From: Candidatus Poribacteria bacterium
Lineage (GTDB): Bacteria; Poribacteria; WGA-4E; WGA-3G
Length of the DNA: 64,000 nt
NCBI GenBank assembly: GCA_964291315.2
Contig: OZ219753.1
Location: forward strand, 2,144,001 to 2,208,000
Direction of reading: 5' to 3'
Positions 1 through 64,000 of the stretch are shown in pieces (position 1 is the first letter of the stretch; every line of letters begins with the position of its first letter). Made by a program: the position numbers and the translations under genes. The notes below the pieces were generated by a model that saw nothing but the letters and a program-made list of their open reading frames with translations, ran no database searches and had not been told where the DNA came from.

Positions 1-1278
1 ACTTGAAGAATCACGGTGTGGGCAGCCCGGACAGAAGGTAGGCGTGCGTTGCGGGATACCAATCTGCCGTTCGGAGGCCTGTTTTTGGATTTCCTCTTCA
101 CGGGCGAAGTGTTCAGTATCAATAGATGTCGTTGTCTTGCTGAGACGGTTTTTGAGGAGTGGAATAAGTTTTTGAATGAGAATAGAGGCATCTAAGCCAG
201 AAGCTACTGGCACCCCTGGTAGGCCGTTGGGAAACTGTTTTCCCCAGACGTTCACATACTGCTTGATGGCACCGCTCTGATACATTTGCATGAGAAGTGC
301 CTTGATTTCGTTTTCCAAGAGAGGCCGTTTCTCCTCAATAACGTAAATTTCATCGACCTGCCCTGCAAATTCTCGGACAATGTCAAGGTCAATCGGATGT
401 GTCATACCGAGTTTGAGGATTGGAATATTTCCGTGTAAGTTCAACTCTTCGAGGGCGTGGAGGAGACAACTGTATGCTAAGCCTGTACTGACAAATCCGA
501 TCAGGTGTTTTTTTCGGGTTGAATTATTCTGAAGAAACTGGATTCTGTTGAGGTTAAGAGCGCGTGCTGTTTCAAGTGCAGCAGGTAACCGTTTGCGTAA
601 CGTTTCGAGCTCAATGCCGGATGTATGTGGCGGTAAGACGACGCGCTTATCCGGATCAACGTTTTGGGTATTAAGGTTAATTTGCTTTAAATTGCTAACG
701 TCAGGATAAATGTTAGGACGTAGCTCGACGTTACCGCCGCCGCTTGCCTGATTTTCAGTTGTTAGATAGCAAACGTAGAGGTTCGCAGCGGCGGAAATTT
801 GGAAAGCACAGTCGATCCAGTCCTTGAGTTCCTGAAATGTACTGGGTTCAAGGAGCGGAACATAGACGTGGCGAGCCAAAAACCGGGAGTCCGCTGGCAC
901 TTGTGTACTATGCGACCATGTATCATCGCCGACAACAACAACAGCTCCCCCGGTTGTTCCGGCGAGATTGCTGATTGCAAGTGCATCGGAGGCAACATGC
1001 AAACCAACACTTTTCATAAAGGCAATCGCGCGCAGGTCGGCCATCTGTGACCCGTTCAATCGAGCGATACTTAACGCCTCGTTGTTGGCTATTTGGGCAA
1101 CAATCCCATTGATTTTCAACAATTCAGCGTTACGCTCGATAACGTCAAATACTTCAGCAAGGGGAGAACCAGGGTAACCGGTGAGAAGACTGATCCCGCT
1201 TTCCAGAGCGCCTTTGACTAGCAGTTCGCAGCCTGTATAGACATGTGTTCCGCTGGATTGTGTGAACCTTTCATCCAT
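1..1278 (-). CDS. iorA: Indolepyruvate ferredoxin oxidoreductase alpha-type subunit (3' end runs off the window)
   Basis: Not in the ORF track because it is truncated. Manual minus-strand translation of both ends, from ATG at 1278: MDERFTQSSGTHVYTGCELLVKGALESGISLLTGYPGSPLAEVF...NNEALS...FMKSVGLHVASDAL...GDD..SHSTQ; at the window edge RTPTFCPGCPHRDS. GYPGSP and FCPGCPHR are IOR motifs. Confidence 0.85.
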   Translation of the reverse strand, partial: MDERFTQSSGTHVYTGCELLVKGALESGISLLTGYPGSPLAEVFDVIERNAELLKINGIVAQIANNEALSIARLNGSQMADLRAIAFMKSVGLHVASDALAISNLAGTTGGAVVVVGDDTWSHSTQVPADSRFLARHVYVPLLEPSTFQELKDWIDCAFQISAAANLYVCYLTTENQASGGGNVELRPNIYPDVSNLKQINLNTQNVDPDKRVVLPPHTSGIELETLRKRLPAALETARALNLNRIQFLQNNSTRKKHLIGFVSTGLAYSCLLHALEELNLHGNIPILKLGMTHPIDLDIVREFAGQVDEIYVIEEKRPLLENEIKALLMQMYQSGAIKQYVNVWGKQFPNGLPGVPVASGLDASILIQKLIPLLKNRLSKTTTSIDTEHFAREEEIQKQASERQIGIPQRTPTFCPGCPHRDSSS

Positions 1279-1391
1279 TTTTTTTATCCTTTAACTCAGC
1301 ATAGGGATCCGAAAAGAATATTGCAGCAAGATTTCTGTAACAACGATATGGTGTTACGTCTAGGTTCCAAAGCTCATGAGGGAAGGATGCC

Positions 1392-3113
1392 CTATTTTTC
1401 AGCCAATAATTCCCGTGCATGTGCAAGTCCAATTTCAGTTTCTTCGCTGCCGTGCATTCGGGCGATTTCGTTAATTTGTTCTTCCGGTGTCAGCGGTTTC
1501 GCTGTAATCAGGGTCTGCGCGCCGCCCACGACCTTCTTCTCTACCCGGAAATGTCTATCTGCAAAACGGGCAATCTGCGGAAGATGGGTGATACAGATCA
1601 CTTGTGCGAATTCAGAAAGTTCTTTCAACTTCTTACCGACGACATTGGCTACTTTGCCACCGATTCCACTATCGATTTCGTCGAAAAGAAGAGTCGGAAT
1701 TTCATCTGCTTGCACCAGTACCGTCTTCAAAGCGAGCATAATGCGCGAGATTTCGCCGCCCGATGCGATCTTGTTAATTGGGCGTGCTTCGGAGCCGACA
1801 TTCGGTGCGATCAAGAACTCGACAGCATCCATCCCGTGAGAACGGAAGCCGTAACGCTTGCCATCTATTTGAAACGGGCCGGTGTCCTCGGGCATATGCT
1901 CGACGGCGGCTTTAAATTCGGCCTTATCCATCCCGAGGGTACGCAACTCCTTCTCAATCTGTTTTGAAAGCTGCTTGGCAACATGCTGACGCTTTGCAGA
2001 AAGAGCACAACACAGATGTTGTGCGTCCTGAATTGTTTTGTGGATCTCTGTTTGGAGTAATTCTTGCTTTTCCGAACCGAGTTCTAATGCCTCCAATTTT
2101 CGCGCGGCTTCGGCGTGATAGGCTAATATTCCGGAGATAGAATTGCCGTAACGCCGCTTCAGTTTTGCGATAAGTGCTAACCGATCGGTAACTTCATCTA
2201 AGCGCAGGGGATTGAATTCGACCCTGTCCGTATATCGCCGGATATGTGAAGCAATATCTTCCAATTCATAGCGTGCAGTTTCCAATCGGTCATGCACTTC
2301 GGAGAGATTATCATCTAATTCGGATAATTTCGTAAGCGTTTTTGAGGCTTTTGTGAGGTTTTCCAGTACTGAGCTGCCAGCAGATGTGCCGCTTTCCAAT
2401 AGGGCATATACGTAACCGGCAGATTTTGCCAATTCTTCAGCGTTGCTCAGTATACGGGCCTCAGCGGTTAATTGTTCATCTTCACCCTCTTGGAGGTTCG
2501 CTGCGGTAAGTTCCTTAATTTCAAATTCAAGGAGGTCTTTTTCGCGATGCGAGGCGGTTAAGGTTTCTGCTAGGTCCTCCGCCTCTTTTCGTAAAGCTTG
2601 GAGGGAAGCATGCACCTTACCAATATGTTGTCTTGCCTCACTGCAGCCCCCAAAATCGTCTAAGAGTTTGAGGTGGGTTTGCGTTCTGAAGAGGGACTGG
2701 TGTTCATGTTGACCGTGAATATCAACAAGCAAAGTTCCAAGGGCTTGGAGTTGGCTCAGGTTCACCAAATGTCCATTGATTCGGCAGCGGCTCCTACCGT
2801 TCGCCCCAATTCGTCTAGAAAGAATTACTGCATCTGATGGATCTAAGACATCGCTAAAAGCGAAGTCCGTGTGCCACACTGGGTGCTGATGACAGGGTCC
2901 AACGGCTACCTCTACTTTCGCAAAATCGGTCCCTTCACGGACAACATCGGAGGAGACCCTTTCCCCTAACACCAACCCGATGGATCTGAGGATAACAGAT
3001 TTTCCGGCCCCTGTCTCGCCAGTGAAAATATTCAATCCAGATGCCAGTTCCAAGTTGAGTTCGTCTATGAGTGCAATGTTGCGGATAGAAAGTGTCTCTA
3101 TCATTTTAGTCAT
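1392..3113 (-). CDS. recN: DNA repair protein RecN
   Basis: Walker A TGETGAGKS, DIHGQHEHQSL, coiled coil, signature ASGGEISRIMLALK, LLFDEIDSGIGG, ICITHLPQIA; adjacent to NAD kinase as is typical. Confidence 0.97.
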   Translation of the reverse strand: MTKMIETLSIRNIALIDELNLELASGLNIFTGETGAGKSVILRSIGLVLGERVSSDVVREGTDFAKVEVAVGPCHQHPVWHTDFAFSDVLDPSDAVILSRRIGANGRSRCRINGHLVNLSQLQALGTLLVDIHGQHEHQSLFRTQTHLKLLDDFGGCSEARQHIGKVHASLQALRKEAEDLAETLTASHREKDLLEFEIKELTAANLQEGEDEQLTAEARILSNAEELAKSAGYVYALLESGTSAGSSVLENLTKASKTLTKLSELDDNLSEVHDRLETARYELEDIASHIRRYTDRVEFNPLRLDEVTDRLALIAKLKRRYGNSISGILAYHAEAARKLEALELGSEKQELLQTEIHKTIQDAQHLCCALSAKRQHVAKQLSKQIEKELRTLGMDKAEFKAAVEHMPEDTGPFQIDGKRYGFRSHGMDAVEFLIAPNVGSEARPINKIASGGEISRIMLALKTVLVQADEIPTLLFDEIDSGIGGKVANVVGKKLKELSEFAQVICITHLPQIARFADRHFRVEKKVVGGAQTLITAKPLTPEEQINEIARMHGSEETEIGLAHARELLAEK

Positions 3114-3193
3114 TATTGGTCATGTGCTATCGATGATCAGAGCAGAGCGGATTTTTGCTGAAAAGCGACAGCACAACACTAATAATTATTTTT

Positions 3194-4075
3194 TTATCGG
3201 TGCCTAGTACTTTCACCTAACATCAGTTTTTCCCGTAGAGCTCTGTAGTAACTATGGTGTTGTGACCGGATCAGTTGAATTGTTCGCTCCGCTCTCTCCA
3301 CTTTTATGACTGATCCTGCAGTGAGACTGTGCGTTTCACGGTGTCCATCTACGAAAACATCTACGGCCTGATATGCAGCGCGCATTTTGACGGTTATCTC
3401 CGCGCCGCCATTTGCAATGAAGGGACGAACTGTCAAACTGTGCGGTGCGATAGGTGTTAACAGAATTGCCTCCAACTGCGGTGCGACAATAGTACCTGCA
3501 CAAGCGAGCGAATAACCGGTTGAACCGCTTGGGGTTGCGATGATCAGCCCGTCGACATTATACGGGATAAATAGCTCATTATCAACATACACATCTAATT
3601 CAATAAGTTGTGTGTAGTGCCGAATGACAACGTCGTTGAGTGCAAAAGCTCGAAATGGTTTCGGGAAGTCTTGGCTGTTCACGACAACCTCTAACATCAT
3701 CCGATGTTCTATGCGATAGGCCCCGGTCAAAAGTCCTTCCAAAGTCGGATAAAGTTCGTCGAGCGAGGCATCTGTCAAAAATCCGAGGGTTCCAATATTA
3801 ATCGCTAGAATAGGTACATTCTCAATCTGTGGCATGTGTGCTGCACTGAGCAGCGTACCATCGCCCCCTAGAACAAGCATCACATCCGCTTCTTGCACGA
3901 CCTCCGCTTTGGAAATAGATGTTGCGGGGATTTTCCCCAATGCGGATGCTTGTTCCTTGAACAAGAGCGGAACAATACCGTGCTCTTTGAGCCAGAGGGA
4001 CACGCTTTTAACGACTGCTGCTGCGTTTGTCTTAGTCGTATTAACGAAAAAACCGATGCTTTTTATTTTTCTCAT
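3194..4075 (-). CDS. nadK: NAD+ kinase
   Basis: LGGDGTLL, INIGTLGFL, ALNDVVI, DGLIIATPSGSTGYSLACAG motifs. Confidence 0.96.
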   Translation of the reverse strand: MRKIKSIGFFVNTTKTNAAAVVKSVSLWLKEHGIVPLLFKEQASALGKIPATSISKAEVVQEADVMLVLGGDGTLLSAAHMPQIENVPILAINIGTLGFLTDASLDELYPTLEGLLTGAYRIEHRMMLEVVVNSQDFPKPFRAFALNDVVIRHYTQLIELDVYVDNELFIPYNVDGLIIATPSGSTGYSLACAGTIVAPQLEAILLTPIAPHSLTVRPFIANGGAEITVKMRAAYQAVDVFVDGHRETHSLTAGSVIKVERAERTIQLIRSQHHSYYRALREKLMLGESTRHR

Positions 4076-4223
4076 TTAACGGCTATCCGCTGTTAGTTTT
4101 CAGTTGTCAGTAAAACATGGGCGCTGCTGACGTTTTATCCATCACAAGCTTTTACGGTTGAAGACTGATTGCCGGCAGCTATTTTGCTGACTGCCAACGG
4201 CTGAGCATCGACAACCATCACAT

Positions 4224-5249
4224 CTAATTCTCCAAACGAGTAAAGAGAAAAATTACACCACAGCCGATGCAAAAGGCCCCCGTAGTGAGCAGCAGGTTCA
4301 TATTAAATTGCGGTAAAATATAGGCAGCATCTATACGTTCCCCATCTATCATTGCAAACTTGCGAAAGGGCCATAACCCATAAAGCGAACCAAGCATTAA
4401 TCCAATAAGGAAGGCAATTGTCAAATTGCGATAGCGCTCTAATAGATAGTTGAGCAACCGCGTGAAAGCGAGAAGCCCGAACAAGCAGCCGAGCGCTGTA
4501 ACCGTGACTATTAGTAGACTCGCTAGCATCGAGGGTTCTAAAACACCGCTGATCAATTTTGGAACACCTTCTACCACAGTGTTTATTGCTGTTAGGAGCC
4601 GAAAATAGACACCTAGGGCAAGCATCAGAAACGAACCGCTGACACCGGGCAGTATCATCGCCGAAATAGCCAGTGCGCCGCTCCCAAAGAAAATTCCGAG
4701 ATCCCAATGTGTTGGAAAAGCGGGGCCTCCGCCACTGTCATCTACCGCGATGTCATTCCGTGATTGATGCGTAATTTGCTCTAATTGCCTCTCGTTCATA
4801 CTGATAGAGAGGCTTAGGACGAGCCCAACAGCAATCAGCAGTACAAATAATTCTCTTATACCGCATCGTTTTAGCATTCGCGCGGGCACAAGGATAGAAG
4901 TGAGAATCAGCCCACTGAAGAAGCCGTAAGTAGCATCATGGTGGTTGTTCAGCAAATAGACAATTAATTTCGATGTGAGCAAGACAGCCGCTACGGCACC
5001 TGTGCCTAAGAGCGTGAGAAAACTGAAGTCGATCCGGTGAAGTTCTATTTTTGCAGCTATGAAGGCTCTTTTTTTTAAGCTGACTACTCCGATCAAATTC
5101 TTTACTGTTGAAATCCCGATGCTCCGTAATGATCGGATGAGACGTTCATAGATGCCTAAGACTAGCGCAAGTGTTCCGCCACTCATACCGGGAATGATAT
5201 TGGCAATTCCTATCAAAAACCCGTAAATAGAAAGCCGGAGTGAATTCAT
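4224..5249 (-). CDS. DUF368-family membrane protein (putative undecaprenyl-phosphate recycling flippase)
   Basis: Repeated PG(M/V)SG(G/S) motifs (ANIIPGMSGGTLALVLGIYERLI; AMILPGVSGSFLMLALGVY) and many TM helices. Start chosen at ATG 5249 rather than the ORF-track start 5297. Confidence 0.88.
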   Translation of the reverse strand: MNSLRLSIYGFLIGIANIIPGMSGGTLALVLGIYERLIRSLRSIGISTVKNLIGVVSLKKRAFIAAKIELHRIDFSFLTLLGTGAVAAVLLTSKLIVYLLNNHHDATYGFFSGLILTSILVPARMLKRCGIRELFVLLIAVGLVLSLSISMNERQLEQITHQSRNDIAVDDSGGGPAFPTHWDLGIFFGSGALAISAMILPGVSGSFLMLALGVYFRLLTAINTVVEGVPKLISGVLEPSMLASLLIVTVTALGCLFGLLAFTRLLNYLLERYRNLTIAFLIGLMLGSLYGLWPFRKFAMIDGERIDAAYILPQFNMNLLLTTGAFCIGCGVIFLFTRLEN

Positions 5250-5439
5250 GTTTTTATAGTTATCAGTTAGAATCAACGCCGAATGCGCGTATAGCACTCA
5301 GTGGGTTATCAGTCAAGAAGTTATTTCAGTAGGTCAGAACATCTTTAAGCAGTGATGGATAACCCCTAAAATCTTTCTCATATAACTGTGGAGCCCAAAA
5401 TTTACAAGAGTCCACATTCCTCGGAGCGGTTTAATATGG

Positions 5440-5563
5440 TTAACCTCATTGCCATATCGGGGCTGGATCGGTAGCCCCTTCTACAACACTCAATTTCAAG
5501 CCTGGACTTCTCTCACAGCTATTCTGGACTCGTTGTATACCGGTAGCAGCAAACACATTTCAT
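5440..5563 (-). pseudogene. Possible decayed glycosyltransferase family 2 N-terminal remnant
   Basis: Minus-strand fragments read LLLPVYNESRI and, in another frame, VVEGATD, resembling GT2 PxYNE and VVDDGSTD; interrupted by frameshifts and stops; lies just downstream of a consensus promoter. Confidence 0.35.
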
Positions 5564-5575
5564 AGCTTTTGGTAT

Positions 5576-5604
5576 ATTATACTACAAAAATATTTTTCTG
5601 TCAA
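5576..5604 (-). promoter_or_regulatory. Sigma70-type promoter upstream of the DUF368-nadK-recN-iorA gene run
   Basis: Minus strand TTGACA-17 bp-TATAAT, exact consensus. Confidence 0.7.
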
Positions 5605-5890
5605 ACGGTTATCTGTCGAAAAACATGTAAATACTTTGGCAACGGACAGGTGTCAAAAAGCATGACTTTACTTCATGAGCAGAGCGGCAAAATTATGAAA
5701 ACCGCTAAAGTTTTTGCTGGTAGCCAATAGTTCCTAATTTTAGCGCGATCCTGATAATCATTGGATTCACCTTTAAATAAGGAGATCACTGACAGCCGCC
5801 GGGGCTTACCAGAGGAGAAATGAATTTCCACTTTTTCCATAGGTGTGATATACTGAAGTAAACTCTCACTACACTAGGGTAAAATTGCTT

Positions 5891-6811
5891 ATGAATTTTC
5901 CGATGCTGTCAGAGGCGAAACGTCTAGAGATGCTCCAACCTCCAACCGGGAAAGTGAGGATGGTTCTTGACACTGACACCTATAATGAAATCGACGATCA
6001 GTTTGCAGTTGTCCACGCGCTGCTCTCTCCGGAACGCCTCAACGTTGAGGCGCTGTATGCTGCCCCGTTCCACAACAATCGCTCCAATAACGCTGAAGAT
6101 GGTATGGAGAAAAGTTACGACGAAATTCTTCGGCTTCTGGCTCTGCTGGACGTTCCTGCTGCTGAATTGGTCTACCGCGGTTCCAGAACGTTCCTCTCCG
6201 ATAAAGCGGACCCCGTGCCGAGCGATGCCGCTACTGACTTAATTGAACGGGCTCTGTCAAGCAGTGAAGACCTGCTCTATGTGGTTGCTATAGGAGCAAT
6301 AACAAACGTCGCTTCTGCTATTTTAATAGAGCCCGAAATTATCGAACGAATCGTCGTTATCTGGCTTGGTGGGAATCCGTTGTACTGGCCCCACACTCGT
6401 GAATTCAACCTTACACAGGATCTTTACAGTGCACAAGTCGTTTTGGATTGCGGTGCGCCGTTCGTTTGGCTGCCTGCACGGGGCGTTGTGTCGCATCTGC
6501 ATACAACCGTCGCGGAGGTAGAGCGTTACGTGCAGGGCAGAAGCAAAATCGGAGATTATCTTACGGAGATTTTCAAAGACTATTCTAGCGATCATTACGG
6601 TTGGTCCAAGGTGATATGGGATCTATCTGCCACGGCATACCTCGTCAATCCGTTGTGGGTTCCAACAGAAATCGTCCACAGCCCGATTTTGACAGAAGCG
6701 GTGACATGGAGTTTCGATAACAACCGACATCTCATGCGCGTTGCTTCGAGTGTCAACCGGGATGCGATTTTCCGAGATCTGTTTGAGAAATTGCAACACT
6801 ATACCGGGTAA
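5891..6811 (+). CDS. Inosine/uridine-preferring nucleoside hydrolase family protein
   Basis: LDTDTYNEIDDQFA (DxDxxxxxDD), AIGAITNVA, WLGG, EFNL..D, IWD motifs. Confidence 0.9.
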   Translation: MNFPMLSEAKRLEMLQPPTGKVRMVLDTDTYNEIDDQFAVVHALLSPERLNVEALYAAPFHNNRSNNAEDGMEKSYDEILRLLALLDVPAAELVYRGSRTFLSDKADPVPSDAATDLIERALSSSEDLLYVVAIGAITNVASAILIEPEIIERIVVIWLGGNPLYWPHTREFNLTQDLYSAQVVLDCGAPFVWLPARGVVSHLHTTVAEVERYVQGRSKIGDYLTEIFKDYSSDHYGWSKVIWDLSATAYLVNPLWVPTEIVHSPILTEAVTWSFDNNRHLMRVASSVNRDAIFRDLFEKLQHYTG

Positions 6812-7096
6812 CGAGGTAATAGCGGGTGCGGTTCGAAAATCTCGACTACCAAGGGCGGCGGTGAGGATAGATTCGGTTCGAAGGGATCGAAGGGACTGTC
6901 GATTCTGATCAAGATCCTCATGAGCGAAGTAGGCATGCTGAGGCGCTTTGCAGTCTGTTGTCAACAGTATTTTACCAATCACATTCAACGTTTTCGATGA
7001 ATGTGCGTCTAATATATCAACAAAATTTAGTAATATTCCGTATATTTAGCGACTTTATCAACGGAAAAGACAACGTCTGATATTCCGACAGAAAAC

Positions 7097-9862
7097 ATGC
7101 ATAATTTCATAACGATTCTTAACACTATCCGCCGCCCCTTCGACCAAGAACTTCGAAAAGGGTGTCAAGACAATGTTGTTGTCAACGGGTTAGGAAATTA
7201 TGTGCAGCTATGGGTAAAAAATGGAGGCACTGTTGCCTTAGAAACAACCGAAAAAGAGGTGTTAAACGCCTTAGCGTCTCTCTTTAAAAGTTATGCAGAC
7301 GCTTCCCCGGATGAACGACAACGCAAGCTGTCAGAAGCAGCCAAACGTATTGATACAGTACTGGCACACAAGCAGCAGGGATTGAGAAATAAGGAGGCTG
7401 TTGAAGTGCCCCGCGCGCCGTCCGTTCACCGGCCAACAACGCAGCGGACACATCAGGATCAGAAAAAGAACAGACAGGAGATACAGCCTCTTTTTCAGGA
7501 AAGAGTAAAGCTTCCCAAACAGGAAACAGCAGCGGAACCTACGTCGCAGAGGTCGGTTACAGAGCCGCTTCCGCTTCTCCAAAGTGCGGAGCTGCTTCCG
7601 GTGCAAACAGAGCAGGCTTCTAGCGGAAACCCGTCAGCAGCTGTACCTATCTCAGATATTCCTGTTTTAACGGATCTCGCCTCGCTTGATTTTTTATCCG
7701 AATCGATCCAGTATCTCAAAGGGATTGGCCCCCGTCGTGCAGCACTGCTCTTAGCAGAGCTCAATATCCGGACTGTTGGTGAATTGTTGGCGTACTATCC
7801 GCGGGATTATATCGATCGATCCAATACAGTAGAGATTTATAGGGTGGGTCGAACGGAAAATGATGAACCGGAGACGATTCAAGGTAAGGTTGTTAATCAC
7901 ACTTCGTCGCCGACAGCGAAGGGCAAGCGCGTTGGTAAGATCTCAATTTACGATGGGACCGGTGTAGCCGTGCTGGTTAATTTTGGCCGGCGGATTGGCG
8001 TTATGAAGGCGCTGCTTCCTATTGATGCCGAGGTAGTTGTCAGCGGTAAGTTCTCGCGCCGTTACAACGAAATCCAAGCGACCGACTACGAGTTTGAATT
8101 ATTTGAAGAAGATAACCTGATTCACACAAAGCGGATTGTCCCGAAATATCCACTTACTGCGAAACTCACTGCGAAAATGGTTCGGGGTTGGATACGGACA
8201 GCGCTCGATGAATATGGACAACAGATTCCTGAGATCCTCCCACTTGATCTTCGGAAACGTCAAGGTTTAATAGACAGACAGCTTGCCATTAATGAGATTC
8301 ATTTCCCGACCTCGAAAGTGCATCAAGAAGCTGCGCAAAAACGCCTCGCCTTTGAGGAATTTTTTCTCCTAAGCGTCGGGATGGAGATGAAAAAAGAGCA
8401 CAAAGCTTTAGAGGCGGGCATTCCGTTTCGAATTGGAACGGGGACAGGAGATGTTTCCTCTACGCTGCTGCACGACTTCACGGCTTCGCTACCTTACGAA
8501 TTGACGGGCGCCCAAAAACGGGTTTTAAGAGAAATTCAGAAAGATATGCAGCAAAAAAAGGTGATGAATCGCCTTCTCCAAGGAGATGTTGGTTCGGGGA
8601 AGACCGTTGTCGCAGCGATGGCTCTGCTCAGCGCCATTGAAAACGGTTATCAAGGGGCACTGATGGTGCCGACTGAAATTCTCGCCGAGCAGCACTATTA
8701 TAATCTTTGCGATATGTTCAAGCATCTGCGCAGAAAAGATGCCCCAGAAGGTGCTGCGAAAATAAACGTTGTGCTTCTGAAAAGCGATCTTCGCAAGTCA
8801 GAACGTGAAGCTGCGCTAGAGACGATCGCTAATGACACTGCAGACCTCATCGTCGGTACACAAGCTTTGATTCAAGACGGTGTCAATTTCCACAAACTTG
8901 GACTGGTTATTATCGACGAGCAGCATCGATTCGGTGTGATGCAACGCGCAACGCTTCGGAACAAAGCACAACCTGTGGACGAAGCACAAAAGCATCCGGG
9001 TAACGCTGCGCCGTCGCCGGATGTCCTTGTTATGACTGCGACACCGATTCCGCGGACCCTCGCTCTGACACTCTACGGAGACCTGAACGTATCGGTCATT
9101 GATGAGCTGCCTCCGGGTAGACAGCAGATTAAAACCTATTGGATAAAGGAAAACGCTCGTAGGAAGTTATACGCTACACTTCGGAAAGAGGTTCAACGGG
9201 GGCATCAGGCATACATCGTTTATCCACTCGTTGAAGAGTCTGAAAAATTAGAAGATCTCAAAGCTGCAACAGAAATGGCATCGCACCTTCAGAATGACGT
9301 GTTTCCGAACCTTCGTATCGGTTTACTGCATGGGCAAATGAAATCCGTTGAGAAATATCAGGTGATGGAAAGATTTAAGGAAAAACAGATAGATATTCTT
9401 GTTTCAACGACGGTGATAGAGGTCGGTATTGATGTTCCGAACGCAACGTTGATGGTGATTGAGAATGCAGAACGGTTTGGGCTCTCACAGCTGCATCAGT
9501 TGCGTGGACGCGTGGGACGTGGCAAATATCAATCGGCATGTTATCTTGTTGCTTCGCCGAGAGGGGACGACTCCTATCAACGGATTCAGGCGATGATTCG
9601 CACGAACAACGGTTTTCACATTTCAAAAGCGGACCTAAATATTCGGGGGCCTGGCGAGTTCTTTGGTACCCGCCAATCAGGTATACCGAATTTTAAGATT
9701 GCAAATATTATCCAAGACACCTCTCTTCTGGAAGCCGCGAAAAAAGAGGCAGAATTATTAATCAAAACCGATCCAGGATTAGATGCCGACAACCATCAAC
9801 TCCTGAAACGGATGTTACAGAAGCATTGGAAAGACAATCTGGACATCGCCTCGGTTGGCTGA
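7097..9862 (+). CDS. recG: ATP-dependent DNA helicase RecG with long N-terminal extension
   Basis: LKGIGP, YYPRDY, RLAFEEFF, RLLQGDVGSGKT, DEQHRFGV, MTATPIPRTLAL, QLHQLRGRVGRG, RGPGEFFGTRQSG. Confidence 0.97.
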   Translation: MHNFITILNTIRRPFDQELRKGCQDNVVVNGLGNYVQLWVKNGGTVALETTEKEVLNALASLFKSYADASPDERQRKLSEAAKRIDTVLAHKQQGLRNKEAVEVPRAPSVHRPTTQRTHQDQKKNRQEIQPLFQERVKLPKQETAAEPTSQRSVTEPLPLLQSAELLPVQTEQASSGNPSAAVPISDIPVLTDLASLDFLSESIQYLKGIGPRRAALLLAELNIRTVGELLAYYPRDYIDRSNTVEIYRVGRTENDEPETIQGKVVNHTSSPTAKGKRVGKISIYDGTGVAVLVNFGRRIGVMKALLPIDAEVVVSGKFSRRYNEIQATDYEFELFEEDNLIHTKRIVPKYPLTAKLTAKMVRGWIRTALDEYGQQIPEILPLDLRKRQGLIDRQLAINEIHFPTSKVHQEAAQKRLAFEEFFLLSVGMEMKKEHKALEAGIPFRIGTGTGDVSSTLLHDFTASLPYELTGAQKRVLREIQKDMQQKKVMNRLLQGDVGSGKTVVAAMALLSAIENGYQGALMVPTEILAEQHYYNLCDMFKHLRRKDAPEGAAKINVVLLKSDLRKSEREAALETIANDTADLIVGTQALIQDGVNFHKLGLVIIDEQHRFGVMQRATLRNKAQPVDEAQKHPGNAAPSPDVLVMTATPIPRTLALTLYGDLNVSVIDELPPGRQQIKTYWIKENARRKLYATLRKEVQRGHQAYIVYPLVEESEKLEDLKAATEMASHLQNDVFPNLRIGLLHGQMKSVEKYQVMERFKEKQIDILVSTTVIEVGIDVPNATLMVIENAERFGLSQLHQLRGRVGRGKYQSACYLVASPRGDDSYQRIQAMIRTNNGFHISKADLNIRGPGEFFGTRQSGIPNFKIANIIQDTSLLEAAKKEAELLIKTDPGLDADNHQLLKRMLQKHWKDNLDIASVG

Positions 9863-9985
9863 TTTCATTAATTTAAAGGGATGTCCAGATTGAATCAGAT
9901 AGTAATATCAGACCCTAGGTTTCTGTGATCAGACCCGCTCAATGTCTCCGTTGACGTAGAATTGTGCTCCGCTTGATCTATAGAT

Positions 9986-11866
9986 TCACGGGTTTACTGG
10001 CTTCACACACCGAAAACCGAAGACATTGGAACCACCCCAAGTCGTATATCTATAGCGACTCGTGACCGACAAGTATGTTTCTGAATTGTACCAGTCGCCG
10101 CCGCGAATGACGCGCTCTTGGGGCTGTTCATACTTATTCAAGGACGAGTAAGTACCTAGATCCGCCTTATAGTTATCTAACAAGTCTTGGATGCTGGTTG
10201 CAATCGACAACGACACCGGATTGTGGGTCGGAGATTTTGCGTAGTAGTCAGCATCATACGTATCGAGACACCACTCCGCTGCATTCCCGATCATATCATA
10301 GAGACCGTACCCGTTCGGCGGATAACTACCGACTGGCGTCGAACGGCCGAGGCCGCGGTTATTATAGTTCGCCTTGGTTTTATCTATGGTGTCTCCCCAC
10401 GGATATCGCTTGCCTGCTAAGCCGCCGCGTGCAGCATACTCCCACTCTGCTTCGGTTGGCAGTCGCTTTCCTGCCCACCTAGCATATGCCATCGCACCCC
10501 GCCATCTTACATAAATGACAGGATGATTCTCATAGCCTGCCCGTGGGCGATACACACCGTCTACTAAGATAATATTTGTAGAAGCTGTACCGATACTCAC
10601 CCAGCGCCACCAGATATTTTCATGTTTGCCCATTGCGTTGAGAAATGCTGCGTATTCTGCGTTTGTCACTTCGTGTGTATCCATATAAAAGGCATCTAAG
10701 GACACAGCGTGAACAGGGCTTTCGTCCGCATCGCCGGTAGTGCTGCCCATTTGGAAGGTGCCAGCGGGGATCAACACCATGCCCGCAGGAGCTGACGGGT
10801 TTACCGGAGGCACTGGCGTTTCAGGCGGTACTGGAGTGACATCGTCATTCCCGTTATCATCATTCCTGTCATCTATAGGAGAGACCGGCACCCAATCAGC
10901 AGTCACCGTCACGTCAGAACCGCTCTCATACACCATAAAACCATCCGAACGCTCTAACTTCGACACCGAACGATCCGAGTAACTCAGACCCGACTGCTCT
11001 ACTGTCGCAGCGACCTGATCCGAGACCAGCCGAAACGAACGACGCGGATGCAACCAGAACCCAAACGTCTCCGAACTCGCCTCCGGTTTTAACGCTCCCG
11101 CAGCATTGGCAATCCGAAAATAGATCTCGTTATCCGCCCAGGCATGAAATACGCGCCCCTTCCCTGAACGAATGCGATACGTGCCGCGCGTCCGAAACCC
11201 CTCCGGATACCCCTTTTTCAGGTTCTCCAACTTCCACGTCGCGTAGACTACATATAGATCGGCTTCCGTGGCATTTGTTATCACGCTCGCTACCCACGCA
11301 GGCGGCGCAACATCTTCACCAGGCCGACCACCATCGTCTCCGAGTTCGTCATTCGGCGGAGCAGTCGGCTGCCCATCTAGCGACACCCACTCCCGAGTGA
11401 CAACCACTTCGGAGCCACCCGTATAGCTGACAAATCCCTCCAATTGAACCAACTGATCCGGCGAACGATCAGAGTAGAGCAGCTGATCCGTCGTCACAGA
11501 GGCATCGAACGTCTGTGAGACAACGCGGAAGGAGCGACCCGGATGAGACCAGAACGCAAAATCCGTCGTGCCGCTGTTCGCTTTTATCGCATGCTCTGCG
11601 TTTGAAATACGGAAATAGATGCTGTTGGTGTCCCAGGAATGGAAAATCCTGGACTTCCCGGGAGCAAGCCGGTAAGAGCCGCGCGTCCAGAACCCTGCAG
11701 GGATACCTTTGTTATCATCTGCTGCCTGCCAGGTGCTCTTGATCACATAGATCTCTTCAAGCGTGTTATTGGTTACCATGTTCTCTTGCCATTCTGCCGC
11801 TGCGAACGGAACGCTCACAAATATGAGTGCGACGAGCGTTGTCAGAGCCAATATTGTTTTTCGCAT
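9986..11866 (-). CDS. Secreted FGE/SUMF1 (C-type lectin fold) domain protein with two tandem N-terminal repeats of unknown function
   Basis: Signal peptide; two ~140-aa homologous domains; Pro/Asp-rich linker; MVLIPAGTFQMGS, HEVTNAEY, RLPTEAEWEYAARGG, NGYGLYDMIGNAAEW, RVIRGG.W, GFRC. Confidence 0.9.
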   Translation of the reverse strand: MRKTILALTTLVALIFVSVPFAAAEWQENMVTNNTLEEIYVIKSTWQAADDNKGIPAGFWTRGSYRLAPGKSRIFHSWDTNSIYFRISNAEHAIKANSGTTDFAFWSHPGRSFRVVSQTFDASVTTDQLLYSDRSPDQLVQLEGFVSYTGGSEVVVTREWVSLDGQPTAPPNDELGDDGGRPGEDVAPPAWVASVITNATEADLYVVYATWKLENLKKGYPEGFRTRGTYRIRSGKGRVFHAWADNEIYFRIANAAGALKPEASSETFGFWLHPRRSFRLVSDQVAATVEQSGLSYSDRSVSKLERSDGFMVYESGSDVTVTADWVPVSPIDDRNDDNGNDDVTPVPPETPVPPVNPSAPAGMVLIPAGTFQMGSTTGDADESPVHAVSLDAFYMDTHEVTNAEYAAFLNAMGKHENIWWRWVSIGTASTNIILVDGVYRPRAGYENHPVIYVRWRGAMAYARWAGKRLPTEAEWEYAARGGLAGKRYPWGDTIDKTKANYNNRGLGRSTPVGSYPPNGYGLYDMIGNAAEWCLDTYDADYYAKSPTHNPVSLSIATSIQDLLDNYKADLGTYSSLNKYEQPQERVIRGGDWYNSETYLSVTSRYRYTTWGGSNVFGFRCVKPVNP

Positions 11867-11905
11867 GTTGTCTCTCCTTTTATCTGTGAAGATACACAGA
11901 TGTAT
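11498..11905. repeat. Left arm of ~410-bp inverted repeat (partner 20553-20964)
   Basis: Reverse complement matches 20553-20964: shared 5'UTR atacatctgtgtatcttcacagataaaaggagagacaacATG and the first ~120 codons, near-identical. Confidence 0.9.
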
Positions 11906-12062
11906 GTTTCTTTTTATACTCGGTTTTACTTACGCTATTGTCAACATTAGATCGGTTGCGTAGAAAGATCTCGCCTCAAGGGCTTCGGAAACGGACACCA
12001 CTTGCAGCGGCAATCTGTACGTTCATAAGGTTGGCGAATTGTAATATTTCAAAACTAGTGTA

Positions 12063-12147
12063 CATAATATCACAAATGCACTTAATTGTCAAATTTGTAC
12101 CGTCATAATATCACAAATGCACTTAATTGTCAAATTCGTACCGTCAT
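12063..12147 (-). repeat. 41-bp tandem duplication, each unit holding a sigma70 promoter facing the FGE gene
   Basis: cataatatcacaaatgcacttaattgtcaaatt(t/c)gtaccgt x2; the minus strand reads TTGACA-17 bp-TATTAT in each unit. Confidence 0.8.
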
Positions 12148-12265
12148 TTAGTTTTTGAGTAATTTCCATCTAGGTGCCCGAATGTAAGCAGAACATAGAC
12201 GAAATCCGTTCCTTGTATTACATTCTCGCTGCTAAAGAAATGGTGCCCGTAATTACCGTTTTCCC

Positions 12266-12294
12266 TTTACATTTTTTGCAAAGTGGAGTATACT
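12266..12294 (+). promoter_or_regulatory. Sigma70-type promoter for the Rieske gene
   Basis: TTTACA-17 bp-TATACT. Confidence 0.5.
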
Positions 12295-12444
12295 ATTTGT
12301 ATCATCTAAATTTTTGTTAAGGCAAGCAGTCGCGGACATTTAAGTGCTACTTTTTATTTCTGCTGAAGCATCATAGAAGTAGTCAGCCAAAGTATGTTAG
12401 ACCAAAGATAGGGTGCGAAAAAAACGTCAATTAGGAGACTCATT

Positions 12445-14289
12445 GTGCATACACCAACTTCTCCGCTTGAGGAAACGGGTGTCGGTTCTGTTTATGTTGA
12501 AGAACTACCCCCGATAGAAATAGATGATACCGAGCTTGTTTATCATCGACTTTGCCCCGCTAAGGATTTCGAGGAACTCGAAGGCAAACCGTTTCACGTT
12601 AACGGTACACACCTGGCTGTTTTCAAGTCCAATGACAAATTTTACGCTGTTGATAACCGTTGTCCACACATGGGGTATCCTATGTCCAAAGGGAGTATCC
12701 GCGATGGGGTGCTTATTTGCCATTGGCATCACTGGGAATTTGACCTCAAGTCGGGTGCATGTTTTCTAGCGTCTGGCGATGATCTGAAAGCGTTCCCTGT
12801 GGAATTGCGAGACGATGGCTATTTGTACGTTGGATTAGCAAAGGGTGAACGCGAAGCAGCAAAACGGAGGGTTATTGACCGCGGCAAGCGCGCGCTTGAA
12901 CGTGGGCTCAAAGACCGGAGCACCTTCTTTATCGCCAAGGCCGTTACTGCGCTTCGTGATGCGGGTGCAAAGCCGGACGAGATTATTCAACAAGGACTCC
13001 ACTACGGAGCCCATAAAAGCAGCGAGGGGTGGTCTTCTGGCGTTGCTATCCTCACGCTTGCAGCCAACCTTTGGGAAGATGTTGATCCAGAGGATCATAA
13101 CCTCTTTCTCGTACACGGGTTAAGCCAGATTAGTCGTAGGACCACGGGAAGCGCGCGTCCGTATCGTGCCCCCTTTCCGCGGCTCAGCGAGGCACACGAT
13201 CTAGAAACCCTGAAGCGATGGTTCCGTTATTTTATAGATAAACGTCATGCCGGCGCAGCAGAACGCATCTTGCTAACGCTTAACGACCGAGGCTACGATA
13301 AATCTGTCCTGGCAGACTTTGTCTTTACAGCTGCAACGGACTACTACTTCACTGGTGATGGACACGCCCTCGATTTTGGGAACAAAATGTTTGAGGCGTT
13401 GGATTACGTCAATTGGAAAGGCTCACACGAGATTTTGCGCCCGATAGTGGTCGATCTAGTCAGTAGAACACGACATGAAGAGACCTCTCGATGGGCTGAC
13501 GCTGTACCCGTCTTAGAACCACTCTTTGAGAGACTTGATAGTATGTGGCAAGACAATCAAGCCAACGAAGCAGAGCTCGATATTCCAGCGTTCACACAGA
13601 CCCTGCTTGGTGATGAGTTTGAACCGACTGTTGCTGTAGTTGAACGGAAGATTCGCGCCGGTGTCGACCCGATCGATATCTGTCGCGCGATGACTTACGC
13701 CTCAGCGATTCGAACTGCCCGGTTCCACCTCAAAAACGAGGGAGACTGGCACGATGTCGCCAACATTTATTCTTACGCCCATGCACTTTATCATGCTTTC
13801 CACTATGCCCCGAGCGCTAACCTGTTGCGTGGGATTTTCCACGGGGTTGTTTTCTTGGCATATTTGCGCTGGTTGAACATGCCAGCTGCTCGTATTCCGA
13901 GACCCGGACAACGGATACCTGATGAAAACTACGATTCTCCTGACAAAATGTTAGACCGCTTGCAAGAGTTCGCCGACTTCCAGAAGGTCTATGAGGCGGA
14001 AATTCTTGTGAATCAGTACCTCGAAGAGCGGCATGACATCCGCGCCTTGAAACGAACGCTTGCGCACATCCTGCTGCGTGAAGATGCCGAGCTCCACATG
14101 TTTCAGGTCCTCGAAGTCGCCTTCCGGCATTACGACCTGTCAGACGATGTTGAAGAACAACGGATGCATTTGTTGGCAGCGACACGTTATATCACGGCGC
14201 AGAAGCTGATGAAGAACATTTTGTGGTCTACCGAGAACGCGGAACGGCTCGCGCGAGGCGAGTTGCTTAGCGAACGCGACGACGATTAG
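12445..14289 (+). CDS. Rieske [2Fe-2S] (NirD-like) domain fused to a large helical His-rich domain
   Basis: CPHMGYPM and CHWHHWEF Rieske ligand boxes; C-terminal ~470-aa helical region with GHALDF, WHDVAN and ELHMFQ His motifs. Confidence 0.8.
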   Translation: MHTPTSPLEETGVGSVYVEELPPIEIDDTELVYHRLCPAKDFEELEGKPFHVNGTHLAVFKSNDKFYAVDNRCPHMGYPMSKGSIRDGVLICHWHHWEFDLKSGACFLASGDDLKAFPVELRDDGYLYVGLAKGEREAAKRRVIDRGKRALERGLKDRSTFFIAKAVTALRDAGAKPDEIIQQGLHYGAHKSSEGWSSGVAILTLAANLWEDVDPEDHNLFLVHGLSQISRRTTGSARPYRAPFPRLSEAHDLETLKRWFRYFIDKRHAGAAERILLTLNDRGYDKSVLADFVFTAATDYYFTGDGHALDFGNKMFEALDYVNWKGSHEILRPIVVDLVSRTRHEETSRWADAVPVLEPLFERLDSMWQDNQANEAELDIPAFTQTLLGDEFEPTVAVVERKIRAGVDPIDICRAMTYASAIRTARFHLKNEGDWHDVANIYSYAHALYHAFHYAPSANLLRGIFHGVVFLAYLRWLNMPAARIPRPGQRIPDENYDSPDKMLDRLQEFADFQKVYEAEILVNQYLEERHDIRALKRTLAHILLREDAELHMFQVLEVAFRHYDLSDDVEEQRMHLLAATRYITAQKLMKNILWSTENAERLARGELLSERDDD

Positions 14290-14448
14290 TACTTATCAAT
14301 ATCAAAAGGGATCACGGTTCCCCAACTTCTTGAGCTGGGGGCCAGGCGAGCAACGGTATCTCGCAGCAACGTCGGGCCGTGGCTTGTAGGAATGTGATGT
14401 CTTACAGGTCACAGGCCTGGCAATGTTATTCTAAGCAAGGAGTTTGAA

Positions 14449-14934
14449 ATGAAGCTGGGCGTTATGTCCGATAGTCACGACAATATTCTAAACGTTAGGC
14501 GCACCGTTACACTTTTCAACGAGCAGGGCGTGGATCTCGTCGTCCATGCCGGAGATTTTATAGCACCGTTTGCCATTGACCCATTAGCGGGTTTGAACTG
14601 CCGCGTTGTGGGTGTTTTTGGAAATAACGATGGCGAACGGGTAATTGTCGCAAAACGGTTTGAGACCATCGGCGGCGAGGTGCACCCTAACCTTGCGGAC
14701 ATCTCCCTCGGTGACAAAAAGATTGCCGTGATGCATTATCCTGAGCTCGCCATACCGATCGCCAAAAGTGGTGATTACGATATCGTCGTCTACGGTCATA
14801 CCCACCAGATAGATATCCAGAAAGATAGATCTCTCTTACTCAATCCAGGGGAGACGGGAGGCTGGACGACAGAAAAGGCAACAGTTGCTGTTGTGGATAT
14901 CGTGACCCTTGAGGTAACAATCCACGAATTGTAG
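14449..14934 (+). CDS. YfcE/MJ0936-family metallophosphoesterase
   Basis: SDSHDN, HAGD, GNND, GHTH, NPGE motifs. Confidence 0.92.
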   Translation: MKLGVMSDSHDNILNVRRTVTLFNEQGVDLVVHAGDFIAPFAIDPLAGLNCRVVGVFGNNDGERVIVAKRFETIGGEVHPNLADISLGDKKIAVMHYPELAIPIAKSGDYDIVVYGHTHQIDIQKDRSLLLNPGETGGWTTEKATVAVVDIVTLEVTIHEL

Positions 14935-15044
14935 AGATAGGCGTGAGACTGATTGCTGGCCTCCGATTTATTGGGTATACCCGAGATCGCGCAGCCTGCC
15001 TTCTAAAACTTCTGTCTCCTCAGCTTAATAATTGAGAGGTGTTA

Positions 15045-15923
15045 ATGCCAAACATACCCGTTGAAACTGTTGATACTATAACTGACTTTGAGACGCTCTT
15101 AGCGTTCTTTCGTGACACTCTCGACTGGCCGATCCCCGAAGACGTGACGCTCGGCGAGATAGCTTTCCCGTGGTCGTCAGCAGAGCTGGATCTTGATGAA
15201 ACGGCTGAGGCACGAGTCGCTGACTGTCTGCAGCTGCCGCCGTTCGCGCGCGAGGCGTTGGGATTTTCTCCCGAGGTCGGCTCGCAGCCGTGGGGCATCT
15301 TCTTTGTTGAATTCAGCAGTGAGCGGGTGTATCGCACGGGGTTGCGGCGGGTTCTGCGAGGTCTGGTTGAAAGGCGCGCCCGAGACGCACGGCTGCCTGC
15401 GTGGGAGCTGGATCATCTGCTGTTCATCTGCACGACTGCTGATTTTCATCGGTTTGCGTTTGCCCACTTTGCAGGTGCGGGTGCGTCTTGGCAGGATGCG
15501 GTGCTGTCTATATTCTCGTGGGATCGTGGGGATACGCACCTTCGGACGCTGTGTGAATACAACCTGCCGGCCCTTATTTTTCCGCGTGGCGGTTTTTCCT
15601 CTCCGCAAGCATGGATTGCTAAATGGCAGCGTGCGTTTGATGTGGCGGTTGTGACGGATCAGTTTTTCCGTGAGTATAAGAGCGTCTTCGCGTCAGTGGA
15701 GGCCTCGCTGTCAGGGATTCCAGCGAGCGAAGTGGAGGCTCGTCGTCTGTATACGCAGCGTCTGTTGAATCGTTTGATGTTTCTGCGTTTTCTTGAGAGA
15801 AAAGGTTGGTTGCGGTATGCGGGTCGTCGGGACTACTTTCGTGCGTTGTATGAGGCGGCGGTGGGGATAGGATCGCCCTCTGGGAGTGCGGAATCTATAA
15901 GAAGCGGGGGGGGTAATCTCTGA
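15045..15923 (+). CDS. N-terminal part of a type IIG-like (Eco57I/TaqI-like) restriction-modification protein, truncated by a frameshift
   Basis: AFDVAVVTDQFFREY and QRLLNRLMFLRFLERKGWL are typical of the helical region before the MTase in type IIG enzymes; the ORF ends just after a G8 tract. Confidence 0.8.
   Translation: MPNIPVETVDTITDFETLLAFFRDTLDWPIPEDVTLGEIAFPWSSAELDLDETAEARVADCLQLPPFAREALGFSPEVGSQPWGIFFVEFSSERVYRTGLRRVLRGLVERRARDARLPAWELDHLLFICTTADFHRFAFAHFAGAGASWQDAVLSIFSWDRGDTHLRTLCEYNLPALIFPRGGFSSPQAWIAKWQRAFDVAVVTDQFFREYKSVFASVEASLSGIPASEVEARRLYTQRLLNRLMFLRFLERKGWLRYAGRRDYFRALYEAAVGIGSPSGSAESIRSGGGNL
15906..15913 (+). repeat. G8 homopolymer at the frameshift between the two halves of the RM gene
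   Basis: The two reading frames are both open only over 15901-15920, which contains the tract; G7 fuses them. Confidence 0.8.
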
Positions 15924-15951
15924 TAAGCACAAGGAGCCTCGGACAGAGAGC

Positions 15952-18252
15952 TTGCTCAACGACCGGCTCTATTACGTCTTCTTCCGCGGTCTCGGAACCC
16001 CCGCTGACGTGTCCGATGCCGAAGCCGCCTTGGCTCGCAGTCGGCGCGGCGATGTGCCGTTCCTCAACGGCGGCCTCTTCGAGATGCAGCCGTATGATGA
16101 ACGACACGCCGTGGATATTCCAAACGACACCTTTGCTGACATCCTCAACCTCTTTGAACGTTATAACTTCACGATCACCGAATCCACGCCGCTAGACATA
16201 GAGGTTGCAGTGGATCCCGAGATGCTCGGTAAGGTGTTTGAGGAACTGGTCACGGGCCGGCACGCCAGTGGGAGCTACTACACGCCGCGTGCGGTTGTCT
16301 CTTTCATGTGTCGGGAGAGCCTGAAGCTCTGCCTCCAGACGCAGACAGCAGAGACCGCGGCATGCCTGACACAGTTCGTAGACGGTGGCGATGCCGCGGG
16401 GATCCGCGATTCAGAGGGCGTGTTAGCGGTGCTGCAGAACTTACGGGTGTGTGATCCTGCGTGTGGGAGCGGTGCGTATCTACTCGGGATGATGGGCGAA
16501 CTGCTTCGCCTACGCGATGCTCTGTTCCAAAGCGATCAGACCGATACTCGTACGGTGTATGAACGCAAGCTGGAGATTATCCGGAAGAACCTTTACGGTG
16601 TAGACAGAGACGGCTTCGCAGTCAACATCGCGATGCTGCGCCTCTGGCTCAGTCTCACAGTGGATTACGAAGGTGACGTGCCACAGCCGCTGCCGAACTT
16701 GGACTATAAGGTTGCAACGGGAGACAGCTTGACCGGGGCAGCCCCGGAACAGATGACGTTTGAAAGGCCGTTGATCCAAGCGATACAGGAGAAACAAGCG
16801 GACTATTTCATCACACACGGGGACGCAAAGAAAGAGGCACTCCGAGCGGAGATCGCCGCACTCCGAGCGGATCTTCAAGGCTGGCAAGCGAGTGCTGATG
16901 AGTTTGTCTGGCAGGTTGAGTTTCCGGAGGTCTTCCAAGCGGGCGGTTTTGATGTCGTGATCGGCAACCCACCTTATGTGCGACAAGAACTTATCAAAGC
17001 GATGAAGCCGACTTACAAACGGCTATTCCCAGAGGTGTATGTCGGCACCGCAGACCTCTACGTCTATTTTTACAAGCGCGGCACGGAGCTGCTGCGGAGG
17101 CACGGCATCTTGGCGTATATCTCCTCAAACAAGTTTTTGCGGGCAGCGTATGGCAGAAAACTGCGCGCATTTTTCTGCGATGCCCAACGCATTCAGCGGC
17201 TGCTTGACTTTGGGAGCGTCTCTGTCTTCAAGGCGAGTGTGGATACCTGTATCCTGATCCTTGAAAATGCTACATCAGACGGAGCGCCTGTTTCGGTGGC
17301 GACGTTTCGGGAGGCGTCCGATGTGCTGCGGCTGTCTGTGGCGTTTCGGGAGCGGGCGTTTCGGCTGCAGCCGCGTGATTTATCAGCGGAGGGCTGGACG
17401 TTGGCATCGCCCGAGACACTGCAGCTCCTGCGGAAACTCGAAACCACCGGCACACCCCTCGGCGAATATGTCAAGGAAGGTTTTTATATGGGAGTGAAGA
17501 CAGGATATAACAAGGCATTTATCATCGATGCGGCTGTGCGGCAGCGGCTGATCTCCGAGGATCCGAAGAGCAATGAGCTCATAAAGCCTTTGCTCAGAGG
17601 GCGAGACCTTAGAAAGTGGCGGACGGATAGCACAGGGCAATATCTGATTTTCACACGGCAAGGGGTTGAGATTGACCGATACACGGCTGTCAAGAAACAT
17701 CTGAGCCAATATAGAAGAAACTTGGAGCCGAAAAAAAGTAGAGCCGAAAAATATGGGAGGAAAATGGGCAGTTATAAGTGGTATGAGATCCAAGACGTTG
17801 TCGCATACTATGCAGAGTTTGAAAAACCGAAGATTTTGTACCCAGAGATTTCAAAGGAGCTTTACGCGGGTTATGATACGAGTGGTGCATTTGGTTTAAA
17901 GACAACTTACTCTATTCCAACCAACGATCTCTCTTTGCTCGCTATATTAAATAGCAGACTTTTTGATTGGTATGCAAGGCACAGTTTCGGGAGTTTGGGT
18001 GACACTTGGGAAGGTGGAGGACTTTTCTTTTTTCGCCAATATATGGAGCAGGTTCCTATAGTAGATCGGACTGATGCGCAGAAAGCGGAGCTGTCGCGGC
18101 TTGTCGAGCAGATATTGGCAGACCCAGAGGGCGACGGTGTGCGCGACATCGAGCGGGAGATAGATGAGCGGGTGTATCGGGTGTATGAGCTAACGGATGC
18201 GGAGATCGCGTTGATTGAGCAGACGTATCGTGAGGCGGGGATGGCGCGGTGA
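15952..18252 (+). CDS. C-terminal part of type IIG-like RM protein: N6-adenine DNA methyltransferase plus TaqI-like target recognition domain
   Basis: VPFLNGGLF, DPEMLGKVFE, GSYYTPR, DPACGSGAY (motif I), GFDVVIGNPPYVRQE (motif IV), ADLYVYF, KPLLRGRD, LLAILNS. Confidence 0.92.
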   Translation: MLNDRLYYVFFRGLGTPADVSDAEAALARSRRGDVPFLNGGLFEMQPYDERHAVDIPNDTFADILNLFERYNFTITESTPLDIEVAVDPEMLGKVFEELVTGRHASGSYYTPRAVVSFMCRESLKLCLQTQTAETAACLTQFVDGGDAAGIRDSEGVLAVLQNLRVCDPACGSGAYLLGMMGELLRLRDALFQSDQTDTRTVYERKLEIIRKNLYGVDRDGFAVNIAMLRLWLSLTVDYEGDVPQPLPNLDYKVATGDSLTGAAPEQMTFERPLIQAIQEKQADYFITHGDAKKEALRAEIAALRADLQGWQASADEFVWQVEFPEVFQAGGFDVVIGNPPYVRQELIKAMKPTYKRLFPEVYVGTADLYVYFYKRGTELLRRHGILAYISSNKFLRAAYGRKLRAFFCDAQRIQRLLDFGSVSVFKASVDTCILILENATSDGAPVSVATFREASDVLRLSVAFRERAFRLQPRDLSAEGWTLASPETLQLLRKLETTGTPLGEYVKEGFYMGVKTGYNKAFIIDAAVRQRLISEDPKSNELIKPLLRGRDLRKWRTDSTGQYLIFTRQGVEIDRYTAVKKHLSQYRRNLEPKKSRAEKYGRKMGSYKWYEIQDVVAYYAEFEKPKILYPEISKELYAGYDTSGAFGLKTTYSIPTNDLSLLAILNSRLFDWYARHSFGSLGDTWEGGGLFFFRQYMEQVPIVDRTDAQKAELSRLVEQILADPEGDGVRDIEREIDERVYRVYELTDAEIALIEQTYREAGMAR

Positions 18253-18323
18253 AAAAGAGGGCGGCATTCGGAGGTACCTCCTACAGCGGAAAAACAGACA
18301 TTCCACAAGGTATGTAGTCTTAT

Positions 18324-20240
18324 CTAATCTGGTAGAATACGGTAGCCTGTGCTGACCCCAGTGATCATCCCGATGATTGCCCAGAGTCCTGCACATGTCA
18401 TCTCCCCGAGAACGAGACCGAGGAAAATTGGCCGCGCGGCCCGATACGCCTTCAACCCGCCATATTTCACGATGCTGAACTTCAGCCCCCAGCCTAGAAA
18501 TATTGAGAACCAGAGTTTGAACGTTGCCCAGGAGCTCAACATCGTGTAACCGAGCGGGTGCAGGGGCCACCACACAAAGGTTTGACGCATCCACATTAAC
18601 CAGACTGTGAAAGCGCTTCCAAAGAGCATAAACCCGGTATTTGTCCAATCCGTGCTGGTCTTTGGACTTGTAAGAAGACCTTCAAGCTGCCGCATGAACC
18701 AACTGCCGCCAGTATACGGAGCGCCGTGTGCATAACTGATTTTTATTGCAGAGTAGTAGGAAACAGCAAGTCCGATGACCATCGCAGCCGCCATTGCAAC
18801 CAGAAGTTGCCGTCGCTTAATGCGGGCATCGTCCGCCGCTTTCAAGCCGTTCATGATATTAGGCATCATAAATTCACGGAGATCCAACGTCAGACACACC
18901 GGATGCATCATCATGGAGGTCACCGTAGAGGGATGGATCTTTGAGGTACCGAGGGTTGTCAGGAAGAAGCTTTGCGGCGAGAAGGTCGGGTTGATGAACG
19001 GAATCCCACCGTTAATGACCTGCCACGTCAATAGGATATACATTGCAAGCAGGAATAGCACAAAACCGAACGCGAACAACAGCGACATTCCCATCAGATG
19101 ATTAAAAAACGCGAGTACACAGATACCGCCAAGTAACCCGAAAATCGTCACGCTATGCGGAAGGGGTTCATCAGAGGCTCGGAACTGAAGCATGTTTTTT
19201 ATGTGATGTCGCATCTTCCAGAGCGCAATAGCGCCAAATGCCAGACATGCCCCGGCCTCTTGCGATGCGCTAAATGACTTACCTGTCCACTGAACACCTG
19301 GCCCCGACGTGAGTTGGAAACCGAGCATTACCCCCAAAAGAGATTGTAATTTGTAGAAGAGAAAGAAAAACCAAATACTAAACGATACTTCTAGTGTCAG
19401 GAGGTAACTAAACCCTACCATGGACCAAAAAACGACGATCTGAAATGGGCGTAGAGCGCTCCATGGGCGTTCTGTGATATATTGGTTAAGCCAGAAATCG
19501 CGTGGAATATGTGGTGCGGCGGGGAAGAATGTGTGCAGACCGTTCATTGTATGCAGAAGCACCGGAAACGCAAACCCGAACCAGAGCGCACTGTTCTTAA
19601 AAAGCGGACCGAGACTACCACGCCCCTGCGCTGCCATCTCCACCGGCAACTTAACGAGGGGAAAAGCACAACGCTCGTATTCTACCCACTGTTTGCGGAG
19701 AAGCACAGAGAGACAGATCATCACAAAATAGACGACCAGCACGTAGGCACTCCACGTCAAGATCGGCGTTAGCCATGCCGCCCACGGCACAGATTCGCCT
19801 GCGAATAGGCCCTCAAAAAAGGAGCGGGCTGCTGTTTCGTCTTGAACCACTCGCCAGTGCGGAATATAGTGGTGGAATAACGATTCCCAATCGTTTTCCG
19901 GGGTGGCAAGATACTGATAAGCCACCATCGGGCTTAGCGCGTAACGCATCATCCCTGAAGATGGAATCCCTGCAGGGGCAAGCATGATACACCAGATTGT
20001 GACCAGTTCTCCGGTTGAGAACGCCGAGGCAGGATGGACCCGTTTCAGGATAACATTGATGCCTAACACAAAAAACGTCAAGACAAAGAAAGGCCCGACA
20101 GGGAAATGTCCGCCTGCAAGGAAAATGTTGCGGATGACGTAATCGTTATAAGGGGCGAGAAGACATTCAGTTGTGGCACATACCAAACCGATCAGCACTG
20201 CACGCCACGTGAGACTATTCCGGGCTTGTCGCTCAATCAA
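18324..20240 (-). CDS. DUF6785/DUF6784-type polytopic membrane protein (putative transporter)
   Basis: Many TM segments; LRKQWVEYERCAFPLVKLP, WWPLHPLGY, RPIFLGLVLGE; paralog at 44721. Confidence 0.75.
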   Translation of the reverse strand: MIERQARNSLTWRAVLIGLVCATTECLLAPYNDYVIRNIFLAGGHFPVGPFFVLTFFVLGINVILKRVHPASAFSTGELVTIWCIMLAPAGIPSSGMMRYALSPMVAYQYLATPENDWESLFHHYIPHWRVVQDETAARSFFEGLFAGESVPWAAWLTPILTWSAYVLVVYFVMICLSVLLRKQWVEYERCAFPLVKLPVEMAAQGRGSLGPLFKNSALWFGFAFPVLLHTMNGLHTFFPAAPHIPRDFWLNQYITERPWSALRPFQIVVFWSMVGFSYLLTLEVSFSIWFFFLFYKLQSLLGVMLGFQLTSGPGVQWTGKSFSASQEAGACLAFGAIALWKMRHHIKNMLQFRASDEPLPHSVTIFGLLGGICVLAFFNHLMGMSLLFAFGFVLFLLAMYILLTWQVINGGIPFINPTFSPQSFFLTTLGTSKIHPSTVTSMMMHPVCLTLDLREFMMPNIMNGLKAADDARIKRRQLLVAMAAAMVIGLAVSYYSAIKISYAHGAPYTGGSWFMRQLEGLLTSPKTSTDWTNTGFMLFGSAFTVWLMWMRQTFVWWPLHPLGYTMLSSWATFKLWFSIFLGWGLKFSIVKYGGLKAYRAARPIFLGLVLGEMTCAGLWAIIGMITGVSTGYRILPD

Positions 20241-20323
20241 TTTTGACCTTTCCTATTTCTATGCTTCGAGGCTTTCCGTAAGTATACCACACTTCTGCTG
20301 TTTCCGTTTAAAAAATAACGTGC

Positions 20324-20352
20324 TTGACGCATTGGATATTTTATGCTATACT
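20324..20352 (+). promoter_or_regulatory. Sigma70-type promoter with extended -10
   Basis: TTGACG-17 bp-TATACT with TG at the extended -10 position. Confidence 0.6.
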
Positions 20353-20389
20353 GTTAACAACGTATAAAATAGAGAGAAGGAAGTAATCC

Positions 20390-20434
20390 ATGAAAGTTTT
20401 AGATACTGATACTTCCGTTGAAATGTCGAGAGGA
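20390..20434 (+). pseudogene. Possible VapC/PIN toxin N-terminal remnant
   Basis: Purine-rich RBS then MKVLDTDTSVEMSRG, resembling the PIN start xxLDTxxxSExxRG; the rest of the ORF is not PIN-like. Confidence 0.35.
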
Positions 20435-20552
20435 TTTAGCGAATATTACCTGCCGCGGTTCCCTAAGTATCGGCTAAGTCCTGTTGTCGGCTTATTTTTT
20501 AATAAGCATCACCCTCTCCATTCATTAACTTCAAAAATAAAAAGCAATAAAT

Positions 20553-20964
20553 ATACATCTGTGTATCTTCACAGATAAAAGGAGAGACAACATGCGAAAA
20601 ACAATATTGGCTCTGACAACGCTCGTCGCACTCATATTTGTGAGTGTTCCGTTCGCGGCAGCAGAATGGCAAGAGAGCATGGTAACCAATAACACGCTCG
20701 AAGAAATCTATGTGATCAAGAGCACCTGGCATGCAGCAGATGATAACAAAAACATCCCCACAGGGTTCCGGACCCGCGGCTCTTACCGCATCCCTCCCGG
20801 GAAGTCCAGGATTTTCCATTCCTGGGACACCAACAGCATCTATTTCCGTATTTCAAACGCAGAGCATGCGATAAAAGCGAACAGCGGCACCGCCGCTTTT
20901 GCGTTCTGTCTGGGCTCATCCGAATCGCTCCTTTCGCGTCGTCTCACAGACGCTCGATACCTCT
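20553..20964. repeat. Right arm of ~410-bp inverted repeat (partner 11498-11905)
   Basis: Near-identical to the reverse complement of 11498-11905 apart from substitutions and a 4-bp tctg duplication. Confidence 0.9.
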
Positions 20965-20999
20965 ACGGGTTCCGTTGTGCAAGGTCAGTTTCTCCTTGA
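20592..20999 (+). pseudogene. Internally deleted paralog of the 9986-11866 FGE-domain gene
   Basis: Same signal peptide and first domain, frameshift at the tctg duplication, then joined directly to an FGE C-terminus (GFRCARSVSP-stop). Confidence 0.85.
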
Positions 21000-21123
21000 A
21001 ACTTTATTGCCGAACGCCTTTTATCTTGAGATAAATCGCTGAAAGGCACTGAAGCTACAAATTACTTGTTCACTGTAGGGAGGAAACGCTGATTTTCGCC
21101 GACATCATAGATGCGAAGTGTGC

Positions 21124-21226
21124 TATAATAGTGATCTAGGGGGAACGACAGCGGATAAATATCCAGCGAATGGTTATGGATCGCATCGACTTTGGGTTTC
21201 GTTGTGTGAGGCGTGTATATCGTTGA
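21124..21226 (+). pseudogene. Second collapsed FGE-domain remnant
   Basis: Reads YNSDLGGTTADKYPANGYG and then, in another frame, FGFRCVRRVYR-stop; 21194-21233 matches 22140-22179 at 39/40 nt. Confidence 0.75.
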
Positions 21227-21302
21227 ACCTTTACTATTTAACACTACCGCTGTTATGCAAGTGGGGTGGACTTAACAATTAATAGATGAAATGAGGTGAA
21301 AT

Positions 21303-22172
21303 ATGTTTAAATGGAAATCGCTAGTTGTTACTTTATCGGGCATCGTTTTTTGTATAGGCATACTTCAAGCGGAAGAGACGGAGACAGACAGAGATATCTC
21401 TGCAGAATTGGCCCCTGCGGGCATGGTATTGATCCCAGCGGGTACATTTCAGATGGGTAGCAACAGTGGTGGCGGCAATGAAAGTCTTGTTCATTCTGTA
21501 TCTATAGATGCGTTTTATATGGATACGCATGAGGTGACGAATGCAGACTATGCGGCGTTTCTGAATGCAGAAGGCAAACATACCGATGCTGGCCATACGT
21601 GGTTGGATATTGCGGATGGCGATGTGCACATTGCGTTAGTAGACGGCGCGTATCGTGCGAAATCGGGGCATGAGAATCATCCTGTTGTTGAGGTGAGCTG
21701 GTATGGTGCGATGGCGTATGCTGCGTGGGCGGGCAAGCGGCTGCCGACCGAGGCGGAGTGGGAGTATGCTGCACGCGGCGGCAAGCCTGGTCTGAAGTAT
21801 CCGTGGGGAAACACTATTGACAGTACACACGCGAACTACGGCAATAAAGTAGGGGGGACAACGGCAGTAGGTAAATATACAACGAATGGGTATGGTCTGT
21901 ATGATATGATAGGGAATGTTTGGGAATGGTGCTTAGATGAGTATAATGAGAATTTCTATGCAAGCTCTCCTGACCGGAACCCGCTATCGGGTGCATCTAG
22001 CATTAAGTGGTTATTAGACAACTGCACAAAAGTCAAGTCTTACCGCGTCTTGCGTGGCGGCTCCTGGCTCGATACAGCACTGGACGTGTGGGTCACCACC
22101 CGCTACAGCTATAGGCCAGCGGTCACACACGACATCGTCGGGTTTCGTTGTGTGAGGCATGTATATCGTTGA
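21303..22172 (+). CDS. Secreted FGE/SUMF1-domain protein
   Basis: Signal peptide; MVLIPAGTFQMGS, RLPTEAEWEYAARGG, YDMIGNVWEW, RVLRGGSW, GFRC. Confidence 0.92.
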   Translation: MFKWKSLVVTLSGIVFCIGILQAEETETDRDISAELAPAGMVLIPAGTFQMGSNSGGGNESLVHSVSIDAFYMDTHEVTNADYAAFLNAEGKHTDAGHTWLDIADGDVHIALVDGAYRAKSGHENHPVVEVSWYGAMAYAAWAGKRLPTEAEWEYAARGGKPGLKYPWGNTIDSTHANYGNKVGGTTAVGKYTTNGYGLYDMIGNVWEWCLDEYNENFYASSPDRNPLSGASSIKWLLDNCTKVKSYRVLRGGSWLDTALDVWVTTRYSYRPAVTHDIVGFRCVRHVYR

Positions 22173-22257
22173 ACCTTTAGCCGGTGGAACGTTTGAAGTT
22201 AAGGTGTGTTATACCAATAACTTGCAAGTCTATAAGCGCCTCATCCCCCGGTTTTCC

Positions 22258-23445
22258 TTACCAATCTGCCCTTCGATCAGTCCAGGGATGTGCTTTGGCA
22301 ACCGCCTCGTTGAGTTCGGTGCCCCATCCGGGACGCGTTGCGATTTTCATGCAGCCGTCCACAATGTCTGGCGTGTGCGTGGTTAGCTCGTCTTTCCAGG
22401 GCACATCGTCTATATCAATTTCCATAATACGGACGTTAGGTAGGACTGCACAGAGGCTTGCACTCATGTGAGTAGCGAGATGGCTGTAGTAATTGTGCGG
22501 TGCGACGTTGAGTTGAAACACATTTGCTAGGTCTCCGATCTTCTTTGAAGGGGCGAACCCGTTCCACGGCACATCTATCATGAAAATATCAGCGGCCCGG
22601 CGTTCGAAATACGGGAGATACTCGCGCATGTAATAAAGGTTTTCACCGGTGCATACTTTCGTGCTTGTGGAATCTTTGATTTGACGGATAGCCTCGGGGT
22701 CGTACATATCAATTTCCAGCCATAACATGTCGAACTGTTCAAGCGCTTTAGCGATCCGCATGCACGCCTCTGGCTTAAAATTGAAATTTAGATCCAGATT
22801 GATACCGATGTCGGGGCCGACCGCCTCTCTAAAGGTGCCGATTAGAGTTTCGATGTGTCGTAGAGTTTGAGGTGTTACGTTACCATCCGTTGTCCCGGGG
22901 CCGCCGCCGAAACCGCTGAAATGGACAGATGCCGGGTCTCCGGGAAAAATGATGTTGGTTTTGAGAGCGGTGAAGCCTCTTTCTACTACCTCGCGACCTA
23001 GCTCCGCGATGTCTTCCATCGTTCTGAGAGGTGGAACCCCGATGAGTTCATAGTTACGGGCGCGCGAGCTCCCGCAGTGCGACCAGTAGACCCGTACATC
23101 ATCACGTGTTGGTCCCCCGAACAATTCGACAACGGAGATCCCTAAAGCTTTCGCTTTAATATCTATCAGTGCGCACTCGATTCCCGCGATGGCTTTTGCA
23201 ACGATTCCGCCAGGGCTCTGCCGAGAGCCGCGAATCATATCCCAAAACCGCATTTCATAAGGGCGCGGGTCGCGTCCGATGAGTAGGGGTGTGAAGTCCT
23301 TGATAGTTCCGACCACGCCGTTAGGATTTCGCCCGTCGCTGCATTCGCCGTAGCCGGTGATCCCTTCGGCTGTTTCCACTTTAACGAAGGTCCAGGGCCT
23401 CCATCCTGCGTCCACAATAAATGTTTCTATTTTTGTAATTTTCAT
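22258..23445 (-). CDS. Mandelate racemase/muconate lactonizing (enolase superfamily) dehydratase, galactonate dehydratase-like
   Basis: MKITKIETF, TFVKVETAEGITGYGE, DIKAKALG, WLE, TGENLY, APHN, RPGWGTELNE. Confidence 0.9.
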   Translation of the reverse strand: MKITKIETFIVDAGWRPWTFVKVETAEGITGYGECSDGRNPNGVVGTIKDFTPLLIGRDPRPYEMRFWDMIRGSRQSPGGIVAKAIAGIECALIDIKAKALGISVVELFGGPTRDDVRVYWSHCGSSRARNYELIGVPPLRTMEDIAELGREVVERGFTALKTNIIFPGDPASVHFSGFGGGPGTTDGNVTPQTLRHIETLIGTFREAVGPDIGINLDLNFNFKPEACMRIAKALEQFDMLWLEIDMYDPEAIRQIKDSTSTKVCTGENLYYMREYLPYFERRAADIFMIDVPWNGFAPSKKIGDLANVFQLNVAPHNYYSHLATHMSASLCAVLPNVRIMEIDIDDVPWKDELTTHTPDIVDGCMKIATRPGWGTELNEAVAKAHPWTDRRADW

Positions 23446-23456
23446 GGAGGGTCTCC

Positions 23457-24458
23457 TTATAGTCTGACAATTTCTCTTCGCCGATGCGATTCAAGAAGGG
23501 CATCACAGATACGGATTGTGTTCACTGCCACATCCGGCCACTGAGATTCAAGATTACCAGACTGCACGATCTGAGAAAACTTTTCAATCATCGCGACTTC
23601 CTGAATACACCTGTCAACAGTGTTTCGTTCATTGCCGTCGGGTCCATGAACCCAGAATCGGGCGGTGTCTTCAGAGAGGGGGACGGTGAAGTCGTCACAG
23701 ACAACCGAGGCGCGCGTGCCAGCCACCTCGAACCATTTCCGAAGTCCCGTATCAAATCCGCAATCCAAGGTAGCGATGCGTTCATCACTGAACCAAAGGA
23801 GACCTGCAACGTTAAAATCCACGTCCGCCTTGTAGCGTGCCGTTGCGAAAACCTGTGTCGGTATATCCTCAAATGCCCAGAGAATTGCGCGGACGCAGTA
23901 GTAACCTAAGTCGCCGAGGCTACCGCCTGCGAATTCCCTCATTACCCGGATATTGCCGGCAGGAATTGTGTCCCAATTGAAAGTGAACGCAGCGGTCACC
24001 CGACGGAGTCTGCCAAGAGTACCCGACGTTAGTTTCCGTTTCATCTGCGTTGTTCTTTCATGATGAACCCACATGACCCCGTCCATCAGTTGCACGTCGT
24101 TTCGGCGGCAGGCATCAGCCATCGCCACGGCCTCGTTAGCATTTGCAGCGATCGGTTTTTCGCAGAGGACATGCTTGCCGTATTCTGCTGCTCTGATTGT
24201 CCACTCGGCATGGAGCGAAGGGGGCAAAGGGATATAGACAGCATCTAGCGATTCGTCTGTGAGAAGCGCTTCGTAGGTGCCGTAAGACGTGGGAACATTG
24301 TGGTTTTTTGCCCAAGCTGCAGCGCGTTTTTTCGTTCGACTCGCGACCGCAACTAAATCGGCGTTTTCGGCGAGATGAATGGCGCGAGCAACCTTTGTGG
24401 CGATATTCGCTGTGCTGAGAATTCCCCAGCGGACAGGCGGTTTGGTTTCAATTGTCAT
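23457..24458 (-). CDS. Gfo/Idh/MocA family oxidoreductase
   Basis: WGILSTANIA, DAVYIPLP..LHAEW, GKHVLCEKP, GGSLGDLGYY. Confidence 0.93.
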   Translation of the reverse strand: MTIETKPPVRWGILSTANIATKVARAIHLAENADLVAVASRTKKRAAAWAKNHNVPTSYGTYEALLTDESLDAVYIPLPPSLHAEWTIRAAEYGKHVLCEKPIAANANEAVAMADACRRNDVQLMDGVMWVHHERTTQMKRKLTSGTLGRLRRVTAAFTFNWDTIPAGNIRVMREFAGGSLGDLGYYCVRAILWAFEDIPTQVFATARYKADVDFNVAGLLWFSDERIATLDCGFDTGLRKWFEVAGTRASVVCDDFTVPLSEDTARFWVHGPDGNERNTVDRCIQEVAMIEKFSQIVQSGNLESQWPDVAVNTIRICDALLESHRRREIVRL

Positions 24459-24638
24459 ATTGCTCCGTCTAAAATTCTAACGATTAAATTCACTATTAAA
24501 TATATCGCACAACTGAAAATTGATCAAGTACATAGAACAGATGCCATGTTGGTTTTAACTTGAATTTTGGGGCGTAACTGTTATCATAAGAAGGTCGCAA
24601 AATGATAGAGGTTTCGCGTACTTCGGATAGCTGAAAAG

Positions 24639-25520
24639 ATGAGAAATTTGCAAAATTCACTGGACCAATTTTATACGAAACCAGAAGTCGCTGCAGCGTG
24701 TTGGGAGCATCTCACCGACACGCTTTCAACCCTGAACCGAAACTACAACGCCCTTTTTTTTATAGAGCCCGCTGCTGGCACGGGAGCGTTTTACAAACTT
24801 TTACCGCCACAGAGACGGTTAGGCATAGATCTCGTTCCGAAATGCGGGGGCGTAAAAATTCAAGACTTTTTTAACGTCACCACGCTGCCGTTTCTCCGCA
24901 AAGAGACTGTTGTTATTGGCAACCCGCCATTTGGCAAACGCGGAAAATTAGCGATAGCCTTCTTTAACCATGCCTCTGATTTAGCAGATCTTGTCGCGTT
25001 TATTCTCCCTGTCAATTTTCGCAAATTTACCGTTCACAAACAGCTTAACATGAGCATGCGTTTTATCAGCAAGCTATCACTTCCAAGAGAGGCGTTTCAC
25101 CTTGATACAGGCAAACCTTATTCGGTAAATACAGAATTTCAGATATGGACCCGTTTAGCGAGCACACACCGCAACATGCGAGCGTATGAACGTTTGCCGA
25201 TCTACCATCAAGACTTTCAGATGTGGCAGTACAATAACACACGAGGTGCCTTGAAGGTTTTCCAAAATACTTTCGACTTTGCCGTGCCATGTCAGGGGTG
25301 GCAAGATTATTCTCGTAGAGAGACAGATGAAAAGCAGTGTGAACGAAATAAGCAGTGGATGCTTTTCAAAGCAAAAAATTCCACTATTTTAAGCCGTTTA
25401 ATGGAGCTCGACTATGAACGTTTGGCACAGGAGTGTGCTACGGCTGTCCCGGGTTTTCGAAAGGGGGATCTTGTGAAAGCGTACGTAGAGTGCTATGAAC
25501 GTCTGAACTGTGATCCGTGA
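24639..25520 (+). CDS. Orphan SAM-dependent (N6-adenine-type) DNA methyltransferase
   Basis: DQFYTKPEVA (motif X), FIEPAAGTGAF (motif I), VIGNPPFG (motif IV), AFILP. Confidence 0.8.
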   Translation: MRNLQNSLDQFYTKPEVAAACWEHLTDTLSTLNRNYNALFFIEPAAGTGAFYKLLPPQRRLGIDLVPKCGGVKIQDFFNVTTLPFLRKETVVIGNPPFGKRGKLAIAFFNHASDLADLVAFILPVNFRKFTVHKQLNMSMRFISKLSLPREAFHLDTGKPYSVNTEFQIWTRLASTHRNMRAYERLPIYHQDFQMWQYNNTRGALKVFQNTFDFAVPCQGWQDYSRRETDEKQCERNKQWMLFKAKNSTILSRLMELDYERLAQECATAVPGFRKGDLVKAYVECYERLNCDP

Positions 25521-25582
25521 GATTACCAAATGGGCCGTGATCATAGCGCATCTTAACATCACAAGAATCCCGGTTCAGAGGT

Positions 25583-26779
25583 CTACCCGAATCGTTCAGG
25601 GCGATAGGGTGCGAACCACTCGACTTGCACACGATCCATAATTTCCAAGGTTGCCATTTCACCCACTAAAGGTGCTAACGTTACGCCGCTGTGCATCAGG
25701 GCGATATATAGGTTCGGAACGGTTTTTGTAAATCCGATTACCGGAAACCCGTCGATCGGCATCGGACGATAACCGACGGGAGTTGGAATTGCTTTCGAAT
25801 CTTTTATCGCCGGTAGATAGGTTTTGGCGCGCGTGAGGAGCAGGTCGGCGTGCCGCTGCGAATCATCACGATTTATGCCTTCTTGGGTCCCCTGCCCGAT
25901 TCTAAGAGACCCGTCAGCTAATTGCCGCAAATGGAGATGTTGAAGCCCTTCACCTGTCGGCGGAGCGTGGATAATTGCTACGTTCTGTAGAACCTTAGTA
26001 CAAGCTGTTGTCTTAATAACAATACCCGGACTTCGTTGCTGTGGGATATACGTTTCTACTAAGGAGGCGAGCTCCGTCGTTTGAGCTCCACTTGCTAAAA
26101 TAACAGAATCACATGGCAATACGGTAGTGTGGGTCTTGACAGCAGTGATGTTCCCGTTGCGAATGACGAAGCCCGTGACTTCAGTATGAGGGCGTACAAC
26201 GGCTCCTAACTCACAGGCTCGCTGGAGACAAACCTCAATGAACTTGTTCACCTCAATATGGATATCCGCTTCGGAGATAGAGGCGGCTAGCACGTCCCCG
26301 GGGTGTAGATGCGGTTCAAGTGCCAACATCTCGTTACGAGTGATGAGTCGGCACGGATAGCCCCAGGTCTGTATCTGCTGAATACGTTGACGAAGCTGTG
26401 CGGCGCGCTGCGGATTGTTCTCCCACCGCATTTCACCTCCGCAATGTATACCGATGTCGGCATCAAATTGATGGGCTAGGCGATACCACATATCCAACGC
26501 TCGGCGGTTGAGCGTGTGATATTCACGCGGATCTTTTCCAAACGCATTTACCCAGGCAAAAGAATGTCCTGATGCTCCTGCCCCGGGGGTGTCGCGTTCC
26601 AGAAGCGTTACTGCAACATTGCTGCGTCGGGATAGGTGGTACCCTAACGTTGCACCTATGATACCGGAGCCAACTATCACTATTCTTTTTTTCTTGTTAT
26701 TGGGCGAAAGATTGGAATTTCTGTTTGTCAATTTTTGCCGAACCTGACGAAAACCACTAGGAGATAGAGTACTCGCCAC
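25583..26779 (-). CDS. FAD-dependent oxidoreductase (DAO/glycine oxidase-like)
   Basis: IVIVGSGIIG, GASGHSFAWVN, GYRPMPIDGFPVIG, HSGVTLAP; the true start may be downstream. Confidence 0.9.
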   Translation of the reverse strand: MASTLSPSGFRQVRQKLTNRNSNLSPNNKKKRIVIVGSGIIGATLGYHLSRRSNVAVTLLERDTPGAGASGHSFAWVNAFGKDPREYHTLNRRALDMWYRLAHQFDADIGIHCGGEMRWENNPQRAAQLRQRIQQIQTWGYPCRLITRNEMLALEPHLHPGDVLAASISEADIHIEVNKFIEVCLQRACELGAVVRPHTEVTGFVIRNGNITAVKTHTTVLPCDSVILASGAQTTELASLVETYIPQQRSPGIVIKTTACTKVLQNVAIIHAPPTGEGLQHLHLRQLADGSLRIGQGTQEGINRDDSQRHADLLLTRAKTYLPAIKDSKAIPTPVGYRPMPIDGFPVIGFTKTVPNLYIALMHSGVTLAPLVGEMATLEIMDRVQVEWFAPYRPERFG

Positions 26780-26828
26780 AGAACCTAGTAAGATGGTGCC
26801 TATGTTTAAAATTTAATACATAAAAAAA

Positions 26829-27449
26829 TTAGCGATGTGCTGCAACGATAAAACCTGTCAAGCCTGCAAGTAGCAGGTGGAACCCGGTTTGATAGAGCAG
26901 CATTAGAAAGGGTTGGCAGAGTGAAATTAAACCGAACGCAATTAAGCCGATGGATATCCGTTCACATAGAGCCTTCTGCGAAAAAACGATCGAAAAAACA
27001 ATTATTCCCGGTAGAAGTAGATACAAGGCGGTTCCGGCGAGCGATGGGAAGAAGGGTTGATAAAGGAAAACGATACCGGTACACACAAGGAGTGCTGAAC
27101 CGATCGTTGCAATTCGCTTCGTTGCGGTTGTCATCCCAAACGCGATGGCTGAAGCAAACAAGAGGTGAAATGCCGAACCGCTCAGAATTGAGGGAACAGG
27201 TAGATAGAGAAAAACGAATCCGATTGCTAAGCCGATACCGGATATCCGTGCAATTCGCTGTTTGTCCTCGAAAAATGCCCCAACCAAAATTGCAGCAATG
27301 CTCAGCAGCACGAACGCGAGGCCTTTAAGCAAAACAGCGTTTTTAACAAGCAAAGACGGAGCGGGTGCACTACCCGTTGCATAGAGAAATATAGTGCCGA
27401 GGACAAAGAATCCGGGCGCAAGCAGCTGGTTCCGTTTCCGTTTTCGCAT
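26829..27449 (-). CDS. Hypothetical integral membrane protein
   Basis: 206 aa, almost entirely hydrophobic helices with a repeated RIxxIG pattern. Confidence 0.7.
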   Translation of the reverse strand: MRKRKRNQLLAPGFFVLGTIFLYATGSAPAPSLLVKNAVLLKGLAFVLLSIAAILVGAFFEDKQRIARISGIGLAIGFVFLYLPVPSILSGSAFHLLFASAIAFGMTTATKRIATIGSALLVCTGIVFLYQPFFPSLAGTALYLLLPGIIVFSIVFSQKALCERISIGLIAFGLISLCQPFLMLLYQTGFHLLLAGLTGFIVAAHR

Positions 27450-27504
27450 AGCGGTTTTAATAACCTGTGAAAGTTCTAATTTTAGTCCTATTTGTTGAGG
27501 CTTC

Positions 27505-27969
27505 TCACCCTTTCCGTTTCAGCAGACGGCTTACCCATGTTTTAGGTTGTCTCTCACTCAATTGATTCGTTAGTTCGTTGATTTGTGCGGACAAATCCCC
27601 TTTTTCGCTTTGGAAAAATTCAACAGTTTCCCAAAGTTGCGTATTCTCTGCAATAAGTGCTCGATTCTCCGCTTCCAATTTGTCGCACGTTTCTTGCAGA
27701 TACGTGATATGAAAAATTTGGCAGCTGAGGTTTTCAATAATATCATCCGTAGGAATATTATAAGCGAGTTTTTTTATCAGCATTGCGAGTCCATCGACTC
27801 GCAATTGAATTTGTGGCTTCGGTGCGCCCCCCTTTTCCTTAGCAGGAGCAGAGACAACGCGGACATAAGTCTCAATCTCTACGTCTCTCCGTTCCAATGT
27901 CCGGGTGATGATGCCCTCTTCTACACCTATGATTTCGGAGATTTTCGAAGAGCTTATATAGAGATCCAT
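27505..27969 (-). CDS. Hypothetical protein: possible N-terminal HTH, coiled coil and amphipathic C-terminus
   Basis: SSSKISEIIGVEEGIITRTL (HTH-like), heptad region LEAENRALIAEN..., C-terminal KTWVSRLLKRKG. Confidence 0.6.
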   Translation of the reverse strand: MDLYISSSKISEIIGVEEGIITRTLERRDVEIETYVRVVSAPAKEKGGAPKPQIQLRVDGLAMLIKKLAYNIPTDDIIENLSCQIFHITYLQETCDKLEAENRALIAENTQLWETVEFFQSEKGDLSAQINELTNQLSERQPKTWVSRLLKRKG

Positions 27970-28179
27970 TCCGCAGTTTCCTAATCCGCTTCTTTAGATA
28001 AAAGATTAATGGACTAACACTTATAATACCGTTCATCTGTTAAACAGACTCAAAAAATTATAACATATCTCAAATTATTTGACCAGTCGAAAATCGAGGT
28101 AGTTACGGATACGTTCGTGGGGGCCGTACAAAGCACGTCAGTGCACACAGCTTGATAGTAGTGATGTAAGAAGCGAAGC

Positions 28180-28917
28180 TTATGAGATTCCATCCCAATA
28201 TTTCCACATATTGTTAGGTGTTTCAAATTTAATCTGGTCCAAATCTGTTCGGCAGTATCTACCGATAAGCGCGATTCTAACGTTGCTCCCGCAGTTCGGA
28301 CCTGCGGTATGACTCATCTGGTGGTGCCAGAAACAGACATCGCCGGCTTCGCCTCTGAATTCATAGCTGGGTCCTAAATCAAAGGGGGCGACACCGCCGG
28401 GGAGACTGTCCAAGTCGTGGTGTCTGAAATACTCTGCCCAGATCAGATGGCTGCCAGGCCAGACGGTAAATCCGCCTCCTAGTTTTTCAACTGTGTCGAG
28501 ATAGACGGTCGCGCCGAGTGTGAAGGAACCGACAACGCCTTTCGGAACACCGTTGGTAGGGGTGTGGTAGCCATCAAGATGTCCTATGGGTTCGCGCCAT
28601 TCTCTGTCTGGATCCGGGAAATTGATATGCGGTCCCGCTCCGCCTCCTGTGTTCAATGTGTTTTTGCCAACCAGCTCCTCGCCCATGGCAAAGACACGGT
28701 TTCCGTATATTGTGCTGCGAATAGCGTCTTCGCCGCCGACAGGCACCGTGCGGTAACCTTTACGAATCCAAGACTCTGGGGTGTTCCTATCTTCCTCGAG
28801 AACTTCCCAAATCCTATCGAGTGCGGCATCAACCTTTTCCGGTTCTACTGCCCGGCGTACAATCAGATAACCGTTTTCTTTAAAGAACGCTTTATTTTCT
28901 GCCGTTAGGTACGTCAT
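28180..28917 (-). CDS. Phytanoyl-CoA dioxygenase (PhyH) family Fe(II)/2OG oxygenase
   Basis: FFKENGYLIVR, HLDG (HxD), GGFTVWPGSH, GEAGDVCFWH..MSH, N...R. Confidence 0.9.
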   Translation of the reverse strand: MTYLTAENKAFFKENGYLIVRRAVEPEKVDAALDRIWEVLEEDRNTPESWIRKGYRTVPVGGEDAIRSTIYGNRVFAMGEELVGKNTLNTGGGAGPHINFPDPDREWREPIGHLDGYHTPTNGVPKGVVGSFTLGATVYLDTVEKLGGGFTVWPGSHLIWAEYFRHHDLDSLPGGVAPFDLGPSYEFRGEAGDVCFWHHQMSHTAGPNCGSNVRIALIGRYCRTDLDQIKFETPNNMWKYWDGIS

Positions 28918-28973
28918 AATTTAAGTACTCCTTTTGACTCGGAAATCCAACACATCTACGATCGAAAGGGCCG

Positions 28974-30098
28974 CTACATGCAGACCTCAAACCCATTTTC
29001 TTTTTGTGCTTTCTGGTAGGGTGTTTCCTCCAGATTCAGCCCGAAGCCGGGGCTCTGTGGCACGCTGACATAGCCATCAGAGATAGAATACCCGGAGTCG
29101 TCTAAGCCGGGTGTCGTCGCGTGATCCCATTCGACGAACTCGAACCGCTCGACCTTTGCTGCAAGGTGGCATGATACGTAATTTCCATAATGTCCACCAT
29201 AGTGGTGGGGGGCTGTGCCAACGTTAGATGCATCTAACTCAGGGCCCAACTCAAGCCAACGCGAGAAGCCGGGGTAGAAAATATCATATTGTACAATGTC
29301 AATAAGCCCCTCCTTTGCCCAATCCACAAGATGGGGTGACGCGCCGCCCTCGCCGTCAGCAATGCGGGTTTCCAAACCTTCAGCGTTCAGCCACTCCTTC
29401 AGGAGACTGTAAACCCGGGCATCTTCATGGAATGCCTCCTCCATCCAATAAACGTTCGAAGCCGCGGTGCCGCTGAGCACCTGCTTGGTGAGGTTGAGAT
29501 TATAGCCGTTATTTGCATCTATCAAAATCGTAGCATCGCCACCAACTGCCTCTCGCACGGCATGGATAACATCAATGTCGCGCTGTGTGCCTTTGTCAAG
29601 TGGCATGTGCATCGCGCCGCGTCCTACTTTGATTTTATAGGCGCTATGTCCGCGAGCTTTCCCTTCGAGTGCCTCAGAAGCGATAAGTGCAGCAGCTTCA
29701 ATGTTGTCTTCAAGATGCAGGTCATCAATATAAAGTGAAGTGTCGTAGCAGGGTGCGCGAAACGCCCCGTTCTGTCCAGAAAGCATCGTATAGACCGGTT
29801 TTTGCGCCAATGCGCCTACAAGGTCCCAGATCGGATACTCCAATATTCTGAATTCTTCCGTGACACCGTTCTCGATGTCAAATGCTTCACTAAGTTGAAA
29901 CCCGACGATCGCCTTCGCTTTTTCAGGCGAAATTGCGGAGAACCCGAAACCGATCGCGCCCCCCGTTGTTGTTATCCGGGCGATAGGCGGGCGTACCTGC
30001 AATCCATGCTCACCGAGTCTCGAATTGCAACCAGCTTTGCGGGGACGTTTGCCTGTCAACCGCGCCCATTCAATTCGTTCAATTCTTACGTTTTCCAA
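28974..30098 (-). CDS. Mandelate racemase/muconate lactonizing enzyme family protein
   Basis: YKIKVGRG, IDANNGY, WMEEAF, IADGE, PHHYG, PGFGL. Confidence 0.9.
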   Translation of the reverse strand: MENVRIERIEWARLTGKRPRKAGCNSRLGEHGLQVRPPIARITTTGGAIGFGFSAISPEKAKAIVGFQLSEAFDIENGVTEEFRILEYPIWDLVGALAQKPVYTMLSGQNGAFRAPCYDTSLYIDDLHLEDNIEAAALIASEALEGKARGHSAYKIKVGRGAMHMPLDKGTQRDIDVIHAVREAVGGDATILIDANNGYNLNLTKQVLSGTAASNVYWMEEAFHEDARVYSLLKEWLNAEGLETRIADGEGGASPHLVDWAKEGLIDIVQYDIFYPGFSRWLELGPELDASNVGTAPHHYGGHYGNYVSCHLAAKVERFEFVEWDHATTPGLDDSGYSISDGYVSVPQSPGFGLNLEETPYQKAQKENGFEVCM

Positions 30099-30232
30099 TC
30101 TTACTGACCTCCGTAGATGTGTCTAACTAAATTGATCATTTCCATTTCTTACCTTTACCAATAGTATATTTTAACAAATAAGATAAGAAACCTGCAAATT
30201 AGGTTGAAAAAGATGGCGCTGGAAAATAGTGA

Positions 30233-30742
30233 CTACAATTGGGTTTCAAGCAGGGCGATGCTGTCCGGATCTAAACGGTGGTAGTTCTCAATCTCGTAGC
30301 GATTACCGTCAGCATCTTTAATAAATACTTGTCCATTTTCAAGGGAGACGACATCGTATCGGGTGCGCATACCAAAGGTAACGGGCCCGCGGTTTGTCTC
30401 TACTACCCACCGTGTGACGCCGAATTCTCCATCGAGTTCATGAATTTTGGTAATCTTCGGCATAAAATATCGTTTTCGCAGCTCGGACAAGAGGGTTTCC
30501 CCGGACTCTCTCGATAATTGTTTGATGTCTTGGATGATACCAATTTCCGCACCTTCGCTATCTAAAAGAGCGATATATTTGCTAGAATCGGTAAGCGGGA
30601 AGGATCGGACGGCTTCAACATTTGTGTGGCTAGCGCCATTCGGTAGTTCAACAGTGAGTTCTGCGAATGAATTCCTGGCAATCTTAACATTGGCAGCATC
30701 AAGGAATTGCACTTCATCGGTGATCTTTGTAGCTTTCTGCAT
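30233..30742 (-). CDS. DUF1854-family protein
   Basis: VRSFPLTD, RYFMPKITKI, WVVETNRG, DADGNRYEI; directly downstream of an ABC exporter. Confidence 0.8.
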   Translation of the reverse strand: MQKATKITDEVQFLDAANVKIARNSFAELTVELPNGASHTNVEAVRSFPLTDSSKYIALLDSEGAEIGIIQDIKQLSRESGETLLSELRKRYFMPKITKIHELDGEFGVTRWVVETNRGPVTFGMRTRYDVVSLENGQVFIKDADGNRYEIENYHRLDPDSIALLETQL

Positions 30743-30824
30743 TACGTAGTTTCTCCTCCTTCTGTATCAAGAAAGACGGTTCTGGTGCAAGCTTTCAAGG
30801 CGCACACCAGAACGGTATATTTAC

Positions 30825-33281
30825 CTATAAGGCACGAATCTTTGACAATTCTGTCTGCTTATGACACAAGACTGCATAGGTTCCATCTTTGGCAAGCAGT
30901 TCTTCGTGTGTGCCGATTTCATCAACTTTCCCATCTTTTAGTACAACCAGGCGGTCGGCATACTTGAGCGTGGAAAGTCGATGTGCAATCGCAAAGACGG
31001 TACGCCCCCGGACAAGCCGTTCCAATGCTTCTTGGATATTCGACTCGGTCTCTGTATCGACAGATGATGTTGCTTCATCCAAGATGAGAATTCTCGGGTC
31101 TTTCAAGATAGCGCGCGCGATAGAAATCCGCTGGCGTTCACCGCCAGAGACGCGCGCGCCTCGTTCCCCGACCATCGTATCGTAGCCATCAGGGAACTTG
31201 ACGATAAATTCATGAGCATTCGCGGCTTTCGCTGCGGCAATAATTTCATGCCGAGTGGCCCCCGGTTTTGAGTACCCAATATTTTCAGCCACTGTGCCCT
31301 GGAACAAGAAAGGTTCTTGAAGGACCACACCTATCTGCTGTCTTAACATTTTCAGCTTAATATCACGGCTATCGCGTCCATCAATCTCTATTGAACCTTC
31401 ACTAGGGTCGTAGAAACGGGTAATTAGGTTAATCACAGTGCTTTTACCTGCTCCACTATGCCCAACAAGCCCGATCATCTCACCCGCTTTTGCACGAAAA
31501 CTGACACCGTTGACAGCGTTTTTCTCTGTATCATAAGAAAAGTAGACGTTCTTGAACTCAACATCACCTTTGATGTTTTCAAGACTAATAGCGTCTTTTC
31601 TATCCGCAACACTTGGTGGGGTGTCTATGACTTCAAAGACACGATCGGCAGAAGTTGCTGCTCGTATGAATCGTTCGTTCATCCGACAGAGCGTATTAAC
31701 TGGTATGAAGAACTGTCCCATGAGTCCTTGGAACACAGCGAGTTGCCCGAGAGTTAATGTGCCTCCGAAAATTTGCCCTCCTCCTACCAACCATATCAGA
31801 ATTGTACCAGAGTAAATAATAAATTCCATGATGGGGCGGTAGAGTGTCCACAACTTCGCTGCATTCATTTCTCCGGCAAACACCTGATGTGTCTTTTCAT
31901 TAAACCTACTCACCTCGTACCGTTCGCGTGCGAAGGCTTTAACGACCCGGACCCCTGGAATAGTGCTTGCCAATATAGTGCTGATATCAGCGTATCGTTT
32001 CCATAAGACAGAAAACACCTTGCTCATCTTTTGACCGAAGAAGATGGTGAAAAAGATAAGACAAGGTACTGGAATTAGCGTCCATGCGGCCAGTTTCCAA
32101 TTGGTAAGGAACATAATGGCACAGATGTAAATGAGTGTAAACGAATCACCGATGAGGTCTTGCAGTCCATTGGCGATGAAATCCCGGAGCCTCGCGACAT
32201 CGCTTGTGATTCTCGACATGAGATTACCGGTGTCGCGCTGATTGTAAAAATCTAAGGAGAGCGAGTTGAGGTGCTCATAAGTTTCATTCCGGAGCCGGCG
32301 CGTGATGTTTTGTCCCACCCAGGCCATCATGTACCCGCGAACAGCGGAAGTCCCTAGGGTGAAAAGACGGAAACTTGCCATAAGAAAAACAATAGTGAGG
32401 AGATGCCCCCAACTTCCAGCAACGGGGAGCGTTAGCCACCCCGAGACACCGTCAACTATCCAGCTAAGTTTACCCCAGGTTGGAGGCGGGAGCGGTTCTC
32501 CGGTTTCGGTCACCACGGCCCCGCTAACCGCTGCACCAGCCGGGACAAGAATATTATCAATCATTTCCTCGCTAAGAACAATCGGTAACAGCGAGACAAG
32601 TCGAATCACCATCATCAATATTAGTGCAGGAACCGCGACGTGCCAGAACGGTGATGAATATTTGATGAGTCGGAAGATGAGTTTGCCTTTTTCGACACAA
32701 TTGACACAAACCCCAGACCAACGGGGTAGCGGTTGTCCACATTTTTCGCATTTTCCCTTATTTTTCCCTAGTCCCTGCGGCCGGTGCTGCTTCTCTTGTT
32801 CTGCATCTGGATTCGCGCCTTGGATGAGCGTCTCTAACTCTGGCATCACCAGTTCAAACTTCGGTGTGAAGCGGCGCGAGTAGCGTGCCAATTCAACCGC
32901 TTTATCGGAGGTGCGGACCTTTAAGATGTTGTTTCCATACATCTCAACGATTTCAACAGTAGAAACTGATGCAAGCGGGATTTCCTGGATCCCATGTTGT
33001 GGCGCGCCGTTTTGATTAAAGGCGACAAGCCGCCTATCAGTAGCAATCAACCAGTCTTTCCCATATTTTCCATCGAACTTGAGATCCGTTGAAACGGCAA
33101 CTTTAATTTTTTCGTCATTTGTTAGCAGTGCTTGTACCTGTTGTTCTAGCTCTTCAGGTACTTTTTCCATTGTGGTTAGCTCGTTTCCATCTTGTTGTTC
33201 GAAAGTAGGATTTCCATTAAAAGGTCTTTTCCGTAAAGATTCCTTTCTTACATTAGATGGTTTCGGCATTATCCCTCGCAT
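30825..33281 (-). CDS. ABC exporter (permease plus ATPase) with N-terminal PH-like domain and Zn ribbon
   Basis: GHSGAGKS, VSGGERQRISIARA, ILDEATS, IAHRLST; N-terminal WLIATDRRL domain and CEKC..CVNC. Confidence 0.93.
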   Translation of the reverse strand: MRGIMPKPSNVRKESLRKRPFNGNPTFEQQDGNELTTMEKVPEELEQQVQALLTNDEKIKVAVSTDLKFDGKYGKDWLIATDRRLVAFNQNGAPQHGIQEIPLASVSTVEIVEMYGNNILKVRTSDKAVELARYSRRFTPKFELVMPELETLIQGANPDAEQEKQHRPQGLGKNKGKCEKCGQPLPRWSGVCVNCVEKGKLIFRLIKYSSPFWHVAVPALILMMVIRLVSLLPIVLSEEMIDNILVPAGAAVSGAVVTETGEPLPPPTWGKLSWIVDGVSGWLTLPVAGSWGHLLTIVFLMASFRLFTLGTSAVRGYMMAWVGQNITRRLRNETYEHLNSLSLDFYNQRDTGNLMSRITSDVARLRDFIANGLQDLIGDSFTLIYICAIMFLTNWKLAAWTLIPVPCLIFFTIFFGQKMSKVFSVLWKRYADISTILASTIPGVRVVKAFARERYEVSRFNEKTHQVFAGEMNAAKLWTLYRPIMEFIIYSGTILIWLVGGGQIFGGTLTLGQLAVFQGLMGQFFIPVNTLCRMNERFIRAATSADRVFEVIDTPPSVADRKDAISLENIKGDVEFKNVYFSYDTEKNAVNGVSFRAKAGEMIGLVGHSGAGKSTVINLITRFYDPSEGSIEIDGRDSRDIKLKMLRQQIGVVLQEPFLFQGTVAENIGYSKPGATRHEIIAAAKAANAHEFIVKFPDGYDTMVGERGARVSGGERQRISIARAILKDPRILILDEATSSVDTETESNIQEALERLVRGRTVFAIAHRLSTLKYADRLVVLKDGKVDEIGTHEELLAKDGTYAVLCHKQTELSKIRAL

Positions 33282-33480
33282 AAATTAAAACCCCCAAAGA
33301 TTAAAGGCATGGTTTAGTAGCCTATATTAAACACTTAGGATATTTTATTTAACGGAAATCTTAGGGAAAAGTTGAATAAAAGTAGAAAAAAAATAAAAAA
33401 GTGTGGATAATACCTTAAACCGTGTTTCTGCGGGGCGGTTGAAACCTGAGCTAGCAATTAACCTTTTCCAGCTCGAGCTT

Positions 33481-35178
33481 CTAAGGGCGCCGCGATTCCT
33501 GAATCCTGCGAAAACCTGCGACCGCCAAAAATAGCAACACAATTACACCTGTTCCACTAGCAACTCCTATCTTTGAAGAGACACCGAGAGCAGCGGGGAG
33601 GTAACCAGAAAATAGAGCGATAGTTGCAACAGTAAGACTATAAGGCAGCTGCGTTCTCACATGATGCAACGGGTCACAACTACTGGCAATAGAGCTGAGA
33701 ATCGTTGTATCTGAGAGGGGTGAGCAGTGGTCCCCGAAGATTGCTCCATCTAATACCGTAGCGAGACAGATGATTGTGGTTAGTCCGTAGCTCCCGTTGT
33801 CAAGCGAGAACGCCACTGGAATAGCGGTCGGGATCAGGATTGCCATCGTTCCCCAACTTGTGCCGGTTGCGAAAGAGGTCACAGAGGCGCACACAAAGAC
33901 GAAAAGCGGAAACCAAAGCGGCGATACGACCTCGCCGAGCATCGTAGCCAGAAATTGACCCGTCATCAATCTATCGCAGCTCGCTTTTAAACCCCATGCC
34001 AATAACAGAACGCTCAATGGGGTGAGGCTACTTTTCACACCGCTCCAGATAACTGGGGTGATCTCTGAGAACCGCAGTTTCGAGAGGAAGCGCGCACAGA
34101 CAATCGCCAGAACACATGCACTCGCGGCGGCCGAAGCGAGAATCTTGACGTTGTCTGCCGCTGAAAGTGCGTCTCGCCAAGCAGTGAGTGAGAGAACAGA
34201 CCCCGTGCCTTTACCGTCTATCCAGAAACCGCCCAGAAGCAATCCGGAAAGCGCCAAAAGAGGCAAAACTGCTGATAAAGGTTGGATAACAGCGTTTGGT
34301 AAGCTGGTAAAAGAAGCAGCGTGTCCCAATGCTTCGGCATCTGCGGAGGCAACCGCTCCTGTCTCCCGCGCACGCGCCTCCGCCTTATGCATCGCGCCGT
34401 AGTCTCTGCCACTAATAGCATTGACAATAACAAAGATAACGGTTAGAATGCAATAAAACCGAAAGCCGAGTGCGTCGAAGAACATTGAATATCCGTCGCG
34501 GTCGAGTCCGATCGTCTCAGCCACATCGTTAAAGAGTCCTACTTCGTAGCCGATCCAAGTGCTTACAAACGCCAGTCCGGCAATCGGGGCGCTTGTGGAA
34601 TCCACAAGAAATGCCAATTTCTCGCGACTGACCCGATAATGGTCAGTGAGCGGACGCATCGTTGGTCCGACAAGCATCGCGTTGGAGTAATCTCCAATAA
34701 AAATGAGGATTCCCATCAAACCTGTGATAAATTGCGCCGACCGTGGCCCTTTTGCAAACTGGGAGAGCCAGATAACAACACCACTGATACCGCCCGAGGC
34801 AACCACTACGGAGATCGTTGTTATGATAAGACAGACGAACAAGACAACCCAAAAATTGAAGAGGTCCACGCTATCATTGCCAATGCTCACCGCGCGAACA
34901 AACCAGACGACTTCGATCAAAAAACCGGTCGGTGTGAAGTGTTGTTGATACCACGAGAGTACGACCCCGACCCCGACAGCTATACAGAGGCTCAGAAACA
35001 GTCGGGTTGTCAGGATTGCTAACGTCACAGCGAGTAGCGGCGGGATTACGCTGTACCACACCAAGGTTTCCGCACCGGCATCTGAGAACGAGGCGGTCTG
35101 CTCTGCACGTCCCCTGAAAATAACGCATATTCCAAAAAAGATTAAAAAACCGATTACATATTTTAGTCTAGAATTCAT
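33481..35178 (-). CDS. Na+/H+ antiporter NhaC-family transporter
   Basis: SVIPPLLAV, SREKLAFLVDSTSAP, STWIGYE, FATGTSWGTMAI, GAIFGDHCSPLSDTTILSS. Confidence 0.9.
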   Translation of the reverse strand: MNSRLKYVIGFLIFFGICVIFRGRAEQTASFSDAGAETLVWYSVIPPLLAVTLAILTTRLFLSLCIAVGVGVVLSWYQQHFTPTGFLIEVVWFVRAVSIGNDSVDLFNFWVVLFVCLIITTISVVVASGGISGVVIWLSQFAKGPRSAQFITGLMGILIFIGDYSNAMLVGPTMRPLTDHYRVSREKLAFLVDSTSAPIAGLAFVSTWIGYEVGLFNDVAETIGLDRDGYSMFFDALGFRFYCILTVIFVIVNAISGRDYGAMHKAEARARETGAVASADAEALGHAASFTSLPNAVIQPLSAVLPLLALSGLLLGGFWIDGKGTGSVLSLTAWRDALSAADNVKILASAAASACVLAIVCARFLSKLRFSEITPVIWSGVKSSLTPLSVLLLAWGLKASCDRLMTGQFLATMLGEVVSPLWFPLFVFVCASVTSFATGTSWGTMAILIPTAIPVAFSLDNGSYGLTTIICLATVLDGAIFGDHCSPLSDTTILSSIASSCDPLHHVRTQLPYSLTVATIALFSGYLPAALGVSSKIGVASGTGVIVLLFLAVAGFRRIQESRRP

Positions 35179-35538
35179 CAGTGTCTATTATTTTATGTAT
35201 CCTCTTTCAGCAAGCAGGTTTTATATCTTGCGGCTGATGTGTATAATAGCAGTTTCTGGTGCAACTTACAAACTAAAACTGTGTGTGGTGTTTTTTATCT
35301 CATATAACAACAGCTTCATTTTTTTGTAACTTTTTCTCCATTCTTTACACTTATAACTTAATAGAGAGCGGGTGACGGATTGGACAAAGCGTTATCGTCT
35401 ATTTTCGGCTTCTTGATAGGGTATGCCGAAATAGTTGTGTAATGTAAGTCCCGAGTATGTCTTCCAAGGTGCACCGATCCGTTAACCCTAATAATAAAGT
35501 TTAGGTGCGCCGGCGGGAGACCAAGGAGGTAAACTAAG

Positions 35539-36279
35539 ATGTTCCGCGATATACTTTCAAATCGTCTGTTTCTCACGAGTATAGTTTTCTTTGTTGTTAT
35601 CGTCAGTTGCAGCTTGATTTATAGCTGGCGAGTTCACAAGAGCAGTGAAGAAGCAGTAGAGTTGACAAGGCAGCAGGTGCAGCGGCTTGAAGAACCTACA
35701 GCCCCAGATCCCGAAGTGGCCTCCGTAGATAGCAGCCCGGTGGTTTCTGAGCCAGCAGAGATGCCCCCACGGGAGGCGGGTGCGATGTCGCCTGCTGCGG
35801 CAACCGTTGCACACCTTATGGACCTTGTGGAGTCAGTCTCTGCTGATGACCCTGTGCCGTTGGCAGAGTCTGCCGAAGAGGTGGGCGTTTCTCCGTTCGG
35901 TTTTGGTCCTTATCCGGAGTTGCCGGAGGGTTGGCCAGCAGATGAGATATGGCCCTGCTCTTCTCCAGATCATGAGTTGATGGCGCGCGTCTTCGTGAAG
36001 TTAGCTCATCAAGGAATAACTACTATAGGAGGCACGATGGGAAATGGGCTGGTATATCCAACGTATCCCGGCGCTGTCTATATTACATGGGCGTATCGAG
36101 AAGATGGTGTTCTCTATATTGAAAGTCTGTCTGGTGATGATGAGCCTTTCGATCGGATCAGGGCGATTGAAGAGGCGAGGGGCGACGATTTTAGCAAGTC
36201 AGACATTCCATCGGACATAAAAGTCCTCTCTTATGAAGAGGACGGTATCGACCCGTATACATTTCTGAATCTACAATAA
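35539..36279 (+). CDS. Hypothetical membrane-anchored protein
   Basis: RBS aaggagg, N-terminal TM, acidic/Pro linker, C-terminal globular part (VSPFGFGPYPELP...GIDPYTFLNL). Confidence 0.75.
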   Translation: MFRDILSNRLFLTSIVFFVVIVSCSLIYSWRVHKSSEEAVELTRQQVQRLEEPTAPDPEVASVDSSPVVSEPAEMPPREAGAMSPAAATVAHLMDLVESVSADDPVPLAESAEEVGVSPFGFGPYPELPEGWPADEIWPCSSPDHELMARVFVKLAHQGITTIGGTMGNGLVYPTYPGAVYITWAYREDGVLYIESLSGDDEPFDRIRAIEEARGDDFSKSDIPSDIKVLSYEEDGIDPYTFLNLQ

Positions 36280-36290
36280 GGAGAAAAACC

Positions 36291-36827
36291 GTGAAGAAGT
36301 CTTTTCGTAATACCCTGGTTGTTCTGCTGATAGCGTTGTTTAGCGGAACCTGCCTGTGGGCGTATAATAATATCTTGAACAATAGAGAGAACGTAAAAGC
36401 AAAGTGGGGAAAACGGACATCCGAGGATTCAGATGGATCCGTGCGCGCCAAGGCCTATATCGACGTGGATGTGGATTATCCTGGAGAAGAGTGGTGGATC
36501 GACCTCCTAAAACGTTATCGTATAACATATGAAGCGAAATCCGAAGTCAGGGCCTCTTTTGGTTGGGGCAGGGAAGGACACTATTCTCTTTCCTCGGCAG
36601 TACCTGGTTCTACCCGCTATAAGAGTAAAACATGGTCATGGCATTTGAAAGACGACCTCAAAGCTGAGAAATTTGATAAACGATCTGATGGCAATAGTCT
36701 GCTTGACATGGATGAAGACGACATTCGGTCAGAGCTCGATAGGTGCATTGCGACTGGCCGGGTAAATCAAGACAGCAACCCGAGCTCGGGTTCTGAGGCC
36801 TATAGTTCTGTCGCGTCTGCTTATTAG
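36291..36827 (+). CDS. Hypothetical secreted protein
   Basis: RBS aaggag, signal peptide, 11 bp after the previous gene, followed by a terminator. Confidence 0.75.
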   Translation: MKKSFRNTLVVLLIALFSGTCLWAYNNILNNRENVKAKWGKRTSEDSDGSVRAKAYIDVDVDYPGEEWWIDLLKRYRITYEAKSEVRASFGWGREGHYSLSSAVPGSTRYKSKTWSWHLKDDLKAEKFDKRSDGNSLLDMDEDDIRSELDRCIATGRVNQDSNPSSGSEAYSSVASAY

Positions 36828-36855
36828 ATTAACGTCTGAGATGGGCTGAGAATAG

Positions 36856-36910
36856 AAAAGGGGCGTGATGGCGGGTAGGTTTTATAACCGACGACTATCA
36901 CGCCCTTTTT
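36856..36910. terminator. Probable bidirectional intrinsic terminator
   Basis: aaaaggggcgtgatgg...ctatcacgcccttttt hairpin with A and T tails. Confidence 0.65.
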
Positions 36911-37226
36911 AACGCTGGATATGCGCAATCGTCAACCTACCATTTGTAGTAGAAGATTTAGTCTTGTTGATGTGTGATGCACTTGAGGAAATCTATAGGG
37001 CCTACCTCTGATGGCAGATCTTCAAATAAGTGTGTAGTGTCATGAAAATGCAATCTGTTTAGAAAAAAGAGGTTGACTTTTAGTGCATGAGATGGCATTC
37101 TAAGACCCATATTAACCTTGTTAGGATGCCATATCGTGAAAGCATAGGTTAAAAAAATCATTTTTTTCAACCTTTACGGTTACAGTTATTATGTTGCGGA
37201 TACGACGACAACACATTACAAGTCTT

Positions 37227-37437
37227 ATCACAGAGGTCCTACCGTGCCGAATACACATCCGCATCCACACACTGCAACACTCACGGAACGGATTTGGTAT
37301 TCAGGCACGAGACAGTTGAACACCTTGTGTGATGGAAGCCACCGACAGATGGCAAGTAGTGGCTCTAACAACGTCTAAACGGGTAGAAATGTTAACTCTA
37401 GAGACGGAAGCAGTGGAATGCCTGTTTCCGTCCTAGA
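37227..37437 (+). ncRNA. Candidate structured leader RNA (unassigned)
   Basis: Nested stems 37227-37237/37322-37333, 37243-37254/37297-37309 and 37257-37261/37289-37293; then hairpins 37338-37363 and 37397-37437 just before RBS aggagg. Confidence 0.4.
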
Positions 37438-37460
37438 CTTCGTAAAAAGGAGGATTTCTC

Positions 37461-38117
37461 ATGCGTCGCTTTACTATTGCTGTTATTATCATCTGTGCCC
37501 TTTCGATGATAGCGGTTCTCTATATGGAACATGACACTCGCACATTTATCAAAACCTTGGCCCCGCCTGTTTCAAGCACAATCCAGCAGAACGCTCACAC
37601 TCAGGAAAAGATGGATCCCGTCTCAAGAGAAGAAACAGTTCGGGCTGCCGTGCAGGATCCCCAAGGCATCGTTGACAAAGCAGCTACTGATACCCATGTT
37701 CATCAAACAGATCATCCACATCCGCACGAGCACACAGAGGACAAACACACGCGCAGGGCTGCCTCTGACACATTGAAAATGCAGCGATCTGCGGTTGCTT
37801 CAGAGACCGCCCCGCAAGCGAAGGACGATTTGAAAAGCGATCGTTCCAAACCGCTGGAGGGGCTCAAGGCAAAGTTAATTGAAGAGCATGGAGATATTCC
37901 GCTAGTGCATAGGTATATTGAGCTCAGAAGGAAGGAACTCAATAGAGAACCAATGACAATGGATGAGGTGAGTGCTTTATGGGAGGCGATAATAGTTTTC
38001 AACCCGCATCCTGAAAATCTGAAGAGCTATGAACTGATAAAAAAGCTCTCATCGCAAGCGGATCCTGATAGGTTTGAGATAAGGTATGATCTGAAAAAAG
38101 GAGAGAGAGATCAATGA
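37461..38117 (+). CDS. Hypothetical N-terminally anchored protein with His-rich linker
   Basis: Strong RBS, N-terminal TM, HVHQTDHPHPHEH stretch, followed by a terminator. Confidence 0.75.
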   Translation: MRRFTIAVIIICALSMIAVLYMEHDTRTFIKTLAPPVSSTIQQNAHTQEKMDPVSREETVRAAVQDPQGIVDKAATDTHVHQTDHPHPHEHTEDKHTRRAASDTLKMQRSAVASETAPQAKDDLKSDRSKPLEGLKAKLIEEHGDIPLVHRYIELRRKELNREPMTMDEVSALWEAIIVFNPHPENLKSYELIKKLSSQADPDRFEIRYDLKKGERDQ

Positions 38118-38212
38118 AACCTACCTAACTCTGGAGGGTGGCATCCATGTTTCACGCTCCAGAGTTTTTCTTTTGGGAGATATGTTTTCTAAACCCCGCA
38201 GGTCTTCCATTA
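37960..38212 (+). repeat. First copy of ~254-bp direct repeat (partner 38972-39225)
   Basis: The 3' end of the 37461 gene, its terminator and downstream sequence recur near-identically after the sigma gene. Confidence 0.9.
38127..38174 (+). terminator. Intrinsic terminator
   Basis: aactctggag...ctccagagtt hairpin followed by a T tract. Confidence 0.75.
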
Positions 38213-38286
38213 AGCTAAACCCTGTCGTGTTTTTTATTTCATATTCTCCGTTTTTTACACCTAATTTGATAATGTGGGGTATCGAC

Positions 38287-38922
38287 ATGAAAGGAAATTA
38301 TGAAAAATACAGTGATGCCGAGCTTGTGCAATGTTATCAGAAAGGCGATGAAGAAGCTGGAAATGCCCTCTATCAGCGATACTGGTCCCCTCTCTGCAGG
38401 TTCTTCAGAAAGAAAGTCAAGGGAAATCGCCGAGAGGATATAGAGGATCTCGTTCAAGAAACGTTCTGTGAGACCCTGAAGACGCTTAAAAACCTGCGAT
38501 CTCCGGCGAGTTTTCAGCCGTGGATCTATAAGATCGCAAGACGGGTTATAAGAAACCGGATCAACGTGCAGCAGAAGCGCATCGAATATGTCTCACTAGA
38601 TCACTCACCAGAAGACGAACTTGAACAAACGTTTGACATAGAGTCTTTTCATGCACCGGTGACGGAGCAGCCGGAATATCAGACGCTTGACAACGAACTG
38701 AGAGACATTTGTCTCCGTTTTGAGCAGACGCTTCGACCGGATGAATTAAGGGTATTCCGTTTAAGACATCACAAGGGCAAGACTTTCCAAGAGATTGGAG
38801 AGGCGTTGGCTATCAAACAGGGTACTGCGAAAGTTCGGTATCATCGGGTGGTTCAGGCGTTTAGAGCGTGGTTAGGCAAGCATTATCCAGATATTTATCA
38901 TTCAAATCAATTAACTAACTAA
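38287..38922 (+). CDS. ECF (sigma-70 group 4) RNA polymerase sigma factor
   Basis: SDAELVQ..GD..A..LYQRY, EDLVQETF, FQPWIYKIAR (region 2); VFRLRH..TFQEIGEALAIKQGTAKVRYHR (region 4). Start at ATG 38287 preferred over 38173. Confidence 0.93.
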   Translation: MKGNYEKYSDAELVQCYQKGDEEAGNALYQRYWSPLCRFFRKKVKGNRREDIEDLVQETFCETLKTLKNLRSPASFQPWIYKIARRVIRNRINVQQKRIEYVSLDHSPEDELEQTFDIESFHAPVTEQPEYQTLDNELRDICLRFEQTLRPDELRVFRLRHHKGKTFQEIGEALAIKQGTAKVRYHRVVQAFRAWLGKHYPDIYHSNQLTN

Positions 38923-38939
38923 TAGAGAGGAGCTTTTTC

Positions 38940-39129
38940 ATGCGCCGCTTTACTATTGCTGTTATTATCATTGGATGAGGTTGGTCTTTTATGGGAGGCG
39001 ATAATAGTTTTCAACCCGCATCCTGAAAATCTGAAGAGCTATGAACTGATAAAAAAGCTCTCATCGCAAGCGGATCCTGATAGGTTTGAGATAAGGTATG
39101 ATCTGGAAAAAGGAGAGAAAGATCAATGA
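38940..39129 (+). pseudogene. Internally deleted copy of the 37461-38117 gene
   Basis: RBS and the first ~32 nt (MRRFTIAVII) are joined out of frame to the last ~158 nt of the gene; stop after 12 codons. Confidence 0.85.
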
Positions 39130-39225
39130 AACCTACCTAACTCTGGAGGGTGGAACTCATGTTTCACGCTCCAGAGTTTTTTCTTTTGGGAGATATGATT
39201 TCCAAGCCCCGCAGCTCTTCCATTA
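38972..39225 (+). repeat. Second copy of ~254-bp direct repeat, including a terminator at 39139-39187
   Basis: Matches 37960-38212. Confidence 0.9.
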
Positions 39226-39833
39226 GGATCACCACTCTATTCTGTTTTCAGCAGCGTACCAGTCAAAAGTTTCCTTGGCGATATAAAATCAGCCCAAAAT
39301 AGGTTCAATAATTCTTGCCATCGCTGGGAGCGACTTGTTTGAGAAGTAAAGCCTTGACAGTTTTACTCTTGTTCTATGTTGCTTACGGTATTCTACCCGT
39401 TAGCGTTGAAAGAGGTTGACATAAAATTAACATGTGTGTAATAATAGATAGATGTCATATGGCCGATGTATCCATGTGTTCGACATCCCGTATAGGTTAA
39501 TCGGCTACGTAATGTGTGGTGTAGTCTGTTAGGTTGTGCCGCAGTGGTTCTGACGCTTAAAGCAGGATTTTTCCGTGTGTCGCGTCTAGTGTTAATGATG
39601 AAGTAAGTAAAACTAAGTATGAAAAAGGGCGTTTTCAATTTAATATGGAGGGCCCGTTCACACAGAAACGGATTCGTTTAATCAACCCGTACACCTCGTT
39701 GTTTCAAAAAAGATTGTTTTTTTTCACATTTCCTATTATAGTACTTTAAACGATCAAAAAATAGAGACGTGTTGTACAGGAAGCGTCAAAAATACAGTCT
39801 GTCGCTTTCTATACCGACACATAGGAGGTTATT

Positions 39834-40592
39834 TTGCTAAACGCAAGCGTTATCATTGTTACCCTCAGCGTACTGCTCATGCTGGGTTTTAACCTAACCG
39901 CCTCAGGTGAGATCACCACAGATATGGTTGCCGCAGCATGGCTGTTTGATGGCGATGCCGCTGATTTCTCACAAAACGGATTTGATGGCGAAGTAGAAGG
40001 CGGCAAATTCGTTACTGGCAAGATCGGTGAAGCAATTGAATTGAACGGTAAAGACGAGTGGATCGCTATTCCAAAGCGGATTGGTGAATTTGAGGAAATT
40101 ACCTTCACACACTGGGTCAAATCCACGGGACGCGAAGCACAATGGCGTGTCTTTTTCAACAACGATGGGTGGAAAGCAGGAGACATCCACTATCAAATGC
40201 ACCCGAACAATAAAGTAGAGTTCTCTATTCACAGTAACCCAGGCGGCAACGATACCTTTGCGGATTACATGTTAGCAGGGGATCAGATGGACAAGTGGGT
40301 CCATATCGCAACTGCCTATAGTGCAAAAGAGAAGAAGATTCGTTTTTATATTAACGGTGAGCTCGATATCGAAAACGATTGGGGCGGCAACCCCGGTATC
40401 CTCGACCCAGGTCGGATTGGCGACTGGGACCAAACCAGACAGTGGCAAGGCCTGTTAGACGAATTCATTATCTTTAACACGGTTCTTAGCGAAGACGACA
40501 TCCAAGCCGTCATGAACAACGGTTTGGAGCCAACGCTTGCTGTGGATCCGAAACGGAAATTGGCTGTCACATGGGGCAGTTTGAAAAAATAA
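39834..40592 (+). CDS. Secreted LamG/concanavalin A-like domain protein with conserved C-terminal tail
   Basis: Signal peptide, WLFDG..D.S.NG, GKIGEAIELNG, WVHIATAY, FYINGE, GLLDEFIIFN; tail LAVDPKRKLAVTWGSLKK. Confidence 0.9.
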   Translation: MLNASVIIVTLSVLLMLGFNLTASGEITTDMVAAAWLFDGDAADFSQNGFDGEVEGGKFVTGKIGEAIELNGKDEWIAIPKRIGEFEEITFTHWVKSTGREAQWRVFFNNDGWKAGDIHYQMHPNNKVEFSIHSNPGGNDTFADYMLAGDQMDKWVHIATAYSAKEKKIRFYINGELDIENDWGGNPGILDPGRIGDWDQTRQWQGLLDEFIIFNTVLSEDDIQAVMNNGLEPTLAVDPKRKLAVTWGSLKK

Positions 40593-40631
40593 GGAGCAGT
40601 CGATGTGCTGCTTTTCCAAAGGAGAAACACG

Positions 40632-41474
40632 ATGCTTTTGGGAAAATGCTATCTGAATTGTCCACTCACTGCAATCGTCGTCATTGCCATCAGTTTTGCA
40701 GCGTCTACCGCAAGCGATGCAGCTTTTGATGAGAAGCACATTGCGGGGATGTGGACATTTGAAGAAGGGAAAGGTAAAGTTGTAAAAGATCTATCTGGTA
40801 ATGGAACCGACGGTGAATTTGTGGGCGACCTGAAATGGGCAAAAGGTAAATTTGGAGGCGGTTTAGAATTCAACGGTGAGGACACCTGGGTCAAGCTCGG
40901 CACAAAGGGTGATGAAAAGACACTGGCTGCCTTAGATTTCAAAGATTCCGAAGGGTTCTCAATCCATTCCTGGGTCTATGCAGCAGAAGACCCTACTGGT
41001 AAATGTATTATCTGGAAGGGACTCGGCTGTTCAACGTGGTCACAGTTCTTACTCGGAACAGGTGCACATGAAAACGGAGAAAACAACACGCAGGCTGCGT
41101 TTCACATTCGCGCAGCAAATGGTGACGGAAAGCTTGAAGTCCTCGGTGACGAACTCGCCGCCAAAGAGTGGGTACATCTCGTCGGCACATGGGACGGAAA
41201 CAAACTTCATGTCTATGTTAACGGCAAACTGCAGAACTCCGAAGATGCAAAAGGACCGCCCTGGGCCTCGCCCGAGGAGGTCTACATCGGCGCAGATCCC
41301 GGCTGTGGTAAACGCTGCCAGTGGAACGGCATCATTGACGAAATTGTTGTCTTTGATACGGTGCTCACTGATGCCGATGTATCGAAACTCGGCGCAGGCA
41401 TCGAAGGAGCATTAGCCGTTGATGCCGCACGGAAAACAGCGACAACCTGGGGATTACTCAAGGCTGCACAATAG
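40632..41474 (+). CDS. Secreted LamG domain protein with conserved C-terminal tail
   Basis: WTFEEGKG..KDLSGNG, GKFGGGLEFNG, WVHLVGTWDG, YVNG, GIIDEI; tail LAVDAARKTATTWGLLK. RBS favours ATG 40632. Confidence 0.9.
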   Translation: MLLGKCYLNCPLTAIVVIAISFAASTASDAAFDEKHIAGMWTFEEGKGKVVKDLSGNGTDGEFVGDLKWAKGKFGGGLEFNGEDTWVKLGTKGDEKTLAALDFKDSEGFSIHSWVYAAEDPTGKCIIWKGLGCSTWSQFLLGTGAHENGENNTQAAFHIRAANGDGKLEVLGDELAAKEWVHLVGTWDGNKLHVYVNGKLQNSEDAKGPPWASPEEVYIGADPGCGKRCQWNGIIDEIVVFDTVLTDADVSKLGAGIEGALAVDAARKTATTWGLLKAAQ

Positions 41475-41598
41475 TTGTTTCTCAAAACAGTTACTCTTAG
41501 GGTATTCAGGGTATCCTGAAAAGAAACATCGACGGCAAATAGCGTGTCATGCCGTGCAGAGCATTAACAAACAGCTAAACCTCAAGGAGGTTGCTTAA

Positions 41599-42372
41599 AT
41601 GCGTATCTTTATTAATCAATTTCTACACAAACCTTCCATATTCATAATAGTCGCTGTCGCTGTTCTCATCTGCAGCACCAGCAGCTTCGCTGAGGTTTTA
41701 TACTTCGACGATTTTGAAGATGGAAAAATTGATGGAAAATATGAATTCAAGAACAACGAAGGGAAATGGATAGAAGAAGGGGGCGTTATTACTCAAACCG
41801 ACGAATCCCCAGGCGATCATACCTATCTCGTCTTAGATGGCGGTTTCCCAGAACCACATACCGGACTAGTCATGATTCGTATCGATGACTGGGGCGATGG
41901 TGACCTTGCACGGTGTGGACTCGGATTCCGTCTAGATCCGGGGGATGCCTCTGGTTACGCATTTTTGGTTCATCACTTCCTCAATAACATGGAATTCCTC
42001 AACGACCATCTTGCTTGGAAGCAGAATGATACCGAACCGCCATTCGGTGAGGTGGAACTCGGCAAATGGTACTGGATGAAAGCCGAAATATCCGATAAGG
42101 GCTTTACCGGTAAAATCTGGGAAGATGGCAAAAACGAACCCAAAGATTGGCTTCTCGACAGTAAACTCGACTTCGGGAATGTCAGGCCAGAGAGTGGCCA
42201 GGTTGGACTCAACGGAGGTTCAAGCAATGGTGCCCCGGCGCTGACTGTTGTCTCCTTTGACAATTGGGCGATTTGTGAAACCGCTGACGAATGTACACCG
42301 GACGAGATCCTCGCTGTTCAGGCGACAGGCAAACTTTCAACAGTCTGGGGCGCACTCAAGACGCACTACTAA
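41599..42372 (+). CDS. Secreted beta-sandwich (ConA/DUF1080-like) protein with conserved C-terminal tail
   Basis: Signal peptide, YFDDFEDG, WYWMKAE, GQVGL, VSFDN; tail LAVQATGKLSTVWGALK. Confidence 0.8.
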   Translation: MRIFINQFLHKPSIFIIVAVAVLICSTSSFAEVLYFDDFEDGKIDGKYEFKNNEGKWIEEGGVITQTDESPGDHTYLVLDGGFPEPHTGLVMIRIDDWGDGDLARCGLGFRLDPGDASGYAFLVHHFLNNMEFLNDHLAWKQNDTEPPFGEVELGKWYWMKAEISDKGFTGKIWEDGKNEPKDWLLDSKLDFGNVRPESGQVGLNGGSSNGAPALTVVSFDNWAICETADECTPDEILAVQATGKLSTVWGALKTHY

Positions 42373-42495
42373 AACACCCCATCCATACAAAGATTGGGGC
42401 AATACTAACAAAAGCAACCGGGGATAATTTTTATCCCATCTGCAGGAGAGTGCAACCCGCGGAGCTGTCTCCACGTAACCACTAACGTATAACTT

Positions 42496-42663
42496 ATGGC
42501 AACAATTCTTCTCGCTATTTTCGGGATTTTCATATTTGTTGTGGGAGTCCTGATCCTCTTTCAAATTCTGCAAGTAATTTTCGCCTTCATATTTTCGGCT
42601 GCCCTATTCGTCATCGTTGTTGGCGGGGCATTCCTTATCCTCAAGAAAATTTTGAAGAGTTAA
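42496..42663 (+). CDS. Small 55-aa two-TM membrane protein (below ORF-track cutoff)
   Basis: MATILLAIFGIFIFVVGVLILFQILQVIFAFIFSAALFVIVVGGAFLILKKILKS; hydrophobic hairpin with basic C-terminus, co-oriented with the cluster. Confidence 0.6.
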   Translation: MATILLAIFGIFIFVVGVLILFQILQVIFAFIFSAALFVIVVGGAFLILKKILKS

Positions 42664-42734
42664 AAGGTACTTATCGCAGTCGTAGGCATTCACTTGCACG
42701 TTTTTCACATCCAACACATCAAAGGAGAAACACT

Positions 42735-43526
42735 GTGTTACAAAAGGCTATTTTGGTAATTTTGATCACGCTCATTATTCTAAGCACAACCCATCTTCCC
42801 GCCCAAATCGTAGAAGATGGACTAGTCAGCTATTGGAGCTTCGACGCAAACAACGTTGCCGGAAACAACGTTAAAGATGGAACCGGCAACTATAATGGCA
42901 CTATCAACGGAAACCTAAAAAAAGCCGCCGGTAAAATCGGGGATGCCTTGGAGTTTGACGGCAACGAAGCAAATTTCATCGAAATCGACACCCCTGAGGA
43001 CTTCGATTTCAACGCCGATTTCACCTGGGCAGCATGGATAAAAACCGACTTTTCCGGGCCCGGTGTCATCTTCGCGAAGACAGGAGGCCCTGGCACTGAT
43101 GATAAGGGCCCCAAAACCTTATGGATCCGCAATAGTGTCCTTAATCTTGACACAGGTTGGGTAGGCAACGTCGAAGACGCAGGAAACAATATTGACGACA
43201 ACAAATGGCATTACATTGCCGTCACGGGAACACCAGAAGATAGTAAAGTCCAATTCTTCGTTGACGGCAAAGCCACAACTGAAGGAATACTCAACCTCGC
43301 CCAATTCCCTGAAGATGAATGGGAAAATCATCTCTTTATCGGTGTAGACGGCAGATCCGATGGCGAATTCGGAGTATTCACAGGTATCATTGACGAATTT
43401 AGTGTCTATAACCGAGCTCTTGACGAAGCCGAAGTCAACCAGAATTTCATGTCCGACATGGGTCTTGCAGTCGATCCGAACGGAAAGCTTGCAGTGACCT
43501 GGGGCACCATCAAGGCACATCGATAG
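42735..43526 (+). CDS. Secreted LamG domain protein with conserved C-terminal tail
   Basis: GLVSYWSFD, GKIGDALEFDG, FTWAAWIK, KWHYIAVT, GIIDEFSVYNRAL; tail LAVDPNGKLAVTWGTIK. Confidence 0.92.
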   Translation: MLQKAILVILITLIILSTTHLPAQIVEDGLVSYWSFDANNVAGNNVKDGTGNYNGTINGNLKKAAGKIGDALEFDGNEANFIEIDTPEDFDFNADFTWAAWIKTDFSGPGVIFAKTGGPGTDDKGPKTLWIRNSVLNLDTGWVGNVEDAGNNIDDNKWHYIAVTGTPEDSKVQFFVDGKATTEGILNLAQFPEDEWENHLFIGVDGRSDGEFGVFTGIIDEFSVYNRALDEAEVNQNFMSDMGLAVDPNGKLAVTWGTIKAHR

Positions 43527-43541
43527 AGTGCTCTGCTTCTC

Positions 43542-43568
43542 GTAGGTGCGCGAGATCAGCGCACCTAC
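43542..43568. repeat. GTAG-type REP-like palindrome
   Basis: gtaggtgcgc-gagatca-gcgcacctac, perfect 10-bp stem just after a stop codon. Confidence 0.7.
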
Positions 43569-43812
43569 ACAACCCTATAGGGCTAACATAAACTTGGGCC
43601 AAGTGTGCAGAGCTACGTTATTACAAGCCTGTATAAACAGGATCATCCGCACAAGCACAAACTACTCGGTTCTCAAACACTTTCGCCCTTCCCAAAAAAT
43701 ATGACAGTCAACTGTCTGTGACAATCTTTAGTTGTTGTGTAGCGTCTGTAACGTCATGAAGAGAACGCTACACAACAACTGATTCAAATCTAAAAAAGAG
43801 AGGTACTCTTCA

Positions 43813-44604
43813 ATGAACAAGTTTATGACGTTTCTTAGGTCTACCAAGACCAGAATCCAGGTGATAACAGTAATAGGACTGATATTTTCTCTAACGCAGC
43901 TCCCCACTGTTGCGAAACGGGATAAGCAGTACGTTGCCAAGCAAATTACGAACCTTAAAATAGATGGGGATCTCAGTGAGTGGAAACGTGCCGAAATTGT
44001 TGCCTTCGATGAACTAAAAGATGTTGGGCAAGGCATGCCGAAGGCCAAAGATTTCAGTGGACAAGGCCGGGTGGCATGGACGGCCAAAGAGCCGACCCGT
44101 ATCTATTTCGCTGTTGAAATCACGGACGACGAGCTCCAAGACGTTAACCCACCGGAGGCCAGATGGTGGGAAGATGATAGCGTTGAATTTATGTTTGATT
44201 TTGACAACGGTATGGTCCGGGAGAGCCTCGTTCAGTGGACGCTCGGAGCCAACGGTAAGGACTTATCTGCAGCGGCTTCCGAGGAAAACACCGAATGGGT
44301 GCTGATTAAAAACGGAAACGACTATATCTACGAAGTCGCTATTGACCCTACCAAACCGCGCGGTAATCCCGAATTCGCAAACCCCGGAAAAGGGGAAAAG
44401 TTCAAAGCAAAAGATGGACTGACCATCGGGCTCAGCTTTCACGCAAACGATTGTGAGGGCGGCCAACGCGAACATCAGATCGGATGGACGCCAGGAGGAG
44501 CATGGGATGGGCTCGCCTACGGCGACCTCATCTTTGACGAAGAAATATTAGCTGTCGAACCCTCAGGCAAGCTCACTCTCACGTGGAGTGCTTTAAAACG
44601 GTAA
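43813..44604 (+). CDS. Secreted CBM9/DOMON-like sugar-binding protein with conserved C-terminal tail
   Basis: KIDGDLSEW, IYFAVEITDD, WEDDSVEFMFD, YIYEVAI, IGLSFHAND; tail LAVEPSGKLTLTWSALKR. Confidence 0.85.
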   Translation: MNKFMTFLRSTKTRIQVITVIGLIFSLTQLPTVAKRDKQYVAKQITNLKIDGDLSEWKRAEIVAFDELKDVGQGMPKAKDFSGQGRVAWTAKEPTRIYFAVEITDDELQDVNPPEARWWEDDSVEFMFDFDNGMVRESLVQWTLGANGKDLSAAASEENTEWVLIKNGNDYIYEVAIDPTKPRGNPEFANPGKGEKFKAKDGLTIGLSFHANDCEGGQREHQIGWTPGGAWDGLAYGDLIFDEEILAVEPSGKLTLTWSALKR

Positions 44605-44720
44605 AACGTTATCAGCAGTCAGCCCCGGGTTATCCGAAATTAAAGAGATATGTGATTTTATCATATATTTCTTTTTCTTAATCCAACTGCTGGCTGCCAA
44701 CCTCCGCCCGCTATTCATGC

Positions 44721-46649
44721 ATGCCAAAACCTAACGGATCTTTTACCTCCGGAATTACCTTTCGTTCTCTCTTTATTGGGACATTCCTCATTATCGGGAA
44801 CGCCTACTGGCTCGCCTACGCTGCTGAGATGATTCAGCCGCAGTTCCTGCTCAACTTCGTCTCGCTCTTCTTCAACGCGGTTTTCACTCTCTTTATCCTC
44901 ATCGGCTTTAATCTCGCTTGGAAAAAACTCTCACCGCGCACGGCACTGACTTCCCAAGAACTCCTTGTTATCTATATTATGGTGGTTATGGTATCCACCA
45001 TCGGCGGCCACTCTATGATGACTTTTTTGATCGGCACCTTGGCACATCCGTTTCGGTTCGCCACCATTGAGAATGAATGGGCATCGCTCTTCTGGCGTTA
45101 CATTCCGACTTGGTTTGTGCCTGAAGACTACGCATTGGATGCCTACTTCAAGGGAGGTTTGAGCTTCTACCTCCCTAAGCATCTACGGGGGTGGATGGTG
45201 CCGATTCTGGTCTGGACAGGGTTCGTTGCAATGCTCTGGTTCACACTGATATGCCTGAATAGCATCATTCGTGTACAGTGGACAGAACGTGAAAAGTTGG
45301 CGTATCCGATCATCCAATTACCGTTGCAAATGGCACAAGGCCGGAAAAATTTTTACAGAAACGGCGCAATGTGGACCGGTTTTTCAGTCGCCGCAGGTAT
45401 CGAAATTATCGCGGGGTTGAGTCATCTGTTCCCACAAATCCCCGCTATTCGCCTCGGCTCTTACTCTATCCAACATCTATTCACTGAGAAACCGTGGAAC
45501 GCAGTCGGGTGGTTGCCGCTGTCCATCTATCCTTTTATCATAGGGCTTACGTTCTTCGTACCCTTAGATATCTCGATGTCGGCGTGGTTCTTCTATCTGT
45601 TTGGCAAAGCGGAACGGATTGTTCGTATGGGGATAATCGGTGAAGGTGAGCTCTACTTTGCGGAACGCGCCGGCGGGGCGTGGCTTGCTGTCGGTGCCCT
45701 GGCGTTGTGGGGTACTCGGAGACATCTCCGGGATGTTATCAAGAATTGCTTTATGGCGCAAAAAGCGTTTGACGATTCAAACGAACCGATGCCGTACCGT
45801 GTCGCCGTCATCGGGTTAATTTTGGGGGCGGTTGCCCTGACGCTCTTTTCGGTGAAGGCGGGTATGTCTTTAGGCGGCGTGCTCGGCTTTATTGCGATTT
45901 TCACTGTGATGGCGCTCGGCGTTACACGCGTCCGGGCCGAATTCGGGCCCCCTTCACACGAAATCCTCGCCCTTGATCCAGCAAGACTGATGGTTGTTAC
46001 CTTCGGGGCGCGATTCGTCGGAACCGGCAACCTCACGATTATCTCTTTCTACTATTGGCTCAACCGCCTCAACGTTTCACATCCGATGCCGAATCAATTA
46101 GAAGGATTCAAGATCGCCGAACGAGCAGGCATAGACAGCCGAAAACTCGTCTGGGTGATGATGTTCGCAATCATCATCGGCACCCTTGCATCGTTTTGGG
46201 CGTTCCTCTACTTACTCTATGAAACCGGGGCATTGGCAGTGCATGGATACATCATCGGTATCGGCGATGAGGTCTTTGGGAGACGTTTAGAACGGTGGAT
46301 TAACAACCCGAGCGGCCCAAATTGGAATGGCACTCAATCTATGGGGATCGGGGCATCCATGACGTGGCTCCTCTACTTTCTACGTCATAAATTTATCTGG
46401 TGGCCCTTCCACCCTATCGGATACGTGATGACGGCCGCGACGTGGGGCGGACTTGCAGACTTCTGGTTCTCTGTCTATCTCGGCTGGATGGTAAAGTTCA
46501 TCATCGTTAAAATCTTCGGGTTACGCGCACACCAACGCGCAATACCGTTCTTTTTAGGCCTCGTCATGGGCGACTATGTATTTGTAGGAGGATGGGCACT
46601 GATCGGCACTCTGTTCGACATGCCTACTTACGTGCTCTGGTCGCCTTAA
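44721..46649 (+). CDS. DUF6785/DUF6784-type polytopic membrane protein (putative transporter)
   Basis: RVQWTEREKLAYPIIQLP, TRVRAEFG, WWPFHPIGY, PFFLGLVMGD; paralog of 18324-20240. Confidence 0.75.
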   Translation: MPKPNGSFTSGITFRSLFIGTFLIIGNAYWLAYAAEMIQPQFLLNFVSLFFNAVFTLFILIGFNLAWKKLSPRTALTSQELLVIYIMVVMVSTIGGHSMMTFLIGTLAHPFRFATIENEWASLFWRYIPTWFVPEDYALDAYFKGGLSFYLPKHLRGWMVPILVWTGFVAMLWFTLICLNSIIRVQWTEREKLAYPIIQLPLQMAQGRKNFYRNGAMWTGFSVAAGIEIIAGLSHLFPQIPAIRLGSYSIQHLFTEKPWNAVGWLPLSIYPFIIGLTFFVPLDISMSAWFFYLFGKAERIVRMGIIGEGELYFAERAGGAWLAVGALALWGTRRHLRDVIKNCFMAQKAFDDSNEPMPYRVAVIGLILGAVALTLFSVKAGMSLGGVLGFIAIFTVMALGVTRVRAEFGPPSHEILALDPARLMVVTFGARFVGTGNLTIISFYYWLNRLNVSHPMPNQLEGFKIAERAGIDSRKLVWVMMFAIIIGTLASFWAFLYLLYETGALAVHGYIIGIGDEVFGRRLERWINNPSGPNWNGTQSMGIGASMTWLLYFLRHKFIWWPFHPIGYVMTAATWGGLADFWFSVYLGWMVKFIIVKIFGLRAHQRAIPFFLGLVMGDYVFVGGWALIGTLFDMPTYVLWSP

Positions 46650-46691
46650 GCAGCACACTGTCTGATTCCAGCTGAAGGAGCTACATTCTCT

Positions 46692-47528
46692 ATGTACAAC
46701 TTAAATGGAAAAGTCGCCTTAGTAACAGGTGCAGGCGGCAAAAACGGCATCGGCCGCGCCATCGCGACCCGCTTAGCAAGAGAGGGCGCTGATGTTGCTG
46801 TCAACGACATCACAGAGCATCCGTATATTGATAATCAGGCCGATTGGCAGGGGCTGCCGGATGTCGTGCGTGAGATCGAAGCAATGGGACAAAGCGCTAT
46901 GAGTATCGTTGCAGACGTTTCAGATTCGGAACAGGTCGGCCGGATGGTAGACCAAACTGTGGCACATTTCGGGAAAATTGATATCCTCGTCAATAACGCC
47001 GGGACAATCGCTGGCAAGGATCGTGTGCCTGTCGTGGATCTGGCGGAAGAGGATTGGGACCGCGTGCAGCGGGTTAATGTAAAAGGCGTTTTCCTCTGCT
47101 CTCAGGCAGTGGCACGGTATCTGATCGCACAAGGAACAGGTGGTAAAATTATTAATCTCTCTTCTGTTACCGGGAAACGGGGATCGGTCCGTTTCGCTGC
47201 ATACAGTGCCTCGAAATTTGCGGTGCTCGGTTTCACGCAGTGCCTTGCCCACGAACTCGCCCCTTATCAGGTTAACGTCAATGCTATTTGTCCAGGACTT
47301 GTGGAGACAGAGCGTACCGCCCATCTTGCATCTGCTCTCATGCCCGATACGCTTTCCCCAGATGAGCAGCTCACGGAATACAGACACCGCTATGAGACGA
47401 CCGTTCCATTCGGGCGACTCGCTAAGGGAACGGACGTTGCCAAGATGGCTGCTTTCCTCGCCTCAGACGAGGCTGCTTACTTAACGGGGATATCTATTAC
47501 TGTCGCAGGTGGTTCGGTCATGGATTAA
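46692..47528 (+). CDS. Short-chain dehydrogenase/reductase (SDR)
   Basis: ALVTGAGGKNGIG, ILVNNAG, NLSS, YSASKF (YxxxK), VNAICPG. Confidence 0.95.
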   Translation: MYNLNGKVALVTGAGGKNGIGRAIATRLAREGADVAVNDITEHPYIDNQADWQGLPDVVREIEAMGQSAMSIVADVSDSEQVGRMVDQTVAHFGKIDILVNNAGTIAGKDRVPVVDLAEEDWDRVQRVNVKGVFLCSQAVARYLIAQGTGGKIINLSSVTGKRGSVRFAAYSASKFAVLGFTQCLAHELAPYQVNVNAICPGLVETERTAHLASALMPDTLSPDEQLTEYRHRYETTVPFGRLAKGTDVAKMAAFLASDEAAYLTGISITVAGGSVMD

Positions 47529-47570
47529 CACATATTACCACAGGCTGCTAGGCGATCTGTTCAATCTGAT

Positions 47571-47599
47571 TTGAAACCCGAAAAAAGATGGTGTATAAT
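47571..47599 (+). promoter_or_regulatory. Sigma70-type promoter with no clear gene immediately downstream
   Basis: TTGAAA-17 bp-TATAAT. Confidence 0.45.
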
Positions 47600-48203
47600 T
47601 TTTAGAAACCGAAGCAACCGAGATTAACGTGAGCTTGAAAAAGAGTGAGTAGGCTCTTTTGTAGCAGGGCTTCCTGTTCGGGTGTGCAGGCGCTCTTTAT
47701 TATTCGAAGTATTCGAAGCAGGTGCGAATATTATCAAGACCTCGTTAAATTAAACGTTTCTGCAAAACCAAACGTGAGGAAAAAGATTTATGAAAATAAA
47801 CAAAAAAGTGTGGCTCGCTTGCCTTCTCTTTCTCTGTGGAGGTGCTATAGGGGCGTTTGCAACCCGATCTCGCTGCGACGCTTTGGGGAGCGCGTAGACT
47901 CAACGACTGGCTTGGTCTTTCTCTGCGCGGCTCATTCAGAACTTGGGGCAACATTACTGAATCCATGAAGCATGAAGACGAGCACAGCAATACAAGACGC
48001 GCCTCTCTATTAATTTCAATTACTTCGCCTATCCTCTGAAGAGATTTGCATAATGATTAGAGCAGATAAGACAAAGAACGAGGAGTGCGACTGTGAAAAT
48101 CGCACCCAACACAATAACGGCGGGAACTATCATTATAGCGAATACCATGTAGCTCTGGATTATATAGATGTGTTCAACATAGATATCTCCCGCTAACTCT
48201 CAA

Positions 48204-48231
48204 ACGTCCTGAGTAAGACGTAAAACTGCTC
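48204..48231 (+). ncRNA. Small H-type pseudoknot motif, copy 1 (just before the RBS)
   Basis: ACGUC-CUGAGUAA-GACGU-AAAAC-UGCUC; loop GAGUA can pair with UGCUC. Confidence 0.55.
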
Positions 48232-48249
48232 ATTTTAAGGAGAAATATC

Positions 48250-48888
48250 ATGAAAACCGCATTAGTATTGGTGGCCATAAGCACCACTCTCATAAGCACT
48301 GGATGCTTCGACAACAACGGGTGTAACAACCTACTGATTGAAGCAATGAAAACACAGGACAGGCAGACGGCTGCGGACAAAGCACATGACCTCATAGAGG
48401 ACACCGTCTGCTATAAGGAAATCAAGGACGGTATGGAAGCCATAGGGCAGCCTGAATCCGAATGCCCTATAGGGCTAAAGAACTTCGATATAACCCCCTA
48501 CATATACAGAGGAAGCGAACAGGGCAGAGTACCTGTCAAACTGATAGATGGTAACATAGAACGCATAGGGAGTTCTAGTAATATCAAACCTGCATTCTCA
48601 ATATACGACGGTGCTGGAGCATATATCCCTGCCAAGTACCGGTACTGGTCTTACCAGGGTAAACGCTGGGACGACGACCTATCTATGTGGAAAGTGATGT
48701 GGAAACTAAAAGTAGGTGAGTGCAAAGGCAGGGAGGTCAAGGAAGCTCACGAGGTACGGCAGAGACTTGCCAACGGGAGCATCAGAAACCCTAATCCTAC
48801 TCGCACAACCTCTACTAGCACCACCACTAATAAAGAGGAGGACAAACCTGACCTAATAGAAGGGACAGAAGTTCCCCCTTCACAATAA
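48250..48888 (+). CDS. Orphan lipoprotein of unknown function
   Basis: RBS aaggag; lipobox-like ISTGC; ATA/AGA/AGG-rich codon use unlike its neighbours. Confidence 0.7.
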   Translation: MKTALVLVAISTTLISTGCFDNNGCNNLLIEAMKTQDRQTAADKAHDLIEDTVCYKEIKDGMEAIGQPESECPIGLKNFDITPYIYRGSEQGRVPVKLIDGNIERIGSSSNIKPAFSIYDGAGAYIPAKYRYWSYQGKRWDDDLSMWKVMWKLKVGECKGREVKEAHEVRQRLANGSIRNPNPTRTTSTSTTTNKEEDKPDLIEGTEVPPSQ

Positions 48889-48893
48889 ACGCT

Positions 48894-48921
48894 ATGACCT
48901 GCGCACGTCATAAAACTGCTC
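48894..48921 (+). ncRNA. Small pseudoknot motif, copy 2 (just after the stop codon)
   Basis: AUGAC-CUGCGCAC-GUCAU-AAAAC-UGCUC; stem 1 differs from copy 1 but still pairs fully. Confidence 0.5.
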
Positions 48922-48971
48922 ATACCTTATGAATAAAAGCGGGTGAAGATGAACAGATGTCATTTTTTAAG

Positions 48972-48999
48972 TTGACACATTTCTCTTTTCAATTATAAT
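48972..48999 (+). promoter_or_regulatory. Sigma70-type promoter for the tubulin/ZorAB gene run
   Basis: TTGACA-16 bp-TATAAT. Confidence 0.6.
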
Positions 49000-49010
49000 T
49001 AACTATAATT

Positions 49011-49166
49011 AACGTGAGTTTGATAATTATTTGGTTCATCTTTGGATAAAGAGAGCCCTTGCACAGTTTAATAGGTTGTCTGAGAAACACCAAAGTGGCA
49101 CAGGAAACTAACAGCATATGATATAGGAACTGAAGACGCACAGGAAACCAACAGCATATGCTACAA
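49011..49166 (+). repeat. ~155-bp diverged direct repeat with degenerate REP units (partner 59509-59662)
   Basis: aacgYgagtttgataattatttggYtcatctttggataaag...gaactgaagacgcacagg...acagc.tatgctacaa in both copies. Confidence 0.8.
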
Positions 49167-49339
49167 CTTACCGAACAGGCATATCAGTATAAGAGGAGTA
49201 TTTTATCGAGTCTACGTTGGTGATTTTGGAGTCAGGTGTACGGTATATTTCTCCAAGTAATCGAAACGTTGAAATAGCTCGGTAACATCGAATCAACAAA
49301 GCACCGGGGCGTTATACGTTGGTTCGGTACTTTTAAAGT

Positions 49340-50767
49340 ATGGAAACAAAAGAAATAAAGTGGGAAAATAATCTCTTACTATTATCCATCTATCTATGCT
49401 GCTCTATTTTTCTCACAAGCTGCGATACCGGAAAAGAGCTAGGTGTTCCAGAGTTTGAACCTGACACATCTGATTTAACGCCTGGCGATATATCCGACAA
49501 GCTTGTTGCGCGCATCTATTTCGACGCGACACTCTCAATGCAAGGTTTTGTGGTCCCGGCTCCAACGGATTACACCCGAATCTGTCAAGATTTAGACAGT
49601 GTTGTCTTAAGCAGTTGGAAAGGCGGACGATCAGAATTTTTTTGGTTTGGTGAAAAGGTTGAAAGTATTGATAGGTCCACCTACTTGCAAGCAGTATCTG
49701 CAGAATTTTACGAAAATAAACATATCTACAGAAAAACGTTTATTGAAAAAATTATTGCCCATGAAACTCGGCTGACCAACGATCAGGCAGGCATCAGTAG
49801 TGATTCTGAAGAATCAGCAGAGATAGCGGCAAGTAAAACTCCTGAAGCGTTAACAGAGGTGGCCACATCCACGGAAAACGTTGATGAGCGTGAAAAAGAA
49901 AACTCATTGGTTATTATTCTGACAGACCTTTTTCAAGATCAAGGCGATATAGCACTGCTGGTTCGACTACTCAAAGAAAAATATATTCAAAAGGGGCTTG
50001 AAGTGGGATTATTCGGTCTGCGCAGCCAATTTGACGGCACAGTCTACAACATCGGTATAGGTCAGAAACCACTCCCTCATCGCAGTAATCCGAATGACCC
50101 GGATACGTTTCGTCCCTTCTACCTTCTTGTGTTAGGCAGGCACGCCGATATTGCCCACTTTTTTACGAAATTAAAATCAAAGAACCCGGAAGCAAAAACG
50201 ATACTCTTTTCTCGGTATCTGGTTAGTCCCTTACTGTCGTTTGCCAACGCTGAAATATCAAAGAAGGGTAATTTAAATGAAAATACTTTCCATCCTATTG
50301 CAGATCCGAGCTTGAAACAGTATGAAATCGTGAAAAATGCTTATCGCGCTACAATCCCTGCTGAATTGACATACACCCCGTTGCCACATGCCATGTCCTT
50401 TGATCCCCAGAGGCTTGAGCCTGCTATTAAAGCGAAAGACAATTCGACTGGACAAACTAAAGAGAATTCAGGTGCTGCGAAGTGTCTGAAAGTGGAATCA
50501 GAGCTAACTAAAGAGAAACTCATGGTTGATTTTACTCTGGAATCCAGCAAACTGGAAAGCGCTATCTACCTTTATGAAGTGACGCTACACCCCAAAATTG
50601 AGGCATATCGGGAACCGGAGTGGTGTTCGGCTTGGGATATGGGATCGGGACGTGACGGTTCAAAAACACTTAATTTAGTTAATTTCGTTCAGGCTCTTTC
50701 ACAAGTAACAGTTCGAACACATCACCCTAAAATCGCCACATTTCACTTCTACGTCAAAAAAAGGTAA
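49340..50767 (+). CDS. Putative lipoprotein with vWA-like (MIDAS) domain
   Basis: Lipobox-like FLTSC; RIYFDATLSMQGF (DxSxS variant) and IILTDLFQ match vWA MIDAS positions; RPFYLLVLG. Confidence 0.65.
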   Translation: METKEIKWENNLLLLSIYLCCSIFLTSCDTGKELGVPEFEPDTSDLTPGDISDKLVARIYFDATLSMQGFVVPAPTDYTRICQDLDSVVLSSWKGGRSEFFWFGEKVESIDRSTYLQAVSAEFYENKHIYRKTFIEKIIAHETRLTNDQAGISSDSEESAEIAASKTPEALTEVATSTENVDEREKENSLVIILTDLFQDQGDIALLVRLLKEKYIQKGLEVGLFGLRSQFDGTVYNIGIGQKPLPHRSNPNDPDTFRPFYLLVLGRHADIAHFFTKLKSKNPEAKTILFSRYLVSPLLSFANAEISKKGNLNENTFHPIADPSLKQYEIVKNAYRATIPAELTYTPLPHAMSFDPQRLEPAIKAKDNSTGQTKENSGAAKCLKVESELTKEKLMVDFTLESSKLESAIYLYEVTLHPKIEAYREPEWCSAWDMGSGRDGSKTLNLVNFVQALSQVTVRTHHPKIATFHFYVKKR

Positions 50768-50783
50768 CGGAGTCACTATTGAA

Positions 50784-51266
50784 ATGAAACATGTTGGTCT
50801 TATCTGTGGTATCTTAGTTATTATCGGTTTATTTTTCCTTCTTGTTATATTAGGTGAAGTGCTTATTTTCGAGGCTTATCCACCGCAATTACCTGACACG
50901 GGCACAACGGAACAGCAACAACAGCAGTGGATGTGGATAGCGAGTTTTGAATCTTGGGCGAGGGTCTGTGTTGCGATTGCGGGAGCGGCAAGTCTTTTAT
51001 GGTATGGATTGGCACAATGGACTTTTAAAATTCGTAACGAAGGGAAAGGGTCTGAAAAACGCGTCGTTTGGGGTTTGTTGTTTCTTTTCCCAATTGTCGC
51101 CGGTATTGTAAGTTGTATCCTTGTTGACAGAGCTGAAAAAATGTGGATAGCATATCTGTTTTTCATCTTAAATGGTTTGATACCTTACTATCTTGCCACC
51201 CTACTATTTTCACCAGCGTCCTTTAAGTACATACCATGGGGTGCAAAACAGATTCGTCGTTGGTAA
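50784..51266 (+). CDS. Small four-TM membrane protein
   Basis: Four hydrophobic helices, C-terminal LFSPASFKYIP; tightly spaced within the gene run. Confidence 0.8.
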   Translation: MKHVGLICGILVIIGLFFLLVILGEVLIFEAYPPQLPDTGTTEQQQQQWMWIASFESWARVCVAIAGAASLLWYGLAQWTFKIRNEGKGSEKRVVWGLLFLFPIVAGIVSCILVDRAEKMWIAYLFFILNGLIPYYLATLLFSPASFKYIPWGAKQIRRW

Positions 51267-51290
51267 ACGTTTTTTATAGGAGGTAAATAA

Positions 51291-52721
51291 ATGGCATATT
51301 ATGCGATCGGTATTGGCGGGACAGGGGCAAAATGCCTTGAATCCCTGATTCATCTGGCAGCAGCAGGAATGATGCCAGATGACAAAGAGCTTTACACACT
51401 TTTTGTTGATCCTGATACTTCAAATGGAAGCCGTGCGCGGGTTGAGAAAACACTGGTTAATTATGTGAAATGCAAAGATCAACTTCAACTCGGAAACACA
51501 AACTTTTTGAAGACAAAAGTTATTCCTGCTAATCCTGTCCTTTGGACACCTTTTAAAAGTGCTAATCCAAGCTTAGAGGATTTCTTTCACAGTCCAATTT
51601 TTAAAGGTTCATCCGCAGCTAAGTTATTCGACGTGTTATATAGCAAATCAGAACAAGATATGCCCTTGGAAGACGGTTTTCGTGGTCACCCCTCCATTGG
51701 CTCAGCGGTCATGGCAAAGACAGTAGATTTGAAAGGAGACAAAACGTGGAGTTGGTTTAGTAAAGTAATTTCTAATGATCCAGAATCTAAAGTGTTCTTA
51801 GCAGGTTCTATTTTCGGCGGCACAGGCGCTTCTGGATTCCCTACGATCGCGCAGATCCTTAAAAATAATTTACCAGGTGTAACGCTCGGAGGGGCATTGA
51901 TTCTTCCGTACTTTAAGTTTGAGGATGCAGATGATGGGAAACTCAAAGCAAGATCTGCCGAGTTTTTGATGAATACACAAACCGCTTTGAAGCATTACCA
52001 TCTATCGAATAAAACAGGTTCTTATGATGCGGTCTACCTATTTGGCAATGAATCTCGAACGAATGTGGGAAACGCTCTCGGCGGTGGGCAGCAGGAGAAT
52101 GCTCCACATTTCATTGAACTCTATGCAGCCTTAGCAGCAATCGATTTTTTTGGTAAGAAACCAGATCAATCAGATGGCAAGGGCGGAACTCAATATTTCA
52201 TGACAGCCCGCAAAAAAGTTAACGCTCTTGACTGGAGCGATCTGCCAGATGGTAACAACGGTGATACAGTTCGTTCAAAAATCTTGCAACTGGAACATCT
52301 TGCTTTTGCGTATCTTAGCGTCTATCATCCCACAATTCTAGATATTAACAAAAACATAAAAGCGGCATACTGTGCTCCATGGTATGTCGATTTCTTTGAA
52401 CGACGTAAGGTCGGCATCGACGATACATTACTCAGCACCGTCGGTGAATACTGTAAAGATTTTTTGCTATGGATCGCCAACATACAAGGAAATTGTGGTG
52501 TCGGAGAAAAAATTAATCTCATTAAAAATAGGTATGGAGCGTACTCCAAGAAACAAAATGGTAGTCTTGTTCTCAAAAAATCCAAAGATTTTTCAGAATC
52601 TGACTGGTTGAACAAACTTTGGGAACGTATGTGTAATAGTCGGAGAAAAAACGGATATTCACAAGGCGTTGGAAAGTTTCTACATGCCTTATACCACAAT
52701 TGTCCTGATAAACATAACTAA
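51291..52721 (+). CDS. Tubulin/FtsZ-like GTPase (FtsZ-like 2 / Tubulin_2 type)
   Basis: N-terminal AIGIGGTG, VDPD.SNG, GFRGHPSIG, tubulin signature variant SIFGGTGASGFP, LILPYF, QENAPHFIEL. Confidence 0.88.
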   Translation: MAYYAIGIGGTGAKCLESLIHLAAAGMMPDDKELYTLFVDPDTSNGSRARVEKTLVNYVKCKDQLQLGNTNFLKTKVIPANPVLWTPFKSANPSLEDFFHSPIFKGSSAAKLFDVLYSKSEQDMPLEDGFRGHPSIGSAVMAKTVDLKGDKTWSWFSKVISNDPESKVFLAGSIFGGTGASGFPTIAQILKNNLPGVTLGGALILPYFKFEDADDGKLKARSAEFLMNTQTALKHYHLSNKTGSYDAVYLFGNESRTNVGNALGGGQQENAPHFIELYAALAAIDFFGKKPDQSDGKGGTQYFMTARKKVNALDWSDLPDGNNGDTVRSKILQLEHLAFAYLSVYHPTILDINKNIKAAYCAPWYVDFFERRKVGIDDTLLSTVGEYCKDFLLWIANIQGNCGVGEKINLIKNRYGAYSKKQNGSLVLKKSKDFSESDWLNKLWERMCNSRRKNGYSQGVGKFLHALYHNCPDKHN

Positions 52722-52744
52722 TTAATTGGTTAGGAGGTTATATA

Positions 52745-55700
52745 ATGCCAAAACCACTTCTTCCTAGTTTGATACCAGGTAACAAGGTTACCGCTTTTGG
52801 TAACGCTGGAAAATGGGTTCCAAGAAACGCTTCTGAACTTAAACTCATTAGCGATGGGCTTAACGTTGCAAAACAGGGAGTGACCCCAACTGAGGTTGAT
52901 AGCATTCCGAGTATGTGGGCACGCCCTCTACTGTTCCAAATGGCGCTGTATGATGACAAACATCCAGTGCATACGCAAGTTTTAGGCGAATGGCGTGGAC
53001 TTTTAGCGATGTTGGCACTGAAAGAGTGGAGCGAGTTCCCCATAACTACAGAGCAAGTTGAGATTGATGTTGCCAAGAATCCAGAAGCAGCTGCGGATTT
53101 TCTTCGGGCCCTAGCGAAATTGCGACCAACAGACACGTTATCTGATCTGAGCTTACCAGATCCGGCGACATGGGAAGTCCTTAATATCATCCTGTTTGAT
53201 GGAGAGCCTATTGGTATTGCCTCACCAACTACTTTGGTGTGTACCTCAGTTAACTGTTTCGGTCGGATCTCGGACGTTCCCTGGTTTGACAATCGAAGAT
53301 TCCTCGTCGATCCAGTTCGGAAATTGAACGTTTCCGAGAAAGAAGCAGTTAAGTATTGGCTAACAACTCTTCAGGAAGGCACTGCAAAGCTTCCTATTCT
53401 TGACATAACAGTTAGCCTTAACAAACTTCTACTCAATTTTATAAATCAGTTAAATGTACCTTTAAAGGTGTTCGACTTTTCTATTACTAAACTCGGTTTG
53501 ACTCAAGACCTTTTTAAGTATATGAATCAACCGGTGGTAGCCCCCAAGGGGTCTAAATCGAGTATAAAACTTGTTCATTCCAAAAACAAAAAGTCAAAGG
53601 AAAATCTCCTCGTTTTCGATAAGGACATTCATAAAGCTTGGAGAGTCGAACCGCAAAATGTAATTGTTTGGAAAGGGAAGACACTTGCAACAAGTCAAAA
53701 TTCCAGTGGGACGCCCGAACTGGTACTTCCAGAAGATGTTGAGCTGCAAACTCCACAAGATTTTTTCATAGACAAACTTTTTGTCATCAAGCAAAAAAAA
53801 GCCTTCCATAAGGGCAGTACTTTAGCCTCTAAAGGCAGTAGGAATATTAATTTTAACGGAAGCCCGGTCACACCAATTCTACCGCTCACTACGAAATTGC
53901 TAACCTATCTTGATGTAGAAGATTTAAATGATAGAATTACTTTTAACCAGCTGAATGACCGTATTGTTGTGGAGTTGCGTCTCACTTTGAACGGTATCGA
54001 TGGGAAGGGGAATTCAGATTTTGTTATTTCTAAAGAATATGACAAAGCAAACGTTAGGACCATTGCGACCGCACCAGTTTTGGCGGTTTGGCCGAACTTC
54101 AGAACTCAAGGTTGGAAGGCTTACTATACCTATTTCACAACAGCCGATCAAGACGCATTTTACGCCAAACCCCTCCCGGCAGCAAAAGAGTCGGATACGC
54201 TGCCTGATCCGCTAACGTTTCAAGATAATAGCGGAAATGTTAAGAAAGAGACTACAAAAACGGAACATTTTCCTGAAGCGATGCTATGTGAATATAAAGG
54301 GGCTAAGGCGGGAATTTTGCTCATTTCAGCACCAGAAGCCTTAAATGCTAATACTAATAAGGCTAATACTAATAAAGAAACAATATGGACCGTAGGGGTA
54401 GATTTCGGCAGCAGCAGCACTACAGTCTATAGGTATAGCAACGCTGATAATGAGCCTCAGAGCGTAACTTTTGATAAGAAACACATTTTACGTATTACCG
54501 ACCCTCTTACTTCCTCAAAAATCGCATTCTATAAGGATTTTCTCTCTCATGAAAGCAAATCGACACCGTTCTTCAGCCTCTTTCAAACACTCCAAACTGT
54601 AAAACCCGATGAACCCCTCCTTGATGGACATATCTACTTTCCTGATAATCATAATGATATTTCTTCTGATAAACGCATTGTTAGCGATCTCAAATGGTCT
54701 AGTACAATAAACCGGAGGCACATTCAGGTTTTTCTCAAACAACTCTGTCTTCAAACCGCCGCTGAGGCTGTTAACGATGGGGCCCAAAAGATAGATTGGA
54801 ATTTTTCTCATCCGCTTGCCTTTACAAGACAGGATAAAGGACAATTTGAACTGATTTGGAAAAGCGTCGGAGCAGCTTGTGGGAGCGCGACTGGCGTGAA
54901 TCAAAAGGTTGTGACCCCGGCCCAATCAGAAAGTGTGGTCACCGCAAAATTCTTTGCAAGCACCTTACAAAATCCAACAGCTATTGGCGATTTTACCAGC
55001 GGGGCAGTCTGCATCGATATTGGAGGAGAAACCTCAGATATCTCAATTTGGCAAAACAATAAACTGTACTGGCAAACGTCTATCAAATTTGCAGGACGGC
55101 ATATTTTTTTAAATCTGCTCAAAGAAAATCCCGAATTTCTGAAAGAACTTGGTGTGAACGAGAACGGGATCAAATTGTTAAAAGAAATCAAGGACGACAA
55201 GTTTTATGCTCAAGCGGACGCTTTAATTGAAACGGAAGGTCAAGATTGGTTGAGCGAACTCCCTAACGTAGAGAACCCATCCATTATCCAACCGTTTCTT
55301 CAACTCATTTCACTTGGGGTTTCCGGTCTTTTATACTATGTCGGGCTACTTCTCACTTACCTTTCTAAAGTCAAACCTGAATCTGATCTTAAGTCTGAAA
55401 TCCCCAGTATATACATCGGCGGTAACGGATCAAACATTCTACATTGGATGGCAGATGGCAGTTTCGATCCTGACAACTCTACAGCGCAAGATTGTAGAAA
55501 GTACCTTAAAAAGGTCATCTGCAAAGCATCAGGATTTGCCCCAGATGATAATAATCGCGATATAGAGATTAGTCACTCCCCAAAAAAGGAGGCTGCTTAT
55601 GGATTAGTCATTGACATTGACGAAACAGAACTCGATTTTGATCCAGATACTCAATTTGACGTTTTAGCTGGTGAAACTTTTACAGAGAATGGAATAGAGT

Positions 55701-56026
55701 ATCCATGGACTGAAGTTCTTACTGCCGAACGACTACATAACCGCTTATCGATTCCTAAGAGGTTCGACAAAATTCAACACTTTATAGACAGTTTCAACCA
55801 AAATTTAGGTGAAGGGATTAAGAAAGTATCCCTGAAGGAAACTGTAAGTGGCAAAGAAGGCGACTCCGCTACTGTTAGCGATGCTATGTTTGCAGAGCTG
55901 GAAAAAGTTTTCCAAGCTTTTAGTAATAGGGACCCAGGAAAAATCTCTATTGAACCGTTATTTATTCTCGCGTTAAAAGAATTACTGAGAGCAAAAACAA
56001 GACGATGGATAAACATGGATGGATAA
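52745..56026 (+). CDS. Large protein with C-terminal actin/Hsp70/FtsA-fold ATPase domain
   Basis: Phosphate-1 VGVDFGSSSTTV, connect SESVVTA, phosphate-2 CIDIGGETSDISI, adenosine YIGGNGS, PKKEAAYGL; ~540-aa N-terminal region (SIPSMWAR, EWRGLLA, SPTTL) of unknown fold. Confidence 0.82.
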   Translation: MPKPLLPSLIPGNKVTAFGNAGKWVPRNASELKLISDGLNVAKQGVTPTEVDSIPSMWARPLLFQMALYDDKHPVHTQVLGEWRGLLAMLALKEWSEFPITTEQVEIDVAKNPEAAADFLRALAKLRPTDTLSDLSLPDPATWEVLNIILFDGEPIGIASPTTLVCTSVNCFGRISDVPWFDNRRFLVDPVRKLNVSEKEAVKYWLTTLQEGTAKLPILDITVSLNKLLLNFINQLNVPLKVFDFSITKLGLTQDLFKYMNQPVVAPKGSKSSIKLVHSKNKKSKENLLVFDKDIHKAWRVEPQNVIVWKGKTLATSQNSSGTPELVLPEDVELQTPQDFFIDKLFVIKQKKAFHKGSTLASKGSRNINFNGSPVTPILPLTTKLLTYLDVEDLNDRITFNQLNDRIVVELRLTLNGIDGKGNSDFVISKEYDKANVRTIATAPVLAVWPNFRTQGWKAYYTYFTTADQDAFYAKPLPAAKESDTLPDPLTFQDNSGNVKKETTKTEHFPEAMLCEYKGAKAGILLISAPEALNANTNKANTNKETIWTVGVDFGSSSTTVYRYSNADNEPQSVTFDKKHILRITDPLTSSKIAFYKDFLSHESKSTPFFSLFQTLQTVKPDEPLLDGHIYFPDNHNDISSDKRIVSDLKWSSTINRRHIQVFLKQLCLQTAAEAVNDGAQKIDWNFSHPLAFTRQDKGQFELIWKSVGAACGSATGVNQKVVTPAQSESVVTAKFFASTLQNPTAIGDFTSGAVCIDIGGETSDISIWQNNKLYWQTSIKFAGRHIFLNLLKENPEFLKELGVNENGIKLLKEIKDDKFYAQADALIETEGQDWLSELPNVENPSIIQPFLQLISLGVSGLLYYVGLLLTYLSKVKPESDLKSEIPSIYIGGNGSNILHWMADGSFDPDNSTAQDCRKYLKKVICKASGFAPDDNNRDIEISHSPKKEAAYGLVIDIDETELDFDPDTQFDVLAGETFTENGIEYPWTEVLTAERLHNRLSIPKRFDKIQHFIDSFNQNLGEGIKKVSLKETVSGKEGDSATVSDAMFAELEKVFQAFSNRDPGKISIEPLFILALKELLRAKTRRWINMDG

Positions 56027-56083
56027 ACCAGCTTGTATTTTCGAACAGGGGCATAACATAGCATATATGTTTTAAGGGGACTC

Positions 56084-57220
56084 ATGGAACAACTTAAAGA
56101 TCTGCTAAACTTAACCACAGCGATCGCACCAATTCTCGCTATTTTAGTAGTTGCGATCATTGGTTGTTCGGCTTTTTATTTTTTAAGGAATCGGCAAGAA
56201 ACTGCTAACGAAGCTAAAAAAGTCGGCAACCCTAACAGTGGAGAGAAGCCTGAAATTGTAGTTTTCCTACGGCCGCATGCTGCATGTGTTCAATGCCTGA
56301 TGCTTTGTATAGAGAACATAGGGACTAGGACAGCCTATAATGTCCAGTTTGGACCCTTAGCTTCCGCCCCGTTTATCAGGTCTTCTAATATCGGCAATGT
56401 AAAGATTTTTAAGGAAAACGATTTTCTTCGGAGGGGAATCAGCTGTTTTGGCGCTGGACAGAAGATCGAGCTATTCCTAATCCGTTTAGTAGGCGACTTC
56501 CCTGAAGAACTGAAACAACCTCTTGAAATCTCTGTTACTTACAAGGATTCGCTGAACTACACGTACAAGAATGGGTATAAACTGGACTTTAGCGAATTTG
56601 AAAGCCTTGTAGAAATCGAGTCAATAAAAGAACAGACGATATCTGACTTGAGATCTCTGCTTCACGTAATACAGAAAAACTTTAGTCAAGTTGATGAAAG
56701 TATTGAACCTCCCAGGACACCCCAAACCTCGAAATCTAAGGATAGTGAAATTCCGCACGAAGAAGAGGAAGAATGCCGCCAAATCGACCACAATGGGCAA
56801 GCCAACTTATTAACACCAGAGCTTCAGCAACTCGTTGAGTTATACAATGCAAGTGATGATGCCACATTACGGCAAAATCATAAGCACCAAGTTTCAATTA
56901 GCGTTAGTAATGATGTAGAACTTTTCAACAATCCAGATAAAGAAGCACTTTTCCAAACTAAGCCAAATGGCAGCTTGGTTGCCTACAACATTGATTCAGA
57001 AAATTCATATGCGGTTGTACCATTTTTGGGTTGCGTTCTGCAAAATGATCTCTATAATTCTGGTGCTTTCCGTCAGGTTTTTAAGTGCCCTAATTTTGAT
57101 TCAAAACGCAAGTATCATATGAAAGTTATTCGCCCCGCCATGTTTACACTGGATCCTGTAAACGAGAAATGGACACTTCAAGAAATGGGAGAATTAGAAT
57201 TAACGGTACACGACAATTGA
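56084..57220 (+). CDS. Membrane-anchored hypothetical protein
   Basis: N-terminal TM, beta-rich domain (IENIGTRTAYNVQF), acidic linker, C-terminal globular domain. Confidence 0.75.
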   Translation: MEQLKDLLNLTTAIAPILAILVVAIIGCSAFYFLRNRQETANEAKKVGNPNSGEKPEIVVFLRPHAACVQCLMLCIENIGTRTAYNVQFGPLASAPFIRSSNIGNVKIFKENDFLRRGISCFGAGQKIELFLIRLVGDFPEELKQPLEISVTYKDSLNYTYKNGYKLDFSEFESLVEIESIKEQTISDLRSLLHVIQKNFSQVDESIEPPRTPQTSKSKDSEIPHEEEEECRQIDHNGQANLLTPELQQLVELYNASDDATLRQNHKHQVSISVSNDVELFNNPDKEALFQTKPNGSLVAYNIDSENSYAVVPFLGCVLQNDLYNSGAFRQVFKCPNFDSKRKYHMKVIRPAMFTLDPVNEKWTLQEMGELELTVHDN

Positions 57221-57362
57221 TCGAAAAAAGATATCTGCCTACGAAAACGCAGGAGCACATAGCACAAATAACACCTGTTTTAAAAATCTGTATCACATTA
57301 GCTGTAGCATCCATCCAAAACCGGGCGCATTGTGTGTGATGCCTTAAATCAATAAAACGCTT

Positions 57363-59474
57363 ATGCCTTTCGAATATTTCTCTCCCACAAACGCTTTTGC
57401 TTCAGGAATTGTAACCTTCTTGCAATATTTCTTTGTGTTTTGGTTTGTAGGATTAGTAGGTTATGGGATCCGGTTGCTCCAAACAAGCAAACACATCGAA
57501 AAAAAGCAGAATATCCAGCGACTCGTCGATGCTCGACGAAAACGGAATGTTGGACGCGAAGATAACGACGTGGAAACCGATGCTGATACGGTGTTCCACG
57601 AATTTTTAAATGAACAATCTCTCAACAAAAGTTCTCCTATAACAAGACATCTCAAAGCGATTTTCTTAGCTGGCTGGGAGGAGAGTCGTCTTGAAGTCAG
57701 TGAATTAATTAATCACACCACTTCCGATCTGTTTAGGTGGAACAGTCTGTTTCGTTCTGTATTGGCGGTTTTCATCGTGATCGGATTGCTCGGCACGCTC
57801 TTTGGACTTACGGATAGTTTAACAGAACTATCTCCGGCTTTAAGAGAGAGTACCGCAGACACGGCCGCGACAGAAAACAGCCAAAGAATGACCCAGGCGT
57901 TAGGCGATCTCATGGATGACATCAAAGGGGCTTTTGCCCCAAGCATTTGGGGGATTATTTTTACGATCGTCGGCGTGCTTCTTTACGGATTTTACCTTCA
58001 AATCGCTTGCCATCCTGTTAAGACTACTCTGGAGCGGTTGACGTTGACCGTTTGGGTTCCGCAGCTCTACCCAACAACTTCCCAAAAACTTATCCAAACC
58101 CTGCAGCAGAGCGAGTCTCAGATGCAAAAGGGGTTTGAGACCGCAGCACAGTTCAGTGAATCTGTCAAAAAAGTCCATGGCAACATAGATGAATTCAATG
58201 CAAATCTCACGCAAGCTGCATCTATTACACAACCGCTCTCCAATTCGGTGACGCAAATTAACAAGGCGGCATTGGACATTAGTACTGCAGCGGATGTGCT
58301 GAATACAGGTTTTACGGAGAACCTTGACAAATTTTTAAGAGAATTTGCAGCTAGTGTTGCCCATCTCGCCGGTTTTCAAGATGAGATTCGGAACCTCCAC
58401 CAACAATTTCAAGACTCAGCGAACCAAAAATTAGACCAGCAAACACAAAAATTGGAGGAACAGAATCAAAATCTTACTACAAACTTAGATGTCTTGAAAA
58501 ATTACAAGGAACTGTACGTTGATTCCTGTCAACAAATGGAGAAGACCCTTCAAGAGTTTCTTAATAACACTATCGAAGCAAACACCCATATAGAAGCTAC
58601 CAATCGTGAGTTCCTTGAAGGCATAAATGCGGCCAATCGCGAATGGCTTGCAGAAATACAAGTGCAGTTGAAGGCAGATCTTGCAATTATGGAACCAACC
58701 TTGAAAAAGGAGTTAGAAACGCTGACCGTGCAATTAACTACGGATCTCAAAGAGGTTCAAGGCACTCTCGACCAAAGGTTGGAAGCACTTACCAACCAAT
58801 TAAATTTTTTCCAATTACCTATTGAAAAAGCTGCCGATCATATTGAAAGGATTATCGAAAGTTTTGCTCGGATAATGGAGGGAATAGTTAGAGATCTACA
58901 ATCACAGTTCCAAAAGCAGAGCGAAGAAATAAAAGAACAAAATGAAAGTTATGGGGAGCAGCTTACGGGAGTCAAACATCTCAATGAAAGTGTTGTAGGC
59001 TTGTTGAAACAATTAGACGAAAGCAGTAAAAATCAGAAAGGTGCAGTTAATACACTAAACGGTCATGTGGGCGGACTAACCACAGACATTAAAACCCTCC
59101 ATGTTGCAATCAACGCCTTTACATCTGATTCAGGAGAACTCAGTCAATCGATCGGGGCGATTAAAGGGGATATCGAAAAGTTAGGCACGGCTTCACAGCA
59201 ATTCGTGGAAAAGGTGGAAAAAGCCGATGTTACCCCGTTGACAGCTAATATTGGAAAACTCAATGCCGCTATCAACGAGATTTCTGGACATTCACAAGTT
59301 TTAGCAAACGCTGTTAATGGATTGGCGAAACAAATAAATTCACCGGACAGGGATTCTTCTAACCTAACGCAACAAAAGATTCCCTTCCTAGAAAGAATAC
59401 GAATTCTATTTCGCGGAAGATCGACTTCAACACAACCCCGTGCTAAACCCGAATCGAAGAAACAACGTAAGTAA
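57363..59474 (+). CDS. ZorA-like protein: MotA/TolQ/ExbB ion-channel domain plus ~480-aa helical tail
   Basis: TM1 near the N-terminus, TM2 FIVIGLLGTLFGL, TM3 AFAPSIWGIIFTI, then long heptad-rich sequence to the C-terminus. Confidence 0.85.
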   Translation: MPFEYFSPTNAFASGIVTFLQYFFVFWFVGLVGYGIRLLQTSKHIEKKQNIQRLVDARRKRNVGREDNDVETDADTVFHEFLNEQSLNKSSPITRHLKAIFLAGWEESRLEVSELINHTTSDLFRWNSLFRSVLAVFIVIGLLGTLFGLTDSLTELSPALRESTADTAATENSQRMTQALGDLMDDIKGAFAPSIWGIIFTIVGVLLYGFYLQIACHPVKTTLERLTLTVWVPQLYPTTSQKLIQTLQQSESQMQKGFETAAQFSESVKKVHGNIDEFNANLTQAASITQPLSNSVTQINKAALDISTAADVLNTGFTENLDKFLREFAASVAHLAGFQDEIRNLHQQFQDSANQKLDQQTQKLEEQNQNLTTNLDVLKNYKELYVDSCQQMEKTLQEFLNNTIEANTHIEATNREFLEGINAANREWLAEIQVQLKADLAIMEPTLKKELETLTVQLTTDLKEVQGTLDQRLEALTNQLNFFQLPIEKAADHIERIIESFARIMEGIVRDLQSQFQKQSEEIKEQNESYGEQLTGVKHLNESVVGLLKQLDESSKNQKGAVNTLNGHVGGLTTDIKTLHVAINAFTSDSGELSQSIGAIKGDIEKLGTASQQFVEKVEKADVTPLTANIGKLNAAINEISGHSQVLANAVNGLAKQINSPDRDSSNLTQQKIPFLERIRILFRGRSTSTQPRAKPESKKQRK

Positions 59475-59508
59475 ATCGATTAAAAGCAATTTCATAAGTC
59501 CTTAAAAT

Positions 59509-59662
59509 AACGCGAGTTTGATAATTATTTGGCTCATCTTTGGATAAAGCGGATCCTTGGAGAGCCTGACAGGTTGTGTGAGAAGCGACGAAGAGGCACA
59601 AGAAATCCAACAGACTATGCTACAAGAACTGAAGACGCACAGGCTGACAGCCTATGCTACAA
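59509..59662 (+). repeat. Second copy of ~155-bp repeat with REP-like units, between the zorA-like and zorB-like genes
   Basis: Matches 49011-49166; contains gcacaggctgacagcctatgctac, the reverse complement of a GTAG-start palindrome. Confidence 0.8.
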
Positions 59663-59745
59663 GGGCATGGCACAGACTGAGAGGTTATACTATAAAGGTA
59701 CTCCTCTAATTTTTTTTCAACTTACGTTAAAATAGAAGGATATCC

Positions 59746-60480
59746 ATGGAAGAAAATACATTAGATTTTAATTTTTGGCCCTCCTTTTCGGACCTAATGC
59801 TGACGCTTGTGCTGATATTGATTATCGTTGTTTTTGCTGTTATCGTGGCTTTTTCTGTTAAACCGGTCGATCCTTCCTCCGAAGGGACGGTCGATCTGAC
59901 AGAAGTTGAACAGAGGCAAATCGGAATGATCCATGCAATCGCTGAACAGTACAATGTTGATCCTGAAGAAGTAGGCGACGGTTCCTTTGTGATTCGAATT
60001 TACCTCGAAGATGGCGGTTACACCGAAATTCTCATTCAAAATGAACCTACACTTCAACGTTATAGCTTTAGCGACCGCATTCTGTTTGAGCCCGATGAAC
60101 ACTATCTTAACGAAGATGGAAAAGAGACACTTCTCACCGTTGGTCTTCAAATAAAAAGAAATCTGAACGACATCCGTGAGATACAGATTCAAGGTCATGC
60201 GGATCCTGATCCGCCTGCCTTTGTGCCCTCTAACTTACATCTGGCAGCATTACGGGCAATTGAGGTATACACATTTCTACAGGAACAAGTCCGCATAGAT
60301 CCCGCGCGGCATCTGATGTCAGCAACCTCTTTTGGTGAATATAAACCTGTTCGCCGCTCAGATCAGGATAGAACCTATACGCCCGAAAAACTTGAAAGGG
60401 ATAACCGCACTAGGACGTTGAAAGCCCAGAATCGTCGGATAGAAATTTTGCTGTTTTATCCGCCCGAGCAAACAGACTAA
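59746..60480 (+). CDS. ZorB/MotB-like protein with OmpA-type peptidoglycan-binding domain
   Basis: FWPSFSDLMLTLVLILIIV (conserved channel Asp in TM), ILFEPDE, IQIQGHAD, NLHLAALRAIEV, SFGEYKPV, NRRIEI. Confidence 0.9.
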   Translation: MEENTLDFNFWPSFSDLMLTLVLILIIVVFAVIVAFSVKPVDPSSEGTVDLTEVEQRQIGMIHAIAEQYNVDPEEVGDGSFVIRIYLEDGGYTEILIQNEPTLQRYSFSDRILFEPDEHYLNEDGKETLLTVGLQIKRNLNDIREIQIQGHADPDPPAFVPSNLHLAALRAIEVYTFLQEQVRIDPARHLMSATSFGEYKPVRRSDQDRTYTPEKLERDNRTRTLKAQNRRIEILLFYPPEQTD

Positions 60481-61442
60481 TGGATGGAGAGTTGATTATG
60501 TATCGTATTAGATTGCTTGTTGCCTTGTTCTTGGTCAATTTCGTTATCACTGCCAACAGCACCGCAAGCGATGCTCTTAGCGGCGTTCGGATCGTAGAGG
60601 GGATTGTCCAGCAGCGCCCTCCGAACACGCGACGCACCCTCGGGAAACGATATGTCTGGAATTTCAAGGGAAAATCTTATACCGCACTAATGACAATAGA
60701 TATAGAAAAGTATAATAGCTACGATGGAAAAGAACGTTACGACATTCCGCGCTTGGTAGAAGAGGGGAGAAAGACCATCGGAAATCTCACTCGTGAATTT
60801 CGAAACATGTTCAAACGGCATCGCGCGTGGTCGAAGCGCGATCATATCGACTTTGTTCTCAGCTTCGTCCAATCCCTGCCTTATACCCACGATAACGTGA
60901 CCACAGGTTACGATGAGTTTCGGCGCTATGCGGTTGAAACTTTGATTGAGGGTGGTGGAGATTGTGAAGACACCACTATCTTGGTTGCGGCGATCCTACG
61001 AGGTTTAGGTGAGAAGACGGTACTCATTTTCATGCCAGGGCACATCGCCCTCGGAGTGAGTGGTAATTTCGCGGGTGCCTCTGTTACCTATGATGGTACG
61101 AAGTACTATTACTGTGAAACAACTGGCACCGGCTGGACAGTAGGCGACCTGCCACCATCCTTTCAGACAACTGTGACTAACATTTTCCCGTTAGCTCCCT
61201 CGAAAATAGGAAGCACACCGAGGCCGGGCCGCGTGACAACTCCAGAACCCACGTCTCCGTCGCAACCTTCCTCAATAGAAACTACGATGCCTGAAGCCTC
61301 TTCATCTGAAGTCGAATCCGAAGGCACACAATCAAACGGCAGACTCGTCACCGCGATCGTTATGTTCTTTATCCTCATCGGTTTGGGAATTTCTACTGTA
61401 TATTTCCTGCGCCGCTCTATTAAAGAACAACGTGAATATTAA
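60480..61442 (+). CDS. Secreted transglutaminase-like cysteine protease with C-terminal membrane anchor
   Basis: Signal peptide, FVQSLPY, ETLIEGGGDCEDTTIL (catalytic Cys), GHIALGV (His), YYYCETT, Pro/Ser/Thr linker, C-terminal TM. The start may be ATG 60498. Confidence 0.82.
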   Translation: MDGELIMYRIRLLVALFLVNFVITANSTASDALSGVRIVEGIVQQRPPNTRRTLGKRYVWNFKGKSYTALMTIDIEKYNSYDGKERYDIPRLVEEGRKTIGNLTREFRNMFKRHRAWSKRDHIDFVLSFVQSLPYTHDNVTTGYDEFRRYAVETLIEGGGDCEDTTILVAAILRGLGEKTVLIFMPGHIALGVSGNFAGASVTYDGTKYYYCETTGTGWTVGDLPPSFQTTVTNIFPLAPSKIGSTPRPGRVTTPEPTSPSQPSSIETTMPEASSSEVESEGTQSNGRLVTAIVMFFILIGLGISTVYFLRRSIKEQREY

Positions 61443-61608
61443 CAAAACGCCAAACTTCGAAGCATGAAGCCTCGTTTGATTCTGAAGCCCTCGGACAACA
61501 TATCAGCATACTCCGAAATAATTAATGAAAATTCACACAATTTGCAACAAACCTAACAAAATAACGTTCTTTTCTATAGCTATGAAATGATCGGATCTAC
61601 ATACACAC

Positions 61609-62526
61609 ATGGATATTCAGCACTTAAAATATTACCTGCTCATTCTCTGCATCAACGTATTAGCGATAGGCACAAGCTGCACTACCCCCGACACCACGAA
61701 TCCCGTAGCACCCACAGAAGCTGCGGAGATTACCCTTGAAAATTATCATCTAACTGAAAACGAGACTTGGACACCTGAAAAAACATACATCGTCAAGGGC
61801 ACGTTGGAGATTCCACAAGAGGTAACGCTCAACATTCCACCCGGCACAACTGTCAAATTTGGACGAAACGCTCTGCTTACAGTGAGAGGCATTCTGAAAG
61901 TAGGAACCCCGTTAGCACAGGAACAAGTAACCCAACTTGTCCATCTCACATCGGACAACGTCAAACCAACTTCCGGAGATTGGGAGGGCATCCTCTTTGA
62001 CCATACACACGATTTAGAGAGTTTTATCAGAGGCGCAGTCGTAGAATACGCCACGACCGCATTGGATATCAAAACGACTTCACCGAGTGTGTTGGAATGC
62101 ACCCTACGGTTAAATAAAACCGCCATCGCTTTAGACGGTAGCGACGCGAGTATCCAACACAACGATATCCTTGACAATAATACGGGTATTAGTACAATCG
62201 GGCGCCAAACGCGACCGCAAATCCAGAAAAATAACATCACCAAAAATGAGACCGGCATCTTTTGTGAAAATGTTCAGTCTATGATTCAGAACAACAACTT
62301 GAATGGCAATATTTTCGCTCTTCGGCTAAACGTAAAGTTCAACCTAATCGTAGTCAACAATTGGTGGGGGCACGCAGACGCTACGGAAATAGCAGACACT
62401 GTCATAGATGCCGCAGATCCAGAGCTGACAACCAAACAGGTCGGAACTGTTTATTATGAACCTTTCACAGATGAGCGAATTGTGGACGCGGGTTTTCCGT
62501 ATCTGACACTCCTGACCGGCTTATAA
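61609..62526 (+). CDS. Lipoprotein with right-handed parallel beta-helix (pectin lyase/NosD-like) repeats
   Basis: Lipobox-like IGTSC, TLNIPPGTTVKF, GDWEGI, repeated I..N.I..N..GI, NNWWG. Confidence 0.82.
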   Translation: MDIQHLKYYLLILCINVLAIGTSCTTPDTTNPVAPTEAAEITLENYHLTENETWTPEKTYIVKGTLEIPQEVTLNIPPGTTVKFGRNALLTVRGILKVGTPLAQEQVTQLVHLTSDNVKPTSGDWEGILFDHTHDLESFIRGAVVEYATTALDIKTTSPSVLECTLRLNKTAIALDGSDASIQHNDILDNNTGISTIGRQTRPQIQKNNITKNETGIFCENVQSMIQNNNLNGNIFALRLNVKFNLIVVNNWWGHADATEIADTVIDAADPELTTKQVGTVYYEPFTDERIVDAGFPYLTLLTGL

Positions 62527-62661
62527 AACAGTGTTTTGTCACGTCGCAGTTGAAGTGTAAAATCGCATAACTTAATTTTAACAAGCAGTGGAGCTGACAG
62601 CCCGTAATGCCTTTATGCCGTTGATTAACCGAGAATTGATACCTAAAAGGAGGCACTCCCG

Positions 62662-63867
62662 ATGAAAGGGGCTATTTTGAACATTTCACAAAATTATCAC
62701 GTTCGTGGTGGTTCAGACCGGTACTTTTTCACCCTTGCTGACTTGTTGCAAAAACATGGACACCGGGTAGTGCCGTTCACAGCGGCGAATCCGAACAATG
62801 AGTCATCTGAGTGGGAGCGTTATTTTCCGCGCGGTGCGGATTTCGAACATCCGGGTGCGGGGGATCTTCTGCGATTCTTATATTCACACGATGCCGTTAA
62901 ATCGGTACGACGGTTGTTGAACGACACAGAGATAGCCCTTGCCCATTTCCACATTTATTACGGCAAACTCACTGCCTCAATCTTGGAAGTCCTCAAGAGA
63001 GCGGGTATCCCGCTCATCCAGACATTACATGAGTACAAGTTAACGTGTCCTGTTTACAGCCATCTTTCAAACGATGCTATCTGTGAAGCGTGTGAAGGCA
63101 AACATTTTTGGCGCGCGCTTCCGAGACGTTGCAACCGGGGTTCCCTTGCTCGGACGGCGTTGAGCGTCGCTGAATCCTACGTATCTAAAATGCTGGGTGC
63201 GGTTAAGAAATTTGACCACTTCATTTCGGTCTCTCATTTCCTTCGGAAAAAGGCGATCTCACACGGTATCCCTGCAGATAAAATTTCGACGGTTCACAAT
63301 TTCGTTGATGTCTCAGATATCACCCCTAACTTCTCAAGGGGCGATTATGTCCTCTATTTCGGCCGGGTGCATCGGAGCAAAGGGGTTCTAACGCTAATAG
63401 AGGCGGCTGTTCCGCTGACGGACGTTCCGATCTATATCGTTGGCGACGGTGAAGCCCTCCCGGAAGTGCGACGGCTCGTTGAGCAAAACGGATGCAACCA
63501 TATCCGCCTTCTCGGCTTCAAACAGGGCGATGAACTCCGCGAGTTGATCGCCAACAGTATCTGCACAGTCCTACCCTCAGAGTGGTATGAAAACTGTCCT
63601 ATGTCAGTGTTAGAATCTTATGCCCACGGCAAGCCAGTCATCGGTGCTGATATTGGTGGGATCCCGGAACTCATCGTAGATGGCGTTGATGGCTACCTCG
63701 TTCCGTCCGGCGTAAAAGAGACACTCCAAGAACGTCTCCTCTGGATGTTCGAGCATAAAGGTGGTGCAGCAGAAATGGGACGCGCCGGACGCTACAAAAT
63801 GGAAACGGAGTTTAACGCTGACATTCACTATCAAAGAATTATGAATGTCTACCAACAATTTCTGTAG
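62662..63867 (+). CDS. Glycosyltransferase family 4 (GT-B)
   Basis: RGGSDRY, TLHEYKL.CP, YFGRV...KGV, PSEWYENCPMSVLES, GGIPELIVDG. Confidence 0.95.
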   Translation: MKGAILNISQNYHVRGGSDRYFFTLADLLQKHGHRVVPFTAANPNNESSEWERYFPRGADFEHPGAGDLLRFLYSHDAVKSVRRLLNDTEIALAHFHIYYGKLTASILEVLKRAGIPLIQTLHEYKLTCPVYSHLSNDAICEACEGKHFWRALPRRCNRGSLARTALSVAESYVSKMLGAVKKFDHFISVSHFLRKKAISHGIPADKISTVHNFVDVSDITPNFSRGDYVLYFGRVHRSKGVLTLIEAAVPLTDVPIYIVGDGEALPEVRRLVEQNGCNHIRLLGFKQGDELRELIANSICTVLPSEWYENCPMSVLESYAHGKPVIGADIGGIPELIVDGVDGYLVPSGVKETLQERLLWMFEHKGGAAEMGRAGRYKMETEFNADIHYQRIMNVYQQFL

Positions 63868-63886
63868 GAAAACTGACAGCCATATT

Positions 63887-64000
63887 ATGAAAAAGAAAGC
63901 ATTGGTTACAGGCGGCGCAGGCTTTATGGGCGCACACGTCGTCAACGAACTTCTTCGCCAAGAAGATACAGATGTCGTCGTCCTTGACGATCTGAGCGGT
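63887..64000 (+). CDS. NAD-dependent epimerase/dehydratase, N-terminus only (runs off the window)
   Basis: MKKKALVTGGAGFMGAHVVNELL...VVVLDDLSG. Confidence 0.88.
   Translation, partial: MKKKALVTGGAGFMGAHVVNELLRQEDTDVVVLDDLSG

What the first reader, a model, noticed from the sequence alone, without database searches (positions are those of the whole stretch)
49340..61442. Zorya-type ion motor in one gene run with a tubulin-like GTPase and an actin/Hsp70-fold ATPase: candidate undescribed defence or envelope-remodelling system
Seen: eight co-oriented genes behind one sigma70 promoter, most of the stretch visibly AT-richer than the flanks: vWA-like lipoprotein, 4-TM protein, tubulin/FtsZ-like GTPase, 1093-aa actin-fold ATPase, TM-anchored protein, MotA-like channel with long tail, MotB/OmpA protein, transglutaminase-like protease. 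Known: MotA/MotB-type pairs are ion-driven rotary units, and the long-tailed form is ZorA/ZorB of Zorya anti-phage systems. As I recall, divergent FtsZ-like families next to vWA and FtsA/Hsp70-like genes were noted by comparative genomics, but without a demonstrated function. Inference: an envelope-anchored sensor-motor recruits or drives polymerising NTPases in place of the usual Zorya nuclease/helicase effectors.
Basis: partly seen in the sequence, partly recalled or inferred. Interest (0 to 1): 0.93.

Follow-up and report, generated by a model that had tools for sequence, protein, structure and literature searches.

The report
Mobile tubulin–actin NTPase cassette with Zorya-like motor
This is a horizontally mobile eight-gene cassette whose conserved heart is a tubulin-like GTPase predicted to be bound to a giant actin-fold ATPase, here joined to a Zorya-like ion motor; nobody has tested what it does, and it may be a new kind of bacterial defence or envelope machine.

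Summary
The eight co-oriented genes are real. Most domain calls hold: tubulin/FtsZ-like GTPase, actin/MreB-fold ATPase, long-tailed ZorA-like channel, MotB/ZorB-like anchor, LapG-like protease. The vWA call for gene 1 stays inconclusive.

The Zorya-like pair is not the core. In 83 loci from other genomes and metagenomes the conserved unit is lipoprotein, 4-TM protein, tubulin-like g3 and 1,093-aa g4. g4 follows g3 in 65 of 69 loci with room. ZorAB-like genes occur in 9 of 30 decidable loci, always after one g5 gene.

g3 and the g4 N-terminus are predicted to bind: ipSAE 0.81, best control 0.00. Seven database proteins fuse g3 to g4.

The family is large, with 1,883 representative clusters, and patchy, in 25 of 176 genomes of the phylum. 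It lies on cyanobacterial plasmids and integrative elements, and here in a variable chromosomal hotspot.

Function is untested. I favour a conflict/defence system without a nuclease (about 0.4) over an envelope-remodelling machine (about 0.3). Neighbourhoods of divergent FtsZ-like genes with vWA and OmpA genes were published in 2010. I found no description of the g3-g4 complex or its coupling to a ZorAB-like motor.

The parts
48972..48999 (+). sigma-70 consensus promoter-like site (TTGACA, 16 nt, TATAAT) upstream of g1
   Evidence: 12 of 12 matches. Consensus match only.
49007..49144 (+). copy of a dispersed host repeat in the 5' leader of g1
   Evidence: About 80% identical to 59505-59643. 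42 matches in the window's genome. No Rfam match.
49340..50767 (+). g1: predicted lipoprotein of 475 aa, possibly with a vWA-like domain carrying a MIDAS-like D62-x-T-x-S66-M motif
   Evidence: Invariant C28, D62, M67, G69 in 44 homologues. No Pfam or PDB hit. hhalign against VWA_2: E 0.0084, probability 4.7%. Present in 56 of 61 loci with room.
50784..51266 (+). g2: small membrane protein of 160 aa with four hydrophobic segments
   Evidence: Read from the sequence. Present in 73 of 78 loci with room. No Pfam hit.
51291..52721 (+). g3: divergent tubulin/FtsZ-superfamily GTPase of 476 aa, Pfam Tubulin_2 type
   Evidence: Tubulin_2 27.9 bits (cut-off 27), and 41 of 43 members hit it. Invariant G9, G10, G12 and S173, F175, G176, G179. 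1,883 representative clusters at E<=1e-3. Predicted to bind g4.
52745..56026 (+). g4: 1,093-aa protein with a family-specific N-terminal domain (about 1-540) and a C-terminal actin/MreB/Hsp70-fold ATPase (about 545-1093)
   Evidence: The profile hits MreB 8azg at E 7.9e-10, with VGVDFGTS and CIDIGGGTSDIS aligned. 17 of 41 members hit MreB_Mbl and 17 of 41 hit FtsA. Follows g3 in 65 of 69 loci with room. Fused to g3 in 7 database proteins.
56084..57220 (+). g5: N-terminally membrane-anchored protein of 378 aa in which only the C-terminal ~80 aa is conserved across the family
   Evidence: Invariant P313 and G369; near-invariant F333, P351, A352, W363. No PDB hit. One to four tandem copies in other loci, and exactly one before ZorA in all 9 ZorAB loci.
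57363..59474 (+). g6: ZorA-like MotA/ExbB-family channel subunit with a C-terminal helical tail of about 480 aa
   Evidence: MotA_ExbB 23.3 bits (cut-off 22.9), PADLOC ZorA1 4.4e-11. PDB profile hits: 8vvn_C 9.7e-5, ZorA 8qyd_A 2e-3. Invariant T145 and S194 in the TM helices. NCBIfam ZorA_2 29.8 bits against a cut-off of 100.
59505..59643 (+). second copy of the dispersed host repeat, filling the g6-g7 gap
59746..60480 (+). g7: ZorB/MotB-like subunit with a TM helix carrying invariant Asp16 and an OmpA-type peptidoglycan-binding domain
   Evidence: OmpA 1.5e-9, PADLOC ZorB1 4.4e-15. Invariant D16 in FNFWPSFSDLML and invariant NRRIE. PDB profile hits: MotB 6ysf 6.3e-14, 8vvn_B 1.4e-10, ZorB 8qyd_F 2.2e-7.
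60480..61442 (+). g8: predicted periplasmic LapG-like (transglutaminase-like) cysteine protease with a C-terminal TM anchor
   Evidence: The profile hits 4fgo at E 6e-5 across GGGDCED. NCBIfam LapG 1.5e-3, far below its cut-off. Found only in the 3 closest loci.
47531..61515 (.). whole variable insert between conserved flanks (an SDR gene on the left, a NosD-like gene on the right)
   Evidence: The flanks 44721-47530 and 61516-63867 are conserved at 78-83% DNA identity in same-genus genomes that carry other cargo between them.

Best explanation
The region is an accessory, horizontally mobile cassette built from two layers.

Layer 1 is a widespread four-gene core: an extracytoplasmic lipoprotein (g1), a small 4-TM protein (g2), a divergent tubulin/FtsZ-fold GTPase (g3), and a giant protein (g4). 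The N-terminal domain of g4 clamps onto g3, and its C-terminal half is an actin/MreB/Hsp70-fold ATPase. Together g3 and g4 would form one two-nucleotide machine at the inner face of the membrane.

Layer 2 is present in about a third of relatives. It consists of one membrane-anchored g5 adaptor plus a ZorAB-like 5:2-type ion-driven unit. That unit is anchored to peptidoglycan by g7 and carries a long g6 tail, about 480 aa and roughly 70 nm if it is one continuous helix. The Poribacteria-like clade adds a LapG-like periplasmic protease (g8).

I propose that it works as a conflict (anti-phage or anti-mobile-element) system. The envelope parts (g1, g7, g8) would register a disturbance of the cell wall or membrane. 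The ZorAB-like motor would turn ion flow into movement of its tail, as shown for Zorya. The signal would then switch the g3-g4 complex, through g5, into an active or assembled state that arrests or remodels the infected cell, in place of the nucleases of known Zorya types.

Shown here: the gene content, the conserved order, the mobility, the intact nucleotide-binding motifs, and the g3-g4 fusions. Predicted by a model: that g3 binds g4. Inferred: the signalling order, the role of g5, and the defence function.
For: Cassette unity:
- The same eight genes occur in the same order in two same-genus genomes with unrelated flanks, at 27-75% protein identity, and in L016.

Core conservation:
- g4 is present in 65 of 69 loci with room, g2 in 73 of 78, and g1 in 56 of 61.
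- g3 and g4 are found together in 10 of 12 IMG/VR loci.

g3-g4 complex:
- ipSAE is 0.82, 0.81 and 0.81 in three runs, and the best of 3 controls scores 0.00. The runs agree in at least 87% of contacts, and the partner's pLDDT is at least 77. The tool's mark was reached by 58 of 80 solved complexes and by 2 of 110 mismatched pairs.
- Seven predicted proteins carry g3 fused to g4. Most are only 22-31% identical to each other.

Likely active sites:
- g3 keeps invariant T1-like and T4-like glycine motifs.
- g4 keeps invariant D553, G555, D758 and G893.
- g7 keeps invariant Asp16, the counterpart of the essential ZorB Asp26 (PMC11946911, passages).

ZorAB link:
- ZorAB is present in 9 of 30 decidable loci and is clustered on the g3 tree: 4 changes against 8.7 in shuffles, reached by 1 of 500 shuffles.
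- The identity matrices of g3 and g4 correlate with those of g6 and g7 (Spearman 0.63-0.86). The pairs are not independent, so the p-values overstate.

Accessory and mobile character:
- 25 of 176 genomes of the phylum carry the family, and some carry two copies.
- It lies on five cyanobacterial plasmids.
- It lies on IMG/VR contigs with integrases and relaxases.
- Here it sits in a variable hotspot where relatives carry Pnkp-Hen1 RNA-repair genes.
- The downstream modules vary: Hsp70 with TPR proteins, trypsin-like peptidases, TerD, DO-GTPase2.
Against: - There is no experimental evidence of any function.
- No nuclease, helicase or other known effector domain is present. PADLOC finds nothing in g1-g5 or g8.
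- The window's flanks are not defence genes: lectin-like, CBM9, DUF6785, SDR, NosD-like and glycosyltransferase.
- Of 150 ORFs within about 1.7 kb of the cassette in 61 loci, only a handful hit PADLOC models. The top hit, RT-Protease_XI in 4 members, may reflect a protease domain (not checked). No background rate was measured.
- ZorAB is missing from 21 of 30 decidable loci, so the core must be able to work without it.
- g6 fails NCBIfam's curated ZorA cut-offs.
- The complex prediction is a model's confidence, made with my own alignments. The fused proteins could in principle be gene-calling artefacts.
- Co-transcription is not shown.
Confidence: 0.4

Rival explanations
1. It is a non-immune envelope or membrane-remodelling machine, the reading Makarova & Koonin gave for FtsZ-like-1 operons. 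The g3-g4 NTPase complex would shape or move membrane or cell-wall structures such as vesicles, surface layers or cell-cell contacts. g1, g2 and g5 would be its envelope parts, and the ZorAB-like unit an optional power source, as MotAB-type units are for gliding or Tol-Pal.
For: - All components other than g3 and g4 are membrane or periplasmic proteins.
- Downstream genes in one clade are envelope enzymes: a GH3 glycosidase, trypsin-like peptidases and CAP-associated proteins.
- g8 resembles a periplasmic protease.
- No defence context was found in this window.
- PMC2875224 (sections read) proposes membrane remodelling for FtsZ-like genes linked to vWA and OmpA genes.
- The organism's relatives are labelled Candidatus Poribacteria. 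I recall these as sponge symbionts, for which surface remodelling would matter.
Against: - The distribution is patchy and strain-level: 10 of 64 other genomes in the genus.
- Carriage on plasmids and integrative elements, unrelated insertion sites and 27-75% identity within one genus are more typical of conflict systems than of housekeeping envelope functions.
Confidence: 0.3
2. It serves the mobile element that carries it, for example segregation, positioning or transfer, in the way TubZ (tubulin-like) and ParM (actin-like) partition plasmids.
For: - It is found on five cyanobacterial plasmids and on integrative or mobilisable elements.
- Tubulin-like and actin-like NTPases are the known motors of type III and type II plasmid partition (established knowledge; titles seen in the listing).
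Against: - The Gloeothece plasmid has its own ParA/ParB.
- No DNA-binding adaptor or centromere-like repeats were seen beside the cassette.
- In the window it is chromosomal, with no integrase or relaxase nearby.
- A lipoprotein, TM proteins and a peptidoglycan-anchored motor are not features of partition systems.
Confidence: 0.1
3. These are two unrelated neighbours. The ZorAB-like pair, with g5 and g8, would be a separate or degenerate Zorya-type module that merely sits next to the tubulin-actin core, with no functional coupling.
For: - The largest intergenic gaps fall at g5-g6 (142 nt) and g6-g7 (271 nt).
- The core occurs without ZorAB in 21 of 30 decidable loci.
- Promoter-like matches exist inside the cassette.
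Against: - ZorAB follows the core in the same order in 9 loci that span deep branches of the g3 tree.
- Its divergence tracks that of g3 and g4.
- No ZorC, D, E, F or G-like gene accompanies it.
- The 271-nt gap is explained by an inserted host repeat. In L016 the g7 ORF overlaps the end of g6.
Confidence: 0.1

Closest known systems
Zorya anti-phage systems, types I-III (ZorAB plus ZorCD, ZorE or ZorFG)
   Same: - g6 has a MotA/ExbB-type membrane domain followed by a helical tail of about 480 aa.
- g7 has the conserved TM aspartate and an OmpA-type peptidoglycan-binding domain.
- PADLOC's best hits for both are ZorA and ZorB models.
- The profiles hit the solved ZorA and ZorB chains of 8qyd and the long-tailed pair of 8vvn.
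- Invariant T145 and S194 in g6 recall the ZorA Thr147/Ser184 filter (PMC11946911).
   Different: - No ZorC, D, E, F or G and no nuclease or helicase domain.
- g6 scores 29.8 bits against NCBIfam ZorA_2's cut-off of 100, and g7 scores 17.2 against ZorB1's 400.
- The partner genes are a tubulin-fold and an actin-fold NTPase.
- The ZorAB-like pair is optional in this family.
FtsZ-like 1 (FtsZl1, Pfam Tubulin_2) operons of Makarova & Koonin 2010 (PMC2875224; sections read, supplements closed)
   Same: - A divergent FtsZ/tubulin GTPase that coexists with ordinary FtsZ.
- Linked to a (possibly) vWA protein, OmpA-family proteins and uncharacterised membrane proteins.
- Patchy distribution that includes cyanobacteria.
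- g3 passes Pfam Tubulin_2 at its cut-off.
   Different: - Typical FtsZl1 proteins are about 1,000 aa with a long coiled coil and a helical C-terminal domain. g3 is 476 aa.
- No P-loop GTPase or kinase is present in the window.
- The sections I read do not mention an actin-fold partner or a MotA-type channel.
- Their unnamed families A1-A2 and B1-B9 (Additional file 6, not viewable) might include g2, g4 or g5.
DO-GTPase-centred conflict systems with tubulin or HSP70 components (Kaur, Burroughs, Iyer & Aravind 2020, PMC7159879; passages and one section read)
   Same: - Mobile neighbourhoods that combine tubulin-domain proteins, vWA proteins, HSP70-family proteins and TM components, and are proposed to act by NTP-dependent assembly.
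- In relatives of this cassette, 6 of 89 downstream ORFs are Hsp70 and 2 of 89 hit DO-GTPase2.
   Different: - The defining DO-GTPase and GAP1 proteins are absent from the window.
- Those systems are described as nearly absent from cyanobacteria, whereas this family lies on cyanobacterial plasmids.
- Tubulin and HSP70 appear there as alternative themes, not as one bound pair.
FtsZ-FtsA, the tubulin-like polymer tethered by an actin-like protein in cell division
   Same: A tubulin-fold GTPase paired with an actin-fold ATPase at the membrane. g4 gets weak FtsA hits.
   Different: - g4 binds g3 through a large family-specific N-terminal domain with about 260 predicted contacts, not through a short C-terminal peptide.
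- The two are fused in some lineages.
- The cassette is accessory, not essential.
SrfB ('virulence factor SrfB', Pfam PF07520), a lead only
   Same: - Similar size, about 1,000 aa.
- It is the second-nearest named cluster for a g4 homologue in the ESM Atlas, at 0.89.
- 2 of 89 downstream ORFs in related loci hit SrfB.
   Different: - 0 of 41 g4-family members hit PF07520 at E<=0.01.
- An Atlas score below 0.9 is only a lead.
- SrfB has no tested function that I know of (recalled).

Membership tests
Zorya system | ZorA: MotA/ExbB-type channel subunit with a long cytoplasmic helical tail | tested here: met
   MotA_ExbB 23.3 bits (cut-off 22.9) at residues 106-211, followed by about 480 aa that match coiled-coil models. 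PADLOC ZorA1 4.4e-11. PDB 8vvn_C 9.7e-5 and 8qyd_A 2e-3.
Zorya system | Score above the curated ZorA/ZorB family cut-offs (NCBIfam) | tested here: not met
   ZorA_2 29.8 bits against 100, ZorA_4 19.1 against 500, ZorB1 17.2 against 400.
Zorya system | ZorB: TM helix with the essential aspartate plus a peptidoglycan-binding domain | tested here: met
   Invariant D16 and the GHAD...NRRIE OmpA-type motifs in 10 sequences. ZorB 8qyd_F 2.2e-7.
Zorya system | Type-defining soluble effectors (ZorC/ZorD, ZorE, or ZorF/ZorG) | tested here: not met
   No PADLOC or Pfam hit of that kind in any of the eight proteins.
Zorya system | Protects against phage | not testable with these tools
   Needs an experiment.
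Tubulin/FtsZ superfamily (Pfam Tubulin_2) | Pfam gathering score and the glycine-rich T1 and T4 nucleotide-binding loops | tested here: met
   27.9 bits against 27 for the window protein. 41 of 43 relatives hit Tubulin_2 and 23 of 43 hit Tubulin. Invariant G9, G10, G12 and S173, F175, G176, G179. Assigning these to the T1 and T4 loops is my reading.
Tubulin/FtsZ superfamily (Pfam Tubulin_2) | T7 catalytic loop, C-terminal activation domain and filament formation | tested here: inconclusive
   The PDB profile search matches only around the T4 loop (CetZ 3zid, E 0.49).
FtsZl1 as typified by Makarova & Koonin | [quoted passage not shown] | tested here: not met
   g3 is 476 aa and the family members listed are about 480-540 aa. 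Description taken from PMC2875224.
FtsZl1 as typified by Makarova & Koonin | Operon with vWA and, in several genomes, OmpA-family proteins | tested here: inconclusive
   An OmpA-domain protein, g7, is present. vWA for g1 is unconfirmed.
DO-GTPase conflict systems | DO-GTPase plus GAP1 proteins | tested here: not met
   No such Pfam hit in the eight window proteins. Only 2 of 89 downstream ORFs in other loci hit DO-GTPase2.
Actin/Hsp70/sugar-kinase (ASKHA) fold ATPases | Phosphate-1, phosphate-2 and adenosine motifs in order | tested here: met
   MreB 8azg at E 7.9e-10, with two stretches aligned at profile positions 546-588 and 745-794. Invariant D553, G555, D758 and G893.
von Willebrand A domain | Rossmann-like fold with a MIDAS motif (DxSxS ... 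T ... D) | tested here: inconclusive
   Motifs align in register, but hhalign gives probability 4.7%, E 0.0084. 0 of 44 members hit a vWA Pfam model.
Bacterial transglutaminase-like cysteine proteinases (LapG type) | Catalytic Cys-His core | tested here: inconclusive
   4fgo at E 6e-5 over 51 residues, including the Cys of GGGDCED. A His follows in PGHIA (read). NCBIfam LapG 17.7 bits against a cut-off of 320.

The most novel reading that the evidence does not exclude
A tubulin-fold GTPase and an actin-fold ATPase form an obligate heterocomplex, in some lineages a single 1,650-aa polypeptide. This complex would be the effector of a widespread, undescribed class of envelope-tethered prokaryotic machines. 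In the lineage seen here it would be triggered by a Zorya-like ion-driven motor, in effect a fourth kind of Zorya that stops infection by nucleotide-driven assembly or envelope remodelling rather than by cutting DNA.
Probability: 0.3. Interest if true: 0.92.

Novelty: new variant of a known kind. Interest (0 to 1): 0.78.

Why it matters
Tubulin-like and actin-like proteins are the two cytomotive filament families. A conserved system in which one member of each forms a single complex would be a new way of using both folds, and the two are sometimes fused. The family is large, with 1,883 representative clusters, and nobody has tested it.

If the Zorya-like pair really signals to this complex, that would show that ZorAB-type motors are general envelope-to-cytoplasm transducers that can be coupled to non-nuclease outputs.

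The core also lies on plasmids of cultured Picosynechococcus and Gloeothece strains. I recall Picosynechococcus as genetically tractable, so the question looks directly testable.

Tried and rejected
What led nowhere:
- Single-sequence PDB searches gave nothing useful for g3 (0 hits) or g4 (chance MHC matches).
- The PDB profile of the g1 family gave only chance hits. The g5 family did the same.
- g3 was not found in the INPHARED phage records.
- SrfB (PF07520) was not found in the window's genome. The tool's 14 control genomes also gave nothing, so that search was uninformative.
- Rfam found no family in 47000-62500 at E<=0.1. No tRNA gene lies at the island borders.
- The genome-contig scan with the single g3 protein returned only one locus. 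The metagenome scan with the alignment did the real work.
- No RNA holder was listed among public runs, so I did not use read laying and nothing can be said about expression.

Literature searches:
- None returned a paper that pairs a tubulin-like protein with ZorAB or with a giant actin-fold partner.
- PMC13069673 mentions neither Zorya nor tubulin.
- PMC12505986 does not mention tubulin.
- The search covers only the held library. The supplements of PMC2875224 (Additional files 5 and 6) and of PMC7159879 could not be viewed and may list these gene families.

Readings I considered and rejected:
- The 271-nt g6-g7 gap marks a broken gene. Rejected because it is a host repeat insertion.
- g3 belongs to FtsZl2. 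I think this unlikely, because the paper describes that family as proteobacterial and without conserved neighbours. I did not test it directly.

The tree is the quick tree. The careful search did not finish in time. It holds only the 30 loci where ZorAB presence could be decided, plus the window; the other 53 loci were left out.

Full report
**Observation.** GC content falls to 0.40-0.44 across about 48000-60000, against 0.47-0.53 to the left and 0.46-0.50 to the right. A perfect sigma-70 consensus lies at 48972-48999, which is a pattern match only. Gaps between genes are 16-57 nt for g1 to g5, 142 nt for g5-g6 and 271 nt for g6-g7, and g7 and g8 overlap by one base. The 271-nt gap holds a copy (59505-59643) of a repeat that also lies in the g1 leader (49007-49144, about 80% identity). 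That repeat has 42 matches in the window's genome and no Rfam match. The gap is therefore a host repeat insertion, not a break in the cassette.

**What each gene is.**
- **g3** passes Pfam Tubulin_2 at its cut-off (27.9 against 27 bits). Of 43 aligned relatives, 41 hit Tubulin_2 and 23 hit Tubulin. The glycine motifs G9-G10-x-G12 and S173-x-F175-G176...G179 are invariant. I read these as the T1 and T4 loops. A PDB profile search reaches only CetZ 3zid at E 0.49, around that second motif, so the fold beyond the nucleotide-binding core is unverified.
- **g4** is two things. Its first 540 or so residues match nothing. Its C-terminal half matches MreB at E 7.9e-10, with phosphate-1 and phosphate-2 aligned in order. 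17 of 41 relatives hit MreB_Mbl and 17 of 41 hit FtsA.
- **g6** has a MotA_ExbB domain (23.3 against 22.9 bits) followed by about 480 residues that match only coiled-coil families. PADLOC's best hits are ZorA models (4.4e-11). Its family profile hits the 696-aa MotA/TolQ/ExbB chain 8vvn_C (9.7e-5) and ZorA 8qyd_A (2e-3). It fails NCBIfam's curated ZorA cut-offs.
- **g7** has an invariant Asp16 in its TM helix and an OmpA-type domain. It hits MotB (6.3e-14), 8vvn_B (1.4e-10) and ZorB 8qyd_F (2.2e-7).
- **g8** hits chain 4fgo at E 6e-5 across GGGDCED. I recall 4fgo as LapG.
- **g1** has an invariant Cys28 after a hydrophobic stretch, which is lipoprotein-like, and conserved D62-x-T-x-S66-M and T195-D196. 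It has no Pfam hit (0 of 44 members for any vWA model) and no PDB hit. A profile-profile comparison with nine VWA_2 domains from the same genome gives only E 0.0084, probability 4.7%, though the motifs align in register. vWA remains a reasonable guess.
- **g2** is a 160-aa protein with four hydrophobic segments.
- **g5** has an N-terminal TM helix. Across 40 relatives only its last 80 or so residues are conserved.

**The conserved unit is not the Zorya pair.** The g3 family is large: 1,883 representative clusters at E<=1e-3 and 500 at E<=1e-30. A metagenome scan confirmed 507 loci, of which the best 80 were kept. I called ORFs in those 80 loci plus a Clostridia MAG locus and two same-genus loci, and searched them iteratively with the eight window proteins.
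- g4 follows g3 in 65 of 69 loci with at least 600 nt of room.
- g2 precedes g3 in 73 of 78 loci with room.
- g1 is present in 56 of 61 loci with room, and is inverted in some.
- A g5-family gene follows g4 in 33 of 43 loci with room, in one to four tandem copies.
- ZorA-like plus ZorB-like genes are present in 9 of the 30 loci where this can be decided, always directly after exactly one g5.
- g8 occurs only in the three closest loci.

Elsewhere the genes after g4 differ. In the loci I scanned gene by gene, g4 is followed by a true Hsp70 and TPR proteins (L069), or by a GH3 glycosidase, a trypsin-like peptidase and a CAP-associated protein (L021). Among 89 downstream ORFs, 6 hit HSP70, 4 Trypsin_2, 2 TerD, 2 DO-GTPase2 and 2 SrfB.

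On a quick g3 tree (the careful search did not finish) the ZorAB label needs 4 changes, against 8.7 in shuffles, and sits on several deep branches. Pairwise identities of g6 and g7 track those of g3 and g4 (Spearman 0.63-0.86; the pairs are not independent). The association therefore looks old, with losses or replacements, rather than a recent chance neighbourhood.

**g3 and g4 look like one machine.** A complex prediction of full g3 with g4 residues 1-520, each given as a family alignment, scored ipSAE 0.82, 0.81 and 0.81. The best of three controls scored 0.00. There were about 260 contacts, the runs agreed in at least 87% of contacts, and the partner's pLDDT was at least 77. The tool's mark was reached by 58 of 80 solved complexes and 2 of 110 mismatched pairs, and the tool says those counts hold only roughly with my own alignments.

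The interface uses g4 residues 2-66 and 103-172. These include the near-invariant L6, P7, G22, W24, S53 and R60 and the invariant P55 and W58. On g3 it uses segments that include 174-185, the glycine-rich loop region, and the invariant P206-Y207. The g4 N-terminal domain may therefore sit on the nucleotide face of g3, which in filaments is covered by the next subunit. That last point is my inference, and I could not check it without a structure.

Independently, seven predicted proteins in the public collections carry g3 followed in the same polypeptide by g4. Four are 1,648-1,664 aa and three are shorter, probably cut by contig ends. Most pairs among them are only 22-31% identical. Such fusions are the classic sign of a physical partnership, although gene-calling artefacts cannot be fully excluded.

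**Mobility.**
- The flanking genes of the window are not found next to the cassette in any other locus.
- In same-genus genomes the left flank (44721-47530) and the right flank (61516-63867) are conserved at 78-83% DNA identity. They enclose 6.5 kb (G158) or 11.6 kb (G007) of different cargo, including Pnkp-Hen1 RNA-repair genes and a Cu/Zn superoxide dismutase.
- The cassette therefore occupies a variable hotspot, 47531-61515.
- In the phylum, 25 of 176 genomes have the g3 family, 10 of 64 other genomes in the genus have it, and some genomes have two copies.
- The core lies on plasmids of Gloeothece verrucosa PCC 7822, of three Picosynechococcus strains and of Synechococcus sp. NIES-970. There NCBI calls g3 a 'tubulin-like domain-containing protein' or hypothetical, and everything else I looked at is hypothetical or carries a generic domain label.
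- Twelve IMG/VR contigs carry distant g3 genes, ten of them with g4. Their flanks hold integrases, relaxases, methylases, TerD and one terminase, so they look mostly like integrative mobilisable elements.
- None of 50,697 phage records has g3.

**Is it defence?** The case rests on indirect signs: the accessory, mobile and patchy distribution, the variable downstream modules, the hotspot location and the ZorAB-like pair. Against it, the window's neighbours are ordinary genes. Only a few of 150 flanking ORFs in 61 loci hit PADLOC models at E<=1e-5, and I had no background rate for comparison. No known effector domain is present.

**Mechanism proposed.** Zorya's published mechanism is a peptidoglycan-anchored ZorA5B2 proton motor whose tail of about 70 nm passes a phage-invasion signal to the soluble effectors (PMC11946911, abstract and passages; PMC11890865, passages). 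I propose the same logic here, with the g3-g4 complex as the output and g5 as the membrane adaptor. g1 and g8 would act on the periplasmic side. Only the parts list and the g3-g4 link have evidence; the order of events is inferred. Because most relatives lack ZorAB, the core must have another input in those loci, perhaps through g1 and g2.

**Comparison with what is known.**
- Makarova & Koonin (PMC2875224; sections 4-6 read) described FtsZ-like 1 genes with vWA, GTPase, kinase and OmpA neighbours, plus unnamed associated families, and proposed membrane remodelling. Their typical protein is about 1,000 aa with a coiled coil, unlike g3.
- Kaur et al. (PMC7159879; passages and section 27 read) described DO-GTPase conflict systems in which tubulin-with-vWA and HSP70 appear as separate themes, and which are nearly absent from cyanobacteria.
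- Santana-Molina et al. (PMC9871819; passages read) set the Tubulin_2 proteins aside as divergent.
- None of the text I could read describes a short tubulin-like protein bound to a giant actin-fold protein, or its linkage to a ZorA-like channel. The supplements were closed, and the searches cover only the held library.

Noticed in passing
window 49007-49144, 59505-59643, and partly 47623-47641: A dispersed intergenic repeat of about 60-170 nt with internal ACAG..TATGCTACAA sub-repeats. It has 42 matches across the window's genome and no Rfam family. Two copies sit inside the cassette, one directly after the consensus promoter.
   Followed up: partly
window 47531-61515; L112 (G007) and L113 (G158): The site between the SDR gene and the NosD-like gene is a variable hotspot. 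Same-genus genomes carry a Pnkp-Hen1 RNA-repair pair, a Cu/Zn superoxide dismutase, an acetoacetate-decarboxylase-like gene and a DUF4407 protein there instead of the cassette.
   Followed up: partly
window 47870-47958: An 88-nt stretch about 80% identical to DNA in the hotspot cargo of two relatives. In G007 it falls within the coordinates of a 490-aa ORF (5100-6572). It is probably a remnant of what the cassette replaced.
   Followed up: partly
L004/L005/L007 (G009:C201:66149-67654): The g3 orthologue in one same-genus genome carries an in-frame TAG. It could be a pseudogene, a sequencing error or a read-through.
   Followed up: no
L012 15957-17758 against L013 10772-12574: Two nearly identical metagenome loci differ in that the ZorA-like gene is split into two ORFs in one and intact in the other. 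L009 also has it in two pieces.
   Followed up: no
window 44721-46649: The DUF6785/DUF6784 membrane protein belongs to a heavily expanded paralogue family: 16 matches in this genome and 18-27 in its congeners at E<=1e-100.
   Followed up: no
window 39834-44604: A run of secreted-looking Laminin_G_3 (concanavalin-like) and CBM9 proteins lies upstream of the island.
   Followed up: no
L104 17685-20287 and L105 17616-19536 (IMG/VR loci): In the distant clade borne on mobile elements, g4 is followed by an ORF of 680-880 aa and three or four tandem ORFs of about 200 aa. TerD hits were tallied in that set (2 of 63 ORFs), so these may be TerD arrays.
   Followed up: no
L025, L031, L032 (metagenome loci): A small group of loci has g2 and g3 but no detectable g1 or g4 despite up to 10 kb of room downstream. 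This may be a reduced or rearranged form of the core.
   Followed up: no
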